Shown piece after piece: positions 1 to 64,000 of a stretch of DNA of 64,000 nucleotides. Where the stretch lies: NCBI GenBank assembly GCA_963828825.1, contig CAWHGF010000008.1, positions 17,608-81,607 of the forward strand, in the 5' to 3' direction. The notes beneath the pieces were generated by a model. That model saw only the letters and a list, made by a program, of their open reading frames with translations. It did not search any database and was not told the DNA's origin. The position numbers were made by a program, and so were the translations under genes. Each line of letters starts with the position of its first letter. Positions within the stretch are counted from its first letter, which is position 1. This stretch comes from an uncultured Acidimicrobiaceae bacterium. GTDB taxonomy: Bacteria > Actinomycetota > Acidimicrobiia > Acidimicrobiales > RAAP-2.

Positions 1-852
1 TGGACCGCCGACGGCAAGGGCCCGGCGCTGCCATTGGACCGCGACGTCGGCGAACGGTGCGCTCGGCGACTTGGTGGGACGGGTGGCCGCCCAGGCGACG
101 CGGGCACCGCGGACGGAGTGGGCGCCCATCTCGTACATGTGGCGACGGATGTCCGCGCCCCGGGTCGAGAATTCGCCCAGCAGCTCCGGCCCGACGCCCG
201 CGATCTCTGCGGTGCGCCCGGGACCCCACGTCCACCGGACGCCGAGGGCGGATGCCAACCCGGCGCGCAGGTGCGCCTCGTAGACCGCGGAGGCGGCCAT
301 GCGGTGGGCATCGATCCCCCGCCGGTCGCAGGCGCCCCAGCGGCCGTCCGCGCCATGGACGAGGTTCGCCAGCAGGACATGGCTGTGGAGGTGCGGGTCG
401 CCGGTACGGCTGACCCCGTGCATGAACACCGCGGCGACGGCCCCGGTGGTCGGCACCACGTCTCGTGCCTGACCCGATCGCCGGGTGGCGGTGATGCCGT
501 GCTGCTCCAGATAGGAAAGCGACCCGGCGACCGCCTGGCCGTGGACGGTCGCCACCGTGCGCGCCACGTCGGCGCCGCCGAGTGCGAACAGCACGCTGGC
601 CGATTTGGGCGCGCTGAAGGTGAGGTCGAAGGCCGCCACGGAGACCCGTCCCGATCCGAGCACCACCCCGGTCACCGGATGCCGGCTCTCGAGCAGCCGC
701 CGGAAGTCGTCGGGCCTGACTGATCCCGCCAGCCCGAGGCCGGCCGCGGCGGTCCCGGCCCAGCGGCCCGATCCGGCCACGGGCAGCTCGCCGGCGAGGT
801 CGGCAAGGTAGTAGTCGGCCCTGTTCCTCCCCACCCCGTGGACCCCGAGCAC
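1..852 (-). CDS. MobF/TrwC-family conjugative relaxase, N-terminal relaxase domain (gene continues beyond window start)
   Basis: Absent from the ORF track because there is no stop in the window. My translation of the minus strand from GTG at 852-850 is open for all 284 codons: MLGVHGVGRNRADYYLADLAGELP...AAFDLTFSAPKSASVLFALGG...AVFMHGVSRTGDPHLHSHVLLANLVHGADGRWGA...AWAATRPTK. The N-terminal Tyr pair, the FSAPKS block and the H-x3-R-x2-DPxLHxHxxxxN three-His motif are signatures of TrwC/TraA relaxase domains. Confidence 0.8.
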   Translation of the reverse strand, partial: MLGVHGVGRNRADYYLADLAGELPVAGSGRWAGTAAAGLGLAGSVRPDDFRRLLESRHPVTGVVLGSGRVSVAAFDLTFSAPKSASVLFALGGADVARTVATVHGQAVAGSLSYLEQHGITATRRSGQARDVVPTTGAVAAVFMHGVSRTGDPHLHSHVLLANLVHGADGRWGACDRRGIDAHRMAASAVYEAHLRAGLASALGVRWTWGPGRTAEIAGVGPELLGEFSTRGADIRRHMYEMGAHSVRGARVAWAATRPTKSPSAPFADVAVQWQRRALAVGGP

Positions 853-905
853 TGCGCCCTCCCCTCACCCCGACGCACCGGCACGGGTGAACGGTCGGCC
901 CACGA

Positions 906-1325
906 TCAGGGCCGGCGGCGCAGCTCCACGATCGGGATCACCCGCGTCGTCGCCTTCTCGTAGTCGGCAAAGCCGGGTTGCGCCGCTACCTGGGCGGCGT
1001 AGAGACGGTCCCGCTCCGGTCCCGAGACGATCGGCACGGCGGTCGCGGCGAAGCGGTCGTCGCCGAACTCGACCTCGACCTCGGGATTGGCGAGCAGGTT
1101 GTGGTACCAGTCGGGATTGGTGGGCGCTCCCGCCTTGGAGGCCACCACGTAGAGGGCGCCGCCGTCGACGAGTCCCATGAGCGGATTCACCCGCTTCTCT
1201 CCAGACTTGGCACCGGTCGTGGTCAGCAGCACCATCGGGGCACCGGCGAACCCCCCACCGACGGCGCCGTGGTTGGCCCGGAATTCCTCGATCACCGCAT
1301 GGTTGAAATCGCTCATTTCGCTCAT
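906..1325 (-). CDS. nitroreductase-family deazaflavin (F420)-dependent oxidoreductase (DUF385/Ddn-like)
   Basis: ORF track, 139 aa. The blocks MVLLTTTGAKSGEKRVNPLM and YVVASKAGAPTNPDWYHNLLANP are typical of this family. The ATG overlaps the upstream stop (ATGA at 1322-1325). Confidence 0.8.
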   Translation of the reverse strand: MSEMSDFNHAVIEEFRANHGAVGGGFAGAPMVLLTTTGAKSGEKRVNPLMGLVDGGALYVVASKAGAPTNPDWYHNLLANPEVEVEFGDDRFAATAVPIVSGPERDRLYAAQVAAQPGFADYEKATTRVIPIVELRRRP

Positions 1326-3292
1326 GCCTGGACGCTATCGGCCTCGCCGACCTCGTAGCGCACCAGCACGCGGCGGGCCGCCTCCGCCGCCAAGTCGGTC
1401 AGCTCGGTCGGGCTCACGACGCGCACCGAGGGGCCGAGTTGCAGCAGGAGGCGTTCGAACCAGGCCATTCCGGAGACGTCGAGGACCACGTCGGTCACGG
1501 TCCCCCCGGCGTCGCGCCGCACGGCGCGCACGGGAACCGACTCGGGCACCCACTGTGCGCCTGGCCCGAGCTGCAGGTGGACCTCGACCGCACCGGGCCC
1601 CGGAACGAACATCTCCTCCAGCGGCCGCGACCGCGTGACGGAGACGCCGGGACTGTGCTCACGCGGGCGCACGGCCCCGATCCGGTCGACCCGGAAGCGC
1701 CGCATGTCTCCGGCCCGGTGGCAGTAGGCGTCGAGATACCAGTGCCCGTCGATGGTGGCAACCTGCACCGGCTCCACCGTGCGCGTGGTGAGCTCGTCAC
1801 GGGAGCCGGAGAGGTAGTCGATCTCGAGCGCCCGGTGGGCATCGGCCGCCTCCCGCACGGCGGCGAGGTGCGTCGGCGCGTCGACATCGAGCCCGACCGC
1901 CTCCCGAGACCCGAGCGCCGCATCGAGCTTGGCCAGGGCGCGGCGCAGTGCGGCGTCCTCCGAGCCCGGCACGGTGAGCAGCAGCCGGGCCGATGCCGCC
2001 ACGGCGAACCCCTCGGCGGGGGTGAGGCGGCGCGGCCGCGCGTACTCCGCCGGCAGGAAGGCCCGGACGGAATGCTCGGACACCTCAATCTCCATGAGCG
2101 TGTCCGGGGTGTAGGGCGGTGTGCCGCAGCACGCCGCAAGCTCCAACTCGGCCACCAGTTCCTTCTCGCTCATGCCGAAGCGCTGCGCGGCATCGGCGAT
2201 GGGCGCCTGTCCCACCTGCGCCAGCCAGCCGACCAGCGCCAACAGGCGTCGGAGACGCCGGCTGGTCTCACGCCCCGGCGTGCTGTGAGCCGGCTCTTCC
2301 GCCTCCAGCGCGCCATCCGTCTCCGGGACGCATGCCTCGGCCGGGAAGGCCTGAGCAGGGGCCACGACCGCGCCCAGCCAGGCGGTCAGCTCCTCCCGGA
2401 ACGAGGCCGGCTCGGTGACGGTGACGTGGTCGAGCAGCCCAAGGACCCAGGAGCGGATGGACGCGAAGGATGACACGCCGAGCACCACGTCGACCGACCC
2501 GTCGTCAAGCCGGCGGACCACCTTGTCCTCACCGACCTCCTCGGTGACCCGGCGCGCCTCGAGTGCGTCGACCCTCACCCGCATCTCGACCCGGTCCTCC
2601 CCTTCCACCTCCCACGGCTCGTCGGGCAGCGCCGCCTTCACGTCCACGTCGACATCGTCGGGCACCACCGCGTCGCCGGCCTCGCCGCGGGAGACCTCAC
2701 CCTCGATGCGGTCCACCCGGAACGTGCGCACGGCCGTCCGGTCGAGGTCCCAGGCCACCAGGTACCAGTGGCCGAAGCGGAACCACAACCCGACGGGCGC
2801 CACCCGCCTCGCTTCGGCGCGGTAGGCGAAAGCCGCGGTGGCGTGCGTGCGCACGGCCTCGAAGAGCTCGATCAGCGCTGCCGGCGGCACCATGGACGCG
2901 ATCGGGCGCACGTCGCCCAACCCGGCTGCGCCCAGCTTCAGCAGCGCGTCACGACCGCTAGGATCGCCCAGGTGGACGCCGGCGACGGCGAGGTGGAGCG
3001 CAACCTGCTCGTCGGGTTCGAGGTCGAGGTCGGGCAGGTAGAACGACTCGCGGTCGATCTGATACCCGTACTGCTCGTGGCCGGGCAGGCGTTGGGTGAG
3101 GACAGGGATGCCTTCGTCACGCAGCAACCGTTTGTCCCGCTCGAAGGCTTGACGGCGCGCCGAGTGCTCCGTCGGATAGCCCGGGACCTGGTGCGCAATG
3201 GCGTCGAGCGTCAGCGGCTGCCGCGTGTCGAGCAGCACGAGTACCAGATCAGTGACGCGCTCCAGCCGGTCGAGCTTTGCGGGGGCCTCCAT
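1322..3292 (-). CDS. pafBC: fused PafB-PafC type HTH/WYL-domain transcriptional regulator
   Basis: ORF track 1322..3598. I start it at ATG 3292 (MEAPAKLDRLERVTDLVLVLL...) because the 102 upstream codons are Arg/Gly-rich filler. Two HTH+WYL modules follow each other with no stop between them. Module 1: ...VAPVGLWFRFGHWYLVAWDLDRTAVRTFRVDRI... Module 2: ...VEPVQVATIDGHWYLDAYCHRAGDMRRFRVDRI... Confidence 0.75.
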   Translation of the reverse strand: MEAPAKLDRLERVTDLVLVLLDTRQPLTLDAIAHQVPGYPTEHSARRQAFERDKRLLRDEGIPVLTQRLPGHEQYGYQIDRESFYLPDLDLEPDEQVALHLAVAGVHLGDPSGRDALLKLGAAGLGDVRPIASMVPPAALIELFEAVRTHATAAFAYRAEARRVAPVGLWFRFGHWYLVAWDLDRTAVRTFRVDRIEGEVSRGEAGDAVVPDDVDVDVKAALPDEPWEVEGEDRVEMRVRVDALEARRVTEEVGEDKVVRRLDDGSVDVVLGVSSFASIRSWVLGLLDHVTVTEPASFREELTAWLGAVVAPAQAFPAEACVPETDGALEAEEPAHSTPGRETSRRLRRLLALVGWLAQVGQAPIADAAQRFGMSEKELVAELELAACCGTPPYTPDTLMEIEVSEHSVRAFLPAEYARPRRLTPAEGFAVAASARLLLTVPGSEDAALRRALAKLDAALGSREAVGLDVDAPTHLAAVREAADAHRALEIDYLSGSRDELTTRTVEPVQVATIDGHWYLDAYCHRAGDMRRFRVDRIGAVRPREHSPGVSVTRSRPLEEMFVPGPGAVEVHLQLGPGAQWVPESVPVRAVRRDAGGTVTDVVLDVSGMAWFERLLLQLGPSVRVVSPTELTDLAAEAARRVLVRYEVGEADSVQA

Positions 3293-3321
3293 CGCCCAGA
3301 GCCTACGGCGGGCGCCGGCCC

Positions 3322-4191
3322 GTGATCGCCGCCGCCCGTCCCTTCGACTGGCATCTGCACCTGCTGTGGCTGCTCGCCCTGCTCGGCCTCGTGGCCGGCT
3401 ACCTGTGGGCGACGCAGCGACAGGGCTGTACCGCGACGCCACGTCAGAAGCTTCTCTTCCTCGGCGGTGTCGTCCTCCTCGCGGGTGCCCTGACGTGGCC
3501 GCTCGGCGACCTGGCCAGCCATTGGCTCCTCTTCGCTCTCGTGCTCCAGCGGCTGTTGCTGACCCTCGCCGTGCCACCGCTCCTGGTCCTCGGGACACCG
3601 CGTCCGATCATCGGCCGCCTGACCCGGCCAGCGGCCGTCGACGCCGTGCTGCGCGTGGCGGTCCGGCCCCTACCGGCCGTGGCGATCGTCACCGTCGTCG
3701 CCGTGGGGACGCTGACCGTGGGCGCCGTGAGCCTCGCCGCGCACTCTGTCGTCGCCCGTACCGTCGTGCAGCTGGTCGTGCTCGCCTCAGGCTTCGTGCT
3801 GTGGGCACCGGTCCTGACGGAGCTCCCGGGCGCCCAGCGCCTGTCCGCACTGGGGCGCGGTGGCTATCTCATCGTGCAGTCGATCGTGCCCAGCTTCCTC
3901 TCCATCGTGTGGATCTTCGCCCGGCACTCGCTCTATCCCACGTTCACCTACACGGGCACCATCGCGGGCATGTCCCCGCTCCTCGATCAGGAGCTGGCCG
4001 GCTTCCTCGCCAAGCTGAGCACCATCGCGGTCCTCTGGACCGTGGCGTTCGTGATCATGACGCGGGCCGAGACCGCCGGCGAGGACACCGATCCGCTCGT
4101 GTGGTCCGACGTCGAACGCGAGATTCAGCGCGCCGAGCGCCGCGACAGGCGGCAGGGGTGGCCCGGTCCGCCGGCCGCCGGGTCCGGATGA
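3322..4191 (+). CDS. cytochrome c oxidase assembly factor CtaG-like polytopic membrane protein
   Basis: ORF track 3277..4191. It has multiple hydrophobic helices, and the block GFVLWAPVLTELPGAQRLSALGRGGYLIVQSIVPSFLSIVWIFA resembles COG3336/CtaG proteins. A start at GTG 3322 avoids overlap with the divergent pafBC start; TTG 3277 is also possible. Confidence 0.6.
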   Translation: MIAAARPFDWHLHLLWLLALLGLVAGYLWATQRQGCTATPRQKLLFLGGVVLLAGALTWPLGDLASHWLLFALVLQRLLLTLAVPPLLVLGTPRPIIGRLTRPAAVDAVLRVAVRPLPAVAIVTVVAVGTLTVGAVSLAAHSVVARTVVQLVVLASGFVLWAPVLTELPGAQRLSALGRGGYLIVQSIVPSFLSIVWIFARHSLYPTFTYTGTIAGMSPLLDQELAGFLAKLSTIAVLWTVAFVIMTRAETAGEDTDPLVWSDVEREIQRAERRDRRQGWPGPPAAGSG

Positions 4192-4253
4192 GGGTGGTGT
4201 CGGGGACTTCATCGGGGCACAATGGGGATCTATGGCTTGCATGGTGATGCTTC

Positions 4254-4895
4254 GTGTCCGCGGGCAAGCGGACACCTCGGGACGAGCGACGGCGCCGTCT
4301 CGGTCAGAACTTCCTCCGGCCTGACCTGGCCGCCACCCTGGTCGCCGAGGCGGCCTTCGACGCCGGTGATCTCGTGGTCGAGATCGGTGCCGGCCGCGGC
4401 GCCTTCACGTTCGCGCTGGCCCGGCACGGTATCGACGTGATCGCGCTGGAACGAGATCCCCGCTGGGCGGAACACCTGCGTCGGGAGGTGCGACGGCAGG
4501 GCGCGGCGCGCGTCACCGTCGTGTGCTGCGACGCGCTCCACTACCGGATGCCTCGCCGTCCCTTCCGTGCCATGGGCTCGCTTCCCTTCGGTGCCACCAC
4601 GGCCCTGCTGCGCCACCTGCTCGACGACCGGGGCAGTGGCCTGCGCCGTGCCGATCTGGTCGTGCAGTGGGAAGTGGCGCGCAAACGGGCGGCGATGCCC
4701 CCCACCACCTTGCTCTCCACGGCGTGGGCGCCCTGGTGGTCGTTCGCCCTGGGCCGACGTCTCCCGGCCGACGCCTTCCGTCCGGTGCCCTCCGTCGACG
4801 CCGCCGTTCTCCGCGTCACACGCCGGGAGCCACCACTGCTGCCGGACCACATGGCCGACGCCTATGCGTCGTTCGTACGGCGCCAATGGAAGTAA
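4254..4895 (+). CDS. Erm/KsgA-family rRNA adenine N6-methyltransferase, short Erm-like form
   Basis: ORF track, 213 aa. It carries the family-defining N-terminal LGQNFL, the SAM-binding VVEIGAGRGAFT, the block ADLVVQWEVARKRA and PVPSVDAAVLRVTRR. Motif IV reads GSLPF rather than the usual N-(L/I)-P-(Y/F). Confidence 0.7.
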   Translation: MSAGKRTPRDERRRRLGQNFLRPDLAATLVAEAAFDAGDLVVEIGAGRGAFTFALARHGIDVIALERDPRWAEHLRREVRRQGAARVTVVCCDALHYRMPRRPFRAMGSLPFGATTALLRHLLDDRGSGLRRADLVVQWEVARKRAAMPPTTLLSTAWAPWWSFALGRRLPADAFRPVPSVDAAVLRVTRREPPLLPDHMADAYASFVRRQWK

Positions 4896-5130
4896 CGGCT
4901 CCCGGTGGTATGGAGGAGGCGTGGTCGGTGCCCGACGTCTAACTCTTGGCGGAAGGGCGCGGCGGCGAGGTGGCCGTCCCGCACCTGACGCTGACCTTCC
5001 TCGACTCCGGCCTCGCACTGGAGAAGTCCGACCGAGGACCCGTCTGGGACGGCGCCTGGGGCGCGCTGGTGTACCTCACGTCTTGCTGCTCTGCACCGCG
5101 CACGTCATCACCTTTGAGCGCGTGGCGCTC

Positions 5131-5457
5131 TCAGGCCAGCGAGGCGCTCCGGAGCTCGTCGAGCGAGAGCTCGGCCGTCTGGTTCCCTCCGCACTGCGGG
5201 CAGTGCTCGACGTGGCGCCAGGACCGGAGCAGACGAGTGCCCTCCGGATTGAGCAGCACGACGAACGATTCCGAAATCGGGTCGATCTCGAGCCCGTAGT
5301 AAGCCCGCCAGGCGGTCGTGGCAGCATGAACGTCGAGCGCGAGACCCTTCAGCACGCGCCGGAAACGCAGCCTGTCGGTGTCGAAGATCCAGGTGCTGTG
5401 GCAGGACTCGAGGACGAACAACGCATCGCCTGTGGGGGGGACCACATCGGTGATCAT
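5131..5457 (-). CDS. hypothetical protein (C-terminal CPQCGG)
   Basis: ORF track, 108 aa. The composition is non-Arg-biased and protein-like, and the gene is co-directional with and downstream of the carboxyltransferase gene. I recognise no family. Confidence 0.45.
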   Translation of the reverse strand: MITDVVPPTGDALFVLESCHSTWIFDTDRLRFRRVLKGLALDVHAATTAWRAYYGLEIDPISESFVVLLNPEGTRLLRSWRHVEHCPQCGGNQTAELSLDELRSASLA

Positions 5458-5542
5458 GCCCGATATTTTCCCGAGTTCGGCGTCGAATGCACCTCAGCCT
5501 CGTTACGAAATGGTGACAATCCACGTTTTCCCTGGTGAACCC

Positions 5543-6889
5543 CTATTGTGGCCCGGCGTCGTGCTTCCGGCCCACCACCAACTCCCGTTTCGTGCAGAGC
5601 TGGCGCAGGACCCCGCACAGCACGATGCGGCTGTCCGCGGGGTCGACGACCTGGTCGATCAGCCCCCGCTCCGAGGCCGGCCACGGATTGAGGTAGGCAC
5701 TCTCGTAGGCCAGCTCCCGGTCCGCCCGTTCCGCGGGCTCGAGGCCCCGGTGGAGGATCTGAACGGCGCCGGACGCCCCCATGACGGCCACCTCGGCCCC
5801 CGGCCAGGCCAGGCAGATGTCGTTGCCGATGCCCCTCGAGTCCATGACGATGTAGGCGCCGCCGAAGGCCTTGCGAAGGACCAGGCACAACCGCGGCACC
5901 GTCGCCTGGGCATAGGAGAACGCCAGCTCAGCCCCGTGTCGGATCATGCCGCGCCATTCGAGGTCCTTGCCGGGCAGGAACCCCGGTGTGTCGACCAGGC
6001 TCACGATGGGGAGGTTGAAGGCGTCGCAGAGCCGGACGAAGCGGGCCCCCTTCTGCGACGCCGCGATGTCGAGGGTGCCGGCCAGTATCCGGGGCTGGTT
6101 GGCCACGAATCCGACCGGCATCCCACCCAGACGGGCGAATGCGGTGACGAGCTGCCCCGCCCACCGCGGCCACAGCTCCCGGAGCTCGCCGTCGTCGCAC
6201 AACGACCGGACCACCTCCCGCACGTCATAGGTGGCCGCCTTGCGGTCGGGGATGACGGTGCGCAGCTCGGGCGTGGGGCGCAGCACGGAATCGCTGACGG
6301 GGGCGAGCGGGGGAACCTCGTCCGTGTTCGACGGCAGGTACTCGAGGAGCTCGGCCACGGCGCCGTCCACGTCGTCGGACTGCACGGCGCACAAGCCGCT
6401 CGCCGTGGCATGGACAGCCGAGCCACCCAGCTCGCTGATCCCGACCTCGATCCCGGTGAACTCCGCCACCATCTGCGGGCCCGAGACGAAGGCCACCGCC
6501 TCAGAGCTCATGACGACCAGGTCGGAGAGGCCGAGCAGCAGGGCGGGACCGGAGACCACGGGACCCGTCGCCGCGGCGATCACCGGCACCTGGCCGCTGC
6601 AGCGCGAGATGGCGGCGGCGGCGCGCCCCCACCCGTGCAGTGCCGCAACGCCGTCGAGAACGTCGGCCCCGCTCGATGCCACGAAGAAGACGAGCGGGAT
6701 CCCGAGCTCGCGGGCCTGGTCGGCCGCCTCGGCCAGCCGCACCCCGTCCGCGTGCGTGATGGCGCCGCGCCGCATGGTGCCGAGCGACCGCGCAATGACC
6801 ACATCGCGCCCGCCGATCCGGCCGACCTCCGACGTGACGGCGCCGACGATCCCCTTGCCGACCGCGGGCGCCTCCTCCACTTGGGTCAC
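5543..6889 (-). CDS. acyl-CoA carboxylase carboxyltransferase (beta) subunit, AccD/PccB-like
   Basis: ORF track, 448 aa. The blocks ...GGSAVHATASGL..., VGFVANQPRILAGTLDIAASQKGARFVRLCDAFNLPIVSLVDTPGFLPG and RKAFGGAYIVM match the carboxyl transferase domain. Confidence 0.85.
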   Translation of the reverse strand: MTQVEEAPAVGKGIVGAVTSEVGRIGGRDVVIARSLGTMRRGAITHADGVRLAEAADQARELGIPLVFFVASSGADVLDGVAALHGWGRAAAAISRCSGQVPVIAAATGPVVSGPALLLGLSDLVVMSSEAVAFVSGPQMVAEFTGIEVGISELGGSAVHATASGLCAVQSDDVDGAVAELLEYLPSNTDEVPPLAPVSDSVLRPTPELRTVIPDRKAATYDVREVVRSLCDDGELRELWPRWAGQLVTAFARLGGMPVGFVANQPRILAGTLDIAASQKGARFVRLCDAFNLPIVSLVDTPGFLPGKDLEWRGMIRHGAELAFSYAQATVPRLCLVLRKAFGGAYIVMDSRGIGNDICLAWPGAEVAVMGASGAVQILHRGLEPAERADRELAYESAYLNPWPASERGLIDQVVDPADSRIVLCGVLRQLCTKRELVVGRKHDAGPQ

Positions 6890-6982
6890 CGGGACCGAAT
6901 GTAGACCAGCCGGCGAAGCCGGCTCACCGGCAACGATCGCGTGCGGAGCGAAGGGGGATGGCGGGGAGGGGACGAACGAGAA

Positions 6983-7474
6983 TTAGAGGTGGTTGACCTC
7001 GGGCCGGCGCCAGGGCCCGGACCGACCGCCGGACTTCTCCCACAGCGCCAGGTGCTCCACGGTCATGGTGCGATCGGCCGACTTGCACATGTCGTAGACC
7101 GTGAGCGCCGCCACGGCGCAGGCGGTCATCGCCTCCATCTCGACCCCGGTGCGGTCGACGGTCTCGACCTGGGCCTCGACCTCGACGTAGTCGTCACCGA
7201 TGGAGAAGTTGACGCCGATAGAGCCCACCAGGACGGGGTGGCACATGGGGATCAGCTCCGCCGTGCGCTTCGCCGCCTGAATCCCGGCGATCCGGGCCGC
7301 CGCCAGCACATCCCCCTTGGTGATGGCGTTGTTGGCGACCTGCGTCGTCGTCTCGGGCAACATCGAGACCCGGCAACGGGCCAGGGCCCGGCGATGCGTG
7401 GGCTCGCGGGGCGTGACGTCGACCATGCGGGCGCCGCCCAGCGGGTCGAGATTGGCCAGCATGCGGTCGGACAC
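6983..7474 (-). CDS. moaC: cyclic pyranopterin monophosphate synthase MoaC
   Basis: ORF track, 163 aa. KGDVLAAARIAGIQAAKRTAELIPMCHP and TGVEMEAMTACAVAALTVYDMCK are canonical MoaC blocks. Confidence 0.9.
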   Translation of the reverse strand: MSDRMLANLDPLGGARMVDVTPREPTHRRALARCRVSMLPETTTQVANNAITKGDVLAAARIAGIQAAKRTAELIPMCHPVLVGSIGVNFSIGDDYVEVEAQVETVDRTGVEMEAMTACAVAALTVYDMCKSADRTMTVEHLALWEKSGGRSGPWRRPEVNHL

Positions 7475-7589
7475 GAGGGTGAAGTCTACGACCTGCGATG
7501 ACCCTGGTCCGACGTTGCCGGCGTGCTCCGGCGGGTAGACTTGGCAGTCTCAGGCAGTGAGTGCCAACCAGCGGCCCCGGAGGAGTCCC

Positions 7590-7991
7590 TTGCCGACCTA
7601 TGAATACGCGTGCACGACGTGCGGGCACCGCCTCGAAGCGGTCCAGAGCTTCACGGACGATCCGCTCAGCGAGTGCCCGGAGTGCGGCGGCGCGCTGCGC
7701 AAGGTCTACGGCGCCGTCGGCATCGTCCTGAAAGGCAGCGGCTTCTACAAGACGGACTCGCGGGCGGCCTCGGGGAGCAACGGCTCCGGGAAGAAGGGCG
7801 CCGACGCCCAGAACGGCGACTCGGGGAGCAGCGATACCTCGACCAGCGATTCGTCGTCCAAGAAGGAGTCCACTTCCGAGAAGGGCGGCTCCGAGAAGGG
7901 CGGCTCCGAGAAGGGCGGCTCCGACAAGGGCGGCTCCGACAAGGGCGGGTCGAAGAGGGACACCACGCCCGCCTCCAACACGGCAAGCTGA
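7590..7991 (+). CDS. FmdB-family CxxC-CxxC zinc-ribbon protein with Gly/Ser/Glu/Lys repeat tail
   Basis: Frame of ORF 7557..7991. Start is probably TTG 7590, with GGAGG 6 nt upstream, giving (M)PTYEYACTTCGHRLEAVQSFTDDPLSECPECGGALRKVY. The C-terminus is a low-complexity (GGSEK/GGSDK)n tail. Confidence 0.8.
   Translation: MPTYEYACTTCGHRLEAVQSFTDDPLSECPECGGALRKVYGAVGIVLKGSGFYKTDSRAASGSNGSGKKGADAQNGDSGSSDTSTSDSSSKKESTSEKGGSEKGGSEKGGSDKGGSDKGGSKRDTTPASNTAS
7875..7949 (+). repeat. 15-bp tandem repeat x5 (tccgagaagggcggc / tccgacaagggcggc) encoding SEKGG/SDKGG
   Basis: Read directly: three copies of tccgagaagggcggc, then two of tccgacaagggcgg(c/g). Confidence 0.9.
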
Positions 7992-7995
7992 GGGG

Positions 7996-9360
7996 TTAGT
8001 CGCCGCTGAGCGCCATGTCGGCAATGCCCAGGGTCTGACCTGCGGCCACGCCGGGCAGCCAGCGCAGGTCGCCGCCGATCTCGACCACCGACTGCAGCAT
8101 CCGCTGCAGCGTGGAGGCGACGGTCACCTCGCGCACCGGGTGCCCCAGCGCGCCCCCCTCGATCATCAGGCCCTCCGCGCCGACCGAGAAGTCGCCGCTC
8201 ACGGTGTTGACCCCCGAATGGATCCCGAACACCGACTGCACATAGAGGCCGTCGCCGACGGCGGCCAGGATCTCGTCGTGATCCTTGGTCCCCGGGGACA
8301 GCACCACTGCCCGGCAGCCCGCGCCGGGCGTGCCCGCGAACCCGCCCCGCACGGCCGACCCGGTCGACACCGCGCCCGCCCGGCGGGCCGAGACCGTGTC
8401 GTAGACGAACGTGCGGAGCACGCCCTCGGAGATGAGGACGTTGCGCCGGCAGGCCAATCCCTCCCCGTCGTGCGACGACGCACCGTAGGCCCTGGACTCC
8501 GTCGGGTCGTCGACGAGCGTGACCCCGCCGGTGGCGACCGTCTCGCCGATGCGGCCGGCGAAGAAGGAACGGCCCTTGACGACGGCCTCACCGGACAGGG
8601 CCGATGCCATCACCGCCAGCAACGTGGACACCACCCGGGGGTCGAAGACCACGGTGCAGTGAGCCGAACGCACCTTCACCGCCCCGAGCATGCGGGTGGC
8701 CCGGAGGACGGCGTCGTCCATCGCCTCGTCGGGCACCAGATCGCCGGGCCCGCGGCCGACACTGAACCCGGTGCCGGTCTGTGTCTCGGCGCCCTCCCCC
8801 GCGATGGCATCGACAGACAGGAAGGCGTTCGTGCGCCGCCGCGACGAGGAGATGCCGGTGGTCGAGACCAACGCCACCTCCATCCGGCTGTCCGAGTAGT
8901 CGGCCGAAGAGACCTGCCGCAGCCTCGGGTCGGCCGCACGGGTCGCCCGCTCCAGCTCGATGGCCAGCGCGACCTTCTTCTCCATGGGCGTCGAGGCGAC
9001 TCCGTCATCCCACAGGTCGAGCTCCACCGCTTCGACGCCGTCGGGCGCGGCCAGGACGACATCAGGGTCCGGTGTGGCGAACCGGGCGTTGTCACGGGCG
9101 TCGGCCAGAGTGGCGGCGATGACCTCGGGCTCGAGCGACCCGGCCCAGGCGAAGCCGACCTGGCTGCCGGCGTCGCCGGTGCCGTCGACGACGAGCCGGA
9201 TGCCGACGCCGGAGGAGTCGGCCGAGGTGAGTGACTCCACCTCGCCCTCGTATGCCCGCACCGCGGTGTCGGTGCCCCGCGTGACGTAGACCTCCATTCC
9301 CTCACCCGGGAGGGCCCGGTCGACGACCGACTGCGCCAGATTCAGAAGCTCGTCGGTCAC
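7996..9360 (-). CDS. pmbA: TldE/PmbA-family metalloprotease modulator
   Basis: Frame of ORF 7996..9444. Start is GTG 9360, which overlaps the tldD stop (GTGA). The sequence VTDELLNLAQSVVDRAL...GVGIRLVVDG... and the Gly-rich C-terminal half are typical of PmbA/TldE. Confidence 0.85.
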   Translation of the reverse strand: MTDELLNLAQSVVDRALPGEGMEVYVTRGTDTAVRAYEGEVESLTSADSSGVGIRLVVDGTGDAGSQVGFAWAGSLEPEVIAATLADARDNARFATPDPDVVLAAPDGVEAVELDLWDDGVASTPMEKKVALAIELERATRAADPRLRQVSSADYSDSRMEVALVSTTGISSSRRRTNAFLSVDAIAGEGAETQTGTGFSVGRGPGDLVPDEAMDDAVLRATRMLGAVKVRSAHCTVVFDPRVVSTLLAVMASALSGEAVVKGRSFFAGRIGETVATGGVTLVDDPTESRAYGASSHDGEGLACRRNVLISEGVLRTFVYDTVSARRAGAVSTGSAVRGGFAGTPGAGCRAVVLSPGTKDHDEILAAVGDGLYVQSVFGIHSGVNTVSGDFSVGAEGLMIEGGALGHPVREVTVASTLQRMLQSVVEIGGDLRWLPGVAAGQTLGIADMALSGD

Positions 9361-10754
9361 GCCGTGCCTCCGAGGGTGACGCCGGTGATGCGCAGCGTCG
9401 CCTGCCCGCACCCGACCGGGACGCTCTGCCCGTCCTTGCCGCACGTACCCGGCGTCATGTCGAAGTCGGTGGCCACCGCGTCGATGCGCCGCAGCACTTC
9501 GGGCCCGTTGCCGATGAGGTTGGCGTCGCGCAGCGGCTCGGTGATGCGGCCCCCCTCAATCAGGTAGGCCTCGGTCGTCCCGAAGACGAAGTCCCCCGTC
9601 GCCGTGTTGACCTGCCCGCCGCCCAACTTCTTCACGTAGACGCCCGAGGGTGTCTGCGCCACGATCTCGTCGGGATCCTCCCTGCCGGCCAGCAGGTAGG
9701 TGTTGGTCATGCGCACCATCGGCAGGTGCTGGTAATTCTGGCGGCGCCCGTTGCCCGAAGACTTGCGGCCCTCCTTGCGTGCCCGCAGCCAGTCCCACAT
9801 GTAGTCCGTGAGGACCCCGTCCTCGATGAGCACGTTGCGCGCGGGCAGGCACCCCTCGTCGTCGATCGCCAGGTTGCCCCACTCCCCCAGCACCGTGCCG
9901 TCGTCCACCAGCGTCACCAGCGGGCTGGCCACCAACTGCCCGACCTGGCCGGTGTAGACGGACGCGTCCTTGACGATGTGGTCGGCTTCGAGCCCGTGGC
10001 CGCACGCCTCGTGGAAGAGGATGCCGCCGCTCCCGCCCGCCAGCACGATGGGCACCTCGCCCGACGGCGCCGGGCGGGCCGACAGCTTGGCGAGTGCCCG
10101 CGCCGCGGCCGTGGCGGCGATGTCCTCGACGCGGTGACGCTCGAAGATCTCATATCCCTCCGTGCGGGCCAGCGACTCGTACCCCGTCTGCATCCCGGTG
10201 TCGCCGTCGGCCACGCACGTGACATTGAAGCGCGTCCGGATCTGCTCGTCCTGGGCCAGGAGGCCATCGGAGTTGGCGATGAGGATGCGGCGCCGGCTGT
10301 CCCCGACTCCGACCTGTACCTGGGTGATGGCGTCACCGGCGGAGCGGGCGGCGTCGTCGGCCCGGGTGAGCAAGTCGAGTTTGCGGGCCTTGTCCACCGA
10401 GTCTGGCGACGTACGGTCACCGCGCCCGTGGGCGCTCAAGGGGTCGAGCGCCACGGTGCGCACCCCGTTTCCACCCTGTCGGGCCACCGCGGCGGCCGCC
10501 CTGGCCGCGGCCAGCAGGCCCTCCTCGCTCAGGTCGGCCGTGTGGGCGAAGCCGGTCGTCTCGCCATCGACGACCCGGATCCCCGCGCCACGCGATCGGC
10601 CGGAGGAGAGCTCCTCGACCCGGCGGTCGTCGAGCACGGCACTGGCCGTCGCGGCGTCCTCGGCGAATACCTCCGCCATGTCGCCACCCCCGACCAAGGC
10701 GGTGGACAGCACGCGTTCGAGCACGTCAGGTTCGATGAGGGCGGTGTCGGTCAC
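9357..10754 (-). CDS. tldD: TldD-family metalloprotease
   Basis: Frame of ORF 9357..11015. Start is GTG 10754 (VTDTALIEPDVLERVL...). It contains GILFHEACGHGLEADH (the HExxxH-type site of TldD) and ...GTCGKDGQSVPVGCGQ... Confidence 0.85.
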   Translation of the reverse strand: MTDTALIEPDVLERVLSTALVGGGDMAEVFAEDAATASAVLDDRRVEELSSGRSRGAGIRVVDGETTGFAHTADLSEEGLLAAARAAAAVARQGGNGVRTVALDPLSAHGRGDRTSPDSVDKARKLDLLTRADDAARSAGDAITQVQVGVGDSRRRILIANSDGLLAQDEQIRTRFNVTCVADGDTGMQTGYESLARTEGYEIFERHRVEDIAATAAARALAKLSARPAPSGEVPIVLAGGSGGILFHEACGHGLEADHIVKDASVYTGQVGQLVASPLVTLVDDGTVLGEWGNLAIDDEGCLPARNVLIEDGVLTDYMWDWLRARKEGRKSSGNGRRQNYQHLPMVRMTNTYLLAGREDPDEIVAQTPSGVYVKKLGGGQVNTATGDFVFGTTEAYLIEGGRITEPLRDANLIGNGPEVLRRIDAVATDFDMTPGTCGKDGQSVPVGCGQATLRITGVTLGGTA

Positions 10755-10772
10755 GGCGGTATCGTAATCGTC

Positions 10773-11216
10773 GTGCCTGCCGATCCATCCCAATCTCCCA
10801 CCGCGGCAGGGCACGGGCCGCACGCGGGGCTGAGCGCCCAACTCGAGCTGACCGTCGCCGCCGAAGACACGGCGGAGCACTTCCGGTCGGGCGACGTCCC
10901 GGTGCTCGCCACCCCCCGTCTCATCGCGCTCTGTGAGGAGGCGACCTGCCGGGCGACCGACGGGCATCTCAACGAGACCCAGTCCAGCGTGGCCACCCGG
11001 GTGCAATTCGACCATCTGGCGCCCGTGGCCGTGGGCTCGGTCGTGCTGGCGGAGGCCACGCTGGTCAAGGTCGAGGGGCGGCGCCTGGTCTTCACGGTGT
11101 CGGCCGCCCGGCTCGAGGGCGAGGGCGGTGGCCTCGTCGGCGCGGGTCGCGTCACCCGCGTCGTGGTCGACCGGTCCACCTTCCTCGCCAAGGCGGGCGC
11201 CGCGGTCCCGTCCTGA
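10773..11216 (+). CDS. hotdog-fold thioesterase (FlK-like family)
   Basis: Last ~148 codons of ORF 9726..11216: ...LTVAAEDTAEHFRSGDVPVLATPRLIALCEEA...SVATRVQFDHLAPVAVGSVVLAEATLVKVEGRRLVFTVSA... The start at GTG 10773 is tentative. Confidence 0.65.
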   Translation: MPADPSQSPTAAGHGPHAGLSAQLELTVAAEDTAEHFRSGDVPVLATPRLIALCEEATCRATDGHLNETQSSVATRVQFDHLAPVAVGSVVLAEATLVKVEGRRLVFTVSAARLEGEGGGLVGAGRVTRVVVDRSTFLAKAGAAVPS

Positions 11217-11269
11217 GCGCGACCCCGGCCACCACCGAGGGGCAAGGCCTGCTCACCGGAGCCGGGCCG

Positions 11270-12418
11270 GTGGTGGCGTCGTTCGCCACCTTCGGCCTCT
11301 TCTGGGGTAGCTGGGCCGTGATGCTGTTCAACATTCAGCACACCTTCTCGCTCAACGATGCGCAGCTCGGTCTGCTGCTGGCCGTCGCCATCGCGGTGGC
11401 GGGTGCGTCCAGCGCGGTCATGGCGCACTTCTGCGACCGGGTCGGCGCGCGCCGTCTCTTGTGGATCGCGCTGTGTGCCTGGTCGGTTCTCCTCTGCGTC
11501 CTGGCGCTTACCCATGACAGATGGTCCTTCGGCGTGGTGCTCGTCCTGGTGGAAGTGGCCGGCGGGTCCATCGACACGGCCATGAACGCCGAGGCGTCGC
11601 ACCGACTGGTGAGCAGCCCCAAGTCGCTGGTGCGTCTGCACGCCCTGTTCAACATGGGTGCGCTGACCGGCGCCGCGGTCGCCGCGCTGGTCATCCACGC
11701 CGGCGCGTCGTGGCGCTGGGTCTGGCCGGGCATCGCCGTCGTCGCGCTGGGAGTCGGTGTCTGGGCCCTCGTCACGGATCCGGGCACGGCGCTGGCTCCG
11801 GCCGACCTCGCCGGCGTGCCGCACCCCTCCGTCCGGCACCCGCTGCGGCGCCTGCGTCGGGACGGGCTGCTGGTGCTCCTGGCCGTGTTCGCCCTGGCGG
11901 AGATCACCGAAGGCGGTGTCGACACCTGGGGCGTTCTCTATCTGCGCAACCACCTTGCCACGGGGGTGTTGCTCGGGGCGGGGGCCTACGTGGTCGGGCA
12001 GTTGATGGCCGCCACGACTCGGGGTGCCGGGGGACACCTGCTCGGTCGCCTCTCGACCAGGCGGGCACTCATCACCGGCGGTTGCGTGGCCGGCGCCGGC
12101 ATTCTCCTCGAATCGCTCTCGTCGGTTTCGGGCGTCGCCGCGCTCGGGCTGGCACTGGGCGCCGGCGGCGCCTCGCTCTTCTGGCCGCTGGTCATGAGCA
12201 CGGTCAGTCGGATGGCGACCCAAGTGGTCAGCGCGGTCGGCGCCTTCACTGCGGCGGGGTACGTCGGCTGGGTCGCCGGGGCCCCCATCGTGGGTTGGGT
12301 CTCGGAGAATCTGGGTCCGGCGCGTGGCCTCCAGGTGCTGGCCCTGGCCTCCTTCGGCGTCGCCGGGTGCACCCTGCTCGGTCCTCCGCGCCAGGTTGGC
12401 CCGGAGGCCAGGGGATAG
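11270..12418 (+). CDS. MFS transporter
   Basis: ORF track, 382 aa. About 12 hydrophobic helices with a central charged loop (RHPLRRLRRDG). Confidence 0.8.
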   Translation: MVASFATFGLFWGSWAVMLFNIQHTFSLNDAQLGLLLAVAIAVAGASSAVMAHFCDRVGARRLLWIALCAWSVLLCVLALTHDRWSFGVVLVLVEVAGGSIDTAMNAEASHRLVSSPKSLVRLHALFNMGALTGAAVAALVIHAGASWRWVWPGIAVVALGVGVWALVTDPGTALAPADLAGVPHPSVRHPLRRLRRDGLLVLLAVFALAEITEGGVDTWGVLYLRNHLATGVLLGAGAYVVGQLMAATTRGAGGHLLGRLSTRRALITGGCVAGAGILLESLSSVSGVAALGLALGAGGASLFWPLVMSTVSRMATQVVSAVGAFTAAGYVGWVAGAPIVGWVSENLGPARGLQVLALASFGVAGCTLLGPPRQVGPEARG

Positions 12419-12433
12419 CCTGGAGCCTTCGCC

Positions 12434-14438
12434 ATGATCCTGCCAAGCATCGAGACACCAGCCGATCTCAAGGGCCTCAACGCGGAGGAACTCGCTGAGC
12501 TGTGCGAGGAGATCAGGTCGTTCATCGTCGACACCGTGACGACGACCGGAGGGCATCTCGGTTCCAACCTCGGCGCCGTGGAGCTGACGCTGGCCCTGCA
12601 CCGGGTCTTCGACTCCCCCCGCGACGTCATCCTGTGGGACACCGGCCACCAGGCCTACGTGCACAAGCTGGTGACCGGCCGCCGCTACGGCTTCAAGACA
12701 CTGAAGCAGGCCGGTGGGATGTCGGGCTATCCCAACCGGGCGGAGTCCGAGCACGACTGGATCGAGAACAGCCACGCGTCGACGGGCCTCTCCTATGCCC
12801 ACGGGATCGCCAGCGGGTTCGCGCTGCGGGGCATCGACGGTGAGCGCAAGGTGGTGGCCGTCGTCGGTGACGGCGCCCTCACCGGGGGCATGGCCTACGA
12901 GGCCCTGAACAACCTCGGGCACTCGAGGCGCCGCGTGGTGATCGTGCTCAACGACAACGGCCGCTCCTACGCGCCGACCGTGTCACAGTTGTCCCAGAGC
13001 CTCACGACACTGCGGCTCAATCCCACCTATACCGCGGCCCGCGAACGCCTCCGCCTCCGCCTGCCGCGAACTGCCCGCGCTGGGCGAGTTGGCCTACTCA
13101 AGTGTGCACTCGCTGACCAGTGCGATCCGCGAGATGGTGGCACCGCACACCTTCTTCGAGGCGCTGGGCGTGCGCTATGCCGGGCCGATCGACGGCCACG
13201 ACATCGACCACATGGAGCAGGCCTTCACGCATGCCGCCGAGTGGGACGGCCCGATCGTGGTCCACGTCCTCACCCAGAAGGGTCGCGGCTACGCCCCCGC
13301 CGAGGAGGACGACATCCAACGCCTCCATGACGTCAAGGCCACCAAGTCGCTCACGCTCGACAACACGGTGGGCAGCTCGGCCGGCCGGGCGGTCGGCGGC
13401 TCCGCCGGTTCCGACGGGGGCGGGATCGCCTCGCTCGGCTCGGCACCCGACAGCGCGATCGACGAGTCGTCAGAGCGCGCCGCCACCTATACCGATGCCT
13501 TCTCGCGGGCGCTGCTGGCCGCGGCGGACGACGACCCTCGCATCGTGGCGTTGACGGCCGCCATGCCCGGCCCGACGGGCCTGCTGGCCTTCCAGGCCCG
13601 CTTCCCCGATCGCTTCTTCGACGTCGGCATCGCCGAGCAGCACGGGGCCACGTCGGCCGCCGGCATGGCCATGGCCGGGTTGCGGCCCGTGGTGGCCGTG
13701 TACTCGACCTTCTGGTCGCGCTCCTTCGACCAGGCCAACCTCGACGTGGGGCTGCACGGCTGCCCGGTCGTCTTCGTGCTGGACCGGGCCGGTATCACCG
13801 GCGACGACGGGCCGAGCCACCATGGCAGCCTCGACCTGGCGCTGGCGCTGTCCATCCCGGGCATGACGGTGTTCGCGCCGTCCTCGGCCGAAGAGGTCGA
13901 GCCGATGTTGCGCACCGCCCTCGAGCTGCCCGGGCCCTCCACCATCCGCGTGCCCAAGACCGCGCCGCGGCACGTGGACCCCGAGCAGGTGGGGAGCGGG
14001 CTCCAGGCGCGCCGGCTGCGCGCCGGCGACGGGTCGGTCTGCCTCATCGGCGTGGGCAAGACGGTCGGGTCCTGCCTGAGCGCCGCCGACGAGCTGGCCG
14101 GCGAGGGGATCGACGCCACCGTGTGGGACACGCGGGTCGTCTCACCGCCCGATGTCGCCATGCTCGACGACGCGGCGCGCCATCGCCTGGTGGTGACCGC
14201 GGAGGACGGCGTCCGCCACGGCGGTGCGGGGGCCTTCCTCCTCGACGCCATGGCGGCCCAGACGGAGTCGGCGGACCTCTCCCTTCCGGCCATGCGGGTG
14301 CTCGGGATCCCGCGTCAGTACCTCGCCCAGGGCAAGGCCGACGACATCCTCGCCAGTCTCGGCCTGGACGGCGCCGGCATCGCCGAGACCGTCCGCCGGG
14401 TCATGCTCGGCGTCCCGGCCGAGCCCCGCCCCGACTGA
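12434..14438 (+). pseudogene. dxs: 1-deoxy-D-xylulose-5-phosphate synthase, reading frame broken by a +1 shift near 13046-13068
   Basis: ORF 12434..13330 carries the N-terminal TPP domain ([38 protein letters not shown]). ORF 13089..14438 carries the rest ([46 protein letters not shown]). Homology continues from ...[13 protein letters not shown] in frame 1 into [17 protein letters not shown] in the next frame, across cgcctccgcctccgcctgccgcgaa. Confidence 0.8.
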
Positions 14439-14460
14439 GCGTCGCCCGCGGCGGGTTGTC

Positions 14461-15204
14461 TCAGGCCGAGTTGGCGCCGTTCTGGCGCACGAAGTCGTTC
14501 ACCGCGTAGTACGCCTCAATCGACTCCCCCGCATCGCCCCAGAAGCCTTCCTGAACGTCGTGGGCCATCTGGCCCTTCCCGACGTAGTGGTTGTTCACGT
14601 CGGTGATCTCGAGCTCGCCGCGGCCCGAAGGGACGAGATCGCCGATGATGTCGAACACGCCCGCCTCGTAGCAGTAGATGCCGGTCACGCAGTAGTCCGA
14701 GGCCGGCCGCTCGGGCTTCTCCTCAATGTGCACCACCCTGCCGTCGTCCCCGAAGACGGGCACACCGAGGTGGCGCAGGTGCTCGGGCTCGTCCACCTTG
14801 GAGAGCAGGATGCGCGCCCCGACAGGGTCGGCGCAGAAGGCGTCGACGATCGGCCGGATAGAGCGTCCAACGATGTTGTCGGCCAGCATGACGAGCACCG
14901 GCCCTCCCTCGGCGAAGTGCGCGGCGAGGCCGAGGGCCTCGGCGATGCCGCCCGCCTTCTCCTGGTAGGCGTAGGAGAGTTGGTTGATGCCGTACTCGCG
15001 CCCGTTCCCGAGCAGGCGCAGGAATTCTCCGGCGTGGGTCCCGCCCGTGACGAGCATGATCTCGTCGATGCCGCTCGACACGACGGCCTCAATCGACCAG
15101 GCGATCATCGGGCGGTCGTAAATCGGGAGGAGGTGTTTGTTCGTGATCCGGGTCAGGGGGTACAGGCGCGAGCCCGTCCCCCCGGCGAGGATGACGCCTT
15201 TCAC
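14461..15204 (-). CDS. sugar-phosphate nucleotidyltransferase (short RmlA/glucose-1-phosphate thymidylyltransferase-like)
   Basis: ORF track, 247 aa. MKGVILAGGTGSRLYPLTRITNKHLLPIYDRPMI is the canonical NTP-transferase N-terminus. Confidence 0.8.
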   Translation of the reverse strand: MKGVILAGGTGSRLYPLTRITNKHLLPIYDRPMIAWSIEAVVSSGIDEIMLVTGGTHAGEFLRLLGNGREYGINQLSYAYQEKAGGIAEALGLAAHFAEGGPVLVMLADNIVGRSIRPIVDAFCADPVGARILLSKVDEPEHLRHLGVPVFGDDGRVVHIEEKPERPASDYCVTGIYCYEAGVFDIIGDLVPSGRGELEITDVNNHYVGKGQMAHDVQEGFWGDAGESIEAYYAVNDFVRQNGANSA

Positions 15205-15245
15205 GACCGCGTTCCCGCCACGGGCAACATTGGCATGGCCAGTTT

Positions 15246-16355
15246 CTAGTCGAAGGTGAGCACGCCACGCGCCACGCGGCCGGCGTGCATCTCGTCCACG
15301 ACCTCACCGAAGCGGTCCAGCGGGCGGGTCAGGGAGACCAGCTCGTCGAGCATCAGCAGCCCCGACTGGTACAAGTCGACCATGAGGGGGATGTCGTGGT
15401 GGGGCCTGGCCGAGCCGTAGCGGCACCCGAGGAGTCCGCGATCGACGTAGGCCAGCGCGTTGATGTCCACCGCAACCTCCGTGCCGCGGGGCGGGATGCC
15501 GATGGCGACTGCGTTGCCGGCCCAGTCGAGGCAGTCCAGGGCGCTGCGGAGCACGGCGGGGTGGCCGACGCAATCGAAGGCCCACGTCACGCCTCCGAGC
15601 GCGAAGAGCGCGCCGGCCGCCGACTCCCGGTTGGCGGGTACGAGCTCGCGCACCGCCGCCGCGGCGTCGCCGGCGCCGGCGTCGACGAAGTGGGTGGCGC
15701 CGAACTGCCGGCCGAGTTTCTCCTTGGCCGCCACGGTGTCGACGGCCACGATCCTGGTGGCACCGGCGATGCGCAGTCCCTGAATCACGTTCAGGCCCAC
15801 GCCGCCCACGCCGAAGACCGCTGCGGTGTCGCCGGGCTTCACCTTGGCCCGGTTCAGCACCGCACCGACGCCGGTCAACACGCCGCAGCCGATGAGGCAG
15901 GCCGACGACAAAGGAATGTCCTTGGGGATGCGCACGGCCTGCACCTCGCTGACGACCGTGAGCTCGGAGAAGACCGAGGCCGCCGCGAAGTTCGAAGCCG
16001 GTTCCCCCTTGAAGGTGAACGGCGTCGAGATGTTCCCGAGCGAGCTCTTGCACCACGTCGGGTGACCGGTCCCGCAGGCTCGGCACGTGCCGCAGCTGGC
16101 CAGGGTGGCGATCACCACGTGGTCACCGGGCTTCACGGACCGCACGGCGTCGCCGACGGCCTCCACGATGCCGGCGCCCTCGTGGCCGAGTACGGCGGGG
16201 GCGGGAAAGGGGATCGTCCCGTCGATCACCGACAGGTCGGAATGGCACACCCCGGCCGCCTGCATGCGCACCTGCACTTCGTTGGGCCCGGGGCCCCGCA
16301 CCTCGAGCGCGTCGGTGACCTCGACCCCCTCTCCGGTGTAGACGATGCCTCGCAT
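15246..16355 (-). CDS. zinc-dependent alcohol dehydrogenase (class III / mycothiol-dependent formaldehyde dehydrogenase-like)
   Basis: Frame of ORF 15246..16415. Start is ATG 16355, preceded by GAGGAG. Motifs are GVCHSDL, GHEGAGIVEAVG, CGTCRACGTG and GVGGVGLNVIQG. Confidence 0.85.
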   Translation of the reverse strand: MRGIVYTGEGVEVTDALEVRGPGPNEVQVRMQAAGVCHSDLSVIDGTIPFPAPAVLGHEGAGIVEAVGDAVRSVKPGDHVVIATLASCGTCRACGTGHPTWCKSSLGNISTPFTFKGEPASNFAAASVFSELTVVSEVQAVRIPKDIPLSSACLIGCGVLTGVGAVLNRAKVKPGDTAAVFGVGGVGLNVIQGLRIAGATRIVAVDTVAAKEKLGRQFGATHFVDAGAGDAAAAVRELVPANRESAAGALFALGGVTWAFDCVGHPAVLRSALDCLDWAGNAVAIGIPPRGTEVAVDINALAYVDRGLLGCRYGSARPHHDIPLMVDLYQSGLLMLDELVSLTRPLDRFGEVVDEMHAGRVARGVLTFD

Positions 16356-16374
16356 TGTGTGCTCCTCTCGTTTC

Positions 16375-18066
16375 CTACGACTCGTTGGTGACCACGTCGT
16401 CCGCGCCGTCTGCATGGCGCTGGCGGAGCTCTCGCTTGAGCACCTTGCCGCTGGCGTTCACCGGCAGCGCGTCGACGAGGACGACACCGCGGGGAACTTT
16501 GTAGTTGGCCATGACCCCGCGTGACCAGCTGAGGATGGCACGTCCGAGCCCGACGGGGTCGGCGCCAGCGGCGGCGGACGGCGTGGGCACGACGTAGGCG
16601 CAGCCCACCTCCCCCAGGCGATCGTCCGGCACGCCGACCACGGCCACCTGTTCGACCGCCTCGTGCCCGCGCAGAATGGACTCGATCTCGGCCGGGTAGG
16701 CGTTGAAGCCCCCCACGACGAACATGTCCTTGACCCGGTCGGTGATGGTGACGTTGCCGGCCGGACTGAGGACGCCGATGTCGCCGGTGTGCAACCAGCC
16801 CCCGGCGTCGATCGCCTCGGCCGTCGCCGCCTCGTTGCCCCAGTAGCCCGGCATCACCGTGTAGCCGCGCACCACGATCTCCCCGGGTTCACCCGGTGGA
16901 ACCTCGGCGCCTCCCGCCACGGCCCGGACCTCCAGGCCGGGGATCGCACGCCCCGAGGTGGCGGCGACCACTTCGGGCGGATCGCTGCGACGGCACATGG
17001 TCACCGTCCCACAGGATTCGGTCAGTCCGTAGGCGGTCAGGACGGTGTCGAAGCCGAGCTCGTCGCGCATCGCCTGCACCAGCTCGACCGGCACCACGGC
17101 CGCGCCGGTGACCCCGAGCCGGAGCGAGGAGAGGTCATGCTCGGCGCGCCGCGGGTCCGCCAGCAGCGTCTGGTAGAGCGTCGGCGGGCCGGGCAGCACA
17201 CTGATGCGCTCGGTGCCGATGCGTGCCATGACCGCGGACGGATCGAACACCGGCTCGGGCACCACGGTGGCACCGGCCATGAGGCAGGCCAGGATGCCCG
17301 CCTTGTAGCCAAACGTGTGGAAGAAGGGGTTGACGACGAGGTAGCGGTCGCCCGCACGGAGCCCGACGATGGACGACCAGGTCCCGAAGGTGCGCAGGGA
17401 CTGCGCGTGCGTCGCGGCCGCACCCTTGGGGCGACCGGTCGTGCCGGAGGTGAAGATCAGATCGGAGACGTCGTCGGGTTGCACCGCGGCGGCCCGCGCC
17501 ACGACGACCTCGGGCTCGACACCCCCGCCGGCCTCGAGGAAGTCGCCCAGGCCCGTCACCGGTAACGCGGCCCCGCAGTCGCCGGAGCCCGAAGCCGCGC
17601 CCTCATCACGCAGGAGGACGACGCGGGCCAGGTCGCCCGTGTCCTGACCGGCCAGCATGGCGGGATAGTCGGCGCCCAGGAAGCCGCGCACGGTGACCAG
17701 CGTCGACGCGCCGGAATCGCCGATGATGTACGCCGCCTCGCCGCCCTTGAAGCGGGTGTTCAGCGGCACGAGCACCGCACCGGCCCGCAGCAGGCCCAAC
17801 GCGGCGAGCATCCACTCCGCGCAGTTGGGCGCCCAGATGGCGGCCCGGTCCCCGGCACCGACGCCGGCGGCCACGAAACCGCTGGCGTAGCGGTCGACCT
17901 CACGGGCCAGCTGCGCGTAGGTGAGCCGCACCTCGCCGTCGACCAGTGCCTCCGTGGCGCCGTGGCGCCGCGCCGCGTCGTCGACCAGGCGGGGCACCGT
18001 GCCCCAGATGAGGTCGGCGCGCGGGTCCTCCCGGTCGGCCGGGGCTCCGCCGATCCCGCCGCTCAC
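16375..18066 (-). CDS. AMP-dependent acyl-CoA synthetase/ligase (FadD-like)
   Basis: Frame of ORF 16375..18219. Start is GTG 18066, with AGGAAAAG upstream. Motifs are the AMP-binding LIFTSGTTGRPKGA, TAYGLTE, WLHTGDIG and NASGKVLKREL. Confidence 0.85.
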   Translation of the reverse strand: MSGGIGGAPADREDPRADLIWGTVPRLVDDAARRHGATEALVDGEVRLTYAQLAREVDRYASGFVAAGVGAGDRAAIWAPNCAEWMLAALGLLRAGAVLVPLNTRFKGGEAAYIIGDSGASTLVTVRGFLGADYPAMLAGQDTGDLARVVLLRDEGAASGSGDCGAALPVTGLGDFLEAGGGVEPEVVVARAAAVQPDDVSDLIFTSGTTGRPKGAAATHAQSLRTFGTWSSIVGLRAGDRYLVVNPFFHTFGYKAGILACLMAGATVVPEPVFDPSAVMARIGTERISVLPGPPTLYQTLLADPRRAEHDLSSLRLGVTGAAVVPVELVQAMRDELGFDTVLTAYGLTESCGTVTMCRRSDPPEVVAATSGRAIPGLEVRAVAGGAEVPPGEPGEIVVRGYTVMPGYWGNEAATAEAIDAGGWLHTGDIGVLSPAGNVTITDRVKDMFVVGGFNAYPAEIESILRGHEAVEQVAVVGVPDDRLGEVGCAYVVPTPSAAAGADPVGLGRAILSWSRGVMANYKVPRGVVLVDALPVNASGKVLKRELRQRHADGADDVVTNES

Positions 18067-18244
18067 GGCGAATCCCGTCTTTTCCTGTGGCTCCTCTCGT
18101 GGCGCCCGCCGGACGGCGAGGCGCGGGCCGCTGCGCCCGGCGGCACGAAAATCGCTTGTTTCCCGGACTCGACACGGATCTGTGGAGAAACAGCGGTGAC
18201 GTCCCCCGTCCGTCCACAAGACGCGGTGATGACGCGGCCGTCGC

Positions 18245-19066
18245 TCACGGATGCTGGCTGCTCACGGAGATGACCTCTCCGGAGAGATAGGACGAGTAGT
18301 CGCTGGCCAGGAACACAATGACATTGGCCACCTCCCATGTCTCAGCGCCGCGCCCGAAGAGCTCGCGGCGGCGCAGCACGGCGAGATCCTCGTCGGGGAT
18401 GGCCCGGTTCAGGAACGGGTGCTCCGCCAGGCTGGGCGACACGGCATTGACCCGGACCCCCGCCGGGGCCGCCTCCGCCGCCGCACAGCGGGTGAGCGCC
18501 ATCACGCCGGCCTTGGCCGCGGCGTAGTGCGCCTGGCCCGGCTGCGCCCGCCAGCCGAGCACCGAGGCGTTGTTCACGATGACCCCCGCCTTCTGGGGCA
18601 GCATCACGGTCAGCGCGGCGCGCGTGCAGCGGAAGGTGCCCGTCAGCGTGATGTCGAGCACCGTGGACCACTGCGCATCGGTCATCTCCACGAGCGGGAC
18701 CGTGCCCCCGAGCCCGGCGTTGTGCACAGCCACGTCAATACGGCCAAAGCGCGCCACGGCACCCTCGTAGAGCGCTCCCACCTGCGCCTCGTCCCGCACG
18801 TCACAGGCCAACGCATGCACGCGACCCGACCCCTCCGCCCCCGCCTCGCCCGTCAGCTGCTCGGCCGCTTCGGCCAGGCGCCGTTCGTGGGAGTCGGACA
18901 GCAGCACCGAGGCACCCTCCTCCAAGCAGCGTCGGGCGGTCGCCGATCCGATGCCGGTGCCGGCCGCCGCGGTCACGACGACGACCTTGCCCTCCAACAG
19001 CCCGTGGCCCCCCGGGGGCGGCGGAGCGGGCGGCGGGTCGAAGGACGCATCGAGACTGGTGCTCAC
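18245..19066 (-). CDS. SDR-family oxidoreductase
   Basis: ORF track, 273 aa. It has VVVVTAAAGTGIGSATA (a TGxxxGxG variant), NNAS and YAAAKAG (YxxxK). The start overlaps the upstream stop. Confidence 0.85.
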   Translation of the reverse strand: MSTSLDASFDPPPAPPPPGGHGLLEGKVVVVTAAAGTGIGSATARRCLEEGASVLLSDSHERRLAEAAEQLTGEAGAEGSGRVHALACDVRDEAQVGALYEGAVARFGRIDVAVHNAGLGGTVPLVEMTDAQWSTVLDITLTGTFRCTRAALTVMLPQKAGVIVNNASVLGWRAQPGQAHYAAAKAGVMALTRCAAAEAAPAGVRVNAVSPSLAEHPFLNRAIPDEDLAVLRRRELFGRGAETWEVANVIVFLASDYSSYLSGEVISVSSQHP

Positions 19067-20268
19067 GCCACCCCTTTTGGCTCGGGCGGCAGGCCGAGCA
19101 CCCGCTCGCCGATGATGTTGCGCTGAATCTGGTTGGACCCACCGTAAATGGTCTCCGAGCGCGCGAAGAGAAAGGAGCGCTGGAGCTCACCCAGCCCGTA
19201 CCCGCCGTTCTCGGGGAGCGGCCTCCCGTCCAGGACGGTCGCCGCCGGCCCCAGAATGCCCATGGTCAACTCGCCGAGGCGCCGGTGCCAGCTCCCCCAG
19301 TACAGCTTGGCAATGGAGGCCTCGGGCGGGGCCACGGGCCCTTCGACCCCGGCGAGGCTGCGCAGCGTGTTGTACCGCATGATCGTCAGCTCAATGTGGG
19401 CCTGGGCCAGCTGCTGGCGCACCACCGGGTCACGCGCCTTGCCGTTCTCCTCCGCCAGCGCCACCACCCGGTCCAGCTCGCGCCGGAACCCGAGCTGGTG
19501 GCCGAGCAGCGCCACGCCGCGCTCGAAGGCCAGGGTGGCCAGCGCCACAGGCCAGCCCTCTCCGACGCCGCCCACCACGTTGTCGATATCGGTGCGGGCG
19601 CCGTCGAAGAACACCTCGTTGAATTCGCTGGTGCGGGTGAGCTGGGTGATGGGCCGCACCTCGATGCCCGGTTGGTCCATGGGCACCAGCAGATAGGACA
19701 GCCCCTTGTGGCGCGCCGAGTCGGGGTCGGTCCGGCAGACCACGAAGCACCAATCCGCCAGGTGGGCCAGTGACGTCCACACCTTCTGTCCCGTGACCAC
19801 CCAGTGATCGCCGTCGCGCTCGGCCCTGGTCTTGACATTGGCCAGGTCGCTGCCGGCATCGGGCTCGGAATAGCCCTGGCACCACAGCTCGCCGCCCGCC
19901 CGGATGGGCGGGAGGAAACGGGCCTTCTGCTCGGGCGTGCCGTAGTGGATCAGCGTCGGGCCGAGCAGTCCCTCCCCCATGACGTTGACCCGCCCCGGGG
20001 CCGCCGCCCGGGCGTACTCCTCGTTGAAGATGACCTGCTCGGTCATGGTCGCACCCCGACCCCCGTGCTCGACCGGCCAGCCCAGGCACGTCCACCGTTC
20101 CCCCGCCAGCACCTTCTCCCAGCGCCGCCGCACCTCGAAGCCGAAGGTCTCGTCGCCCGAGCCGCCCCGCCCCCCGAGGTCGGCGAATTCCCCCACCAGG
20201 TGCTCTCGCAAGAAGTCCCGGACCTCCTGGCGGAACGCCACGTCCTCGGGGCGGTCGCGCAGATCCAT
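19063..20268 (-). CDS. acyl-CoA dehydrogenase
   Basis: Frame of ORF 19063..20295, starting at ATG 20268 (MDLRDRPEDVAFRQEVRDFL). The blocks WCQGYSEPDAGSDLANVKTRAE and IYGGSNQIQRNIIGERVLGLP are present. Confidence 0.85.
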   Translation of the reverse strand: MDLRDRPEDVAFRQEVRDFLREHLVGEFADLGGRGGSGDETFGFEVRRRWEKVLAGERWTCLGWPVEHGGRGATMTEQVIFNEEYARAAAPGRVNVMGEGLLGPTLIHYGTPEQKARFLPPIRAGGELWCQGYSEPDAGSDLANVKTRAERDGDHWVVTGQKVWTSLAHLADWCFVVCRTDPDSARHKGLSYLLVPMDQPGIEVRPITQLTRTSEFNEVFFDGARTDIDNVVGGVGEGWPVALATLAFERGVALLGHQLGFRRELDRVVALAEENGKARDPVVRQQLAQAHIELTIMRYNTLRSLAGVEGPVAPPEASIAKLYWGSWHRRLGELTMGILGPAATVLDGRPLPENGGYGLGELQRSFLFARSETIYGGSNQIQRNIIGERVLGLPPEPKGVA

Positions 20269-20313
20269 CGCCGGGGAGCGTAGCCAAGCCGGCACGCTCG
20301 ACCTGACGGGTCG

Positions 20314-21849
20314 TCAGATCCCGGCCGTGGCCGGCAACCACGCCGGGGCGTGGGAGCCGATGGGTGACGTGGGCACCTCCCAGCGGCCCGGCGTGAGCGG
20401 GAGGTGGGCCACTGGGCCCAGGTGGTGCAGCCGCCCGTAGGGCGTGTCACTGCTGACGACGTAGGGCGCGAGGTCGCCGAAACCGGTCACGTCGCCGACC
20501 GAGGCCGGAGCCTCGGTGAACCAGCGGGCGGTCTGACACAGCGAGGAGCGCACGTGATAGCTGCCCCCCTCGCGGGCCCGCCGCCACAGGGCGGCCATCG
20601 TGCCCAGGGCAGCGAGGTACCCCGTGGTGTAGTCGCACGCCGCGGCGGGCAGCAGCGCGGGACGGTCCGGCCCGCCCTGGCCGATGACCATGCCCGAGGT
20701 GGTCTGGGCCATCTGCTCCCACCCCGGGCGCAGCCGCCAGGGCCCGGCATCGCCGTAGCAATTGATGGTCACCACGACGATGCCGGGCCGCAACTCCGCC
20801 AACTCCTCGGGACCGAAGCCCCGCCGCGCCAGGGAGCCGCCCCGGTAGCCCTGGGTGAACACGTCGGCGTCCGCCGCCAGATCGCGCAACGTCGCCATGC
20901 CGGCGGGATCGTCGAGCTCCAGGCAGCACGAGCGCTTGCCGTGGCTGGTGTCCATCACGAAGAGTGGGATGTTCTCCAGCCGGGACGAGTTCACCAGCAG
21001 CACCTCTGCCCCGTGCTCGGCGAGCGTGCGCGCGTTGGTCGGCCCGGCCAGCAGTCGGCTGAGGTCGAGCACCCGCACCCCGTCGAGCGGGCGCCGCATG
21101 CCGCGGGGTGGCTCCGGGGCGCTCTCCCCGATCTTCTCCACGCTGACCCGTCCCAGCGGTGCGACGGCCGCCGCCTGCGGATGGGCCGACCACTCCGCGA
21201 CCGTGCGGGCCATGGCGCCACATGTCCCTGCGTCGGCCAGCGCGTCCTCGAGCGCCGGCGCGTCCCACCGGGCGACCCTCCCCGCGACCGCCTCGGCACC
21301 GCTGTCGACGTCGCATCCGAGGACCTCGCAGGTGCGGGCGCCGAGGTGGGCGAACGCGCCGTGCAGATGGATCCAGCGACCGTCACGGCAGCGGTACAGC
21401 CGGACGAGCGGGCGCTCGAGGCGCATCGGCGCGACCGGCAGCTCGCCGCCCTCGAGCCGCTGGAGCTGGAACCCGACCAGGGACGCCCCTGCGTGCCGGC
21501 GCGCCACGCTGACCCGTTGCGCCTCGCCGGTGCGCTCCTCCCACAGCAGCGACGCCGCCGCGCCGATGCAACCCAGAACCGAGGCGGCACATTCGACCAC
21601 GGGGAACGGCGTGGCGTAGAGCTGTCCTTCGCCTTTGAGGTCCACCCGTTCGACCAGGGCGGCGGGCAGCCCCACCTCGCTCAACAGCCCCGGGACCAGC
21701 TCCGCACCCACGCCGGCATCGTAGGGCGGCACCGGCGCCGGGCGGGGCGCCGCCCGACCCTGGAATACTGGCCCGCGCAGCACGACATCGCGCACCACGC
21801 CACGACCACCGTGGCACGGGCGGGGTGCGGGAGGGAGGGAGGAAGACAT
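20314..21849 (-). CDS. family III (CaiB/BaiF) CoA-transferase with ~240-aa N-terminal extension
   Basis: ORF track, 511 aa. The canonical family-III start PLDGVRVLDLSRLLAGPTNARTLAEHGAEVLLV appears only at about residue 245. The true start is uncertain because ATG 21849 overlaps the divergent ATG 21848. Confidence 0.7.
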   Translation of the reverse strand: MSSSLPPAPRPCHGGRGVVRDVVLRGPVFQGRAAPRPAPVPPYDAGVGAELVPGLLSEVGLPAALVERVDLKGEGQLYATPFPVVECAASVLGCIGAAASLLWEERTGEAQRVSVARRHAGASLVGFQLQRLEGGELPVAPMRLERPLVRLYRCRDGRWIHLHGAFAHLGARTCEVLGCDVDSGAEAVAGRVARWDAPALEDALADAGTCGAMARTVAEWSAHPQAAAVAPLGRVSVEKIGESAPEPPRGMRRPLDGVRVLDLSRLLAGPTNARTLAEHGAEVLLVNSSRLENIPLFVMDTSHGKRSCCLELDDPAGMATLRDLAADADVFTQGYRGGSLARRGFGPEELAELRPGIVVVTINCYGDAGPWRLRPGWEQMAQTTSGMVIGQGGPDRPALLPAAACDYTTGYLAALGTMAALWRRAREGGSYHVRSSLCQTARWFTEAPASVGDVTGFGDLAPYVVSSDTPYGRLHHLGPVAHLPLTPGRWEVPTSPIGSHAPAWLPATAGI

Positions 21850-23053
21850 GGCCTACTCCCAGGGCCGGATCGTCCACGACGCCGACGCCCACATCATGGA
21901 GACGCCGACCTGGCTGCGCGACCACGCGGAAGCCGCCTACCGGGACCGGCTGCCGGTCCTGCGGTACCCGGGCGGGAACGAACTGCGCCAAACCGGCGAC
22001 CCGGCCGACCAGCAGCGTGATCTGGAGGCTTCGTTCGACGCGCTGCGCGCCCGGCACGCCTCGCCCGAGTACCGGGCCCACGAGGAGGCCGAGATCATGG
22101 CGCGCAAGAACTTCGCCGCCACCGGAGCCTTCATCGCCGAGGACCGAGCCCGCGCCCTCGATCTCCTCGGGTTTTCGAGCCAGCTCGTCTTCAACACGTT
22201 CCACAACGGGCGCCTGCACGACATGGAGCACACCGACCCCGACCTCGCCTACGCCGCCGCCCGAGCCCACAACCGGGGCATGCTCGAGTTCTGCTCGGTC
22301 GACCCGCGTCTGCTCCCCTCCCTGTACGTCCCACTGGTCGACCCGGCCCGGGCCGCGGCCGCCACTGACGACGCACTGGAACAAGGCGCGGCGGCAGTGC
22401 TGGTCGCCTCGGGCTGCCCGCCGCGGCACTCGCCCAGCCACACCGACCTGTTCGGCGTGTGGGCCCGGGCCGAAGAGGCCGGCATCCCCGTCGTGTTCCA
22501 CGTCGGGGGCACGGGGACCCTCATCGACCCCAACTACTTCGTCAACGGGAAACCCGTCCCGCCCGACTTCCACGGTGGCGAGGAGAACTTCCGCTCCGTG
22601 GACTACATGGGCATCCCGGTCCCGCCGGCCCAGACGCTGGCCACGTTGATCTTCGACGGGGTGCTCGAGGCGTTTCCGGACCTGCACGTCGGCGTCATTG
22701 AGCAGGGCGCCATCTGGGTGCCGTCCTGGCTGCGCCAGATGGAGTCGGCCTTCGAGGCCTTCCACCGCCACGAGGAGCGCCTGCAGGCGCTGTCGCTCCG
22801 GCCGAGCGACTACGTGCACCGCCAGTGCCGGTTCACGCCCTACCCCACGGAGGATGTCGGGTGGATCGTGGAGCAGGCCGGCGCCGACCTCGTGATGTTC
22901 TCGTCCGACTATCCGCACGTGGAGGGAGGGCGCAAGCCCCTGGAGCGCTTCGAGGCCTCGCTGGGTGATGCCGGTGTCGAGGTTCGCCAACAATTCTACG
23001 CCGACAACTTCCTGTTCCTCATGGGCAGCGCAGCCGCCGCGCTGGCAGCCTGA
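21848..23053 (+). CDS. amidohydrolase-2 (ACMSD-like metal-dependent hydrolase) family protein
   Basis: ORF track, 401 aa. IVHDADAHIME at the N-terminus and FSSDYPHVEGG near the C-terminus are typical metal-ligand blocks. Confidence 0.75.
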   Translation: MAYSQGRIVHDADAHIMETPTWLRDHAEAAYRDRLPVLRYPGGNELRQTGDPADQQRDLEASFDALRARHASPEYRAHEEAEIMARKNFAATGAFIAEDRARALDLLGFSSQLVFNTFHNGRLHDMEHTDPDLAYAAARAHNRGMLEFCSVDPRLLPSLYVPLVDPARAAAATDDALEQGAAAVLVASGCPPRHSPSHTDLFGVWARAEEAGIPVVFHVGGTGTLIDPNYFVNGKPVPPDFHGGEENFRSVDYMGIPVPPAQTLATLIFDGVLEAFPDLHVGVIEQGAIWVPSWLRQMESAFEAFHRHEERLQALSLRPSDYVHRQCRFTPYPTEDVGWIVEQAGADLVMFSSDYPHVEGGRKPLERFEASLGDAGVEVRQQFYADNFLFLMGSAAAALAA

Positions 23054-23056
23054 AGC

Positions 23057-24250
23057 GTGAGCACGACCGACGCCACCGTCGTCACCGGTCTCGTCGAGCC
23101 GGGATTCGAGGGGGTCCGTGCCGCTTTCGCGGCCAACTTCGCGGCGGGGCACGAGGTCGGCGCGGCGCTGTGCGTCCACGTCGGGGGGCGCAGGGTCGTC
23201 GACCTCTGCGGGGGCAGCTTCGACGCCGAGGGGACCCGGCCCTACGGCCCCGACTCCCTGCAGCTCGTGTTCTCCTCCACGAAGGGCGCCACCGCGGCCT
23301 GCGCCAACCTGCTGGCCCAACGCGGACTCTTGGACCTGGACGCTCCGGTCGCCGACTACTGGCCCGAGTTCGCCCAGGCCGGCAAGGAGACCCTGCCAGT
23401 CCGCTACCTCCTCTCGCACCAGGCGGGGCTGCCCGCCATCGATCGCACGCTGACACCCGAGGAGGTGCAGACCTGGGACCCGGTGATCGACGCCCTCGCC
23501 GCGCAGGCTCCGTTCTGGGAGCCGGGGACGGCGCACGGGTACCACACGCTCACCTACGGCTATCTCGTCGGCGAGGTGGTGCGGCGCATCAGCGGCCGCT
23601 CGCTTGGGACCTTCTTCGCCGAGGAGGTGGCGGGGCCTCTCGGCCTCGAATTCTTCATCGGGCTCCCCGCCGCGCTCGAGCCCCGGGTCTCCCCCGTCGT
23701 GGTGGCGCCGATCGGGGGGGCCGCCCAGAGCGGGGAAGGCTACGCGTCCACACTGCTCGCGCGCGCCCTCAACATGGGTGGTGCGTTCCGGGACCGGGCC
23801 TGGATGAACCGCCCCGCCTGGCACGCCGCCGAGGTCCCCGGGGGCAATGGCATCACAAATGCGACCTCACTGTCGCGGCTGTACGCCGGGCTCGTCGGCA
23901 CCGTGGAGGGGGGGCCACCGAGCGCCCTTCTCACTCCCGAGCAGACCGAAGCGGCTCGCACCGTCCTGACCTTCGGCGAGGACCGGGTCTTCGCATCAGT
24001 TGGCTTCCCGCTGAAGCAGAAGATCGGGCTCGGGTTCTGGCGGGCCAGCCCCGCCGCCACCTGGGGTGGTGCGGGTTCCTTCGGCCACGGCGGTGCCGGC
24101 GGCTCCTACGGCTTCGCGGACCCCGAGCACCAGCTGGCCATCGGCTACGTCATGAACAAGATGGCCGAGGGTGTGGTGGTCGACCCCCGGTCGTCGGGGA
24201 TCATCAAGGCCACCTACACCGCCCTCGGGGCGCGGGCGAAATACTTCTGA
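23057..24250 (+). CDS. serine hydrolase, beta-lactamase/esterase (class C-like) family
   Basis: ORF track, 397 aa. It has the SxxK motif in VFSSTKGATAA, plus YLLSHQAGLP and FGHGGAGGSYGFADP. Confidence 0.8.
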   Translation: MSTTDATVVTGLVEPGFEGVRAAFAANFAAGHEVGAALCVHVGGRRVVDLCGGSFDAEGTRPYGPDSLQLVFSSTKGATAACANLLAQRGLLDLDAPVADYWPEFAQAGKETLPVRYLLSHQAGLPAIDRTLTPEEVQTWDPVIDALAAQAPFWEPGTAHGYHTLTYGYLVGEVVRRISGRSLGTFFAEEVAGPLGLEFFIGLPAALEPRVSPVVVAPIGGAAQSGEGYASTLLARALNMGGAFRDRAWMNRPAWHAAEVPGGNGITNATSLSRLYAGLVGTVEGGPPSALLTPEQTEAARTVLTFGEDRVFASVGFPLKQKIGLGFWRASPAATWGGAGSFGHGGAGGSYGFADPEHQLAIGYVMNKMAEGVVVDPRSSGIIKATYTALGARAKYF

Positions 24251-24288
24251 ACACGGACCGGTTGTGAACGTAGGAAGAAAGGTTGGAA

Positions 24289-24753
24289 ATGTTCTCGCGT
24301 AAGTCCGCCGCAGTAGAGACGTCGTTCGAAGTTTCCAAGACCGACGACGAGTGGCGGGAACTGCTCCCCGCCGACCGTTACGCCGTCCTGCGCCGTGCGG
24401 GTACCGAGCCTGCGTGGTCGGGCGACCTGCTGCATGTCGACGGCGAGGGCGTGTTCCGCTGCGCCGGGTGCGGCGCCGAGCTGTTCGACACGCAGGCCAA
24501 GTTCGAGTCCGGCACCGGCTGGCCCAGCTTCGACCGGGCACGCTCCGCCGGCACTGTCATTGAGCACAGGGACCGCAGCTTCGGCATGGCGCGCACCGAG
24601 ATCCTGTGCGCCCGGTGCGGGGGCCATCTGGGGCACGTTTTCCCCGACGGGCCCACCGATACGGGGCAGCGTTACTGCGTCAACTCGCTCTCGCTGACCT
24701 ACGAGCCCGCCGGCGGAGCCGACGAGACAGAAGGAACGGCGAGCGGGGTCTGA
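24289..24753 (+). CDS. msrB: peptide-methionine (R)-S-oxide reductase MsrB
   Basis: Frame of ORF 24283..24753. ATG 24289 follows AGGAAGAAAGG. Motifs are GVFRCAGCGAELF, GTGWPSF, CARCGGHLGHVFPDGP and RYCVNS. Confidence 0.9.
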   Translation: MFSRKSAAVETSFEVSKTDDEWRELLPADRYAVLRRAGTEPAWSGDLLHVDGEGVFRCAGCGAELFDTQAKFESGTGWPSFDRARSAGTVIEHRDRSFGMARTEILCARCGGHLGHVFPDGPTDTGQRYCVNSLSLTYEPAGGADETEGTASGV

Positions 24754-24835
24754 TCCTCCGCCGGCGGTCGCAGCAGGGCGGTACCGAGGGCGAGCGCACC
24801 GCCGATGTCGACCACCTCCTCCCGCAGGAAGTCGA

Positions 24836-25021
24836 TCATGTCGAGCGACGGCCCGGGTGCTGCCGGGCGCGCCCGCGCCGCAGGAGTGCGACGGCGAACC
24901 CGAGCACGCCCGCCGTCGCGACCCCGACGACGACCGGGTCGACCACGAGACGTTCCGTCGCACCGGCCACATGCGCCGTCAGGGCCGGCCATCCGGTCGT
25001 GGTGATCAGCCAGGGCATCAC
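24836..25021 (-). CDS. small hydrophobic protein, abutting the ssb stop (possible translational coupling)
   Basis: ORF track, 61 aa. The ATG lies immediately after the ssb TGA. GC3 read by eye is very high. There is one hydrophobic span, VVDPVVVGVATAGVLGFAVALL. No family recognised. Confidence 0.35.
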   Translation of the reverse strand: MMPWLITTTGWPALTAHVAGATERLVVDPVVVGVATAGVLGFAVALLRRGRARQHPGRRST

Positions 25022-25444
25022 TCAGACCTGGACCGCCAACGCGTCGGCCCCGCCGGCATCGGCGCCCTCCGGTGAGGCCGTCCCCCGCCGCTCGACCTTG
25101 TGGACGTCGGCTGTGGCGAAGCGCAGGCTGGGTCCGACCTCATCCGCCGTGATCTCCACCTTGGAACGGTGCTCCCCCTCCTCGGTCTCCCAGGTCCGGT
25201 GCTCCAGCCGACCCGTCACGACGACCCGCATGCCCTTGGTGAGGCTCAGCGCGACGTTCTCCGCCAGGTCGCGCCAACAGATGACGTCGAAGAAGGACGT
25301 CGACTCCTGCCACTCCTGGGTCGTGCGGTCCTGCCACCGACGGTTGACGGCGACGCCGAGCTGGGCCGTCGCCTGTCCCTCGCGGGTGTAGCGGATCTCT
25401 GGTTCACGGGTCAGGTTCCCGGTGATCGTCGTGGTGTTGGCCAT
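25022..25444 (-). CDS. ssb: single-stranded DNA-binding protein paralogue lacking the acidic C-terminal tip
   Basis: Frame of ORF 25022..25450; the second ATG (25444) has GAGG at -9. The OB fold reads MANTTTITGNLTREPEIRYTREGQATAQLGVAVNRRW...FFDVICWRDLAENVALSLTKGMRVVVTGRL. The C-terminus ...GGADALAVQV has no D-D-D-(I/L)-P-F type tail. Confidence 0.85.
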   Translation of the reverse strand: MANTTTITGNLTREPEIRYTREGQATAQLGVAVNRRWQDRTTQEWQESTSFFDVICWRDLAENVALSLTKGMRVVVTGRLEHRTWETEEGEHRSKVEITADEVGPSLRFATADVHKVERRGTASPEGADAGGADALAVQV

Positions 25445-25719
25445 CTGCATCCTCGCTTTCGTCGGGCCCTCCTCCGAGGGCGCGACGCAGCGTGGTGACC
25501 CCGGCTTGGCGGGAACCTTGCCGCGAACCTTGCCAGGGCGGAATTTCCCCGTCGCCGGCCCTCAGACTCAGGACTTCGGCTTCATCCCCAGGCGGCGAAG
25601 CACGAACGCGCCGAAGCGCCCGGCGGGCTTGCCCTGCGGATGATGGTCGGCCGAGTGCCCGTCGCGGGCACCACACTCGGGTCCACTGACGCCCCGGGGG
25701 TGAGACCGAACAGCGGTAA

Positions 25720-25995
25720 CTAGTCGCGACCGCCCCGGAGCGTGCGACCGCCAATGACGTAGAGGGTCACACCGATGACGAGCGATCCGACGATGACCCA
25801 ACGCACGGCATCCGTCTCGAGCGTCGTCGGTGCCCCACTCGAACTGATCTCGGCGAAGCCCCCGCCGATCACGAGCGCGACGAAGGCCAGGATGCCGCAG
25901 ACCAGCGAGCCTTTGCGGGCGTTGTTGCAGAAGAACCGGGATTGCGACGAGTCGTGCTTGGACCCGTTGGAGGTTTCGTCCCTGCGACTCGTCAC
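25720..25995 (-). CDS. small two-helix membrane protein
   Basis: Frame of ORF 25720..26073. Good GC3 and two hydrophobic helices (LVCGILAFVALVIGGGF, WVIVGSLVIGVTLYVIG). The start at GTG 25995 is tentative. Confidence 0.45.
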   Translation of the reverse strand: MTSRRDETSNGSKHDSSQSRFFCNNARKGSLVCGILAFVALVIGGGFAEISSSGAPTTLETDAVRWVIVGSLVIGVTLYVIGGRTLRGGRD

Positions 25996-26199
25996 CCTTT
26001 GCTGCCTGCGCACTCGGCGACCTCGCCGATGTCGAGGAGTTCCCGCATTGACGTGAAGGGTACCGCAAGCCAATTTGCGGTCTCACAGAGGGCAGCCATG
26101 GCCCCGCGCGTCCGCCCGACGGGTCGCTCGTCTTCCGGACTCGGATGCCCCCGGGACGCAACCTGATCGCACCCTGACCAACCCCCATGGGAGGGTAGG

Positions 26200-28176
26200 T
26201 TGCCCTGGGTGGGGGACGTGGTCGGGGGCCTCGTGCTGGATGCACCCGCGCCGGCGCATGCCGAGCCGCCGGTCGGACGGCGAGCCGAAAGGACCGGCCG
26301 GGCCGGCCGATGGCAATTCTGGTGCTCGCCGCCCGACCAACCCCGGTGGGCGCGACCGGCGCTCCTGCTCGTCGCCGCGCTGGCGGCCCTCTCCTACAGC
26401 TGGGGCAGCGGCAGCGCCACACTCGAGACCTTCTACGGCGCCGCCGTCCGCAGCATGTCGCAGAGCTGGCACAACTTCTTCTTCGGCGCCTTCGACCCGT
26501 GGGGCACGGTCTCGGTCGACAAGTTGCCCGGCGCTTTCTGGCTCCAGGCACTGTCCGTCCGCCTCTTTGGCTTTCACATCTGGGCCATGGTGCTGCCTCA
26601 GGCGATTGAGGGGACGCTGACCGTCCTCGTCCTCTCCCGCGCCGTGCGCCGCGTGGCGGGAGCCGGAGCCGGGCTCGTCGCCGCGGTCGCCCTGGCCACG
26701 ACGCCGGTCACGATTCTGTTGAACCGAGGCAACATCTCGGACTCGTTGCTCATTCTGCTGCTGGTGCTCGCGGCGGACGCCACCACTGCCGCCGTGATGA
26801 CGGGCCGGCTGCGCTCCCTGGTGCTCGCCGGCGTCTGGGTCGGCCTGGCCTTCCAGGCCAAGATGCTCCAGGCCTGGATCGTCCTTCCCGCGCTCTCCCT
26901 CGCCTACATCCTCGCGGCGCCCGTCGCCAGCCTGGAACGCCGGGTCGGGCGGGTGGCCCTCTCCATCCTTGCCGTGATCGCCGTCTCGCTGAGCTGGATG
27001 TGCGTGGTCAGCCTCATCCCGGCGCACGACCGCCCCTACGTCGACGGCAGTTGTGACAACTCTGTCTTCAGCCAGGTGTTCCTCTACAACGGCGCTGATC
27101 GCCTCAGCGGGAACCTGCTCGACCAGCCGGGCTGCAGCCAACCGCCCGTCGGCCGGGTGACGTCGACGAGCGGCGGCGCAGCGACCCACGCCCTCGACCG
27201 GGGACCCGGCCGTTTCCTCAGCGGCGGGTTCGGACGCGACGCGGCGTGGCTGTTCGTCCCGTCTCTGGCGGCGTTGGGGGGCATCCTGGTGGCCCGCCGG
27301 CGTGAGCCCCGCACCGACCCCTGGCGCGCCGCCGCGCTGTTGTGGGGGACCTGGCTGTTCCTGTCGTGGAGCTTCTTTGCCTCCAGCCGGTTCCTGAACG
27401 GGTACTACCTTGCCGCGCTGGCGCCGGCGATGGCCGCGCTCTGCGGCCTGGGTTTCGCACTGGCCTGGAAGCTGCGCGAGCGGACCCGGGTCGTGCCCGT
27501 CCTCGTGATGGCCACCGTCGCCGTGGGCGTGGCGTACGCCGCCTCCCTGGTGCCCGATGCGGCCGGGGTCCGCCTCTGGGTCATCACCACCAGTGCGCTC
27601 GCCACCGCGGGGGCCGTGGGCTGCCTCGCCCTCTCCCTACGACGGGACCGGCGTCCGTGGGAGCGGCGCGCCGGCCTCGGCCTGGCCACGCTGGCACTGC
27701 TCCTCGGCGGATCGTGGGCCTCGGCGACCGTGGTGGCTGACCAATTGGGGCCCTTCGACGCGCCCTACCAGCCGGCCGCGGCCACCGCGGCGCAGCAGGC
27801 CGGCTGGCAGCGCGACGTCGCCTCCTGGCCCGCTCTCGCCGCCGACGCCGCGCCCGTCCCATCCGCACAGAGCGTCGAGACCGACGAGACCTCGGCGCAG
27901 GCGAGCGGTTCCGTCCTGGCGTCCGGTCGCGAGTTCCTCCCCGTCGGCGGGTTCTCGGGCCAGGTGCCGAGCACACCGCTCAACACGTTCATCGACGACG
28001 TGCGCCACGGCCGCGTCGTGGGCGTCCTCGTTCCGGTGACGCCGCTGACCCGCAACCCCGACATGCGCTGGGTCCTGGCGCATTGCAGCGTCCAGAACGG
28101 CCCCCGGGCCAAAGTCCGCACGGGCAGCGGCGTCGACCGGCGCTACATCTGCGCACCGGCCGACGCCGGTGCGTGA
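26200..28176 (+). CDS. GT39/ArnT-like membrane glycosyltransferase
   Basis: ORF track, 658 aa. The N-terminal polytopic domain has ...FYGAAVRSMSQSWHNFFFGAFDPWGTVSVDKLPGAFWLQALSVRLFG...TPVTILLNRGNISDSLLILLLVLA..., typical of the family-39 / PMT_2 fold. Confidence 0.75.
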   Translation: MPWVGDVVGGLVLDAPAPAHAEPPVGRRAERTGRAGRWQFWCSPPDQPRWARPALLLVAALAALSYSWGSGSATLETFYGAAVRSMSQSWHNFFFGAFDPWGTVSVDKLPGAFWLQALSVRLFGFHIWAMVLPQAIEGTLTVLVLSRAVRRVAGAGAGLVAAVALATTPVTILLNRGNISDSLLILLLVLAADATTAAVMTGRLRSLVLAGVWVGLAFQAKMLQAWIVLPALSLAYILAAPVASLERRVGRVALSILAVIAVSLSWMCVVSLIPAHDRPYVDGSCDNSVFSQVFLYNGADRLSGNLLDQPGCSQPPVGRVTSTSGGAATHALDRGPGRFLSGGFGRDAAWLFVPSLAALGGILVARRREPRTDPWRAAALLWGTWLFLSWSFFASSRFLNGYYLAALAPAMAALCGLGFALAWKLRERTRVVPVLVMATVAVGVAYAASLVPDAAGVRLWVITTSALATAGAVGCLALSLRRDRRPWERRAGLGLATLALLLGGSWASATVVADQLGPFDAPYQPAAATAAQQAGWQRDVASWPALAADAAPVPSAQSVETDETSAQASGSVLASGREFLPVGGFSGQVPSTPLNTFIDDVRHGRVVGVLVPVTPLTRNPDMRWVLAHCSVQNGPRAKVRTGSGVDRRYICAPADAGA

Positions 28177-28237
28177 CACCCTTCAGACGACGGCCGCCGG
28201 AAGAGGGCCTGGTGCCCGGGCCGACGTGGTCCCGCGG

Positions 28238-29125
28238 TCAGACGTCGAGGAAGCGCCGGATCGCGACGGCGGAGCCGATGGAGCCGATCGCCATACCCAC
28301 AAGGACCACCACCACGTTGGTGAGCAAGACCTCGGATCCGGACATGTGCATCGCGGTGAAGATGTTGCTCGTCGTCCGACCGCTCCCCTCGTGGTTGATG
28401 AAGAGGTAGACGAAGTAGACGACGACCGCGGCCAGCAGCGACCCGAACAGGCCCTGCAACAGCCCCTCGGACATGAACGGGACGCGGATGAACCAGTTCG
28501 TGGCACCGACCAGCTTCATCACGGAGACCTCGCGGCGTCGCGCGAAAATGGCCATGCGGATGGTGTTCAGGATCAAGACGGCGGCAGACACGATCAGGAC
28601 GATGGCCACGGCCAGACAGACCCACTTCGAGACGTTGATCACCGTCTCCTCGCTGTGGATGGTCTGCAGGGGCTCCGTCACCGAGAGGACGCCCGCGGTG
28701 CCTCTGAAGGTGTGCGAGACCTGGACCGCGTCGGTGAGGGCAACGGGGGTGCACCAGTAGGAGGTCGGCATCTCCGCCTGCGTGGTCGCCTGGAACACGT
28801 CTGGGGGCAGCAGCCGGCGGGCCTCGGCGAAGTTGCGTGCCTTGTTCCAGTAGACGCACGGCTGGACGACGTAGTTCAGCTGCGACAGCTCGGTGGAGAC
28901 AGCGTGGATCTCCTGGGAATTGGCGTTGGGCTCCATCCAGACCGTGACCTGGGTACCCCGCTCGAGCGTGCCCGTGGCGTTGGCCGATCCCTGGCGCAGC
29001 AGGAGGGCCGCACCCACGAGCGACAGGGAGACGGCGACGGTCAGGACGGCGGCGACGGTCATGAGCCGGTTGCGCCACAGGTTCGACGCCGTCTCGCGGA
29101 CGACATAGTCGACGGATACCGCCAT
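28238..29125 (-). CDS. ftsX: cell-division ABC transporter permease FtsX
   Basis: Frame of ORF 28238..29188, starting at ATG 29125, just after the ftsE stop. It has VRETASNLWRNRLMTVAAVLTV and the C-terminal FtsX block IFARRREVSVMKLVGATNWFIRVPFMSEG. Confidence 0.85.
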   Translation of the reverse strand: MAVSVDYVVRETASNLWRNRLMTVAAVLTVAVSLSLVGAALLLRQGSANATGTLERGTQVTVWMEPNANSQEIHAVSTELSQLNYVVQPCVYWNKARNFAEARRLLPPDVFQATTQAEMPTSYWCTPVALTDAVQVSHTFRGTAGVLSVTEPLQTIHSEETVINVSKWVCLAVAIVLIVSAAVLILNTIRMAIFARRREVSVMKLVGATNWFIRVPFMSEGLLQGLFGSLLAAVVVYFVYLFINHEGSGRTTSNIFTAMHMSGSEVLLTNVVVVLVGMAIGSIGSAVAIRRFLDV

Positions 29126-29129
29126 CAGC

Positions 29130-29852
29130 TCAACCCGCTGCAGCCACGTCGGGCTGCTGCTGCCCTGAGCCGTCGAAACCGTAGACACCGCGCGCCTGGT
29201 CGCGCACCATCCGTCCGTTGCTCAGCTCTATGACGCGCCGTCGCATCTTGTCCACCAGCACCTCGTCGTGCGTCGCCACCACGACGGTCGTGCCCGTCCG
29301 GTTGATGCGGTCGAGCAACTGCATGACGCCCTGGCCCGTCTGCGGGTCGAGGTTCCCCGTGGGCTCGTCGGCCAGCAGAATGAGTGGCCGGTTGACGAAG
29401 GCGCGGGCCACGGCGACCCGTTGCTGCTCACCGCCCGAGAGCTCGTTGGGCAGGTTGTCCCGCTTGGTGGCCAGACCGACGAGGTCGAGCACCTGCGGCA
29501 CCTGGTTCGCCACCACGTGACGGGGCCGACCGATGACCTCGAGCGCGAAGGCCACGTTCTCGAAGACCGTCTTGTTGGGCAGAAGCCGGAAGTCCTGAAA
29601 AACGCAACCGATATTTCGGCGCAGGTACGGCACCCGCCATTTCGGCAGTTCCACGATGTTGCGCCCAGCCTCGAGGATCTTGCCGGTGTCGGGAAGCTCC
29701 TCGCGGAGGAGCAGCCTGATGAAGGTCGTCTTCCCGGATCCGGACGCGCCGACGAGAAAGACGAATTCGCCCTTCTCGATCTCGACGGTGATGTCGCGGA
29801 GCGCGACCGTCGATCCCTTATAGGTCTTGGTGACGGTTTCGAATCGGATCAT
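29130..29852 (-). CDS. ftsE: cell-division ATP-binding protein FtsE
   Basis: Frame of ORF 29130..29933, starting at ATG 29852 ([13 protein letters not shown]). It has Walker [10 protein letters not shown], the signature [14 protein letters not shown] and Walker [10 protein letters not shown]. Confidence 0.9.
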
Positions 29853-29971
29853 CGGCAGGAGAGATGTCGCCCCGGCAGGCGCGGGCAGGGCACTGCGCAA
29901 CTCTACCGACTCTGCAATGCGGTTTCGGGTCATGGGCTCCGGCGCAGGTCACAGCCGCCCAGCAGACAGAA

Positions 29972-30439
29972 TCACCGGGCGGGCACGGCGCGTCCAACGC
30001 TGGCTTCGTCCGCCCTCAGCGATGGTTGCAGGCACTGCACTGAACGCACTGGACCGCGGGTTGCACCCGGCAATTCCATCCACTCGGCCTCCGCCCGGAC
30101 GTGGCGGGCTCGCGCACGCCGACCGTGCACCCACGCCGGCTCGGCGCCGCGCCGCGCCAAGAACCCCTCGGCCCGTGGCGCGCCCGCATGGCGCCGGCCC
30201 CCGAAGAAGTGGTCCTCGACGCGCGTGTCGGAATGGCGGTGGACGTCGCCACACACAACGTCCGCCGGCGCCCCGGCGCGCCGTGTCGGGCCGGTCGATG
30301 GCGCCCCCCATACGCGTGCCGGTGCCGAGAGGTCGATGGCGACGGTCTCGAGCCCGTCGGTCGCACCGGACAGCAGCCTCAAGGCGCCCCGAGGACGGCG
30401 GGACTGGGCGCGCCCGGACCGGCGGGGCGTCCTCGTCAC
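29972..30439 (-). CDS. hypothetical protein in the prfB-ftsE spacer
   Basis: ORF track, 155 aa. The only support is strand, position and third-position G/C of roughly 85% read by eye (...GLETVAIDLSAPARVWGAP...DVVCGDVHRHSDTRVEDHFFGG...). No family recognised, and the termini are Arg-rich. Confidence 0.3.
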   Translation of the reverse strand: MTRTPRRSGRAQSRRPRGALRLLSGATDGLETVAIDLSAPARVWGAPSTGPTRRAGAPADVVCGDVHRHSDTRVEDHFFGGRRHAGAPRAEGFLARRGAEPAWVHGRRARARHVRAEAEWMELPGATRGPVRSVQCLQPSLRADEASVGRAVPAR

Positions 30440-30668
30440 TGAGCCGCGCCGTCGCGGTGGTCGGTTCGTCGACGGGCGCGGTCGCCACGCGTCGGATCAT
30501 CGCGGCGCGGCATGGCCTCATGCATGGAGCGGCATCAGCCCGATGCGACGCGTTCGCCCGCATTCTCGTTCTTCCCGGCCCGGGTCCTGCGCCACGCCGC
30601 AGCGGAACGACTCACGGGAGCGCACACGAGCACGTGACTCGATGCAGTTGTGACGAGTTCTGCAGTTG

Positions 30669-31809
30669 CTACGAGTTGCCCTCGCGCTGACGGCGCAGCT
30701 CCGCCTCCATGAAGGGATCAAGGTCGCCGTCGAGGACGGCGTCGACGTTGCCTGTCTCGTAGTTGGTGCGGAGATCCTTCACGAGTTGGTACGGAGCCAT
30801 GACGTAGGAGCGAATCTGGTTGCCCCACGCGTTGTCGACCCGGTCACCGCTCAGCGCCTCGAGCTCGGCCCGGCGCTCCATGCGGGCCCGCTCGGCCAGC
30901 TTGGCCCCCAGGATCTGCATCGCCTTGGCCTTGTTCTGATGCTGGCTCCGCTCGTTCTGGCAGGAGACCACGATCCCGGTGGGCAGGTGGGTCAGGCGCA
31001 CCGCCGAATCCGTCTTGTTGACGTGCTGGCCTCCCGCGCCGGAGGACCGATATGTGTCGATACGCAGGTCTTTCTCGTCGATCTCGACCTCGGACGACAC
31101 GTCTTCGAGGAAGGGCGTGACGTCCATGGAGGCGAAGCTGGTCTGGCGCCGGTGCTGCGAGTCGAACGGGGACATCCGGACCAGGCGGTGCACGCCACGC
31201 TCGGTGGCCAGGAGCCCATAGGCGAACCGGCCGTGGACGATGAACGTGGCCGAGAGCAGTCCCGCCTCCTGCCCCTCGGTCGCCTCGTCGACCTCGACGG
31301 TGAAGCCGCGCCGCTCGGCCCAGCGCTGGTACATCCGGAGCAGCATTTCGGTCCAGTCCTGCGCGTCCGTCCCACCGGCGCCGGCATGCACCTCACAGAC
31401 GGCATCGAGCTCGTCGTACTCACCGGAGAACAGCGACTGCAGCTCCAACGCCCCGAGCCGCGTCCCGAGGGCGTCGACCATCTCGACCAGCTCGGCGTCG
31501 AACGCGGCATCACCGGATCCCTCGGCGGCGGACTCCTCGGTCAGCTCGAGCAGAGCCCGGGCGTCCTCGAGTGCGCTGCGCAGCGTGTCGAGCTGATCGA
31601 GGTCGGCAGACACCCGTCCCAGTTCCTTGGTGACGGACCGCGCGTTGTCGGCGTCGTCCCAGAGATCCGGGCGGGCTACCTCCGCCTCGAGCTCGACGCG
31701 GCGCACCTCGAGCTTCTCGCGCCCGAGGTAGCGCTCGGCCTCAGCCAGCCGCTCCCCCAGCGCTTCGAGTTCAGATGTGAAGTCGCGGGGAAGGTCGGCC
31801 GACGACCCG

Positions 31810-31823
<14 letters not shown>
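30669..31823 (-). CDS. prfB: peptide chain release factor 2
   Basis: ORF track, 384 aa. It has the SPF tripeptide (VRMSPFDSQ), the GGQ motif (RSSGAGGQHVNKTDSAVR) and the block NERSQHQNKA. The frame is continuous, with no programmed +1 site. Confidence 0.9.
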
Positions 31824-34605
<2,782 letters not shown>

Positions 34606-35350
34606 GGCAGGCAGATCCTACCGGCCGGGGCGGGCGTTGAGCTGCAGCCGGGTGCTCACATCGAATTGGGGCTGCGTGCGGCTGACCTGGTCTTTGACCC
34701 CACACTCGCCTGCCGCGAGGGTGACGCGCCGGTCCCGGCGGTGCGGCGGCGGACCGCCACACCCAACGGCACCATGCTGGCGCGCATCGCCTCGTCTCCG
34801 CCCGCCCCCGACAGCCGGGGACACGGCGGGCAGGGCTTACCTCTAAGCCGCACCATGCTCAGCGACCACAAGTCGCCTTACGTGGGTCGTTTTGCCTGCG
34901 ACTGGCCTCGACTTTCAACCACAGACCCGCACGCAGCCCGCCGCCATCCTACGCCCCGGCGGTGCGCCTACTGCCCGGGGACATTCGAGCCCGACGAACC
35001 CGAGGCACTGCCCGCGCCGGCGGGATTGGCACCCTCGAGCACCGTGACGTCGGAGATCAATCGACACCGCGCCCACCTGCTGCAGGTCGGCGATCAGACG
35101 GACGACGTCGGCCTGGGCGAGGTGATCTTGTCGTTGACGAAGGTCTGGTCGACCGCGGCGTACACCGAGGCGGTGCCCGCACCCCGATTCTCCGATTGCC
35201 AACGATATGCGCCTATTCACAATTTTGTTGTGCAAACGCTTCACAAAGTTTCAAATTTTGGCTTGCCGGTCTGTTAAAGACCCTGGCGGGTGGGCATAGT
35301 GTCATGTACTTCCTCGTAGGAGGACGAACAGAGGAGAGGGACGGAATCAG

Positions 35351-37105
35351 TTGGCGCTCCGCGAAGAAGAGCTCTCCAACCTGTGCGACGACGTCGACCT
35401 TGAACGTGACCGCGCGCTCGTCGAGCGTTGCCAGGCGGGTGATTCCGCAGCGTTCGGCAGCCTCTACGCCCGTTACTACGAGCGGCTTCTCCGCTTCTGC
35501 CTTCGCCGACTGAGCGACCGCCACGAAGCTGAGGACGCGGCGCAGGAGGCCTTCGCTCGAGCCTGGAAGGCGCTGCCGCGGTTCGCCGGCGAGCGGCGGT
35601 TCTACCCGTGGCTCACCGTGATCGCGGGGAACATCTGCACGGACATGCTGCGCCGTCGGTCGCGCAGCACGCCAACGGGCGACTTGGAACTCACGGCACA
35701 ACACCCGGTTGGCGTTGCCTGCGAGGACACGTCAGAGGAGCTTGTCCTGGCGGCTGTCGACGGCGAACTGGTCAACCGTGCACTGGGCCGCCTCTCCAGG
35801 CGTCACCGCCACGTTCTTGCCATGCGCGAGGGGTCCGGATGGACCTACCAGCAGATCGCGGACCACGAGGGTGTCGAAATCGGAACCATTGAAACGCTGC
35901 TCTGGCGTGCCCGCCAGGCGCTCAAACGCGAGTTCGCTGTCGTGTCCGATTCGAAGGAGGCCTTGGCCGGTTTCCTCATCGCCACTGGCGCACTCATCCG
36001 CCGCAGTATCTTCCGAGTGGCCCACCGTGGCGCCGGCGTGCAGCACCGTGGTGGTGGCACCGGAACGATGCGCAATGCGGTGGCGGGCGTTGCCGTCACC
36101 GGCGCCGCCGTCGCGGCGGGATTCATTGCCCCGCACGCGTGGTCGGGCGGCGCCAGCGGGGCCGGGTCGGCGCCCGGTTCGGCCCTGGCAGCGCCGCCTC
36201 TTGTTTTGGAGTCCACTACCCCCGGCACGCGGGGGACAACCGGCGCGGGTGCAGGCGCGCCGACCGTGGGTGGCGAAAATGCGGGATCGAGCGCTGCCTC
36301 GGCATCGGGCGGGTCCGTGATCGCTTCGGGCGGCACGAGCGGGTCCCGCACCAGCGGCCGAGGTGCCTCAACCACGGCTGGCGGGTTGGGGTCAATTCTC
36401 GGTTCCGTGTCCGGTGGCTCGTCGGCAGCCACTGGCAATCGCTCCAGCGGGCTCAGCCAGGCCGCGGGGGGCCTGCACAGCACCTCGAGCGGCGCGACAA
36501 GCGGGGTCGGACAGACCGCGAGCGGCACGACGAGCGGGGTCGGACAGACCGCGAGCGGCGCGACGAGCGGGGTCGGACAGACCGCGAGCGGCGCGACGAG
36601 CGGGGTCGGACAGACAGCGAGCGGCGCGACGAGCGGGGTCGGACAGACGGCGAGCGGCGCGACGAGCGGGGTCGGACAGACGGCGAGCGGCACGACGAGC
36701 GGGGTCGGACAGACCGCGAGCGGCACGACGAGCGGGGTCGGACAGACCGTGAGCGGCACGACGAGCGGGGTCGGACAGACGGTGAGCGGCACGACGAGCG
36801 GGGTCGGACAGACGGTGAGCGGCGTGACGAGCGGGGTCGGACAGACGGTGAGCGGCGTGACGAGCGGCGGGGGCGGACCGAATACCACGGTCAGTGGAGT
36901 CACGAGCGGGGTCAACGGGCTCTCGCAGTCAATCGGGCTCGGCAGCGTGATCCCGACGACGTCGGGCTCGGGATCCTCGGCCGGCTCGGGCACTTCTTCG
37001 GACACCACCACCACGACCACGACCACCACCACCACGACGAACCCGGTGCAGGGGGTACTCGGTGGCACGGGCCAGACCGTGGGTGGCCTGTTGGGCGGGA
37101 CGTAG
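35351..37105 (+). CDS. ECF-type sigma-70 factor fused to hydrophobic segments and a Gly/Ser/Thr tandem-repeat C-terminal domain
   Basis: ORF track, 584 aa with a TTG start. Region 2 is ERCQAGDSAAFGSLYARYYERLLRFCLRRLSDRHEAEDAAQEAFARAW. Region 4 is LSRRHRHVLAMREGSGWTYQQIADHEGVEIGTIETLLWRARQALKRE. These are followed by ALAGFLIATGALI and AVAGVAVTGAAVAAGFIA, a Gly/Ser-rich stretch, 11+2 copies of SG(A/T/V)TSGVGQT(A/V) and 12 Thr (37004-37039). Confidence 0.75.
   Translation: MALREEELSNLCDDVDLERDRALVERCQAGDSAAFGSLYARYYERLLRFCLRRLSDRHEAEDAAQEAFARAWKALPRFAGERRFYPWLTVIAGNICTDMLRRRSRSTPTGDLELTAQHPVGVACEDTSEELVLAAVDGELVNRALGRLSRRHRHVLAMREGSGWTYQQIADHEGVEIGTIETLLWRARQALKREFAVVSDSKEALAGFLIATGALIRRSIFRVAHRGAGVQHRGGGTGTMRNAVAGVAVTGAAVAAGFIAPHAWSGGASGAGSAPGSALAAPPLVLESTTPGTRGTTGAGAGAPTVGGENAGSSAASASGGSVIASGGTSGSRTSGRGASTTAGGLGSILGSVSGGSSAATGNRSSGLSQAAGGLHSTSSGATSGVGQTASGTTSGVGQTASGATSGVGQTASGATSGVGQTASGATSGVGQTASGATSGVGQTASGTTSGVGQTASGTTSGVGQTVSGTTSGVGQTVSGTTSGVGQTVSGVTSGVGQTVSGVTSGGGGPNTTVSGVTSGVNGLSQSIGLGSVIPTTSGSGSSAGSGTSSDTTTTTTTTTTTTNPVQGVLGGTGQTVGGLLGGT
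36488..36850 (+). repeat. 33-bp tandem repeat, 11 near-identical units (agcggc[gcg/acg/gtg]ac[a/g]agcggggtcggacagac[c/a/g]g[c/t]g); two decayed units extend to ~36925
   Basis: Unit boundaries read directly: 36488, 36521, 36554, 36587, 36620, 36653, 36686, 36719, 36752, 36785, 36818. Units 5 and 6 are identical, as are units 9 and 10. Confidence 0.95.
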
Positions 37106-37370
37106 CACCACCGGGGCGCACGGCGTGCGCCGTGAGGGCCGATCATCTCGCTCCGCGGGGTCAGCAGGTCATTCGGCTCCACATGGGGCTCATGGAGAGA
37201 TCCGCGTCGATAATGACCTGATCGCCCCCATGTACTCCGACGTTCGCGTGACGATCGAGGGCGACACGGCCTCGCTTGCATTCGGCCGGCTTGCACGTCC
37301 GGCGAGCCGGCCTGGGTGGCGCAGGCTCCGAGCGGCCAGCCCGTACCACCTCGCTGACCGCCCAACGAGA

Positions 37371-37415
37371 AACGCCGCCGACCCCGGGCGTTGCGCTCCC
37401 GGAACCGGCGGCGTT
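37371..37415 (-). terminator. hairpin downstream of glnII (aacgccgccg ... cggcggcgtt, with inner ccggg/cccgg pairing)
   Basis: A 10-bp perfect outer stem plus an inner 5-bp stem, 17 nt after the glnII stop. On the minus strand it is followed by tttctcgtt. It lies between convergent genes, so it may act in both directions. Confidence 0.5.
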
Positions 37416-37431
37416 CCCTATCAGGTACAGC

Positions 37432-38442
37432 TCAGTCGCCGGCGGCGGCTCCGCAGACGGTCTCGACCATCAGGCCGCTCACCACGTAGGGGTCCATGTT
37501 GGCGTTCGGCCGGCGGTCCTCCAGCCACCCCTTCTTGTTCTTGGCGGTCTGCCACGGGATGCGGATGGACGCACCCCGGTCGGAGGTGCCGTAGGTGAAC
37601 GTATTGAAGTGCGCCGTCTCGTGCGCACCCGTCAGCCGGCTCTCGATTCCGATGCCGTAATTCGTCACATGCTCGTCGACCCGCTTCCCGAGGGCCTCGC
37701 ACCCCGCGATGATGGCGTCCCAGCCGCCCTCCTCCCGCATGGCCTTGGTGGAGAAGTTCGTGTGGGCACCGGCTCCGTTCCAGTCGCCGAGCACCGGCTT
37801 GGGCTCCAGGGTGGCGAACACGTCGAAGTCCTCGGCGATACGGAAGAGCAGCCAGCGCGCCGTCCAGAGCTGGTCACCGATAAGCGGCGGCGGGAGGACG
37901 CCGATCTGGAACTCCCACTGCCCCATCATCACCTCGGCGTTGGTGCCCTCGATACCGAGGCCGGCCTTCAAGCAGGCGGCGGTGTGGCGCTCGACGATCT
38001 CGCGGCCGGGCATCTTGTCGCCACCGACGCCGCAGTAGTACGGGCCTTGAGGGGCCGGGAACCCGGCCTCGGGCCAGCCCAAGGGGCGCCCGTACTGGAA
38101 GAAGGTGTACTCCTGCTCGATCCCGAACCATGGCTCCTGGTCGGCGTACTTCTCGGCCAACTCGGCGGACTTCCGCCGGGTGTTGGTGCTGTGCGGGGTC
38201 ATGTCGGGGTGCAGGACCTCGCACATGACGAGCTTGTCGCCCTCCGCGCGCAGCGGGTCGGTGCACACGAATACCGGCTCCAGGACGCAGTCGGAGTCGC
38301 TCCCCTCGGCCTGGTTCGTGCTCGAGCCGTCGAAGCCCCAGATCGGTGGCTCCTTGCCCTCCTCGACGATCTTGGTCTTGCTGCGGAGAAGCGGTGTGGG
38401 CTCCGTCCCGTCGATCCAGATGTATTCGGCCTGGTAGCTCAT
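37432..38442 (-). CDS. glnII: glutamine synthetase type II (eukaryote-like GSII)
   Basis: Frame of ORF 37432..38841. Start is ATG 38442, preceded by AGGAGA. The 336-aa product begins MSYQAEYIWIDGTEP and contains GFDGSSTNQAEGSDSD, WFGIEQEYTFF, YYCGVGGDK, NAEVMMGQWEFQIG and NGAGAHTNFS. Confidence 0.9.
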   Translation of the reverse strand: MSYQAEYIWIDGTEPTPLLRSKTKIVEEGKEPPIWGFDGSSTNQAEGSDSDCVLEPVFVCTDPLRAEGDKLVMCEVLHPDMTPHSTNTRRKSAELAEKYADQEPWFGIEQEYTFFQYGRPLGWPEAGFPAPQGPYYCGVGGDKMPGREIVERHTAACLKAGLGIEGTNAEVMMGQWEFQIGVLPPPLIGDQLWTARWLLFRIAEDFDVFATLEPKPVLGDWNGAGAHTNFSTKAMREEGGWDAIIAGCEALGKRVDEHVTNYGIGIESRLTGAHETAHFNTFTYGTSDRGASIRIPWQTAKNKKGWLEDRRPNANMDPYVVSGLMVETVCGAAAGD

Positions 38443-38560
38443 GGATTCTCCTGTGTTCCCCTTCTTCTGCGTGGTCAAGGTGCCCGGGGCGGGGAATCCC
38501 CGAGCCTCTTGCGGACACGACATCCCGCACCTGATTGCGATGTCAGTCTCGCCGGACCCT

Positions 38561-38598
38561 ATTTCACAGCCGTATCCGTTATGTGAACCAACGATGAA
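38561..38598 (-). promoter_or_regulatory. four pentamers at 11-nt phasing upstream of glnII (sense strand TTCAT-n6-TTCAC-n6-GATAC-n6-GAAAT); candidate GlnR-type box
   Basis: Read directly, about 120-155 nt upstream of the glnII ATG. A TTCAC-n6-TTCAT pair also lies about 108-123 nt upstream of glnA (62442-62457). The match to the published gTnAc-n6-GaAAc consensus is only partial. Confidence 0.25.
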
Positions 38599-38754
38599 AT
38601 CCTGTCGGGCGTACGCCTCGTTGGTCGGCTCTCCCGGGCGGTCGCCGCCCTGATCCGCGCTCCTGCCCCGTCGCCGTCGCCGGCTCGCACGGGCACCCGG
38701 GCGACTGCTCGAAACCGGGGACCTGACCGCACCCGCGAAACCGGGATCGCGACG

Positions 38755-38782
38755 GAGGGCCGGATCTTTCGATCCGGCCCTC
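38755..38782 (-). terminator. perfect 12-bp stem / 4-nt loop hairpin downstream of flp-1 (gagggccggatc tttc gatccggccctc)
   Basis: Read directly, 74 nt after the flp-1 stop. There is no U-tract, which fits the I-shaped terminators common in high-GC Actinobacteria. Confidence 0.55.
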
Positions 38783-38855
38783 GCCCGTTGCCTCCCGGCA
38801 ACATGGCCACCTTCAGAGGCGACCCGTTGTACGGCGGTCAAGACCGCCCGGCGCC

Positions 38856-39080
38856 TCAGCAGTTGGCGGCGTTGCCCACGCAGTTGTTGGCGCTGCTGAA
38901 GAGGCCGGAGATGCTCCCGCCCAGTGCGGCGATCGCCACGACCGCCACGACAGCGATCAAGCCGACGAGAAGCGCGTACTCCACCATGGAGGCGCCCCGC
39001 TCGGTGCGAGCCCGCTCAAGCAACGTTCCGTGCGCTGCCCTGACTGCGACAAACGCGTTCATGAAGTATCCGATCATCAA
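38856..39080 (-). CDS. flp: Flp-family type IVb (Tad) prepilin, copy 1
   Basis: ORF track, 74 aa. It has the Flp processing/assembly motif ...TERG|ASMVEYALLVGLIAVVAVVAIAALGG..., ends in NNCVGNAANC, and has GAGGGGA upstream of the start. Confidence 0.85.
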   Translation of the reverse strand: MMIGYFMNAFVAVRAAHGTLLERARTERGASMVEYALLVGLIAVVAVVAIAALGGSISGLFSSANNCVGNAANC

Positions 39081-39163
39081 ACTGCTCCCCTCTATGCCCC
39101 AAAAAGGACACCGATAGTTTTCCGGTACCCCTTTATAGAATCGGGTACAACACGAGCGGTGTA

Positions 39164-39184
39164 AATAGGACTTTTTGACCTATT
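39164..39184 (-). promoter_or_regulatory. degenerate copy of the Tad-locus motif (AATAGGA-cttttt-GACCTATT), 84 nt upstream of flp-1
   Basis: Compared by eye with the three strong copies. The block order, 6-nt spacer and orientation relative to the gene are the same. It differs at both ends of the first block and has a 1-nt insertion in the second block. Confidence 0.3.
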
Positions 39185-39274
39185 GGTTGAGGTCACATCG
39201 TCCCTCCACCTTCGCTTCGGCTTCGGGCTTACGACTCTGAAGTCTCGGCGATCGCCCCCCAAAGAACCGACGAA

Positions 39275-39304
39275 GGGCTGGGTCCGCCGAAGCAGACCCA
39301 GCCC
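39275..39304 (-). terminator. 10-bp stem hairpin downstream of flp-2 (gggctgggtc cgccgaagca gacccagccc)
   Basis: Read directly, 76 nt after the flp-2 stop. It implies that each pilin copy is its own transcription unit. Confidence 0.5.
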
Positions 39305-39379
39305 CACCGTCATCCCATGGGGAAGGGGGAATATTCCCTTAGGGAATTCATTACATGAGTCGTGGCAGTTGCAGCCCCG

Positions 39380-39610
39380 CTAGCAGTTGGCGGCGTTGCC
39401 CACGCAGTTGTTGGCACTGTTGAACAGGCCCTTGATGCCCCCACCCAGCGCAGCGATCGCCACAACAGCGACGACCGCGATGAGCCCGACGAGCAGTGCG
39501 TACTCCACCATGGAGGCGCCCCGCTCGGTCCGTGCACGCTCAAGCAGGTCGCCGTGGAAGCCACGCACCGCGAAGAACGCATTCAAAAACAGCTCAGTCA
39601 TTTCGGTCAT
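39380..39610 (-). CDS. flp: Flp-family type IVb (Tad) prepilin, copy 2
   Basis: Frame of ORF 39380..39703. Start is ATG 39610, preceded by GAGGAAAGGGGA: MTEMTELFLNAFFAVRGFHGDLLERARTERG|ASMVEYALLVGLIAVVAVVAIAALGGGIKGLFNSANNCVGNAANC. Confidence 0.85.
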   Translation of the reverse strand: MTEMTELFLNAFFAVRGFHGDLLERARTERGASMVEYALLVGLIAVVAVVAIAALGGGIKGLFNSANNCVGNAANC

Positions 39611-39700
39611 TCCCCTTTCCTCGCCCCAACCACCCCGGACGATTGCCCAGGCCGTATTGGAGTTCCCAGCACATTCATGACTCCATTTAGCTCTAAACTC

Positions 39701-39720
39701 CATAGGCTTATTGGACCATT
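39701..39720 (-). promoter_or_regulatory. Tad-locus motif CATAGGC-ttattg-GACCATT, 91 nt upstream of flp-2
   Basis: Read directly. Both blocks are identical to the copy at 46122-46141. Confidence 0.45.
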
Positions 39721-39754
39721 TGGGCTGGGTATTTTCCCAATTGTCAGTTGCTAT

Positions 39755-40069
39755 TCAATGGTGACGAGGCCCATGACGACGGCGCGCACCGAGCGCGTGA
39801 GTGCGGTTCGTCACATCCAACTTCTGAAAGATTGCGGCCAAATGGTTCTTGGTGGTCTTGGGGCTGATGTAGAGCCTCTGGGAGATCTCGCCGTTCGTGG
39901 CACCCTCAGCGAGTAGCTGGAGCACCTCGAGCTCCCGTTGGGTCAGGGACCAGGGGCCCCACTGCCGGTCATCCTCCCGCCGCTCCGCCGGGACCTCCGG
40001 GTCACCGAAGTCGTCATTGATGACGACCTCGAGGTCATCTCTGGTGAGTGTCGCCCGGGCGCCGCTCAT
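39755..40069 (-). CDS. stand-alone LuxR/GerE-type HTH transcriptional regulator (no receiver domain)
   Basis: Frame of ORF 39755..40264. Start is ATG 40069, preceded by AGGTGA. The HTH reads LTQRELEVLQLLAEGATNGEISQRLYISPKTTKNHLAAIFQKLDVTNRTHA. The last ~10 codons look off-frame (see rejected notes). Confidence 0.75.
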   Translation of the reverse strand: MSGARATLTRDDLEVVINDDFGDPEVPAERREDDRQWGPWSLTQRELEVLQLLAEGATNGEISQRLYISPKTTKNHLAAIFQKLDVTNRTHALGARRRHGPRHH

Positions 40070-40411
40070 GCGTTCACCTCGATGCACGGTCGTGCAGACC
40101 GACGGGCCGGAAACAGACACTTGCGTGTAGAACGCCCATTCAGGCCCACTCCCGAGCTCCAGCGCGGGTGACGGCTGCGCACTCGGCCACAGGATCGAGG
40201 CTGTGTTTGCCATTCCTCCCCCTCTTCCGCCCGGGCTTTGCGTCCGGTGCGGCTCCACCTCCACCGCAGTGCGGCGGAAACTCCCAGGTCATTGTACAAT
40301 TTCGGCGTCAAACGACAGTCGCATCAGTGTTGCGACGCGGGTGCGACCTGGGCAGATAGGACAATTTTCCGCGGAGGGGCGGCGCGAATTTCTCGCGGGG
40401 GCGGCGCGAAT

Positions 40412-41359
40412 TCAGCCCGAGTGGAAGGCGTGCTTGATCGGGCCGACAATGGGGCCCAGCACGACGATCATGATCGCCGGCAGGAAGCAGAGGGCGAGCG
40501 GGAAGAGGATCTTGACGGGCACCTTCGCAGCCTTCTCACGAGCCCGCTGACGTCGCTTGTCCCGCATCTCGTCCGCCTGCGCCTGCAGCACACGACCAAT
40601 CGGCAGACCAAGAGCGTCGGCCTGTGAGAGGACCACCGCAAATGTGACCAGGTCGTCTATATCGGTGCGCAGCTTCATGTTCTCCAGGGCATCGTGGCGC
40701 GAGAGCCCCAGCTCCATCTCTCGCAGTGTCAAACGCAGTTCGTGGCAGACGGGCGACTCGAAGCGGGCACAGGACACCTGCATCGCCTGCTCCAGGCCAA
40801 GACCGGCTGCAACGGAGATGCACATGAGGTCGAGCAGGTCGGGCAGATCGTTCGTGACACGCTCGCGCCGGACTTTGATGCGGTGACGCAGCCAATAACT
40901 GGGGGCCAGACCGCCGATCATGGGCAGGATGAATAGGCACGCGAGGCCCATCTTCACGCTGACGGCACCGCTCACCAGGGCAACCAGACCCAGGCCGATT
41001 CCGAGCATGACCGAGCCCACCTGTACGGCCACGAACTCCTCGGCACGCACTGTGCCGGTGAGACCGGCTTTGAGAAGATCGGCATGCACCCGGTCGACCT
41101 CGCTCGAAGGGTAGAGCCGGGAGAGGACGTTCTTGAAGCCTCGGGCGGCCGGTCCGAATATGCGGGTGATCAGGGGTGTCTGCACCCGCTCGACGACCGG
41201 AGTCGCCTCGGCGTAGAGCTCGGCCTCCGCGCCCAGCGAGCGGATGAAGTCGAGCCGTCTCGCGGTCTTGTGCGAGCGCCAGGCCGCAGCGCCCACGCCG
41301 ACCAGGCCCATCGTCATCAACGTGATGCCCGCCAACGGAACGATGTAGGTCGCGTTCAC
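40412..41359 (-). CDS. tadC: Tad pilus inner-membrane platform protein TadC (T2SS-F family)
   Basis: ORF track, 315 aa. It has the T2SSF-type block DLPDLLDLMCISVAAGLGLEQAMQ and a C-terminal helix pair. Confidence 0.85.
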   Translation of the reverse strand: MNATYIVPLAGITLMTMGLVGVGAAAWRSHKTARRLDFIRSLGAEAELYAEATPVVERVQTPLITRIFGPAARGFKNVLSRLYPSSEVDRVHADLLKAGLTGTVRAEEFVAVQVGSVMLGIGLGLVALVSGAVSVKMGLACLFILPMIGGLAPSYWLRHRIKVRRERVTNDLPDLLDLMCISVAAGLGLEQAMQVSCARFESPVCHELRLTLREMELGLSRHDALENMKLRTDIDDLVTFAVVLSQADALGLPIGRVLQAQADEMRDKRRQRAREKAAKVPVKILFPLALCFLPAIMIVVLGPIVGPIKHAFHSG

Positions 41360-41378
41360 GCGGTTGCCCCCTTTTGGC

Positions 41379-42371
41379 TCAGATCTTGATGTTGACCATG
41401 CGACGCACGATCCAGAAGCCCAACGCCATCAGCCCGGCTGTCCCGATGAGAACGACGAGGCCGGCACCGTGCAGCATGGGCTCGAGATACCCGGGGTCCT
41501 TCAGCTCGAGTGCGCACACCAGGAAGATGGGAATGGCGAACAGGACGTAGCCCGACATGCGCCCTTCGGCTGAGAGTGTCTGCACCTCGCGGCGCACCTC
41601 CTGGCGGGTCCGCATGAAGTCGGCCAGCGTGTGGAGGATCGGAGCCAGGCGCCCACCGGTGGACTGCTGGATCCGCACCGCCTCGACGGCCCACGTGAGG
41701 TCCTCGACGCCCGAACGCTCGGCCATGTTCTCAAGCGCCACCACGAGGTCCGAGCCGACCGCCACCTCGGCCATGACCCGGTCAAGCTCGTCCGACAGGG
41801 GCGGCTTGGCGTCCCGCCGGTACATGTCAATGGAACGCTGGAAGGTCTGACCGCCCTCGACCGACGCCGACATCAGCGCCAACGCGTCGGGCAGTTGCTC
41901 CTGAATCTGCTTGATCCTCTTGGCGGAGCGCCGCGACGGCAGGTACCACGCGACACCGGCGACGAGTGCGATCGCGATGACCGAGCCGATGGGTGACCCC
42001 ATCGTGACGCCGATCACGACCGCCAATCCGAACGCGATGGCTGAGCTGATCACCAGGTACTCCCCGGCCCGCAGCGGGATTGCGGCCCGCTCGAGTCGCC
42101 GTTCCAGGGCGCCGTGGGTGTCGACTCGTCCGAATATCCCGGAGATCCTCACCGTCAACGCAGAGAGTTCGCCGTGCTCGGGAGACTCCGTCACGACCTC
42201 GACGGGCACCTCAGCGGTCCCCATCGTGTCGTCAAGGATCTGGGCCAGCGTGCGCTGCTTGTTGCGTACCCGCATGATCAATGAGACGACCACGAGCGCG
42301 AGTCCGCCGCCGATCAGGACTGCGGCCACGAACGCTGCGCCCTGCGTACCCATCTGGGTTGCGGGCAACAT
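41379..42371 (-). CDS. tadB: Tad pilus inner-membrane platform protein TadB (T2SS-F family)
   Basis: Frame of ORF 41379..42917. Start is ATG 42371, 6 nt after the tadA stop (MLPATQMGTQGAAFVAAVLIGGG...). It has QLPDALALMSASVEGGQTFQRSI. Confidence 0.85.
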   Translation of the reverse strand: MLPATQMGTQGAAFVAAVLIGGGLALVVVSLIMRVRNKQRTLAQILDDTMGTAEVPVEVVTESPEHGELSALTVRISGIFGRVDTHGALERRLERAAIPLRAGEYLVISSAIAFGLAVVIGVTMGSPIGSVIAIALVAGVAWYLPSRRSAKRIKQIQEQLPDALALMSASVEGGQTFQRSIDMYRRDAKPPLSDELDRVMAEVAVGSDLVVALENMAERSGVEDLTWAVEAVRIQQSTGGRLAPILHTLADFMRTRQEVRREVQTLSAEGRMSGYVLFAIPIFLVCALELKDPGYLEPMLHGAGLVVLIGTAGLMALGFWIVRRMVNIKI

Positions 42372-42376
42372 CGCGC

Positions 42377-43960
42377 CTACTTTCCGTCGCGCCGGCGCGC
42401 GAGCATCTCGTACATCTCCTCCGAGGGCGGTTCGACCACCCGGCCTGGCCGCGCCGGGCGGTGATGGCGACCGGAGGGCCGACCCCCAGACCCGGATGCC
42501 GAGTCGTTGTCGTTGCGGAAGAGGTGCGCTGGCACCTCGACTCCGTTGAGCGCCAACTCGTCGAGGATCTTGGGCCGCAGGCCGGTGGACACCAGGCGAC
42601 CAAAGCCCTCGTGCATGTCGACCCGGTGGAAGATGTCCTGCAGGAGGACGGTCTCTCCTTCCATCCCCTGGATCTCGGTGATGGAATGCACGACGCGGGG
42701 TCCGGCCGGGGTGCGTTGCAGCTGCACCAGGCAGCCAATCGCCATCACGATCTGCTCTCGAATGGCTCGCTGCGGCAGCTCGACGCCCCCCATCATGACC
42801 ATGGTCTCCAGACGACCCAGCAGCTCGCGCGGCGTGTTGGCGTGCACCGTCGTCATGGACCCGGCGTGGCCGGTGTTCATGGCCTGGAGCATGTCGAGCG
42901 TCTCCGCGCCACGACACTCTCCGACGATGATGCGGTCGGGTCGCATACGCAGTGAGTTGCGCACGAGGTCACGGATCCGTACTTCTCCCGACCCCTCGGC
43001 ATTGGCCGGGCGAGTTTCAAGGGTCACCACGTGCTCACCCTGGATCTGGAGCTCCGCCGACTCCTCGATCGTGATCAGGCGCTCACCGTCGGGGATGAAG
43101 TTGGACAGCACGTTCAGCATCGTGGTCTTGCCGGTGCCGGTACCGCCGACCACGATGAGGCTGATCTTGCCCCGCACCAGCGCCTCCAGGAAAACGGCAG
43201 AATCCATGGAGAGCGAACCGAGTCCGATGAGGTCCTGCATGACCAGAGCCCGTTCCGGGAATTTTCGGATCGTGAGCACCGGTCCGTGCAACGCGAGCGG
43301 CGGCACGATGGCGTTGATTCGAGAGCCATCGGCCAGACGGGCGTCCACCATCGGCGAGGATTCGTCGACGCGGCGCCCGACCCCATGCACCATCCGGTCG
43401 ATGATGCGCCGGTACTGGTGCGGCGAATTGAAGACGATTTCGCTGCGGTGGAGCTTGCCCTGGCGCTCAATCCAGATCTCGTCGAACTTGTTACACATGA
43501 TCTCGGTGATACTGCCGTCGGCGAGCAGCGCCTCAAGGGGTCCGTAGCCGAGGGAGTCCTCGAGCATCTCTTCCACGAAGCGCTGGCGTTCGATGGGCGA
43601 GATCCCGATGTCCTCGCGTTCGAGGATGTCGTTGACCGTGGACCGGACCTTGTCGCGCAGCTCGTCCGGCGAAAGGTCGGCCGCCTTCGGGGCAATCTCG
43701 GCCAACACCTTGGCCTGGACCTTCTGCTTGGACTGCTTCCACGCGGTGTCCAGGGCAGTTCGGTCCGAAGCCCGCCGCAGGGGGTGGCCCTTGGCCCCGG
43801 ATGCCGCGGTACTACCGGCCACCCGCCGCTCGACGCCCTCGGGCATCCCCACGTCTCCCTCACGGCGAGTCCGTGGCGGAGTGGTTTCCTCCGGTGGCGG
43901 AGGCTGTGGCGACGCCGGAGGGGCACCGTCGGCTGCGGCCAGTTTCTCGGACAGGTTCAT
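42377..43960 (-). CDS. tadA: CpaF/TadA-family pilus assembly ATPase
   Basis: ORF track, 527 aa. It has Walker A VGGTGTGKTT, RIIVGECRGAE and MNTGHAGSMTTVHAN. The N-terminal ~70 aa are Pro-rich. Confidence 0.9.
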   Translation of the reverse strand: MNLSEKLAAADGAPPASPQPPPPEETTPPRTRREGDVGMPEGVERRVAGSTAASGAKGHPLRRASDRTALDTAWKQSKQKVQAKVLAEIAPKAADLSPDELRDKVRSTVNDILEREDIGISPIERQRFVEEMLEDSLGYGPLEALLADGSITEIMCNKFDEIWIERQGKLHRSEIVFNSPHQYRRIIDRMVHGVGRRVDESSPMVDARLADGSRINAIVPPLALHGPVLTIRKFPERALVMQDLIGLGSLSMDSAVFLEALVRGKISLIVVGGTGTGKTTMLNVLSNFIPDGERLITIEESAELQIQGEHVVTLETRPANAEGSGEVRIRDLVRNSLRMRPDRIIVGECRGAETLDMLQAMNTGHAGSMTTVHANTPRELLGRLETMVMMGGVELPQRAIREQIVMAIGCLVQLQRTPAGPRVVHSITEIQGMEGETVLLQDIFHRVDMHEGFGRLVSTGLRPKILDELALNGVEVPAHLFRNDNDSASGSGGRPSGRHHRPARPGRVVEPPSEEMYEMLARRRDGK

Positions 43961-43965
43961 CTCGA

Positions 43966-45252
43966 TCAGGCCCTCTCGAGCTCGGGCACCTTGTTGGTGC
44001 GACCCTTCCTCCTCAACCGCCAGAACCCGCGCGTCTCCCCGATCTCTGGCGTGTTCGAACCCGAACCGAGGATCGGTGTCATCTCATCGGAGAGGAACTG
44101 CTGCATACCCCCCGCCAGCTTCTTCCCGATTTCGGAGTTGGCTGCCGAGACGAGCGCTGGTCTTCCCTTGTTGATCGACTTCATGACGTCTCTTGAGTAC
44201 GGCAGGACAGAGACGATCTTGTTGTCCAGGACTTCCTGGACGTCACTGATATCGATACCGATGTCATCCTCGACCTTGTTGAGCACGACTCCGATCGTCT
44301 GGCTCTCGATGCGCAGTTTCTCCAGCGTGGTCAGGAACACCCGCATGTTCCGGATGCTCGGCAGGTCCAGCGTCACCATGCACAGGACCCTTGTGGAGTG
44401 GTCGAACGCCGCCAGAACGATCTCGGACAACTGAGCCGGCGTGTCGACCACGATGTAGTCGAAATGCCGGCGCAGTGAAGCCATTACTTTGTAGACGTCC
44501 TTCGGGGCGATCATGTCGGCGTCGGCCGGGCTGAAGGGCGCGGCCAACACCGAAAACCCGAGCTCGTGCTCCTCCAGGAACTCCTCGACATGCTCATCGA
44601 GATCGTCTTCATCGACCGGCTCCCGGGACAGCAAGTCCGAAATCGTGAACCGGGGCCGGAGGTGCAGCGCGGTGGATACTTCGCCGAACTGCAGGTCGAG
44701 ATCGACCAGACACACACGCTGGCCGGTCTGTGCCGCCAGATAGCACGCCAGGTTGGTGGCATAGAACGTCTTGCCACAGCCGCCGCTGGACGATGCCACG
44801 GTGAAGACCTCGGCGAACTGGGGTCGGTCGACGACGACGCCGTGAGCCACCACCGGAAGCGTGGGGTCGTTATTCGACGCGAGGTCGGCAATGTCGAAGG
44901 CACGCTTGAGGGCCGTGGCCAACTGCCGCTTGCTGGTCGGGAACTCCACCAGATCGACGGCGCCAGTCCGGACGATGTCGCTGAGATTGGCCTTCGGCTT
45001 TGGTCCGAGGGCCAGCACGATGGCGGGAACGGCTCCGGCTGCCCGCAGAGCGGCCAGGCGGGCCATGCCGGCGTGGCTGTCGAAGACGGGCCCGGCAACC
45101 AGCACGTCGATGGGGCCCTGCTGATGTACCTCGTCGACCACATCAATGACGTTGGCGCTGGTGACGACCTGATAGCCAGGTCCGAGCGAGGCCTGGATGG
45201 CCCGGCTGAGGGCCGGCGAACGGCTGATGACGAGGATCCGGCGTGTGATCAT
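43966..45252 (-). CDS. tadZ: TadZ/CpaE-like ParA/MinD-family ATPase with N-terminal receiver-like domain
   Basis: Frame of ORF 43966..45285. ATG 45252 overlaps the cpaB stop (ATGA). The N-terminus RILVISRSP...IDVLVAGP looks like a receiver domain. It has the deviant Walker A ASSSGGCGKTFYATNLA. Confidence 0.8.
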   Translation of the reverse strand: MITRRILVISRSPALSRAIQASLGPGYQVVTSANVIDVVDEVHQQGPIDVLVAGPVFDSHAGMARLAALRAAGAVPAIVLALGPKPKANLSDIVRTGAVDLVEFPTSKRQLATALKRAFDIADLASNNDPTLPVVAHGVVVDRPQFAEVFTVASSSGGCGKTFYATNLACYLAAQTGQRVCLVDLDLQFGEVSTALHLRPRFTISDLLSREPVDEDDLDEHVEEFLEEHELGFSVLAAPFSPADADMIAPKDVYKVMASLRRHFDYIVVDTPAQLSEIVLAAFDHSTRVLCMVTLDLPSIRNMRVFLTTLEKLRIESQTIGVVLNKVEDDIGIDISDVQEVLDNKIVSVLPYSRDVMKSINKGRPALVSAANSEIGKKLAGGMQQFLSDEMTPILGSGSNTPEIGETRGFWRLRRKGRTNKVPELERA

Positions 45253-46019
45253 GGCGCTGACGTCGTCTGGTCCGTGCCGATGCACTGTCCGACCGGTGGG
45301 GGCGACGCGTCCTTCTGGGTTTGGACCACGGAGATCGCCTCGTTCTGCGAGAGGAACTCGAGCGACCTTGCATTGCTCGGGCTCACGGCCAGGAGCAGCG
45401 TCTCGCTGGCCGGGATGGTGCGGCCGGCCGATGTCGGGTGGCTCGAGTACGAGGGCACCGTGCTCTCGACGTCAAGGACCTGGATATCGGCCATCGCCAG
45501 CTCAGTGCACGGTACCGGCAGGGTGGAGGCCGAAGCCGAAGCATTGGGAGCGGTCGAGAGACTCTTGATGTTGGCGTAGACGTCGACCCGGCTGCCCGGT
45601 TGGAGGTAGCCGGCCAGAGCATCTGTCCCGGTGAGAGTGACGGTCACCGCGTTCATCCCTGTCGGCAGTGAAATGGATGACGTGCTCGCAGTGAGCTGCG
45701 TCGAGCTGATTGCGTGCCCCTTTGTGATCGACTGGCTCAGGACCTCGTCGGTCAGGCCGGAGAGCGACCCCAGATCGGTCGGCGAGTACGACCTGGTCGG
45801 GATCAGCTCAATGGCGACCAGGCCACTGGACACCATCTGCTGACCGGTGGTGCCGGCCGGGATGTTGCTCTTGGCCACGACCGCCGACGTGCTCACCGGT
45901 GCCTGCACGTTGCCAGACCCCCGCTTGCTCGCGCCCTCGACACTGGCATACGCGATCGCGCTCCCGGCGATGAACAGGATCACCCCGATCATGACCAATA
46001 TCAGTGTCTGCTTCTTCAC
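45249..46019 (-). CDS. cpaB: Flp pilus assembly protein CpaB/RcpC (SAF-domain)
   Basis: ORF track, 256 aa. It has an N-terminal anchor MKKQTLILVMIGVILFIAGSAIAY, the SAF-like VVAKSNIPAGTTGQQM and ...PGSRVDVYANI... Confidence 0.85.
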   Translation of the reverse strand: MKKQTLILVMIGVILFIAGSAIAYASVEGASKRGSGNVQAPVSTSAVVAKSNIPAGTTGQQMVSSGLVAIELIPTRSYSPTDLGSLSGLTDEVLSQSITKGHAISSTQLTASTSSISLPTGMNAVTVTLTGTDALAGYLQPGSRVDVYANIKSLSTAPNASASASTLPVPCTELAMADIQVLDVESTVPSYSSHPTSAGRTIPASETLLLAVSPSNARSLEFLSQNEAISVVQTQKDASPPPVGQCIGTDQTTSAP

Positions 46020-46121
46020 TGAACCTTCCCCCTCTCAACCGTCGGACAACACAGAGGGCCCTGACGGGCTGAACCAGCCGTGTGCTCCGTAGGAGGGTAC
46101 GACGGGAAGGGGGTGAGGTAC

Positions 46122-46141
46122 ATAGGCCCTTTAGACCATTC
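46122..46141 (-). promoter_or_regulatory. Tad-locus motif CATAGGC-ccttta-GACCATT, 103 nt upstream of cpaB
   Basis: Read directly. It is the left arm of an inverted pair (46118-46196) in the divergent cpaB/tadE intergenic region. Confidence 0.45.
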
Positions 46142-46172
46142 TCCAATGCAGCGTCCCAGGTGAGACCGCCAA

Positions 46173-46192
46173 ATGGTCCATATGTCCTATGT
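46173..46192 (+). promoter_or_regulatory. Tad-locus motif, opposite strand (reverse complement CATAGGA-catatg-GACCATT), upstream of the tadE-like operon
   Basis: Read directly. It is the right arm of the inverted pair, 93 nt before ATG 46285 (135 nt before ATG 46327). Confidence 0.45.
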
Positions 46193-46284
46193 ACCGTCGA
46201 CGGCTGACAGCCCAGAATCAACTCGCACGTCTCGCTGCGACGTACCACTTTGAACATGTCCAGAAGTTGGTACGGCCGTCTGAG

Positions 46285-46809
46285 ATGCAGAGGAGGGGAT
46301 TCGCCTTGGGAGCGCGCACGTCGAGGATGCAGAGGCAACTGAGGCGACAGCGCGATGAGCGCGGCGCGGAGATGGTCGAGTTCGCCCTTGTCGTCGTGCT
46401 CCTCATCGCGCTGCTCTACGGCATCATTTCGTACGGCTTGATCCTGGCGGCACAGTCCACCATCACCCAGGCGGCCGCCGACGGAGCACGAGCCGGGATC
46501 GTGCAATCGAGCACCTCACCTTGTACCTCTGGCACCACCCCATGCGCCATCACCACTGCCCAGACCCAGGCGGCCACCGACGTGGGCTGGATGGACAAGG
46601 GGACGTGCGGGACCGCCAGCACGACGATCACGTGCGTGGCGACGGAAGCTGCTTGCCCCTCGAATGCCAACAACCAGTGCCTCACGGTCAAGGTCACGTA
46701 CAACTACAACTCGAGCCCGCTCTTCCCCGAACTTCCCGGCATGGGCGTCATCACACCGTCGACCATCTCGTCGAGCAACACGCTGCAGATCTCGAGCCCC
46801 AGCTCGTAG
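46285..46809 (+). CDS. TadE-like pseudopilin
   Basis: Frame of ORF 46189..46809. It has the TadE signature ERGAEMVEFALVVVLLIALLYGIISYG, and the mature part has 6 Cys. The start is ATG 46285 or ATG 46327. Confidence 0.75.
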   Translation: MQRRGFALGARTSRMQRQLRRQRDERGAEMVEFALVVVLLIALLYGIISYGLILAAQSTITQAAADGARAGIVQSSTSPCTSGTTPCAITTAQTQAATDVGWMDKGTCGTASTTITCVATEAACPSNANNQCLTVKVTYNYNSSPLFPELPGMGVITPSTISSSNTLQISSPSS

Positions 46810-48453
46810 GTGACCAAGGTGAACCTGGCGAGACGGCTCCGATCCCGGCGAGCCCCTGACGAGCGAGGCGCAACGCTCATTCTGGTGGCCATGTGCATGG
46901 TGTTGCTCCTCTGGGGGGGCGCCTTCGGCGTCGACTTGGGCATCACCGTCGTGGGCGGTCGACAGATGCAGGCCATGGCGGACACGGCCGCACTCGACAT
47001 GGCCCGCTATATCGACGTTGCGGACTGGAGCCCGACGATCAACGGCGTGCCCAACGGCGCAGGACCCAGCGCCCAATACCTCAACGGCAAGCTGGCCTAC
47101 GCCGACACCGACAACGGCTCGAACGCCACGCTCAGCGAGACGCCGGGGGTGTGGCTGAACGGCAGCTTCACCCCCCAGGGGCAGAAGGTCGGCACTCCCG
47201 CCCAAACGGTCCAGTGCTGGTACTACAAACCGTTCGCCGCCCACCCGTGCAACGCGGTCAAGGTCACGGCAACACAGACGGTGCCACAGATCTTCGCGGG
47301 AGGCCACCCCACGGTGAGCAGGTCCTCCATTGCGACGGTCGCGCCGGAATCCAGCTTCGACATCGGTTCCTACCTCGCCTCCGTCAACTCGCAGCAGTCC
47401 GCCGTCCTGAACGCGCTCCTGGGCACGTTGGGCGGCACGGCCAGCGTCTCCCTCGTCGGGTACCAGGGGTTAGCCAACACCTCAGTGACGGTCAATCAGC
47501 TCATTACGGCTTCGGGCGGGCTGCTGACGTCGTCCAACGTGCTGACGACGTCATTGCTGGGTTCACAGTGGCAAGCCATCTGGAGTGATGCCGTGGCCAA
47601 TCAGGTCGCCCAGGTCAACTGCAGTTCCACGCCTACACCGCTCCCGTGCTCAGCCAGCACAGCGCTCAGCGCGCTGGACGTGACCGCGTCAACGTCAGTT
47701 TCGCTCTGCCAGCTGGTGTCGATCAATGGTTCGACGTGCAGCGGCAACCTCTCGACGCTCTCGACGGCAGCGCTCTCGGCCAGTCTCAATGTGCTCCAGA
47801 TGCTCACCACCGAGGCCGAGGTGGCCAACGGGACGCATGCAATCGACCTCGGAACCTCGCTCGGGATCACGGGCGTGTCCGATGCCAAGTTGACACTCAC
47901 CCTTGGTCAGATCCCCCAGGTGGCCTTCGGGCCCGTGGGCACCACGGCGTCCACGGCGCAGCTGACCACAGACCTCCAGCTGAACGACGGCCCCCTCGGC
48001 ATCATCGACATTCCCCTGTCGGCCGCACAGGGCACAGCCACCCTCACGACCCTGACCTGCGCGTTCAACGCCATGACAGCAACCAGCATCCAGCCGACGA
48101 CGACGGCGGTCACCGGCAACATCAGCCTTGCTGGTGTCGTCCTCGCCTCGATCTCGGTGTCCGGGGCGAACAGCGTCAATACCAGTCCGTTGGGCTATGG
48201 ACCGTCGGTCGTGCCGCCCACCGCCACGACGGCCGCAAACGACACCAACCCCCAAGCATTCCAACCGACACCACCAACAGCGAGCCTCACGAGCGGCTCG
48301 CTGGTCGTCGGCACGCTGACCGGCTCGGTGCTGAACGGCGTGGTCGGGCCGATCCTCCAGGCGGTAGGTGTCCCCTTGGGCTATGCCTCCTTGGGCGATG
48401 CAGAAGTCGCGGATCTCAGCACCAACTGCGGCTCCGTGGCGCTCGTGCAGTGA
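46810..48453 (+). CDS. TadG-like large pseudopilin / pilus-associated protein
   Basis: ORF track, 547 aa. The N-terminus DERGATLILVAMCMVLLLWGGAFGVDLGITVVGGRQMQAMADTAALDMAR matches the TadG N-terminal (Tad_N) pattern. The rest is Ser/Thr/Ala-rich with 8 Cys. Confidence 0.75.
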   Translation: MTKVNLARRLRSRRAPDERGATLILVAMCMVLLLWGGAFGVDLGITVVGGRQMQAMADTAALDMARYIDVADWSPTINGVPNGAGPSAQYLNGKLAYADTDNGSNATLSETPGVWLNGSFTPQGQKVGTPAQTVQCWYYKPFAAHPCNAVKVTATQTVPQIFAGGHPTVSRSSIATVAPESSFDIGSYLASVNSQQSAVLNALLGTLGGTASVSLVGYQGLANTSVTVNQLITASGGLLTSSNVLTTSLLGSQWQAIWSDAVANQVAQVNCSSTPTPLPCSASTALSALDVTASTSVSLCQLVSINGSTCSGNLSTLSTAALSASLNVLQMLTTEAEVANGTHAIDLGTSLGITGVSDAKLTLTLGQIPQVAFGPVGTTASTAQLTTDLQLNDGPLGIIDIPLSAAQGTATLTTLTCAFNAMTATSIQPTTTAVTGNISLAGVVLASISVSGANSVNTSPLGYGPSVVPPTATTAANDTNPQAFQPTPPTASLTSGSLVVGTLTGSVLNGVVGPILQAVGVPLGYASLGDAEVADLSTNCGSVALVQ

Positions 48454-49142
48454 GCGTCCCGGTCACACTCCTGGGCGGCGCGGCGCTGGGCATGGCGGCG
48501 GGGTCGCTGTTGGTCCCGCTCACCCGGCGCGAGCTGACCGCCGCCGTGGCGCGCTCCTCGCCGGGCGATGCGCCAATCGCAACGGCCGACCTGTCGGCGC
48601 CCCGGATCGCCTGGGGTCACTGGGTCGCCCTCGCCGTGGTGTCGGGCCTCCTGCCGGCCTACGTGCTGCACCGGGTCGGCTGGTCGCCAAATGCGCTGCC
48701 GCCGCTACTCCTGCTCGTCGGCCTCGTGCAGCTCGCCTACTGCGACCTGAGGCGCCGCCTGCTGCCCAAGACCCTCGTGTACGCGTTGAGCGCGGCGGTC
48801 ATCACCAGCGGTGTGATGGTCGCCGTCTTCACTAACGAGTGGGAGCGTCTCCTGCTGGCATCCCTCGGGGGCCTCGTCTCCTTCGCCCTGCTCTTCATCG
48901 TCAACCTGATGAACCCGCGTTGGATGGCCTTCGGCGACGTACGCCTGTCCCTCGTGTTCGGTTTCGGGCTGGCCTGGGTGAGCCCGATGGCGCTCCTTCA
49001 GGCCTTCCTCTACGCCAATCTGCTCGCTGTCGTCGTCGGGTTCGCCCTCATCGTCGCCCACCGCGCCGAGCGCCGGTCCGCCGTACCGTTCGGCCTCTAT
49101 ATGGCGCTCGGAGCCGGCGTGGTGCTGCTCACCTGGAGCTGA
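48450..49142 (+). CDS. A24-family prepilin peptidase (TadV/CpaA-like)
   Basis: Last 230 codons of ORF 47646..49142. GTG 48450 overlaps the tadG-like stop (GTGA). The protein is polytopic, with two catalytic Asp contexts: LAYCDLRRRLLP and WMAFGDVRLS. Confidence 0.8.
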   Translation: MSVPVTLLGGAALGMAAGSLLVPLTRRELTAAVARSSPGDAPIATADLSAPRIAWGHWVALAVVSGLLPAYVLHRVGWSPNALPPLLLLVGLVQLAYCDLRRRLLPKTLVYALSAAVITSGVMVAVFTNEWERLLLASLGGLVSFALLFIVNLMNPRWMAFGDVRLSLVFGFGLAWVSPMALLQAFLYANLLAVVVGFALIVAHRAERRSAVPFGLYMALGAGVVLLTWS

Positions 49143-49153
49143 GGGACCAGCGC

Positions 49154-50521
49154 TCAGGCAGGCGACAGGACCTTGACGTTTTGCGCCTCGTCCCCTTTGC
49201 GGCCAGACCCGATGGTGAACTCCACGCTCGACCCCGGTGCAATGCCCCGGTGAGCATCTCCTTCAACCTGCGAATGGTGTACGAAAAGGTCTTCACCACC
49301 ATGGTGTTCCACGAACCCGTAGCCACGGGATGTGTTGAAGAACTTCACCGTTCCGGTCAGTTTCTTAGACTTCGGGCTCCCTCCGCCGGCGGCGCTTGCT
49401 GCCGGCGTCGGAGTTGAGAACGGCGGCATCAGCCTCGGCGGTAACCCAAGCGCACGTTGCACGCCAAGCACATCCTTGTGCTGCTCAGAAGTGACCAAAG
49501 ACACGACCGTGCCGGTGTGACCCGCCCGGCCCGTCCGGCCCGACCGGTGGACGTAGTCAATGTGGTCAGATGGCGGGTCGAAATGGACCACGCACGGCAA
49601 GGCGTCGACATGGATGCCGCGTGCCACAACATCGGTCGCCACCAGGGCGTCGACCTTCCCCTTGGCGAACGACTCTAGAGCTCGTTCCCGCTGCCCCTGC
49701 GTACGGTCGCCGTGCATGGGGACGGCACGGACACCATGCGCCTGCAGCTGGCGGACGACGCGGTCGGCCCCACGCTTGGTGCGGCAGAAGACGAACGCTT
49801 GTCCGTGATGTTCGATCAACTTGGCCGTGATCGCCACGCGCTCGGCGCGATCGACCTTCCAGAAGTGGTGGGCCACATCGCCCTTCGCCTCCTCAGTGAC
49901 CTCGATGGCAACCCTGACAGGGTCCCGCTGGTAGTTGCGGATGATCGACTCAACCTCGCGCCCGATGGTGGCCGAGAAGAGCAGGACCTGGCGGTTCGCC
50001 GCGGTCTGGTCGAGCAGACGACGCACGGCAGGAAGGAAACCCATGTCGGCCATGCGATCCGCCTCGTCGAGCACCACGGTCGTGACATCGTCGAGCCGGA
50101 CGTCCCCCCGCTCGATCAGGTCCTCGAGACGCCCGGGGCAGGCCACCACGATGTTGACTCCCTTGTGCAGGGCTCGCACCTGATCCCGGTATCCCATGCC
50201 ACCGAAGATGGACACGACCCGCTTGCGGTCATGCCCCAGGAGCTCTCCGATGACCTCATGCACCTGCGACGCCAGCTCACGGGTCGGCACGAGGACCAGC
50301 GCTCTCGGGCAGCGCGGGCGCGACTGGACCGTGTTGACGACGAGCGGGATGCCGAAGGCCAACGTCTTGCCTGAGCCGGTGGGCGCCTTGCCGCAGATGT
50401 CCCGGCCTGCCATGGCGGGTGGGATCGTCTCTGACTGAATCGTGAGCGGTTCGGTGATCCCCTGGCGGGAGAGCCGCTGGGTGTACGCCGCGGGGACGCC
50501 AAGGTCTGAGAAGGAAGGAAT
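49154..50521 (-). CDS. DEAD-box RNA helicase fused to a C-terminal cold-shock (CSD) domain; 5' end unresolved
   Basis: ORF track 49154..50413 starts inside the helicase core. My upstream translation adds IPSFSDLGVPAAYTQRLSRQGITEPLTIQSETIPPA (the Q motif). Core motifs are APTGSGKT, PTRELA, DEAD (VLDEADRM), SAT and HRSGRTGRAG. The C-terminus GTVKFFNTSRGYGFVEHHGGEDLFVHHSQV...GRKGDEAQNVKVL is CspA-like, with RNP1 and RNP2. Confidence 0.8.
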   Translation of the reverse strand: MPSFSDLGVPAAYTQRLSRQGITEPLTIQSETIPPAMAGRDICGKAPTGSGKTLAFGIPLVVNTVQSRPRCPRALVLVPTRELASQVHEVIGELLGHDRKRVVSIFGGMGYRDQVRALHKGVNIVVACPGRLEDLIERGDVRLDDVTTVVLDEADRMADMGFLPAVRRLLDQTAANRQVLLFSATIGREVESIIRNYQRDPVRVAIEVTEEAKGDVAHHFWKVDRAERVAITAKLIEHHGQAFVFCRTKRGADRVVRQLQAHGVRAVPMHGDRTQGQRERALESFAKGKVDALVATDVVARGIHVDALPCVVHFDPPSDHIDYVHRSGRTGRAGHTGTVVSLVTSEQHKDVLGVQRALGLPPRLMPPFSTPTPAASAAGGGSPKSKKLTGTVKFFNTSRGYGFVEHHGGEDLFVHHSQVEGDAHRGIAPGSSVEFTIGSGRKGDEAQNVKVLSPA

Positions 50522-50605
50522 GACAAGACTCCGATCGAGGAAGAGCGGCCTACTCGATCAGGATTCTCGAACGGGCCCCACCGGGCGGATGCCCGAGGCA
50601 GATCA

Positions 50606-51526
50606 ATGATAGCAGAACGCTGGGATTATCCTGCCGTCATGCCCGCGCTCACACCCGAGCTGAAGCAACGATGGGACTCCGACGGGTGGTGCATTGTGCC
50701 CGACCTGATCCCGCCTGCCGAGCTGGCCGGAGCGCAGGACGCCATGCACCGGCACTTCCCCACCCCTGCCGAAATGGCAGAACAGGGTGGCAGCAGAGCC
50801 ACCCAGTGGCACACCTGGGATGCGCCGTGGCCGGAGTTCCCTTTCCACAGCTCGCGCCTCAACGCGCTGGTGCTCCACGACGGCGTAATCGACCTGGCTG
50901 AGGGGCTGCTCGGCACTGCGGATCTCGCGCTCTACATGGGCATTGTGACGGCGAAGTACGCGCACCAGGCCTCGGGCTACAACCAGCTCCTGCACGCCGA
51001 CTATCCCAACCACATGCTGGTCGTGCCTCGACATGAGCTCGGCTACCAACAGGTGGAGTTCTTCGTCTACCTCACCGACGTCGCCGCCGCGGACGGCGCC
51101 ACCCGGTTCGTCTCTTGGCAGAAGACCAAGGACATTCCCGTCGAGAGGCACACGCTCAACTACGTGGAGTACGCCGAGATGTACGCGGACGCGTCCGTTG
51201 CAGCAGCGACCGCCGGATCGGTCGTCGCCTACCGTCCCGACGTGTACCACCGGTCGGCCGACTTCACCGATCCCACGCGGTACCGCGTCATGCTCCATGT
51301 CTCGTTTCGTCACCGCGAGGCCGGCTGGGGTGGCTACCAGGCCTGGCCCTTCCGGGGCTTCTCGCCCGAGCTCACCAAGTACGTGCAGCAGGCGACGCCG
51401 CGCCAGCTCGAGCTCATGGGCGTGCCGGCGCCCGGCCATCCCTACTGGAACGAGGCGACACTCGCCGGCGTCCAAGCCCGCTACCCCGGCCTCGATATGA
51501 GTCCCTGGAGGAAGGCGCTGGGCTGA
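50606..51526 (+). CDS. phytanoyl-CoA dioxygenase (PhyH) family Fe(II)/2-oxoglutarate oxygenase
   Basis: ORF track, 306 aa. It has WDSDGWCIVPDLIPPAEL, an HxD in LLHADYP, ATRFVS and RPDVYHRS. The alternative start is ATG 50639. Confidence 0.65.
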   Translation: MIAERWDYPAVMPALTPELKQRWDSDGWCIVPDLIPPAELAGAQDAMHRHFPTPAEMAEQGGSRATQWHTWDAPWPEFPFHSSRLNALVLHDGVIDLAEGLLGTADLALYMGIVTAKYAHQASGYNQLLHADYPNHMLVVPRHELGYQQVEFFVYLTDVAAADGATRFVSWQKTKDIPVERHTLNYVEYAEMYADASVAAATAGSVVAYRPDVYHRSADFTDPTRYRVMLHVSFRHREAGWGGYQAWPFRGFSPELTKYVQQATPRQLELMGVPAPGHPYWNEATLAGVQARYPGLDMSPWRKALG

Positions 51527-51529
51527 CGG

Positions 51530-52945
51530 TCAGGCGCGCAACGGGGCACCAGGTACGACCGGTGGCCATGGCATCTCGCGCTCCGCCACCAGCGCCAGCT
51601 CGAGCAGCAGCTGTTCTCGGTGGTGTCCGGCCAACACCTGCAGTCCGACCGGCATCCCGTCGACCAGCCCCGCCGGGATGCTCACCGCCGGACTGCCGTT
51701 GAGATTGGAGGGCGCCGTCAGTGCCGCCTGATTCATGATGGCCCGGGCGAAACCAACCTCATGGACGAGATCCCGGCCGGGGATTGTCGAGGGTGGTGGC
51801 CCCTCCGCCTTGAAGGCCACGTCCGGGTGCGTCGAGCAGAACACGAAGTCGGCCTGGTCGAAGAGGTCGGCCATCGCACCGTTGAGCTGCCGGCGGTAGC
51901 GCTCGACGGACGCGGCCCTTTCGAGGGTGTAGCGCTCCCGGGCACTCCCGAGACCGGCGGCGATCTCGCGCGAGAGTTCGTCGACGCGATCCGGATAGGC
52001 ATCGCCCAGGTCCACCACGAAGGGCGGCTGATTGGCCATGGCCCACGCACCGCGTAGCGGCGGAAGCGTCGGCGACACCGTCACGAGGCGCAGGCCGGCC
52101 ATCCGCGCCAGGTGTTCGGCCTTCGCGGCGACCAGCAGGGCGACCTCCTCCCGGACCTGCGCGATCCCCAGATCGACCAGGATGGCAACCGTCATGCCAG
52201 ACAGATCGTGCGTGCCGAGTTCGGCCTCCCACCCCTCCACCCGGGGAAGGCTCAGCGGGTCGCGGCGGTCAAACCCGTTGCAGGCGTCGAAGTAGCGCGC
52301 CGTGTCCCGCACCGACCGGGTCAGGACCCCTTTCACCGTGGTCATCGGCTCAATGGTGCCGTCAGGGCCTTTCGGAATCCGCCCGTAGGTCGCCTTCAGG
52401 CCGAACAGCCCGCTGAAGCCCGCCGGTCCCCGGATGGACCCCCCGCCGTCGCTGCCGGTTGCGATCGGGAGGAGTCCCCCGGCGACGGCCGCCGCCGTCC
52501 CACCCGACGACCCGCCCGGGGTGCGCTCGGGATTCCACGGATTGCGCGTCGTCCCGTGCAACTCGGTCGATGTGCAGTTGATACCCCCGAACTCGGGGGC
52601 CGTCGTCTGGGCCGCCAACACGGCACCGGTGGCGCGCAGGCGAACCAGCGACGTGTCGTCATGGGCGGCGAGCCGGTCCCGGAAGATCACGGATGCCTCC
52701 GTATAGGGCCACCCCTCCACCTTCTCGAGCTCCTTGACGCCGAAGGGCACGCCACCGAAGGGCAGCGACACGTCGGCCCGGCGCGCCGCCTCCTTGGCGC
52801 GGTCGAAGTCAGTGAAACTGAACGCGTTGAGCGGCGACTCCCCTATGGCGGCGATGGAGGACTCGAGAGCTTCCAGAGGGGACAGCAACCCCGCCCGGAA
52901 GGCATCGACCAGGCTGCAGGCATCTCCCAACCACGGTGCGGCCAC
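51530..52945 (-). CDS. amidase (amidase-signature family)
   Basis: Frame of ORF 51530..53536, starting at GTG 52945 (VAAPWLGDAC...). It has GGVPFGVKE, TPGGSSGGTAAAVAGG and GSDGGGSIRGPA. Confidence 0.85.
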   Translation of the reverse strand: MAAPWLGDACSLVDAFRAGLLSPLEALESSIAAIGESPLNAFSFTDFDRAKEAARRADVSLPFGGVPFGVKELEKVEGWPYTEASVIFRDRLAAHDDTSLVRLRATGAVLAAQTTAPEFGGINCTSTELHGTTRNPWNPERTPGGSSGGTAAAVAGGLLPIATGSDGGGSIRGPAGFSGLFGLKATYGRIPKGPDGTIEPMTTVKGVLTRSVRDTARYFDACNGFDRRDPLSLPRVEGWEAELGTHDLSGMTVAILVDLGIAQVREEVALLVAAKAEHLARMAGLRLVTVSPTLPPLRGAWAMANQPPFVVDLGDAYPDRVDELSREIAAGLGSARERYTLERAASVERYRRQLNGAMADLFDQADFVFCSTHPDVAFKAEGPPPSTIPGRDLVHEVGFARAIMNQAALTAPSNLNGSPAVSIPAGLVDGMPVGLQVLAGHHREQLLLELALVAEREMPWPPVVPGAPLRA

Positions 52946-53005
52946 GCGCGGAGAGTACCCCGCGGCCCTCGCTGCGTCGCCGTGGTGGTCGGTAGCGTGC
53001 CGGGT

Positions 53006-53998
53006 ATGAGGATCACCGAGCTCACGACACCAGCGCTCCTGGTGGAGGCGCACCGGCTGGAGGGCAACGTCCGGACCATGGCCGAAGCCCTGCCGGGAAG
53101 TCGGTTGCGGCCGCACGTCAAGGCGCACAAATGCACCGCACTGGCGACCCGCCAGGCCGCGGCGGGCCACACCGGGTTCACTTGCGCAACCATGCGCGAA
53201 ATGGAGGGGATGGTACGAGCTGGGCTGGGAGCAGACCTCCTGTTGGCGAATGAAGTGGTCGACGCGACTCGGCTGGGCGCGCTCGCCCGAGCGGGCGCAC
53301 GCATCACCGTCGCCGTTGACTCCGACGCGACGATCGAGGCGGCGGCGTACGCTGGCGTGCCCGAGGTGCTGATCGACGTCAACGTGGGCCTCCCTCGCTG
53401 CGGTTGCCCGCCCCACGAAGCGGGTCGGCTGGCCGATCGCGCCCGAGCAGCCGGCCTCAGCGTGCGTGGGGTAATGGGGTACGAGGGCCATATCATCGGC
53501 CTGGAAGACCGGGCAACACGCACCGCCATGCTCCAAGACTCAATGGGTCAGCTCACCATGGCGGCCGGTCAGGTGGGCGCCGAGGTGATCTCGGCGGGCG
53601 GCACCGGGACGTATGACATCAACTCCTGGGCCACCGAAATTCAGGCCGGCTCCTATGCCCTCATGGACACGGCCTACGGCAAGCTCGGGCTGCCTTTTAC
53701 CCAGGCGCTCTCCGTCCTGTCCACCGTGATCTCCGTATCCGCGAGTTGGGCCGTGGCCGACTGTGGGCTCAAGGCGCTGGGCATGGACCACGGGAACCCA
53801 TCTGTCGAAGGGGCTGAAGTGCGGTTCTGCTCGGACGAACACCTAACGTTCGTCCCTGCTTCTCCCCTTCGTGTCGGGGACCGCATTCGGGTACTCCCCG
53901 CGCACGTCGACCCGACGATGGCATACCACGACTCCCTCTACGTGGTCGACGGCGACGAGGTTGTCGAGTGCTGGGACGTCGACCTGCGGGGCTGGTGA
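53006..53998 (+). CDS. DSD1-family PLP enzyme (D-serine dehydratase / D-threonine aldolase-like, alanine racemase N-terminal fold)
   Basis: Last 330 codons of ORF 52112..53998, starting at ATG 53006 (MRITELTTPALLV). The PLP-Lys context is RPHVKAHKC. It also has GVMGYEGH, QAGSYALMD and PAHVDPT. Confidence 0.7.
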   Translation: MRITELTTPALLVEAHRLEGNVRTMAEALPGSRLRPHVKAHKCTALATRQAAAGHTGFTCATMREMEGMVRAGLGADLLLANEVVDATRLGALARAGARITVAVDSDATIEAAAYAGVPEVLIDVNVGLPRCGCPPHEAGRLADRARAAGLSVRGVMGYEGHIIGLEDRATRTAMLQDSMGQLTMAAGQVGAEVISAGGTGTYDINSWATEIQAGSYALMDTAYGKLGLPFTQALSVLSTVISVSASWAVADCGLKALGMDHGNPSVEGAEVRFCSDEHLTFVPASPLRVGDRIRVLPAHVDPTMAYHDSLYVVDGDEVVECWDVDLRGW

Positions 53999-54075
53999 CG
54001 GCAGCGACATTCTGAATGAAGACTCAGAGGGAACTCGCCGCCCCGGTAGGGTCTTGCCCGATAAAGGAGGCCGGT

Positions 54076-54717
54076 ATGGCAGACGCCACGTTCACGATCG
54101 GGGCCGCCGCAGTGTGTAGCGACGGACCCTGCGGCGCGGTGAGCAGGGTGGTCGTTGACCCGGTGGCCCGCGAGCTCACCCACCTGGTGGTCGAGCCCGA
54201 GCACCGCAGCGGTCTGGGCCGGCTCGTCCCGCTCGACATGGTGGAGGCCGGCACAGGCGACGTCCGCCTCCGGTACACGCTCGCCGAGTTCGAGATGCTC
54301 CCCTCCGCCGAGGAGACCGATTTCCTCCCCGGCGGCAGCGGCTATGACGCCTATGCCGCACACGAGGCGTACTACTGGCCCTACTTCGGTCTGGAGGGTG
54401 GCGCCGATCCCAGGCTCGCCTTGGCGAGCGCGGTCGAGACCCGTGACACGCTCCCACCGGGAGAGATCGGCATTCGGCGTGGCGAGGCTGTGCACGCGAG
54501 CGATGGTGAGATCGGCAACGTGGAAGGCTTGGTCGTTGACTCTGCCCAGGGCCACGTCACCCACGTGCTCCTGCAGGAAGGGCATCTCTGGGGACGGAAG
54601 CGGGTCGCCATCCCGATCAGCGCCGTCGAGAAGATCGACCAAGACATCACGGTCAAGCTGACCAAGCATGAGATCGAGGCCCTGCCGGCCGTCGGCGTCA
54701 CCGAACTCCACCGGTAA
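54076..54717 (+). CDS. PRC-barrel domain protein
   Basis: Frame of ORF 54016..54717. ATG 54076 follows AAGGAGG. It contains two PRC-like units, e.g. GEAVHASDGEIGNVEGLVVDSAQGHVTHVLLQEGHLWGRKRVAIPISAV. Confidence 0.6.
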   Translation: MADATFTIGAAAVCSDGPCGAVSRVVVDPVARELTHLVVEPEHRSGLGRLVPLDMVEAGTGDVRLRYTLAEFEMLPSAEETDFLPGGSGYDAYAAHEAYYWPYFGLEGGADPRLALASAVETRDTLPPGEIGIRRGEAVHASDGEIGNVEGLVVDSAQGHVTHVLLQEGHLWGRKRVAIPISAVEKIDQDITVKLTKHEIEALPAVGVTELHR

Positions 54718-54832
54718 GTAGGCGGGAGCCCGCCTGCATCGGCGGACCCTCACGCGAGGCGTGAATCCTGCCTGTCGGCATTGAGCGGGCCGCTCGTGGC
54801 ATCTCCCGTCCACCCGTCTGGGATAGACCAGT

Positions 54833-55597
54833 ATGGTGCGCGGCCACCGCATGGTCATCGGCATTGCCGTCATCGCGCTGTGTGCCTGGTGCGGTTGGGT
54901 CAGCGGCTACCACCGGACGACGGGCGCCGCGGAGATCACGTGGCTCGTGACCGTAGTCGCGGTCATCCTCGTCGACGTTGCACTCTGGCGCGGGCGGAGG
55001 GGTGGGCGCTGGGGCTGGCGTCTCGAACCAGTCGGTGACCCTTGGCCCCGCCAAAGCCTCGGAGGCCCTGGCCCGGCGCTCCGCGGCGTCGCGCCGTGGC
55101 TGGCGCTCATCGTGATGGTCCTGGGCTGGGAGGTGCTCGGCATCGATACGGGACCGCACCAGTACCACCTCACGATCAGCGCGCTGGCCCAGGCCTACCG
55201 TCCGTTGAACGCCGCCCTCCTCCTCGTCTGGGTGCTCGTCGGGATCGGCTACGAGGCCGCACGCGTCCGAGCGCCGTTCAGCCGCCTCGGGACAGCAGAT
55301 GAAGCGAGAGACCCCAACGCGTCTGAAAACGGGAGGGCGTACGCCGCGGCCATGGGGACAACGGGAATCCACCACGGCGCTCCAGCTCTGCTCCTGCCGT
55401 CAAGTCCACCGGCTGGAGTCGCGTTCTGGGTGGCGGTCCCCCTCGCCGCCGTTCTCATCGACGTCGCCGCTCGCCGCTCGCAAGGCCGGCGCGCGAACGC
55501 AGACGAATTCGTCAGGTTCATCTCCACGTCGCGGCTGGCGAATGTGGCGCTCATCGCTGCGTGGGTGTTCGCCGGCTACCACCTGTTCGCGCGCTGA
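54833..55597 (+). CDS. hypothetical polytopic membrane protein
   Basis: ORF track, 254 aa, with about 6 hydrophobic helices. No family recognised. Confidence 0.5.
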   Translation: MVRGHRMVIGIAVIALCAWCGWVSGYHRTTGAAEITWLVTVVAVILVDVALWRGRRGGRWGWRLEPVGDPWPRQSLGGPGPALRGVAPWLALIVMVLGWEVLGIDTGPHQYHLTISALAQAYRPLNAALLLVWVLVGIGYEAARVRAPFSRLGTADEARDPNASENGRAYAAAMGTTGIHHGAPALLLPSSPPAGVAFWVAVPLAAVLIDVAARRSQGRRANADEFVRFISTSRLANVALIAAWVFAGYHLFAR

Positions 55598-55672
55598 CAA
55601 GCGGGGTTCCCGCGCCACAGCGCTCAGCGGATCATGCCCTCACGCCCTCCGCGGCATGCCGTCCGCGCGTCC

Positions 55673-56140
55673 CTAGGGAGCGGTCACCAGTGCGTCGAGC
55701 CGGGCCAAGGTCAACTCCATGTCTCGACGCGTCTTCTTCGAGTAGATGTCGCCGAGCTTCAGGAGCACTCGCTGGTGGTCGGTGGAGATATCCCAACTTT
55801 CCCGCACCAGAGTGCGATCTCCCCGGGGTTCGAGCTCGTAGCGCCAGATCCGCCCCGCCACGTACGGTTCGAGTTTGCCCTTGGGGCCCGTTTGCCAGGC
55901 GATCCGACGGTTCTCTTCGAACTCGACCACGGTGTTCACCGTCGAATAGCGGATGCCCAACTTCATCCCCATGCCGAACGTCACTCCCAGGGCAAGGCGC
56001 GCCGAGTCCGTTTCGTTCGCTTCTTGAAGCATCCCCGAACCATCGATGAGCGCGTGTTGGGCCGGGTTGACCAGGACGTCGAAGATCACCTCCGGTGAGG
56101 CGCTGATAAGCCGCTCGACCGTGAACACGTCGTCCTTCAA
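55673..56140 (-). CDS. SRPBCC-superfamily (polyketide cyclase/dehydrase-like) protein
   Basis: ORF track, 155 aa. Size and pattern (FTVERLISASPEVIFDVLVNP...RIAWQT...WRYELEP...TLVRESWD) fit the SRPBCC fold. Confidence 0.65.
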   Translation of the reverse strand: MKDDVFTVERLISASPEVIFDVLVNPAQHALIDGSGMLQEANETDSARLALGVTFGMGMKLGIRYSTVNTVVEFEENRRIAWQTGPKGKLEPYVAGRIWRYELEPRGDRTLVRESWDISTDHQRVLLKLGDIYSKKTRRDMELTLARLDALVTAP

Positions 56141-56231
56141 TTTCCCGCTCCCTGCTGCTCAGTGACCGCTGTAAGAGCCAACCCGGCGCATCCCCGCGCT
56201 GCCCCATAATCCTTTTGACTAGGGCCTGAGG

Positions 56232-56426
56232 TCAACGATCCTCGATAGCACCCTTTGTTCCATGGTCGTTGTGCCAAACGTCAATGAGGGTATTGGTGGC
56301 GATCCTCGTGTTGTCGCCCTCCGCGCTCCCAAGCCACCCGCAAGAGCAGAGCCCAACGATGCCGACCCTTCCGACCACGCTCGTGACGTGCGAACTGATC
56401 TGAACGATCTTGTGCTCGCTCCCCAT
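56232..56426 (-). CDS. small hypothetical protein
   Basis: ORF track, 64 aa. GGGAGG lies 4 nt upstream of the ATG. No family recognised. Confidence 0.35.
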   Translation of the reverse strand: MGSEHKIVQISSHVTSVVGRVGIVGLCSCGWLGSAEGDNTRIATNTLIDVWHNDHGTKGAIEDR

Positions 56427-56843
56427 GCGACCTCCCGAGGTTGCTCAGGGCCCCTTCAAGGCGAGCCCGTTTCCTAAACGGCGGTTGCGAAGGTTATCGC
56501 CTCTGGTCCGGCGCGTTCACAGCCACCGTCGACCCGACCCTCACGATCGGGTCGCGCACACTTGGCCGAGAACGCCCCAACGCTTATCGTTTTGCCAGAC
56601 GGAACGGGCAAAAATGGGTGCAGCAGTGGACACCGAGGGCGGCCAGCTATCCCCATCCGACCAGGAGTTGTGGGATGTCGTCGGGAAGCTGGAGCTTCCC
56701 ATGATCTTGATCGACCTGAACGATCTCACGGTGAGTGCCCTCAGCAGGGCTGCTCTAAAGTACTTCGGCTGCTCCACCGGATCCGATTCAGAGCACGCGT
56801 CAGTCACCGGAAGCTTTGGGCGAGTCTCCGTGTTGTAGAGGGC

Positions 56844-57899
56844 GTGGTCCCTCTTTCCGTACTCGATCTCGCCACCGTGGCAACGGGTTCAACGCCGGCC
56901 CAAGCCCTGAGAGAGACGGTAGAAGGCGCTTCGGAGGTGGAGCGACTCGGCTACCACCGGTTGTGGGTGGCCGAGCATCATGGGATGCCCGCCGTGGCCA
57001 GCTCCGCGCCCGCCGTCCTGATCGCTCACCTGGCCGATGCCACCACCACCCTGCGCGTCGGCTCGGGTGGCGTCATGCTGCCCAACCACGCCCCGCTCGT
57101 GGTGGCCGAACAGTTCGCGACCCTCGAGGCCCTGCACCCGGGGAGGATCGACCTCGGACTCGGACGTGCTCCGGGGACCGACCAGGTGACGGTCCGGGCC
57201 CTTCGGCGCACGCCCGATATGCTCGCGGACACGTTTCCTGACGATGTCGTGGAGCTGATCAACTACCTCCTGCCCGGCGAGGGCCCGCCGAGCCATCCAT
57301 CAGCCAATCCCGGCCGCGGCTACCTCCCCGAGGTGTGGCTCCTCGGCTCATCCCTCTTCAGTGCCCAACTGGCCGGTCTCCTCGGGCTGCCGTTCTCGTT
57401 CGCCTACCACTTCGCACCAAAGCTCCTCGATGCCGCCCTCTCCACCTACCGATCGAACTTCCGTCCCTCGGTGCTGCATGCCGAGCCCAGAGTCATGGTG
57501 GCCGTGTCCGTGCTTTGTGCGCCGAGCGAGGCCGAAGCTCTCTGGCTTTCCGGCTCGACCGCACTGAGCATCTTGCAGTTACGATCGGGCCGCTTGGGTC
57601 CGCTGCCCTCCCCCGAGGAGGCGGCGGAGTACCCGTTCAGCGCCGTTGAGAAATCGATCATCGAAGAGGCGATGTCGACGCATCTGATCGGTGAGCCGGA
57701 GACGGTGACCGGGGGCTTGCGGCGGCTGCAGGACCGCACCGACGCCGACGAGATCATGCTCTCGACCCGGTCCCATTCCTCTGAGGCCCGGGTGCGGTCC
57801 CTGTCCCTGATCGCTCAGAACTGGGGAATGGTCACACCGGCGCCGGACGACGACGGCCGTCGGGCGCCGACCGCCGCTCCCCACCCGATCACGCACTGA
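56844..57899 (+). CDS. LLM-class (luciferase-like) flavin-dependent oxidoreductase
   Basis: Frame of ORF 56562..57899, starting at GTG 56844 ([12 protein letters not shown]...). It has [55 protein letters not shown] and LLGSS. Confidence 0.85.
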
Positions 57900-58050
57900 A
57901 AGCCCGAGCCACACGCTCGAGCCGCACGATGCCCGAGGCGAAGTCGGGGACGATCGCACCCACCTGTGAAAGGGAGATCCTGACGTGGTGCTCGACTACC
58001 AATCGGTCGACGTTACCGAAGCTGTCAGCGATATCGACGTCGTGTTTGAC

Positions 58051-58692
58051 CTAGGGAATGCGTCCGGCGGCTCCGGTCGCAGGAGGCAGCGTGAACCCGA
58101 GCGCCTCGGCCGCAGCGGAGGGCGATCGGCCGGCCCATCGCTGGGTGTAGTTGTCAATCGTCGACAACGATCTGGTCTCGGCCCGGTCGAGGTACAGACA
58201 ACCGTGGAGATGGTCGACCTCGTGCTGGACGATACGGGCCGCCCACCCCGAGAAGATCTCGTCGATTGGTTGACCATGCTGGTCGAGGGCCTGGACCCGG
58301 ACGGCGCGGTGTCGGGCCACGACCCCGGTGATACGGGGAACGCTCAGGCACCCCTCGTAAAAGCTCACCAGGTCGTCATCATGCACCGGCTGCAATGTCG
58401 GATTGACCAAGACGGTGAAGGCCAGCGAGTTTCGTTCCCGTGCCGCTCGATCTTCTTCGCTCAACTGTCCCCATCGCTCCGGGCCGTCCTGAAGCACGGC
58501 GAGCTGGAGCGCCACTCCGACCTGGGGGGCGGCCAGACCCACCCCCGGTGCCGCGTTCATGGTCGCCCGCATCAGGACGACAAGACGCTGCAGCTCGGGA
58601 GCACCAAGGTCGGCGGGGTCGACCGGCTCGGCACGTTGGCGAAGGACCGGGTCTCCGCACTCGACGATTGGTAGCAGTTCGGGTTCGCTCAT
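58051..58692 (-). CDS. def: peptide deformylase
   Basis: ORF track, 213 aa. All three motifs are present: GVGLAAPQVG, EGCLSVP and QHEVDHLHG. Confidence 0.9.
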   Translation of the reverse strand: MSEPELLPIVECGDPVLRQRAEPVDPADLGAPELQRLVVLMRATMNAAPGVGLAAPQVGVALQLAVLQDGPERWGQLSEEDRAARERNSLAFTVLVNPTLQPVHDDDLVSFYEGCLSVPRITGVVARHRAVRVQALDQHGQPIDEIFSGWAARIVQHEVDHLHGCLYLDRAETRSLSTIDNYTQRWAGRSPSAAAEALGFTLPPATGAAGRIP

Positions 58693-58864
58693 TGGCCCGC
58701 GGCACGCTCGGCGGCGGCAACATCCTGGCGCAGTCCGAGCCGCACCGGGTTGTGGCCACCACCTCGTGAATCCGTTTTGCTGACCAACCTAAGCAGATAG
58801 TCGGATGCTCGGTGAGGGCGGCTGCGGCCACGGGGCGTTCGAAGTCGTGGGAACAGCGGGACGA

Positions 58865-60082
58865 TCACGTTCTTCCCTCACCTGCATCACCGCTGCCGGT
58901 TCCCATTACGCCGTCGGCGACGGCCTGCGCGGGCAACGTCATCAGCGCGTGATCCAGATCGTGCAGGAGATCGTCAATCGTCTCGATTCCCACACTGAGT
59001 CTCACTAGGTCACCGGGCACCTCGTTGCTGGTGCCGGAGGTGCTGACATGGGTCATGCGGGCCGGATGCTCAATGAGGCTCTCCACGGCGCCGAGGCTCT
59101 CGGCCAAGGTGAAGATGCGGGTCCGAGAGCAGAGCTCGACGGCAGCTGGTTCCCCACCGTGCACGGTGAAACTGACCATTCCACCGAAGGCCCGCATCTG
59201 CGACCGGGCGACCTGATGACCCGGGTGATCCGGGAGCGACGGATGATGCACCTGTTTCACTGCCGCATGGCCGCGTAGGTATTCGACGATCGCCAGTGCA
59301 TTGGCGCAGTGCCGCTCCATCCGCACACCCAAGGTCTTGGCCCCACGCTGTACAAGGAAGCAGTCGAAGGGCCCAGGAACGGCGCCCGCCGCATTTTGCA
59401 GGAACCCCAGTCGAGAGGCGATGTCCTCGTCGCAGGTCGCGGCAAAGCCCCCGATGACGTCGGAGTGGCCACTGAGGTACTTGGTCGTCGAGTGCACGAC
59501 GATGTCGGCTCCCAGCCTCAGAGGCTGCTGTATCCACGGTGTAGCGAAGGTGTTGTCCACGACGACGAGGGCTCCCTGACGGTGCGCGGCGGCCGATACG
59601 GCGGCGATGTCGATGACGTGGAGCAACGGATTTGTCGGTGATTCCAGCCAGACCATGCGCGTCGCCGGTCGCCACACCGCATCGAGGTCAGAGAGGTCAA
59701 CGGTGTCGACAGCCAGACCGACCGGGCCGTGGATCGCGGTGGCCAACCGGAACGTTCCTCCGTAGCTGTCGGTCTGCATGACGAGATGGTCGCCCGGGCT
59801 CAAGAGGCGCATCACCGCGTCCTCGGCTGCCAGCCCGCTGGCGAAGGCGAACCCGAAATCCGCCCCTTCGAGCAGCGCGAGGTGCCGCTCGAGGCTGGCG
59901 CGGGAAGGGTTGCCCGACCTGGCGTACTCGAAGCCGCGAGGCTGGCCAACGGCGTCCTGTTGGAAGGTCGAGGAAAGGTACACAGGGGTGTTGATCGCTC
60001 CGGTGACAGCGTCAGGAGATTCGCCGCCGTGCACCGCGTTGGTCTCGAAGCCCAGTCCTTCGACGTCAGGCTGACCCGTCAC
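58865..60082 (-). CDS. cystathionine gamma-synthase/gamma-lyase (Cys/Met-metabolism PLP enzyme)
   Basis: ORF track, 405 aa. It has YARSGNPSRASLE, the PLP-Lys context VHSTTKYLSGHSD and ESLGAVESLIEHPA. The start overlaps the cbs stop. Confidence 0.85.
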   Translation of the reverse strand: MTGQPDVEGLGFETNAVHGGESPDAVTGAINTPVYLSSTFQQDAVGQPRGFEYARSGNPSRASLERHLALLEGADFGFAFASGLAAEDAVMRLLSPGDHLVMQTDSYGGTFRLATAIHGPVGLAVDTVDLSDLDAVWRPATRMVWLESPTNPLLHVIDIAAVSAAAHRQGALVVVDNTFATPWIQQPLRLGADIVVHSTTKYLSGHSDVIGGFAATCDEDIASRLGFLQNAAGAVPGPFDCFLVQRGAKTLGVRMERHCANALAIVEYLRGHAAVKQVHHPSLPDHPGHQVARSQMRAFGGMVSFTVHGGEPAAVELCSRTRIFTLAESLGAVESLIEHPARMTHVSTSGTSNEVPGDLVRLSVGIETIDDLLHDLDHALMTLPAQAVADGVMGTGSGDAGEGRT

Positions 60083-61458
60083 CGTGACCTCACCGCGGCG
60101 TCCGTGGCCAGAATCGCCAGCACGTCGGAGCGGGTGATGACTCCCACCGGGTGGCCCCGATCGAGAACGAGCAGGGCCGGTGCCCCCTCCAGCTTCCCCA
60201 CTGCCACCTGGACTTGCTCGCCCGCCCCAATGGTGGGGAGCGGGCTGCCCATGACGTCACTCACGAGGCGGTCGAGGTTGGACGAGTCGGCGAAGGCCGA
60301 ATCCATCAGCTCGCGCTCGGTCACCCCTCCGACGACCTCGGCCAGGACCACCGGCGGTTCATGTTTGATCACAGGCATCTGGCTCACGCCGTACTCGCGG
60401 AGGATGGCGATGGCTTCTCGCACAGTCTCGTCAGGGTGTGTGTGGACGAGCGTCGGAAGAGACGCATCGCGGCCCGCCAGGATGTCGTCCACCGTCGGCC
60501 CGGCCTCGTGCATGAACCCGTAGTCGGTCATCCACGCGTCGTTGTAGATCTTCGAGAGATAGCCGCGCCCGGAATCAGGGATGTGGACCACCATGACCGC
60601 ATCCGCCGGCAGGTCACGTCCGGCGATCAGCGCGGCAGCGATGGCCGTTCCCCCTGACCCGCCGAGCAGGAGCCCTTCGTCCCGCGTGACCCGGCGGGCG
60701 GTGGCAAAGCTCTCGGCGTCCGAGACGGCGATCACCCGGTCCACCACCGAGGGGTCATATGTCGAGGGCCAGAAGTCCTCGCCGATCCCTTCGACCAGGT
60801 AGGGCCGTCCGGACCCGCCCGAATAGACGGAACCCTCAGGATCGGCGCCGATGATCTGGACCGAGGGATTCTGCTCCCTGAGATAGCGACCAATGCCGGT
60901 GATGGTGCCTCCCGTTCCGATGCCGGCCACGAAGTGCGTGACCCGCCCACGCGTCTGCTCCCAGATCTCCGGTCCTGCCGTCTCGTATTGGGCCCGCGGA
61001 TTTTGAGGGTTGTGATACTGATCGGGTTTCCATGCGTTGGGGACCTCGCGGGCCAGGCGGTCCGAGACCGAATAGTAGGAGTCGGGGTGTTCAGGCGGCA
61101 CCGAGGTCGGGCAGACGATGACCTCTGTGCCATAAGCGCGCAGCATGGCGATCTTGTCGGTAGCCACCTTGTCGGGACAGACGAAGATGCACTTGTACCC
61201 CCGGCGGACGGCGACGATGGCCAGACCGACACCGGTATTGCCACTGGTCGGTTCGACGATCGTGCCTCCGGGGACGAGCTGACCGTCCCGCTCGGCCGCT
61301 TCGATCATGGAGAGAGCAATCCGATCCTTTGACGATCCACCCGGATTGAACATCTCGAGTTTGCCGATGAGGGTGCAGTCCAAACCGATCGCTGTCCGCT
61401 CCAGTCGCACCATTGGGGTATGACCTATCAATTCGATCAGGGACTCAGCCACGTCCAT
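60079..61458 (-). CDS. cbs: cystathionine beta-synthase (PLP domain plus tandem CBS domains)
   Basis: Frame of ORF 60079..61758. The conserved part starts at ATG 61458 (MDVAESLIELIGHTPMVRL). It has NPGGSSKDR, SGNTGVGLA and GIGTGGTITG, followed by two CBS repeats. The ORF stays open for 100 more codons upstream, to 61758. Confidence 0.85.
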   Translation of the reverse strand: MDVAESLIELIGHTPMVRLERTAIGLDCTLIGKLEMFNPGGSSKDRIALSMIEAAERDGQLVPGGTIVEPTSGNTGVGLAIVAVRRGYKCIFVCPDKVATDKIAMLRAYGTEVIVCPTSVPPEHPDSYYSVSDRLAREVPNAWKPDQYHNPQNPRAQYETAGPEIWEQTRGRVTHFVAGIGTGGTITGIGRYLREQNPSVQIIGADPEGSVYSGGSGRPYLVEGIGEDFWPSTYDPSVVDRVIAVSDAESFATARRVTRDEGLLLGGSGGTAIAAALIAGRDLPADAVMVVHIPDSGRGYLSKIYNDAWMTDYGFMHEAGPTVDDILAGRDASLPTLVHTHPDETVREAIAILREYGVSQMPVIKHEPPVVLAEVVGGVTERELMDSAFADSSNLDRLVSDVMGSPLPTIGAGEQVQVAVGKLEGAPALLVLDRGHPVGVITRSDVLAILATDAAVRSR

Positions 61459-62564
61459 TGGGAGTCCCGGATCGGTGACGGGACGGACGTCGACCCCCAT
61501 CAGCGTCGGCGAGACCTCCGGAGGGATCGGCTCGTCGGTGAAGAGCTCAGTCGGTATCCCGGCCCGGCGCAGACCGGCCGCAACGGGAGCCGCATCGACC
61601 AGAGGCCCCCAGACGCTGATGCGACGCGGGATCCTCGCCCGCAACGATCCGACGAGAGTCTCGAGCGATTCGTCCACCCCGAGTCGGTGCAGCTGGCGGG
61701 ATCGGTCCTGCAGTCGGGCCGGGGGTGGTGCAGCGCCCACCACGACAAGGAGATCCATGCCGTCTCTTTATCATCTCCACCTGTCCTGCCGACATGGGGA
61801 TCGGTCGGCCCAGGATTTTGGCTCCTGCCCACGAGTCTCCGACGTGATAACGGGCCGCTCCATGTCGGATACCCGCGAACTCCTCGGGTGTGCGGGCCAG
61901 CCGGACCTTCGTCGGCTCGGACAAGATACCGGAACCCAGGAGCTTCTTGGCCTGGTTGGACCGGGCGAGCCGGCGACGTCGGCCACACCTTGCGGCATGA
62001 CGCACGTAGAGGAACTCCTCACAGCTCCCCGTTTCAGTTAGACGCACTCGACAATCTTGAGTCCATTGCTGGTCAAGTATCAGATGACAACGCCAACCCG
62101 ATTCAGCAGGTATGTGAAATTTCCTGACGAGACCATCCGTTCCGGTCACGGAGTAGACGTTGGCGTTGAGCCCAATCGAAGTGGCCGCCGGGGCTAGTTT
62201 CGCGGTCCAAAGTGCGATGACGCATATCCGGCTCCTGCCCCATCCCCGACGAACGAGTCTTGAGAAGTCTTGGCCGATCCCGCGGGCGGAACTGTCTGAT
62301 CGGGGGGTTCGTTGAGCGGAGCGGTGCGTCCCAACGAGACGGCCGCTCCTCTTTCGGAGAGAACGCCCGGACAACTCGCTAGGTCCTGGTCAGATCAAAG
62401 GTGACCTTTCTGGATGTGAACTGCACGAACTCGTCGAGGAATTCACAATCTGTTCATCATCCTTGGCCCTCCTGGCATTGTGGGCGGCGTCAAATCGCTT
62501 CAGACTGTACTCCGACCCGACGTTGAATTTGCGAAGCCTGTACTAACCCTGAACGGGAGGAGCA

Positions 62565-63990
62565 ATGCAGAAGCGAAGCGCTGCTGAAGTTGTCCAACTC
62601 GCGGCCGATGAGGATATCGAAGTCGTCGATCTCAGGTTCTGCGACCTTCCCGGTTTGATGCAGCACTTCTCCTTTCCGGTGCACGACCTGACCGAGGATG
62701 CGTTCGAAGAAGGTTACGGGTTCGACGGCTCGTCCATCCGTGGATTTCAGGCGATTCAAGAGTCAGACATGATCCTGCTCCCGGATCCCGATACTGCCGT
62801 CATCGACGAATTTCGGCAACACAAAACGCTCAATTTGAACTGTTTCGTCCACGATCCGGTGACTTTAGAGAGTTACACCCGAGACCCCCGCTACGTCGCT
62901 CTGAAGGCTGAGCGATACCTGGAAGCAAGTGGAATTGCTGACACGGCTTATTTCGGACCGGAGGCCGAGTTCTTCATCTTCGACGACGTTCGATTTTCAC
63001 AAGATCAGCACTCTGCGTTCTACCAGGTCGACTCGGTCGAGGGCATCTGGAACTCGAGCGCGTGATGAAAACCCAAACCTTGGTTACAAACCGCGGTATA
63101 AGGAGGGGTATTTCCCGGTTCCTCCCATGGATCACTTCCAGGACCTACGTTCGGAGATGATCCTGGCCATGGAACGACTCGGGATCGAGATTGAGGTCCA
63201 GCACCACGAAGTTGGCACAGCGGGCCAAGCCGAGATCGACATGCGGTTTGACACCATGCTCGCCATGGCCGACAAGTTGATGCTCTATAAGTACGTGGTG
63301 AAGAGCGTGGCGTACAAGGCCGGTTACTCGGCCACCTTCATGCCGAAGCCGCTGTTCCAGGACAATGGTTCTGGAATGCATGTGCACCAGTCCCTTTGGA
63401 GCGGTGGCGAGCCCCTCTTCTATGAGGATGGTACGTATGGGGGCATATCAGACATCGGCCGCTGGTACATAGGAGGCATACTCGCGCACGCTAGAGCCAT
63501 TCTTGCTTTTGCCGCACCAACGACAAATTCCTACCGGCGACTGGTGCCGGGTTACGAGGCACCAGTCAACCTCGTGTATTCGCAACGGAACCGCTCAGCG
63601 GCCTGCCGGATCCCCCTCTACTCCAAGAGCCCGAAGGCAAAGCGTATCGAGTTTCGGTGCCCCGATCCCTCTTGCAATCCGTACCTCGCATTCTCCGCGA
63701 TGCTTATGGCCGGGCTCGACGGGGTGGCGAGGAAGATCGAACCACCAGCCCCTGTCGACGAGGATCTCTTTGACCTCCCAGCTGAGGAATTGGCGAAAGT
63801 CGGGCAAGTTCCTTCTTCGCTCGAAGAGGCGCTGCAGGCACTCGAAGATGATCAGGCTTTCCTCAAGGAGGGAGGTGTTTTCACCGATGATCTCATCGAA
63901 ACGTGGATCGGCTACAAGAGGTTGAACGAGATCGACGCTGTGCGCCTTCGCCCCCATCCATGGGAATTCATGCTCTATTACGACATCTGA
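62565..63990 (+). pseudogene. glnA: glutamine synthetase type I, reading frame broken by a +1 shift at ~63050-63062
   Basis: ORF 62565..63065 carries the N-terminal beta-grasp (IEVVDLRFCDLPG..., [21 protein letters not shown]) and ends ...[15 protein letters not shown] 62929..63990 continues the homology one frame over from [22 protein letters not shown] through [37 protein letters not shown] and RIEFRCPD. Confidence 0.85.
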
Positions 63991-64000
63991 TTCGCCATGT

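Follow-up and report, generated by a model that had tools for sequence, protein, structure and literature searches.

A conserved ECF sigma factor with a predicted membrane anchor and repeat tail, from a family normally found beside Mce operons

The locus and its upstream control region

The 64-kb stretch of DNA analysed here (the window) contains a single open reading frame in which a complete ECF sigma factor is joined to a predicted membrane anchor and a tail of tandem repeats (Table 1). An earlier reading of the window, made from its letters only, had described this frame as uninterrupted, and we recovered it at its full length. Its start agrees with the (M/V)ALREEEL starts of relatives, and an SD-like GAGGAGAGGGACGG lies 5' of the TTG codon. 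Upstream of the frame, the conserved -10-like block is probably a housekeeping-type promoter of the sigma gene. An autoregulatory ECF-type promoter 5' of the window gene was considered and rejected, as the conserved blocks there have the look of a -10 element of housekeeping type, an operator that is nearly palindromic and a hairpin in the 5'-UTR. In close relatives, too, the gene's own promoter resembles the housekeeping type and not the autoregulated type, a finding which counts against the interpretation that we favour below.

Table 1. Features at the sigma factor locus (positions in the window; residues of the 584-aa protein)
Feature	Position	Strand	Description
Upstream control region	35223..35350	+	blocks kept across about 55 orthologous loci
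Near-palindrome TTTTGTTGTGCAAA	35223-35236	+	first element of upstream control region
Housekeeping-type -10-like CATAGTGTC	35295-35303	+	conserved block upstream of sigma ORF
5'-UTR hairpin	35308-35326	+	CU-rich arm and GGAGG arm, followed by the SD-like element
Complete ECF sigma ORF with predicted membrane anchor and repeat tail	35351..37105	+	584 aa; starts at TTG; coordinates run through the stop codon
Sigma region 2, residues 38-105	35462..35665	+	Pfam, family alignment, AF2 pLDDT >90
Sigma region 4, residues 140-192	35768..35926	+	Pfam, AF2
Juxtamembrane segment, residues 196-242	35936..36076	+	short hydrophobic helix ALAGFLIATGALI, then basic loop RRSIFRVAHRG...MRN
Predicted single TM segment AVAGVAVTGAAVAAGFIAPH, residues 243-262	36077..36136	+	predicted N-in/C-out; hydrophobicity and charge bias
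Disordered Gly/Ser/Ala-rich stalk, nearly uncharged, residues 263-379	36137..36487	+	composition, AF2
33-bp tandem array, 11.8 copies	36477..36867	+	encodes SG(A/T/V)TSGVGQT(A/V); Tandem Repeats Finder
Run of exactly 12 Thr, residues 552-563	37004..37039	+	
Conserved C-terminal peptide NPVQGVLGGTGQTVGGLLGGT	37040..37102	+	'LLGG-COOH' motif common to Mce subunit C-termini in relatives
Degraded MceG-like ABC ATPase remnants	37127..37351	+	intact ATPase at same position in 44 relatives

The sigma core and the absence of an anti-sigma domain

The sigma domain that the sequence-only reading had placed at residues 20-195 was matched by three Pfam models: Sigma70_r2 at residues 38-105 (E 1.3e-17), Sigma70_r4_2 at 140-191 and Sigma70_ECF at 23-195. 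The protein has regions 2 and 4 but neither 1.1 nor 3, as expected of an ECF (group 4) sigma-70 factor. Among the NCBIfam models, the superfamily model TIGR02937 is the only one to pass its cut-off (100.5 bits against 42.9); all those for a named equivalog or subfamily (e.g. RpoE, SigW, BldN, SigE) fall far under theirs, the best being RpoE_Sigma70 with 105.7 against 236 bits. AF2 models the core as two helical domains joined by a short linker (pLDDT >90), and among solved structures AlgU and RpoE come nearest to it by sequence (E about 1e-24). The window protein carries the whole sigma-core signature of its family, namely DVDxxRDRxLV, GERRFYPWLxVIA and Cys50/Cys96 (alignments A1, A2); in the family-wide alignment of region 2, Cys96 is invariant and Cys50 is found in at least 90% of members.

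We found no zinc-finger anti-sigma domain, in agreement with the sequence-only reading. Cysteines occur only at residues 12, 27, 50, 96 and 124, so that no HxxxCxxC motif follows the sigma domain; at E <= 1 Pfam gave no match past residue 195, and AF2 gives no fold after sigma4. A folded anti-sigma element of another kind was also rejected, as AF2 with a 123-sequence alignment simply extends the sigma4 helix in a straight line, and no docking helix is evident in its secondary-structure and confidence output. The C-terminal extension matches no known family in Pfam (at E <= 1) or in NCBIfam, where the match is at superfamily level only.

Predicted membrane anchor and topology

We recovered both hydrophobic stretches noticed earlier; the second is TM-grade. 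The first (LAGFLIATGALIRRSIFRV, residues 205-223) has a mean Kyte-Doolittle value of 1.28 over 19 residues, and the second (AVAGVAVTGAAVAAGFIAP, residues 243-261) one of 1.84. In the AF2 model a helix runs unbroken from the last sigma4 helix into the first stretch (residues 177-225, pLDDT about 70); the basic loop that follows carries a mean of 5.2 K+R across the family. The second stretch lies within a segment that is conserved by position and not by sequence: 116 of 123 members have about 19-22 uncharged residues here, with a Kyte-Doolittle value of at least 1.6 in 112/123. The K/R positive-inside bias is strongly one-sided in 118/123 members and points to an N-in/C-out orientation. This family-wide hydrophobicity and charge bias supports, computationally, the membrane anchor and external tail that had been proposed for this protein, and suggests that the tail lies outside the cell. 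The segment contains Gly and Pro and is marginal on a simple sum of Hessa-scale values (+3.5 to +3.7). AF2 does not model it as a helix; from residue 231 on there is no confident structure, residues 231-584 being given as coil with pLDDT <50.

The tail and its C-terminal motif

The repeats, the 12-Thr run and the Gly-rich end reported earlier were all recovered. The tail, of about 320 aa, consists of 26% Gly, 19% Thr, 19% Ser and 2.5% Pro, with about 2% charged residues. The 33-bp array has 96% matches and no indels (Tandem Repeats Finder) and encodes 11 SG(A/T/V)TSGVGQT(A/V) units at residues 380-500, together with decayed copies. Repeat number varies among relatives, as had been suspected, with 2-8 copies there and 11.8 here. 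We considered a hendecad amphipathic helix (4-4-3 Val spacing) for the 11-residue repeat and found it unsupported, AF2 giving low-confidence coil.

Relatives and the window protein end alike and in frame (...TTTTNPVQGVLGG..TVGGLLGG), which validates the reading frame. Among 57 sigma ORFs, 28 end in L[LI]GG-COOH, as do 30 of 149 Mce ORFs. The ending is practically missing from a background set of 1,843 ORFs, in which 8/8 matches are frameshift fragments of sigma tails or Mce proteins. Just 14-29 of 109 diverse family representatives end in 'LLGG', and so does an unrelated envelope protein at locus L074; the ending may therefore be a general feature of envelope tails rather than specific to Mce.

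Breadth of the family

Homologues number 923 at E <= 1e-5, and the best 120 of these are all 395-564 aa long. At E <= 1e-30 they form about 312 clusters (50% identity), of which the best 150 are mostly 300-600 aa and align through the helix and TM region. Their sources are mostly uncultured Acidimicrobiaceae/Acidimicrobiales MAGs. Judged by sequence, family members share a layout of sigma2-sigma4, short hydrophobic helix, basic loop, TM segment and low-complexity tail, none of which is missing from the window protein; the layout is retained to about 45-50% identity and, measured over full length against the query, at 31-49%. The same fusion was found in hundreds of independent assemblies, representing about 60 species-level genomes, and among the loci examined none encodes sigma and tail as two separate intact genes. 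The sequence-only reading had doubted that the frame was a simple sigma/anti-sigma read-through, and rightly so: the fusion is genuine and conserved. The window gene, which encodes a stress-type sigma factor, is a real member of a large undescribed ECF sigma family, one that is normally found beside an Mce operon.

Association with Mce operons in relatives

Among 58 close loci, 44 have the arrangement Mce <-> sigma -> ABC ATPase, in which the sigma gene is divergent from a yrbEAB-mceA-F operon and upstream of an MceG-like ATPase gene. As sigma gene and mceG lie on the same strand with a short gap between them, they are apparently co-transcribed. A profile search for distant members returned mainly close family, and genomic context was then taken from P0162 (52% identity) and P0128, both of which have the same Mce and MceG arrangement; these two loci adjoin lipid/steroid catabolic genes and are without GS or Tad genes. 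Mce and MceG neighbours are kept in members at about 50-64% identity. This suggests that the family was ancestrally coupled to the Mce lipid-uptake system. Neither the Mce connection nor the mceG pseudogene scar described below had been noticed in the sequence-only reading.

Each of 39 loci has a single GCAAG-N16-CGTTT motif, always 5' of the mce operon, and only one off-target match was found in about 2 Mb scanned. Its spacer is 16 nt long in 38/41 matches and variable in sequence. The divergent mce operon, the downstream mceG and the motif are also found together at loci L074-L076, and in L074 and L075, which belong to a distant lineage, the motif stands at -147 of the sigma gene. The motif has ECF-type geometry, and we consider it a likely cognate promoter driving the mce operon. 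The -35-like half reads AAG against the canonical ECF AAC, and a U-rich/purine hairpin can be drawn near the motif; it could instead be bound by another regulator or be part of an mce leader RNA. A search of Rfam for a conserved mce leader gave no match.

Loss of the mce genes in the window

The window locus lacks the divergent Mce/mceG arrangement: it has SecA upstream and only mceG remnants downstream, and no mce genes were found anywhere in the 64 kb. One remnant corresponds to aa 14-31 and has an in-frame stop (37127-37180), the other to aa 276-311 and is frameshifted (37244-37351); similar remnants were found at other loci that share the window's arrangement. These remnants are the scar of a lost mce-mceG module, and the window shows a derived arrangement. 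The adjacent mce operon and mceG having been deleted, the window sigma factor is therefore an orphan. It is still under purifying selection, with a dN/dS of 0.059 in orphan lineages against 0.011 in Mce-linked lineages. We found no match to GCAAG-N16-CGTTT in the 64-kb window at <=1 mismatch (1.8 expected by chance); four looser matches, including those at 37394 (-) and 55992 (+), were rejected as being at chance level and without convincing promoter positions. The targets of the orphan sigma factor must lie outside the 64 kb. With neither the motif in the window nor adjacent mce genes, a function in Mce regulation is therefore extrapolated from relatives.

Comparison with known systems

The sequence-only reading knew of no characterised mechanism for a membrane-tethered sigma factor with a repetitive Ser/Thr ectodomain. 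This was overstated, as membrane-tethered ECF sigma factors are an established class (IutY, ECF48/52/53). For IutY of Pseudomonas putida (ECF243), release by Prc and RseP has been shown experimentally and the truncated sigma factor is constitutively active; ECF48/52/53 have been described, with proteolytic release proposed for these groups too, and for the partly characterised SCO4117 of Streptomyces coelicolor (ECF52) excision of the sigma domain by proteolysis has been proposed (PMC8999054, PMC5826349).

ECF52/48/53 resemble the window protein as actinobacterial ECF sigma factors with one or more C-terminal TM helices, a long low-complexity extracytoplasmic region and no separate anti-sigma gene; the corresponding parts of the window protein are the computed TM segment 243-262 and the 320-aa tail. 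They differ in having a ZAS zinc-finger domain (pfam13490) between sigma4 and TM, where the window protein has about 47 residues and no such domain, and ECF52 has in addition a linker rich in Pro and a carbohydrate-binding module, whereas the Pro-poor tail studied here matches no domain and is built of Gly/Ser/Thr repeats ending in LLGG. The genomic partner of the family, Mce with MceG, sets it further apart. IutY likewise combines an ECF sigma at the N-terminus, a TM segment and an extracytoplasmic sensor part in one polypeptide, and it works with an uptake system, in which it can be likened to the Mce-linked family. It is, however, proteobacterial, has a FecR-type anti-sigma/periplasmic domain and takes its signal from a TonB-dependent receptor, whereas the window protein has an Acidimicrobiia host, no FecR domain in Pfam and, in relatives, an Mce ABC importer as partner. 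The neighbours are Mce/MceG in relatives and SecA/GS in the window, and no TonB-dependent receptor is among them.

The extension of ECF263 has 5 or 7 TM helices, as against two hydrophobic stretches here, one of them TM-grade. RpoE/AlgU have the closest sigma core, and the predicted single-pass N-in/C-out anchor resembles the topology of RseA; RseA and MucA, however, are separate anti-sigma factors with a folded N-terminal domain that sandwiches sigma2 and sigma4, whereas the window protein has its anchor covalently fused and lacks such a domain. The Mce regulators Mce1R, Mce2R, Mce3R and KstR are, like the family studied here with its gene divergent from the yrbE-mce operon, associated with Mce loci; unlike the fused sigma factor, they are soluble TetR- or GntR/FadR-type repressors. 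Of the mycobacterial Mce accessory proteins compared (Mam/Omam, LucA and Mce1N), Mam/Omam share with the window protein a single membrane pass and an envelope-facing part, and have no DNA- or RNA-polymerase-binding domain. The Mce literature searched mentions no sigma factor in Mce regulation.

Proposed mechanism and alternative explanations

We interpret the window protein, with a probability of about 0.6, as a one-polypeptide transmembrane signalling sigma factor that was ancestrally coupled to Mce, is silenced by tethering and freed by proteolysis, and has been orphaned in the window. The analysis shows directly how the protein is built, that it is conserved and which genes it adjoins, together with the promoter-like motif, the C-terminal motif in common with Mce subunits, the scar of gene loss and the purifying selection; we infer topology, regulon and release mechanism. 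The RpoE/AlgU-like core (sigma2 and sigma4) would lie in the cytoplasm, with its last sigma4 helix leading through the short hydrophobic helix to the basic loop at the inner membrane face. One Ala/Gly/Val-rich segment would span the membrane, and about 320 almost uncharged, disordered Gly/Ser/Thr residues would extend outside as a length-variable stalk of 11-residue repeats, the poly-Thr run and a hydrophobic 'LLGG' end. Tethering would hold the sigma factor inactive by pinning its -35-reading helix close to the membrane, which would make a separate anti-sigma domain unnecessary. The tail would sense an envelope or Mce-related cue, leading to proteolytic release by site-1 and then intramembrane cleavage, by analogy with what has been shown for IutY and proposed for ECF52; no protease or cleavage site was identified for the window sigma factor. 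A doubtful extension of this model, offered tentatively, is that the tail mimics that of an Mce subunit, 'LLGG' docking to the partner of the Mce C-termini or to the distal end of the Mce needle, so that release would report Mce assembly or lipid import and feed back on mce through GCAAG-N16-CGTTT.

It is quite improbable that the protein is instead a soluble cytoplasmic ECF sigma factor whose disordered C-terminal region modulates activity through autoinhibition, condensate formation or turnover. The low-confidence coil that AF2 gives even for the putative TM segment is in keeping with such a protein, as is the Ala/Gly-rich and at best moderately hydrophobic nature of that segment, and Ala-rich stretches are common in high-GC proteomes. 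Against this, the uncharged segment is kept by position, and the K/R bias is one-sided, in nearly all members aligned (116/123 and 118/123). Near-absence of charge, as in this tail, is typical of wall-spanning linkers and not of cytoplasmic disordered regions. The terminal motif of the tail, moreover, is common to Mce subunit C-termini, which the published Mce architecture places outside the cytoplasm (PMC13492129). An anchored sigma factor could also be active without release, recruiting RNA polymerase to the membrane for mce or envelope transcription close to where the products are inserted, with the tail only as spacer or anchor. Both an anti-sigma domain and a recognisable cleavage motif are lacking, the gene appears to be constitutively promoted from its housekeeping-type -10, and the membrane-bound transcription factors ToxR and CadC provide a precedent. 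We nevertheless regard this as unlikely: with about 8 residues between the end of region 4.2 and the hydrophobic helix, binding to the -35 element and the beta-flap is probably sterically hindered, the Gly and Pro of the TM segment would be typical of site-2 protease substrates, and the fused sigma factors studied so far point to proteolysis, by demonstrated release (IutY) or proposed excision (SCO4117).

The sequence-only reading had pointed to a GT39-type gene at 26200-28176 and to a Tad locus some 1.7 kb away, and both observations hold: the former ORF matches PMT_2 (PF13231), and the nearest Flp gene (38856-39080) lies about 1.75 kb downstream. A tethered sigma factor with a mucin-like ectodomain, O-glycosylated by the nearby GT39/PMT-type enzyme and controlling the adjacent Tad/Flp locus, would draw on these neighbours, on the Ser- and Thr-rich composition of the tail with its 12-Thr run, and on the presence of GS-Flp-GerE-TadCBA downstream in most close relatives (Flp at 48/61 loci, TadC at 41/61). 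The Tad link nevertheless fails beyond close relatives, as members at about 50-64% identity have Mce and MceG in place of GS, Flp and Tad genes. The Tad genes also lie on the opposite strand past a GS gene that is unrelated, the candidate cognate motif is missing from the whole window, also from the sequences 5' of Tad and Flp, and the housekeeping genes ftsX, prfB and secA stand between the sigma gene and the PMT_2 gene about 7 kb away. We therefore think it improbable that Tad is the regulon; O-glycosylation of the tail by the PMT_2 enzyme is possible and would be compatible with the tethered, proteolytically released sigma factor that we favour, not an alternative to it. That the frame is an artefact, in which a normal sigma gene was joined to a downstream membrane/repeat gene by a recent mutation or by an error of sequencing or assembly, is scarcely credible. 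High-GC repeats are prone to errors and the tails of several MAG relatives are frameshifted; these tails, however, continue in another frame, so that the errors lie in those MAGs. The recurrence of the fusion across independent assemblies, the lack of any examined locus with two separate intact genes and the in-frame C-terminal motif of the window gene all speak against an artefact.

Implications for sigma factor and Mce regulation

Of the modes of ECF regulation, fusion of the sigma factor to a membrane sensor of its own is the least understood, with only IutY and SCO4117 studied, and a family without a recognisable anti-sigma domain prompts one to ask how a sigma factor could be silenced by tethering alone. 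Hundreds of 50%-identity clusters make up this family, which is common in soil Acidimicrobiia, a group without a genetic model; its candidate promoter, mce target operon and shared terminal peptide offer a ready testable circuit. If the tail does mimic an Mce subunit, this would be transporter-coupled cell-surface signalling in an actinobacterium, with sensor, anti-sigma function and sigma factor in one polypeptide, and the first case of an Mce system under the control of a sigma factor; the variable stalk of 11-residue repeats would then tune reach across the wall. More generally, confirmation of the proposed mechanism would add a sigma-factor layer to the regulation of Mce lipid transporters, so far attributed to TetR- and GntR-type repressors only, and the window would show the fate of such a regulator once its transporter has been deleted.

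Architecture of the sigma factor fusion

The sigma gene, whose TTG start is preceded by an SD-like GAGGAGAGGGACGG, encodes a complete ECF sigma factor joined to hydrophobic segments and a repetitive tail, and every element of the sequence-only reading's description of this ORF was borne out by ORF search, Pfam and repeat analysis. Sigma HMMs, proposed there as a check on residues 20-195, matched as Sigma70_r2 (residues 38-105, E = 1.3e-17), Sigma70_r4_2 (140-191) and Sigma70_ECF (23-195); beyond residue 195 there was no Pfam match at E <= 1. The superfamily model TIGR02937 was the sole NCBIfam model above cut-off, all equivalogs falling far below theirs, and the solved structures closest to the sigma core are AlgU and RpoE. 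As Cys occurs only at positions 12, 27, 50, 96 and 124, the ORF has no zinc-finger anti-sigma motif. Two of these residues in region 2, Cys50 (nt 35498-35500) and Cys96 (nt 35636-35638), are conserved in the family: both are invariant among 25 diverse members, and in a 123-member set (>=31% identity) Cys96 never varies and Cys50 is retained by at least 90% of the proteins. The pair may function in redox or metal chemistry.

A homology search with the sigma protein returned 923 matches at E <= 1e-5. The best 120 of these are all 395-564 aa long, carry only sigma domains in precomputed Pfam annotation, and share a near-identical N-terminal 290 residues followed by a variable Gly/Ser stretch, 11-residue units in variable number and a conserved end (...TTTTTNPVQG.LGG..KTVGGLLGG). 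Scanning one genome per species, we found 58 sigma loci at >=67% identity, almost exclusively from MAGs of uncultured Acidimicrobiaceae/Acidimicrobiales, and further, more distant loci at 48-55% identity. When representatives of 50%-identity clusters were searched exhaustively, 312 clusters matched at E <= 1e-30; among the best 150, proteins are mostly 300-600 aa and most alignments reach query residues ~220-300, into or through the hydrophobic region. Alignment of the 25 diverse members (31-49% identity) revealed a distinctive sigma core (DVDxxRDRxLV, GERRFYPWLxVIA, LREGSGWSYQxIAxHEGV), then a short hydrophobic stretch, a basic patch, an Ala-rich uncharged segment and a low-complexity tail in which TVxG(V/L) motifs often recur periodically. 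The layout is thus common to the best 120 homologues and the 25 diverse members, and on these comparisons the fusion is genuine, as first proposed, and defines one large family rather than an artefact.

Most ORFs extracted from the sigma loci are intact (440-560 aa). Some end in aberrant Arg-rich sequence, but there the true tail can be read on in a different frame, which identifies these ends as frameshifts. Frameshifts in sigma or Mce tails were seen in eight MAG loci (L015, L025, L041, L050, L054, L006, L007, L039) and are probably assembly errors in GC-rich repeats, which therefore leave truncated automated annotations of these genes.

Predicted topology and the repetitive tail

In an AF2 model built with the 123-sequence alignment, sigma2 and sigma4 have pLDDT >90, and the last sigma4 helix runs into the first hydrophobic stretch as a single helix (residues 177-225, pLDDT ~70); from residue 231 to the end there is no confident structure, nearly all pLDDT being <50. 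There is thus no folded anti-sigma domain, with ~8 residues between region 4.2 and the hydrophobic helix, and this agrees with the Pfam and Cys results in upholding the earlier view that none follows the sigma part. Over 19 residues, the second hydrophobic segment (residues 243-261) averages 1.84 on the Kyte-Doolittle scale; the matching segment reaches >=1.6 in 112 of 123 family members and lacks charge in 116. The loop ahead of it contains on average 5.2 Lys+Arg and is more basic than the 25 residues past it in 118 of the 123. From this consistent positive-inside signal we infer a single-pass, N-in/C-out protein, a topology that stays computational because AF2 did not build segment 243-261 as a helix.

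Across 123 family members the median tail is 188 aa long, and tails are ~77% G/S/T/A/P/V and ~6% charged; that of the window protein has 7 charged residues in 316. It contains 11 SG(A/T/V)TSGVGQT(A/V) units at residues 380-500, with decayed copies; a run of exactly 12 Thr (552-563) and a Gly-rich terminus come after them. Nearly all close relatives have a 33-bp periodic array at this position, and in them copy number ranges from 2 to 8 (7.8 in L040, 6.4 in L002, 5.1 in L046) against 11.8 in the window, the highest seen. The suggested check for repeat-number variation was thus positive, and the array is a length-variable, locally homogenised stalk not peculiar to this genome. Of the tail properties first proposed, variable length is confirmed by these copy numbers, and an external position is probable from family charge and hydrophobicity statistics.

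The C-terminal end offers further support. One Mce paralogue per locus ends ...PTNLGGIITQLLGGxx and the sigma tail ends ...TVGGLLGG. When L[LI]GG.{0,3}$ was scored on all stop-to-stop ORFs >=200 aa in 57 loci plus the window, it matched 28/57 sigma ORFs, 30/149 Mce ORFs and 8/1,843 others, all eight being frameshift fragments of sigma tails or of the same Mce paralogue. At distant loci, Mce subunits end ...LLRPLLGGSG and ...YIEALLGGGL, one other envelope protein has the same kind of end, and the sigma protein of L074 ends ...VSKVLGGL; an LLGG-like end is kept in only 14-29 of 109 diverse family representatives. The low-complexity C-terminal tails of Mce proteins sit at the transporter's distal, extracytoplasmic end (PMC1810536, PMC13492129), so the shared end supports an external sigma tail. 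It also hints that sigma and Mce tails could have a common partner.

Ancestral association with Mce genes

Synteny was compared across 61 sigma loci. In 44, the sigma gene and a yrbE(MlaE)x2-mce(MlaD)xN operon are transcribed divergently, an ABC ATPase gene lies 3' of it on the same strand (gap ~60-130 bp), and GS, Flp, GerE and TadCBA follow. In 14, including the window, the order is FtsE-PrfB-SecA, sigma, GS-Flp-GerE-Tad, with no Mce genes. The Mce linkage recurs in two divergent relatives, P0162 (52% identity) and P0128 (64% across the N-terminal region): sigma and an Mce operon point away from each other and the ATPase gene comes next after sigma, in a lipid/steroid catabolism neighbourhood (acyl-CoA ligase, ChsH2-like proteins, thiolases, CoA-transferases, patatin); GS, Flp and Tad genes are absent from both loci. 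The evolutionarily conserved partner is therefore Mce/MceG, and the Tad connection first drawn from proximity was mistaken.

Synteny of the Flp-Tad block with the sigma gene is limited to the close family; in the window its two tandem pilin genes are 85% identical to each other. At the distant locus L074, three genes (5997-9596, minus strand) are inserted between mce operon and sigma gene: a sortase, a 470-aa Ala/Thr/Gly-rich protein with a C-terminal TM and basic tail, and a 317-aa TM protein ending GWLGGLFGG.

No MlaD- or MlaE-like ORFs occur across the whole 64-kb window, and the ATPase survives there as pseudogene remnants: its residues 14-31 map to 37127-37180 with an in-frame stop, and residues 276-311 to 37244-37351, frameshifted. 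Similar scars occur in seven loci of the same arrangement (L011, L053, L005, L016, L040, L043, L044). The window lineage has lost its Mce partner, and its sigma gene is a derived orphan. Median sigma2 dN/dS is 0.059 in orphan lineages and 0.011 in Mce-linked ones, at dS ~0.8; the orphan is still under constraint.

Features of the sigma locus and its relatives
Feature	Position	Strand	Remarks
raiA RNA motif (Rfam RF03072)	34673-34935	-	upstream of secA; full-length match
Near-palindrome TTTTGTTGTGCAAA	35223-35236 and orthologous loci		conserved upstream of sigma gene
5'-UTR hairpin of sigma mRNA	35308-35326 and orthologous positions		CU-rich (anti-SD-like) arm pairs with GGAGG arm
Sigma ORF	35351..37105	+	single ORF, 584 aa, TTG start
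33-bp tandem array	36477-36867	within sigma ORF	Tandem Repeats Finder: 11.8 copies, 96% matches, no indels
(CAC)n tract	37003-37035	within sigma ORF	Tandem Repeats Finder
MceG-like ABC ATPase pseudogene remnants	37127-37351	+	between sigma stop and GS gene
Flp-type pilin genes	38856-39080, 39380-39703	-	two, in tandem
GerE/LuxR, TadC, TadB, TadA, CpaE-like ATPase	39755-45285		after Flp pair
CCGCAAG-N16-CGTTTTT + leader	L002-L061, ~216-346 nt upstream of sigma start, e.g. L013:7618-7730	minus	conserved

Candidate regulatory elements

Aligned toward the mce operon, the divergent intergenic region contains an invariant bipartite element, CCGCAAGgT...CCGTTTTTc. A single copy of its core, GCAAG-N16-CGTTT, precedes the mce operon in each of 39 Mce-linked loci; the spacer varies in sequence and is 16 nt long in 38 of 41 matches, and the ~2 Mb scanned gave one off-target match. 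The AAx-N16-CGT geometry is that of ECF promoters. L074 and L075 have the element at -147 relative to the sigma gene and on its strand, an arrangement that autoregulation would predict. The candidate -35 half is AAG, not AAC. Downstream of the element come a small hairpin showing compensatory changes and ~95 nt of conserved leader that matched no known Rfam family; the element may instead be an RNA or operator feature. In the leader, the hairpin precedes SD GGAAGGGGGGA and yrbEA/mce. The candidate promoter is absent from the window, even allowing one mismatch.

Upstream of the sigma gene itself, close relatives share a housekeeping-type -10 (cATAATGTg), a TTGTTGTGCAA near-palindrome and a 5'-UTR hairpin. 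The hairpin, which shows apparent covariation between loci and has the real SD just downstream, may control translation. The near-palindrome, present twice in L002 and L003, looks like an operator. Mce-linked loci additionally carry TCAACCCCnGTTCA, an AAC...GTT inverted repeat that we take to resemble TetR/KstR-type operators. Much of the 745-bp secA-sigma intergenic region is the raiA RNA motif (142.6 bits against a gathering score of 101.3, E = 2e-36).

Relation to known membrane-tethered sigma factors

The sequence-only reading knew of no characterised mechanism for such a protein, but precedents have been described. Proteins that fuse sigma and anti-sigma parts to TM segments form an established category: Prc and RseP release IutY (ECF243), the actinobacterial groups ECF48, ECF52 and ECF53 combine a ZAS zinc finger with one or two TM helices and an extension that can reach 400 aa, and SCO4117 (ECF52) contains a Pro-rich linker together with a carbohydrate-binding module (PMC8999054, PMC5826349). 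The window sigma, in contrast, has no ZAS, carbohydrate-binding module or FecR domain, and one TM-grade segment rather than the five or seven TM helices of ECF263; lacking each group's defining features, it belongs to none of them, though it would work like them. In the Mce literature searched, the regulators are TetR- and GntR/FadR-type only; a 2026 Mce review does not mention sigma factors, nor does the ECF classification paper mention Mce. By analogy with the fused sigma factors, activation would occur by regulated proteolysis. The best-supported reading is that the protein is a one-component membrane-tethered ECF sigma factor, ancestrally dedicated to Mce and selectively maintained here as an orphan.
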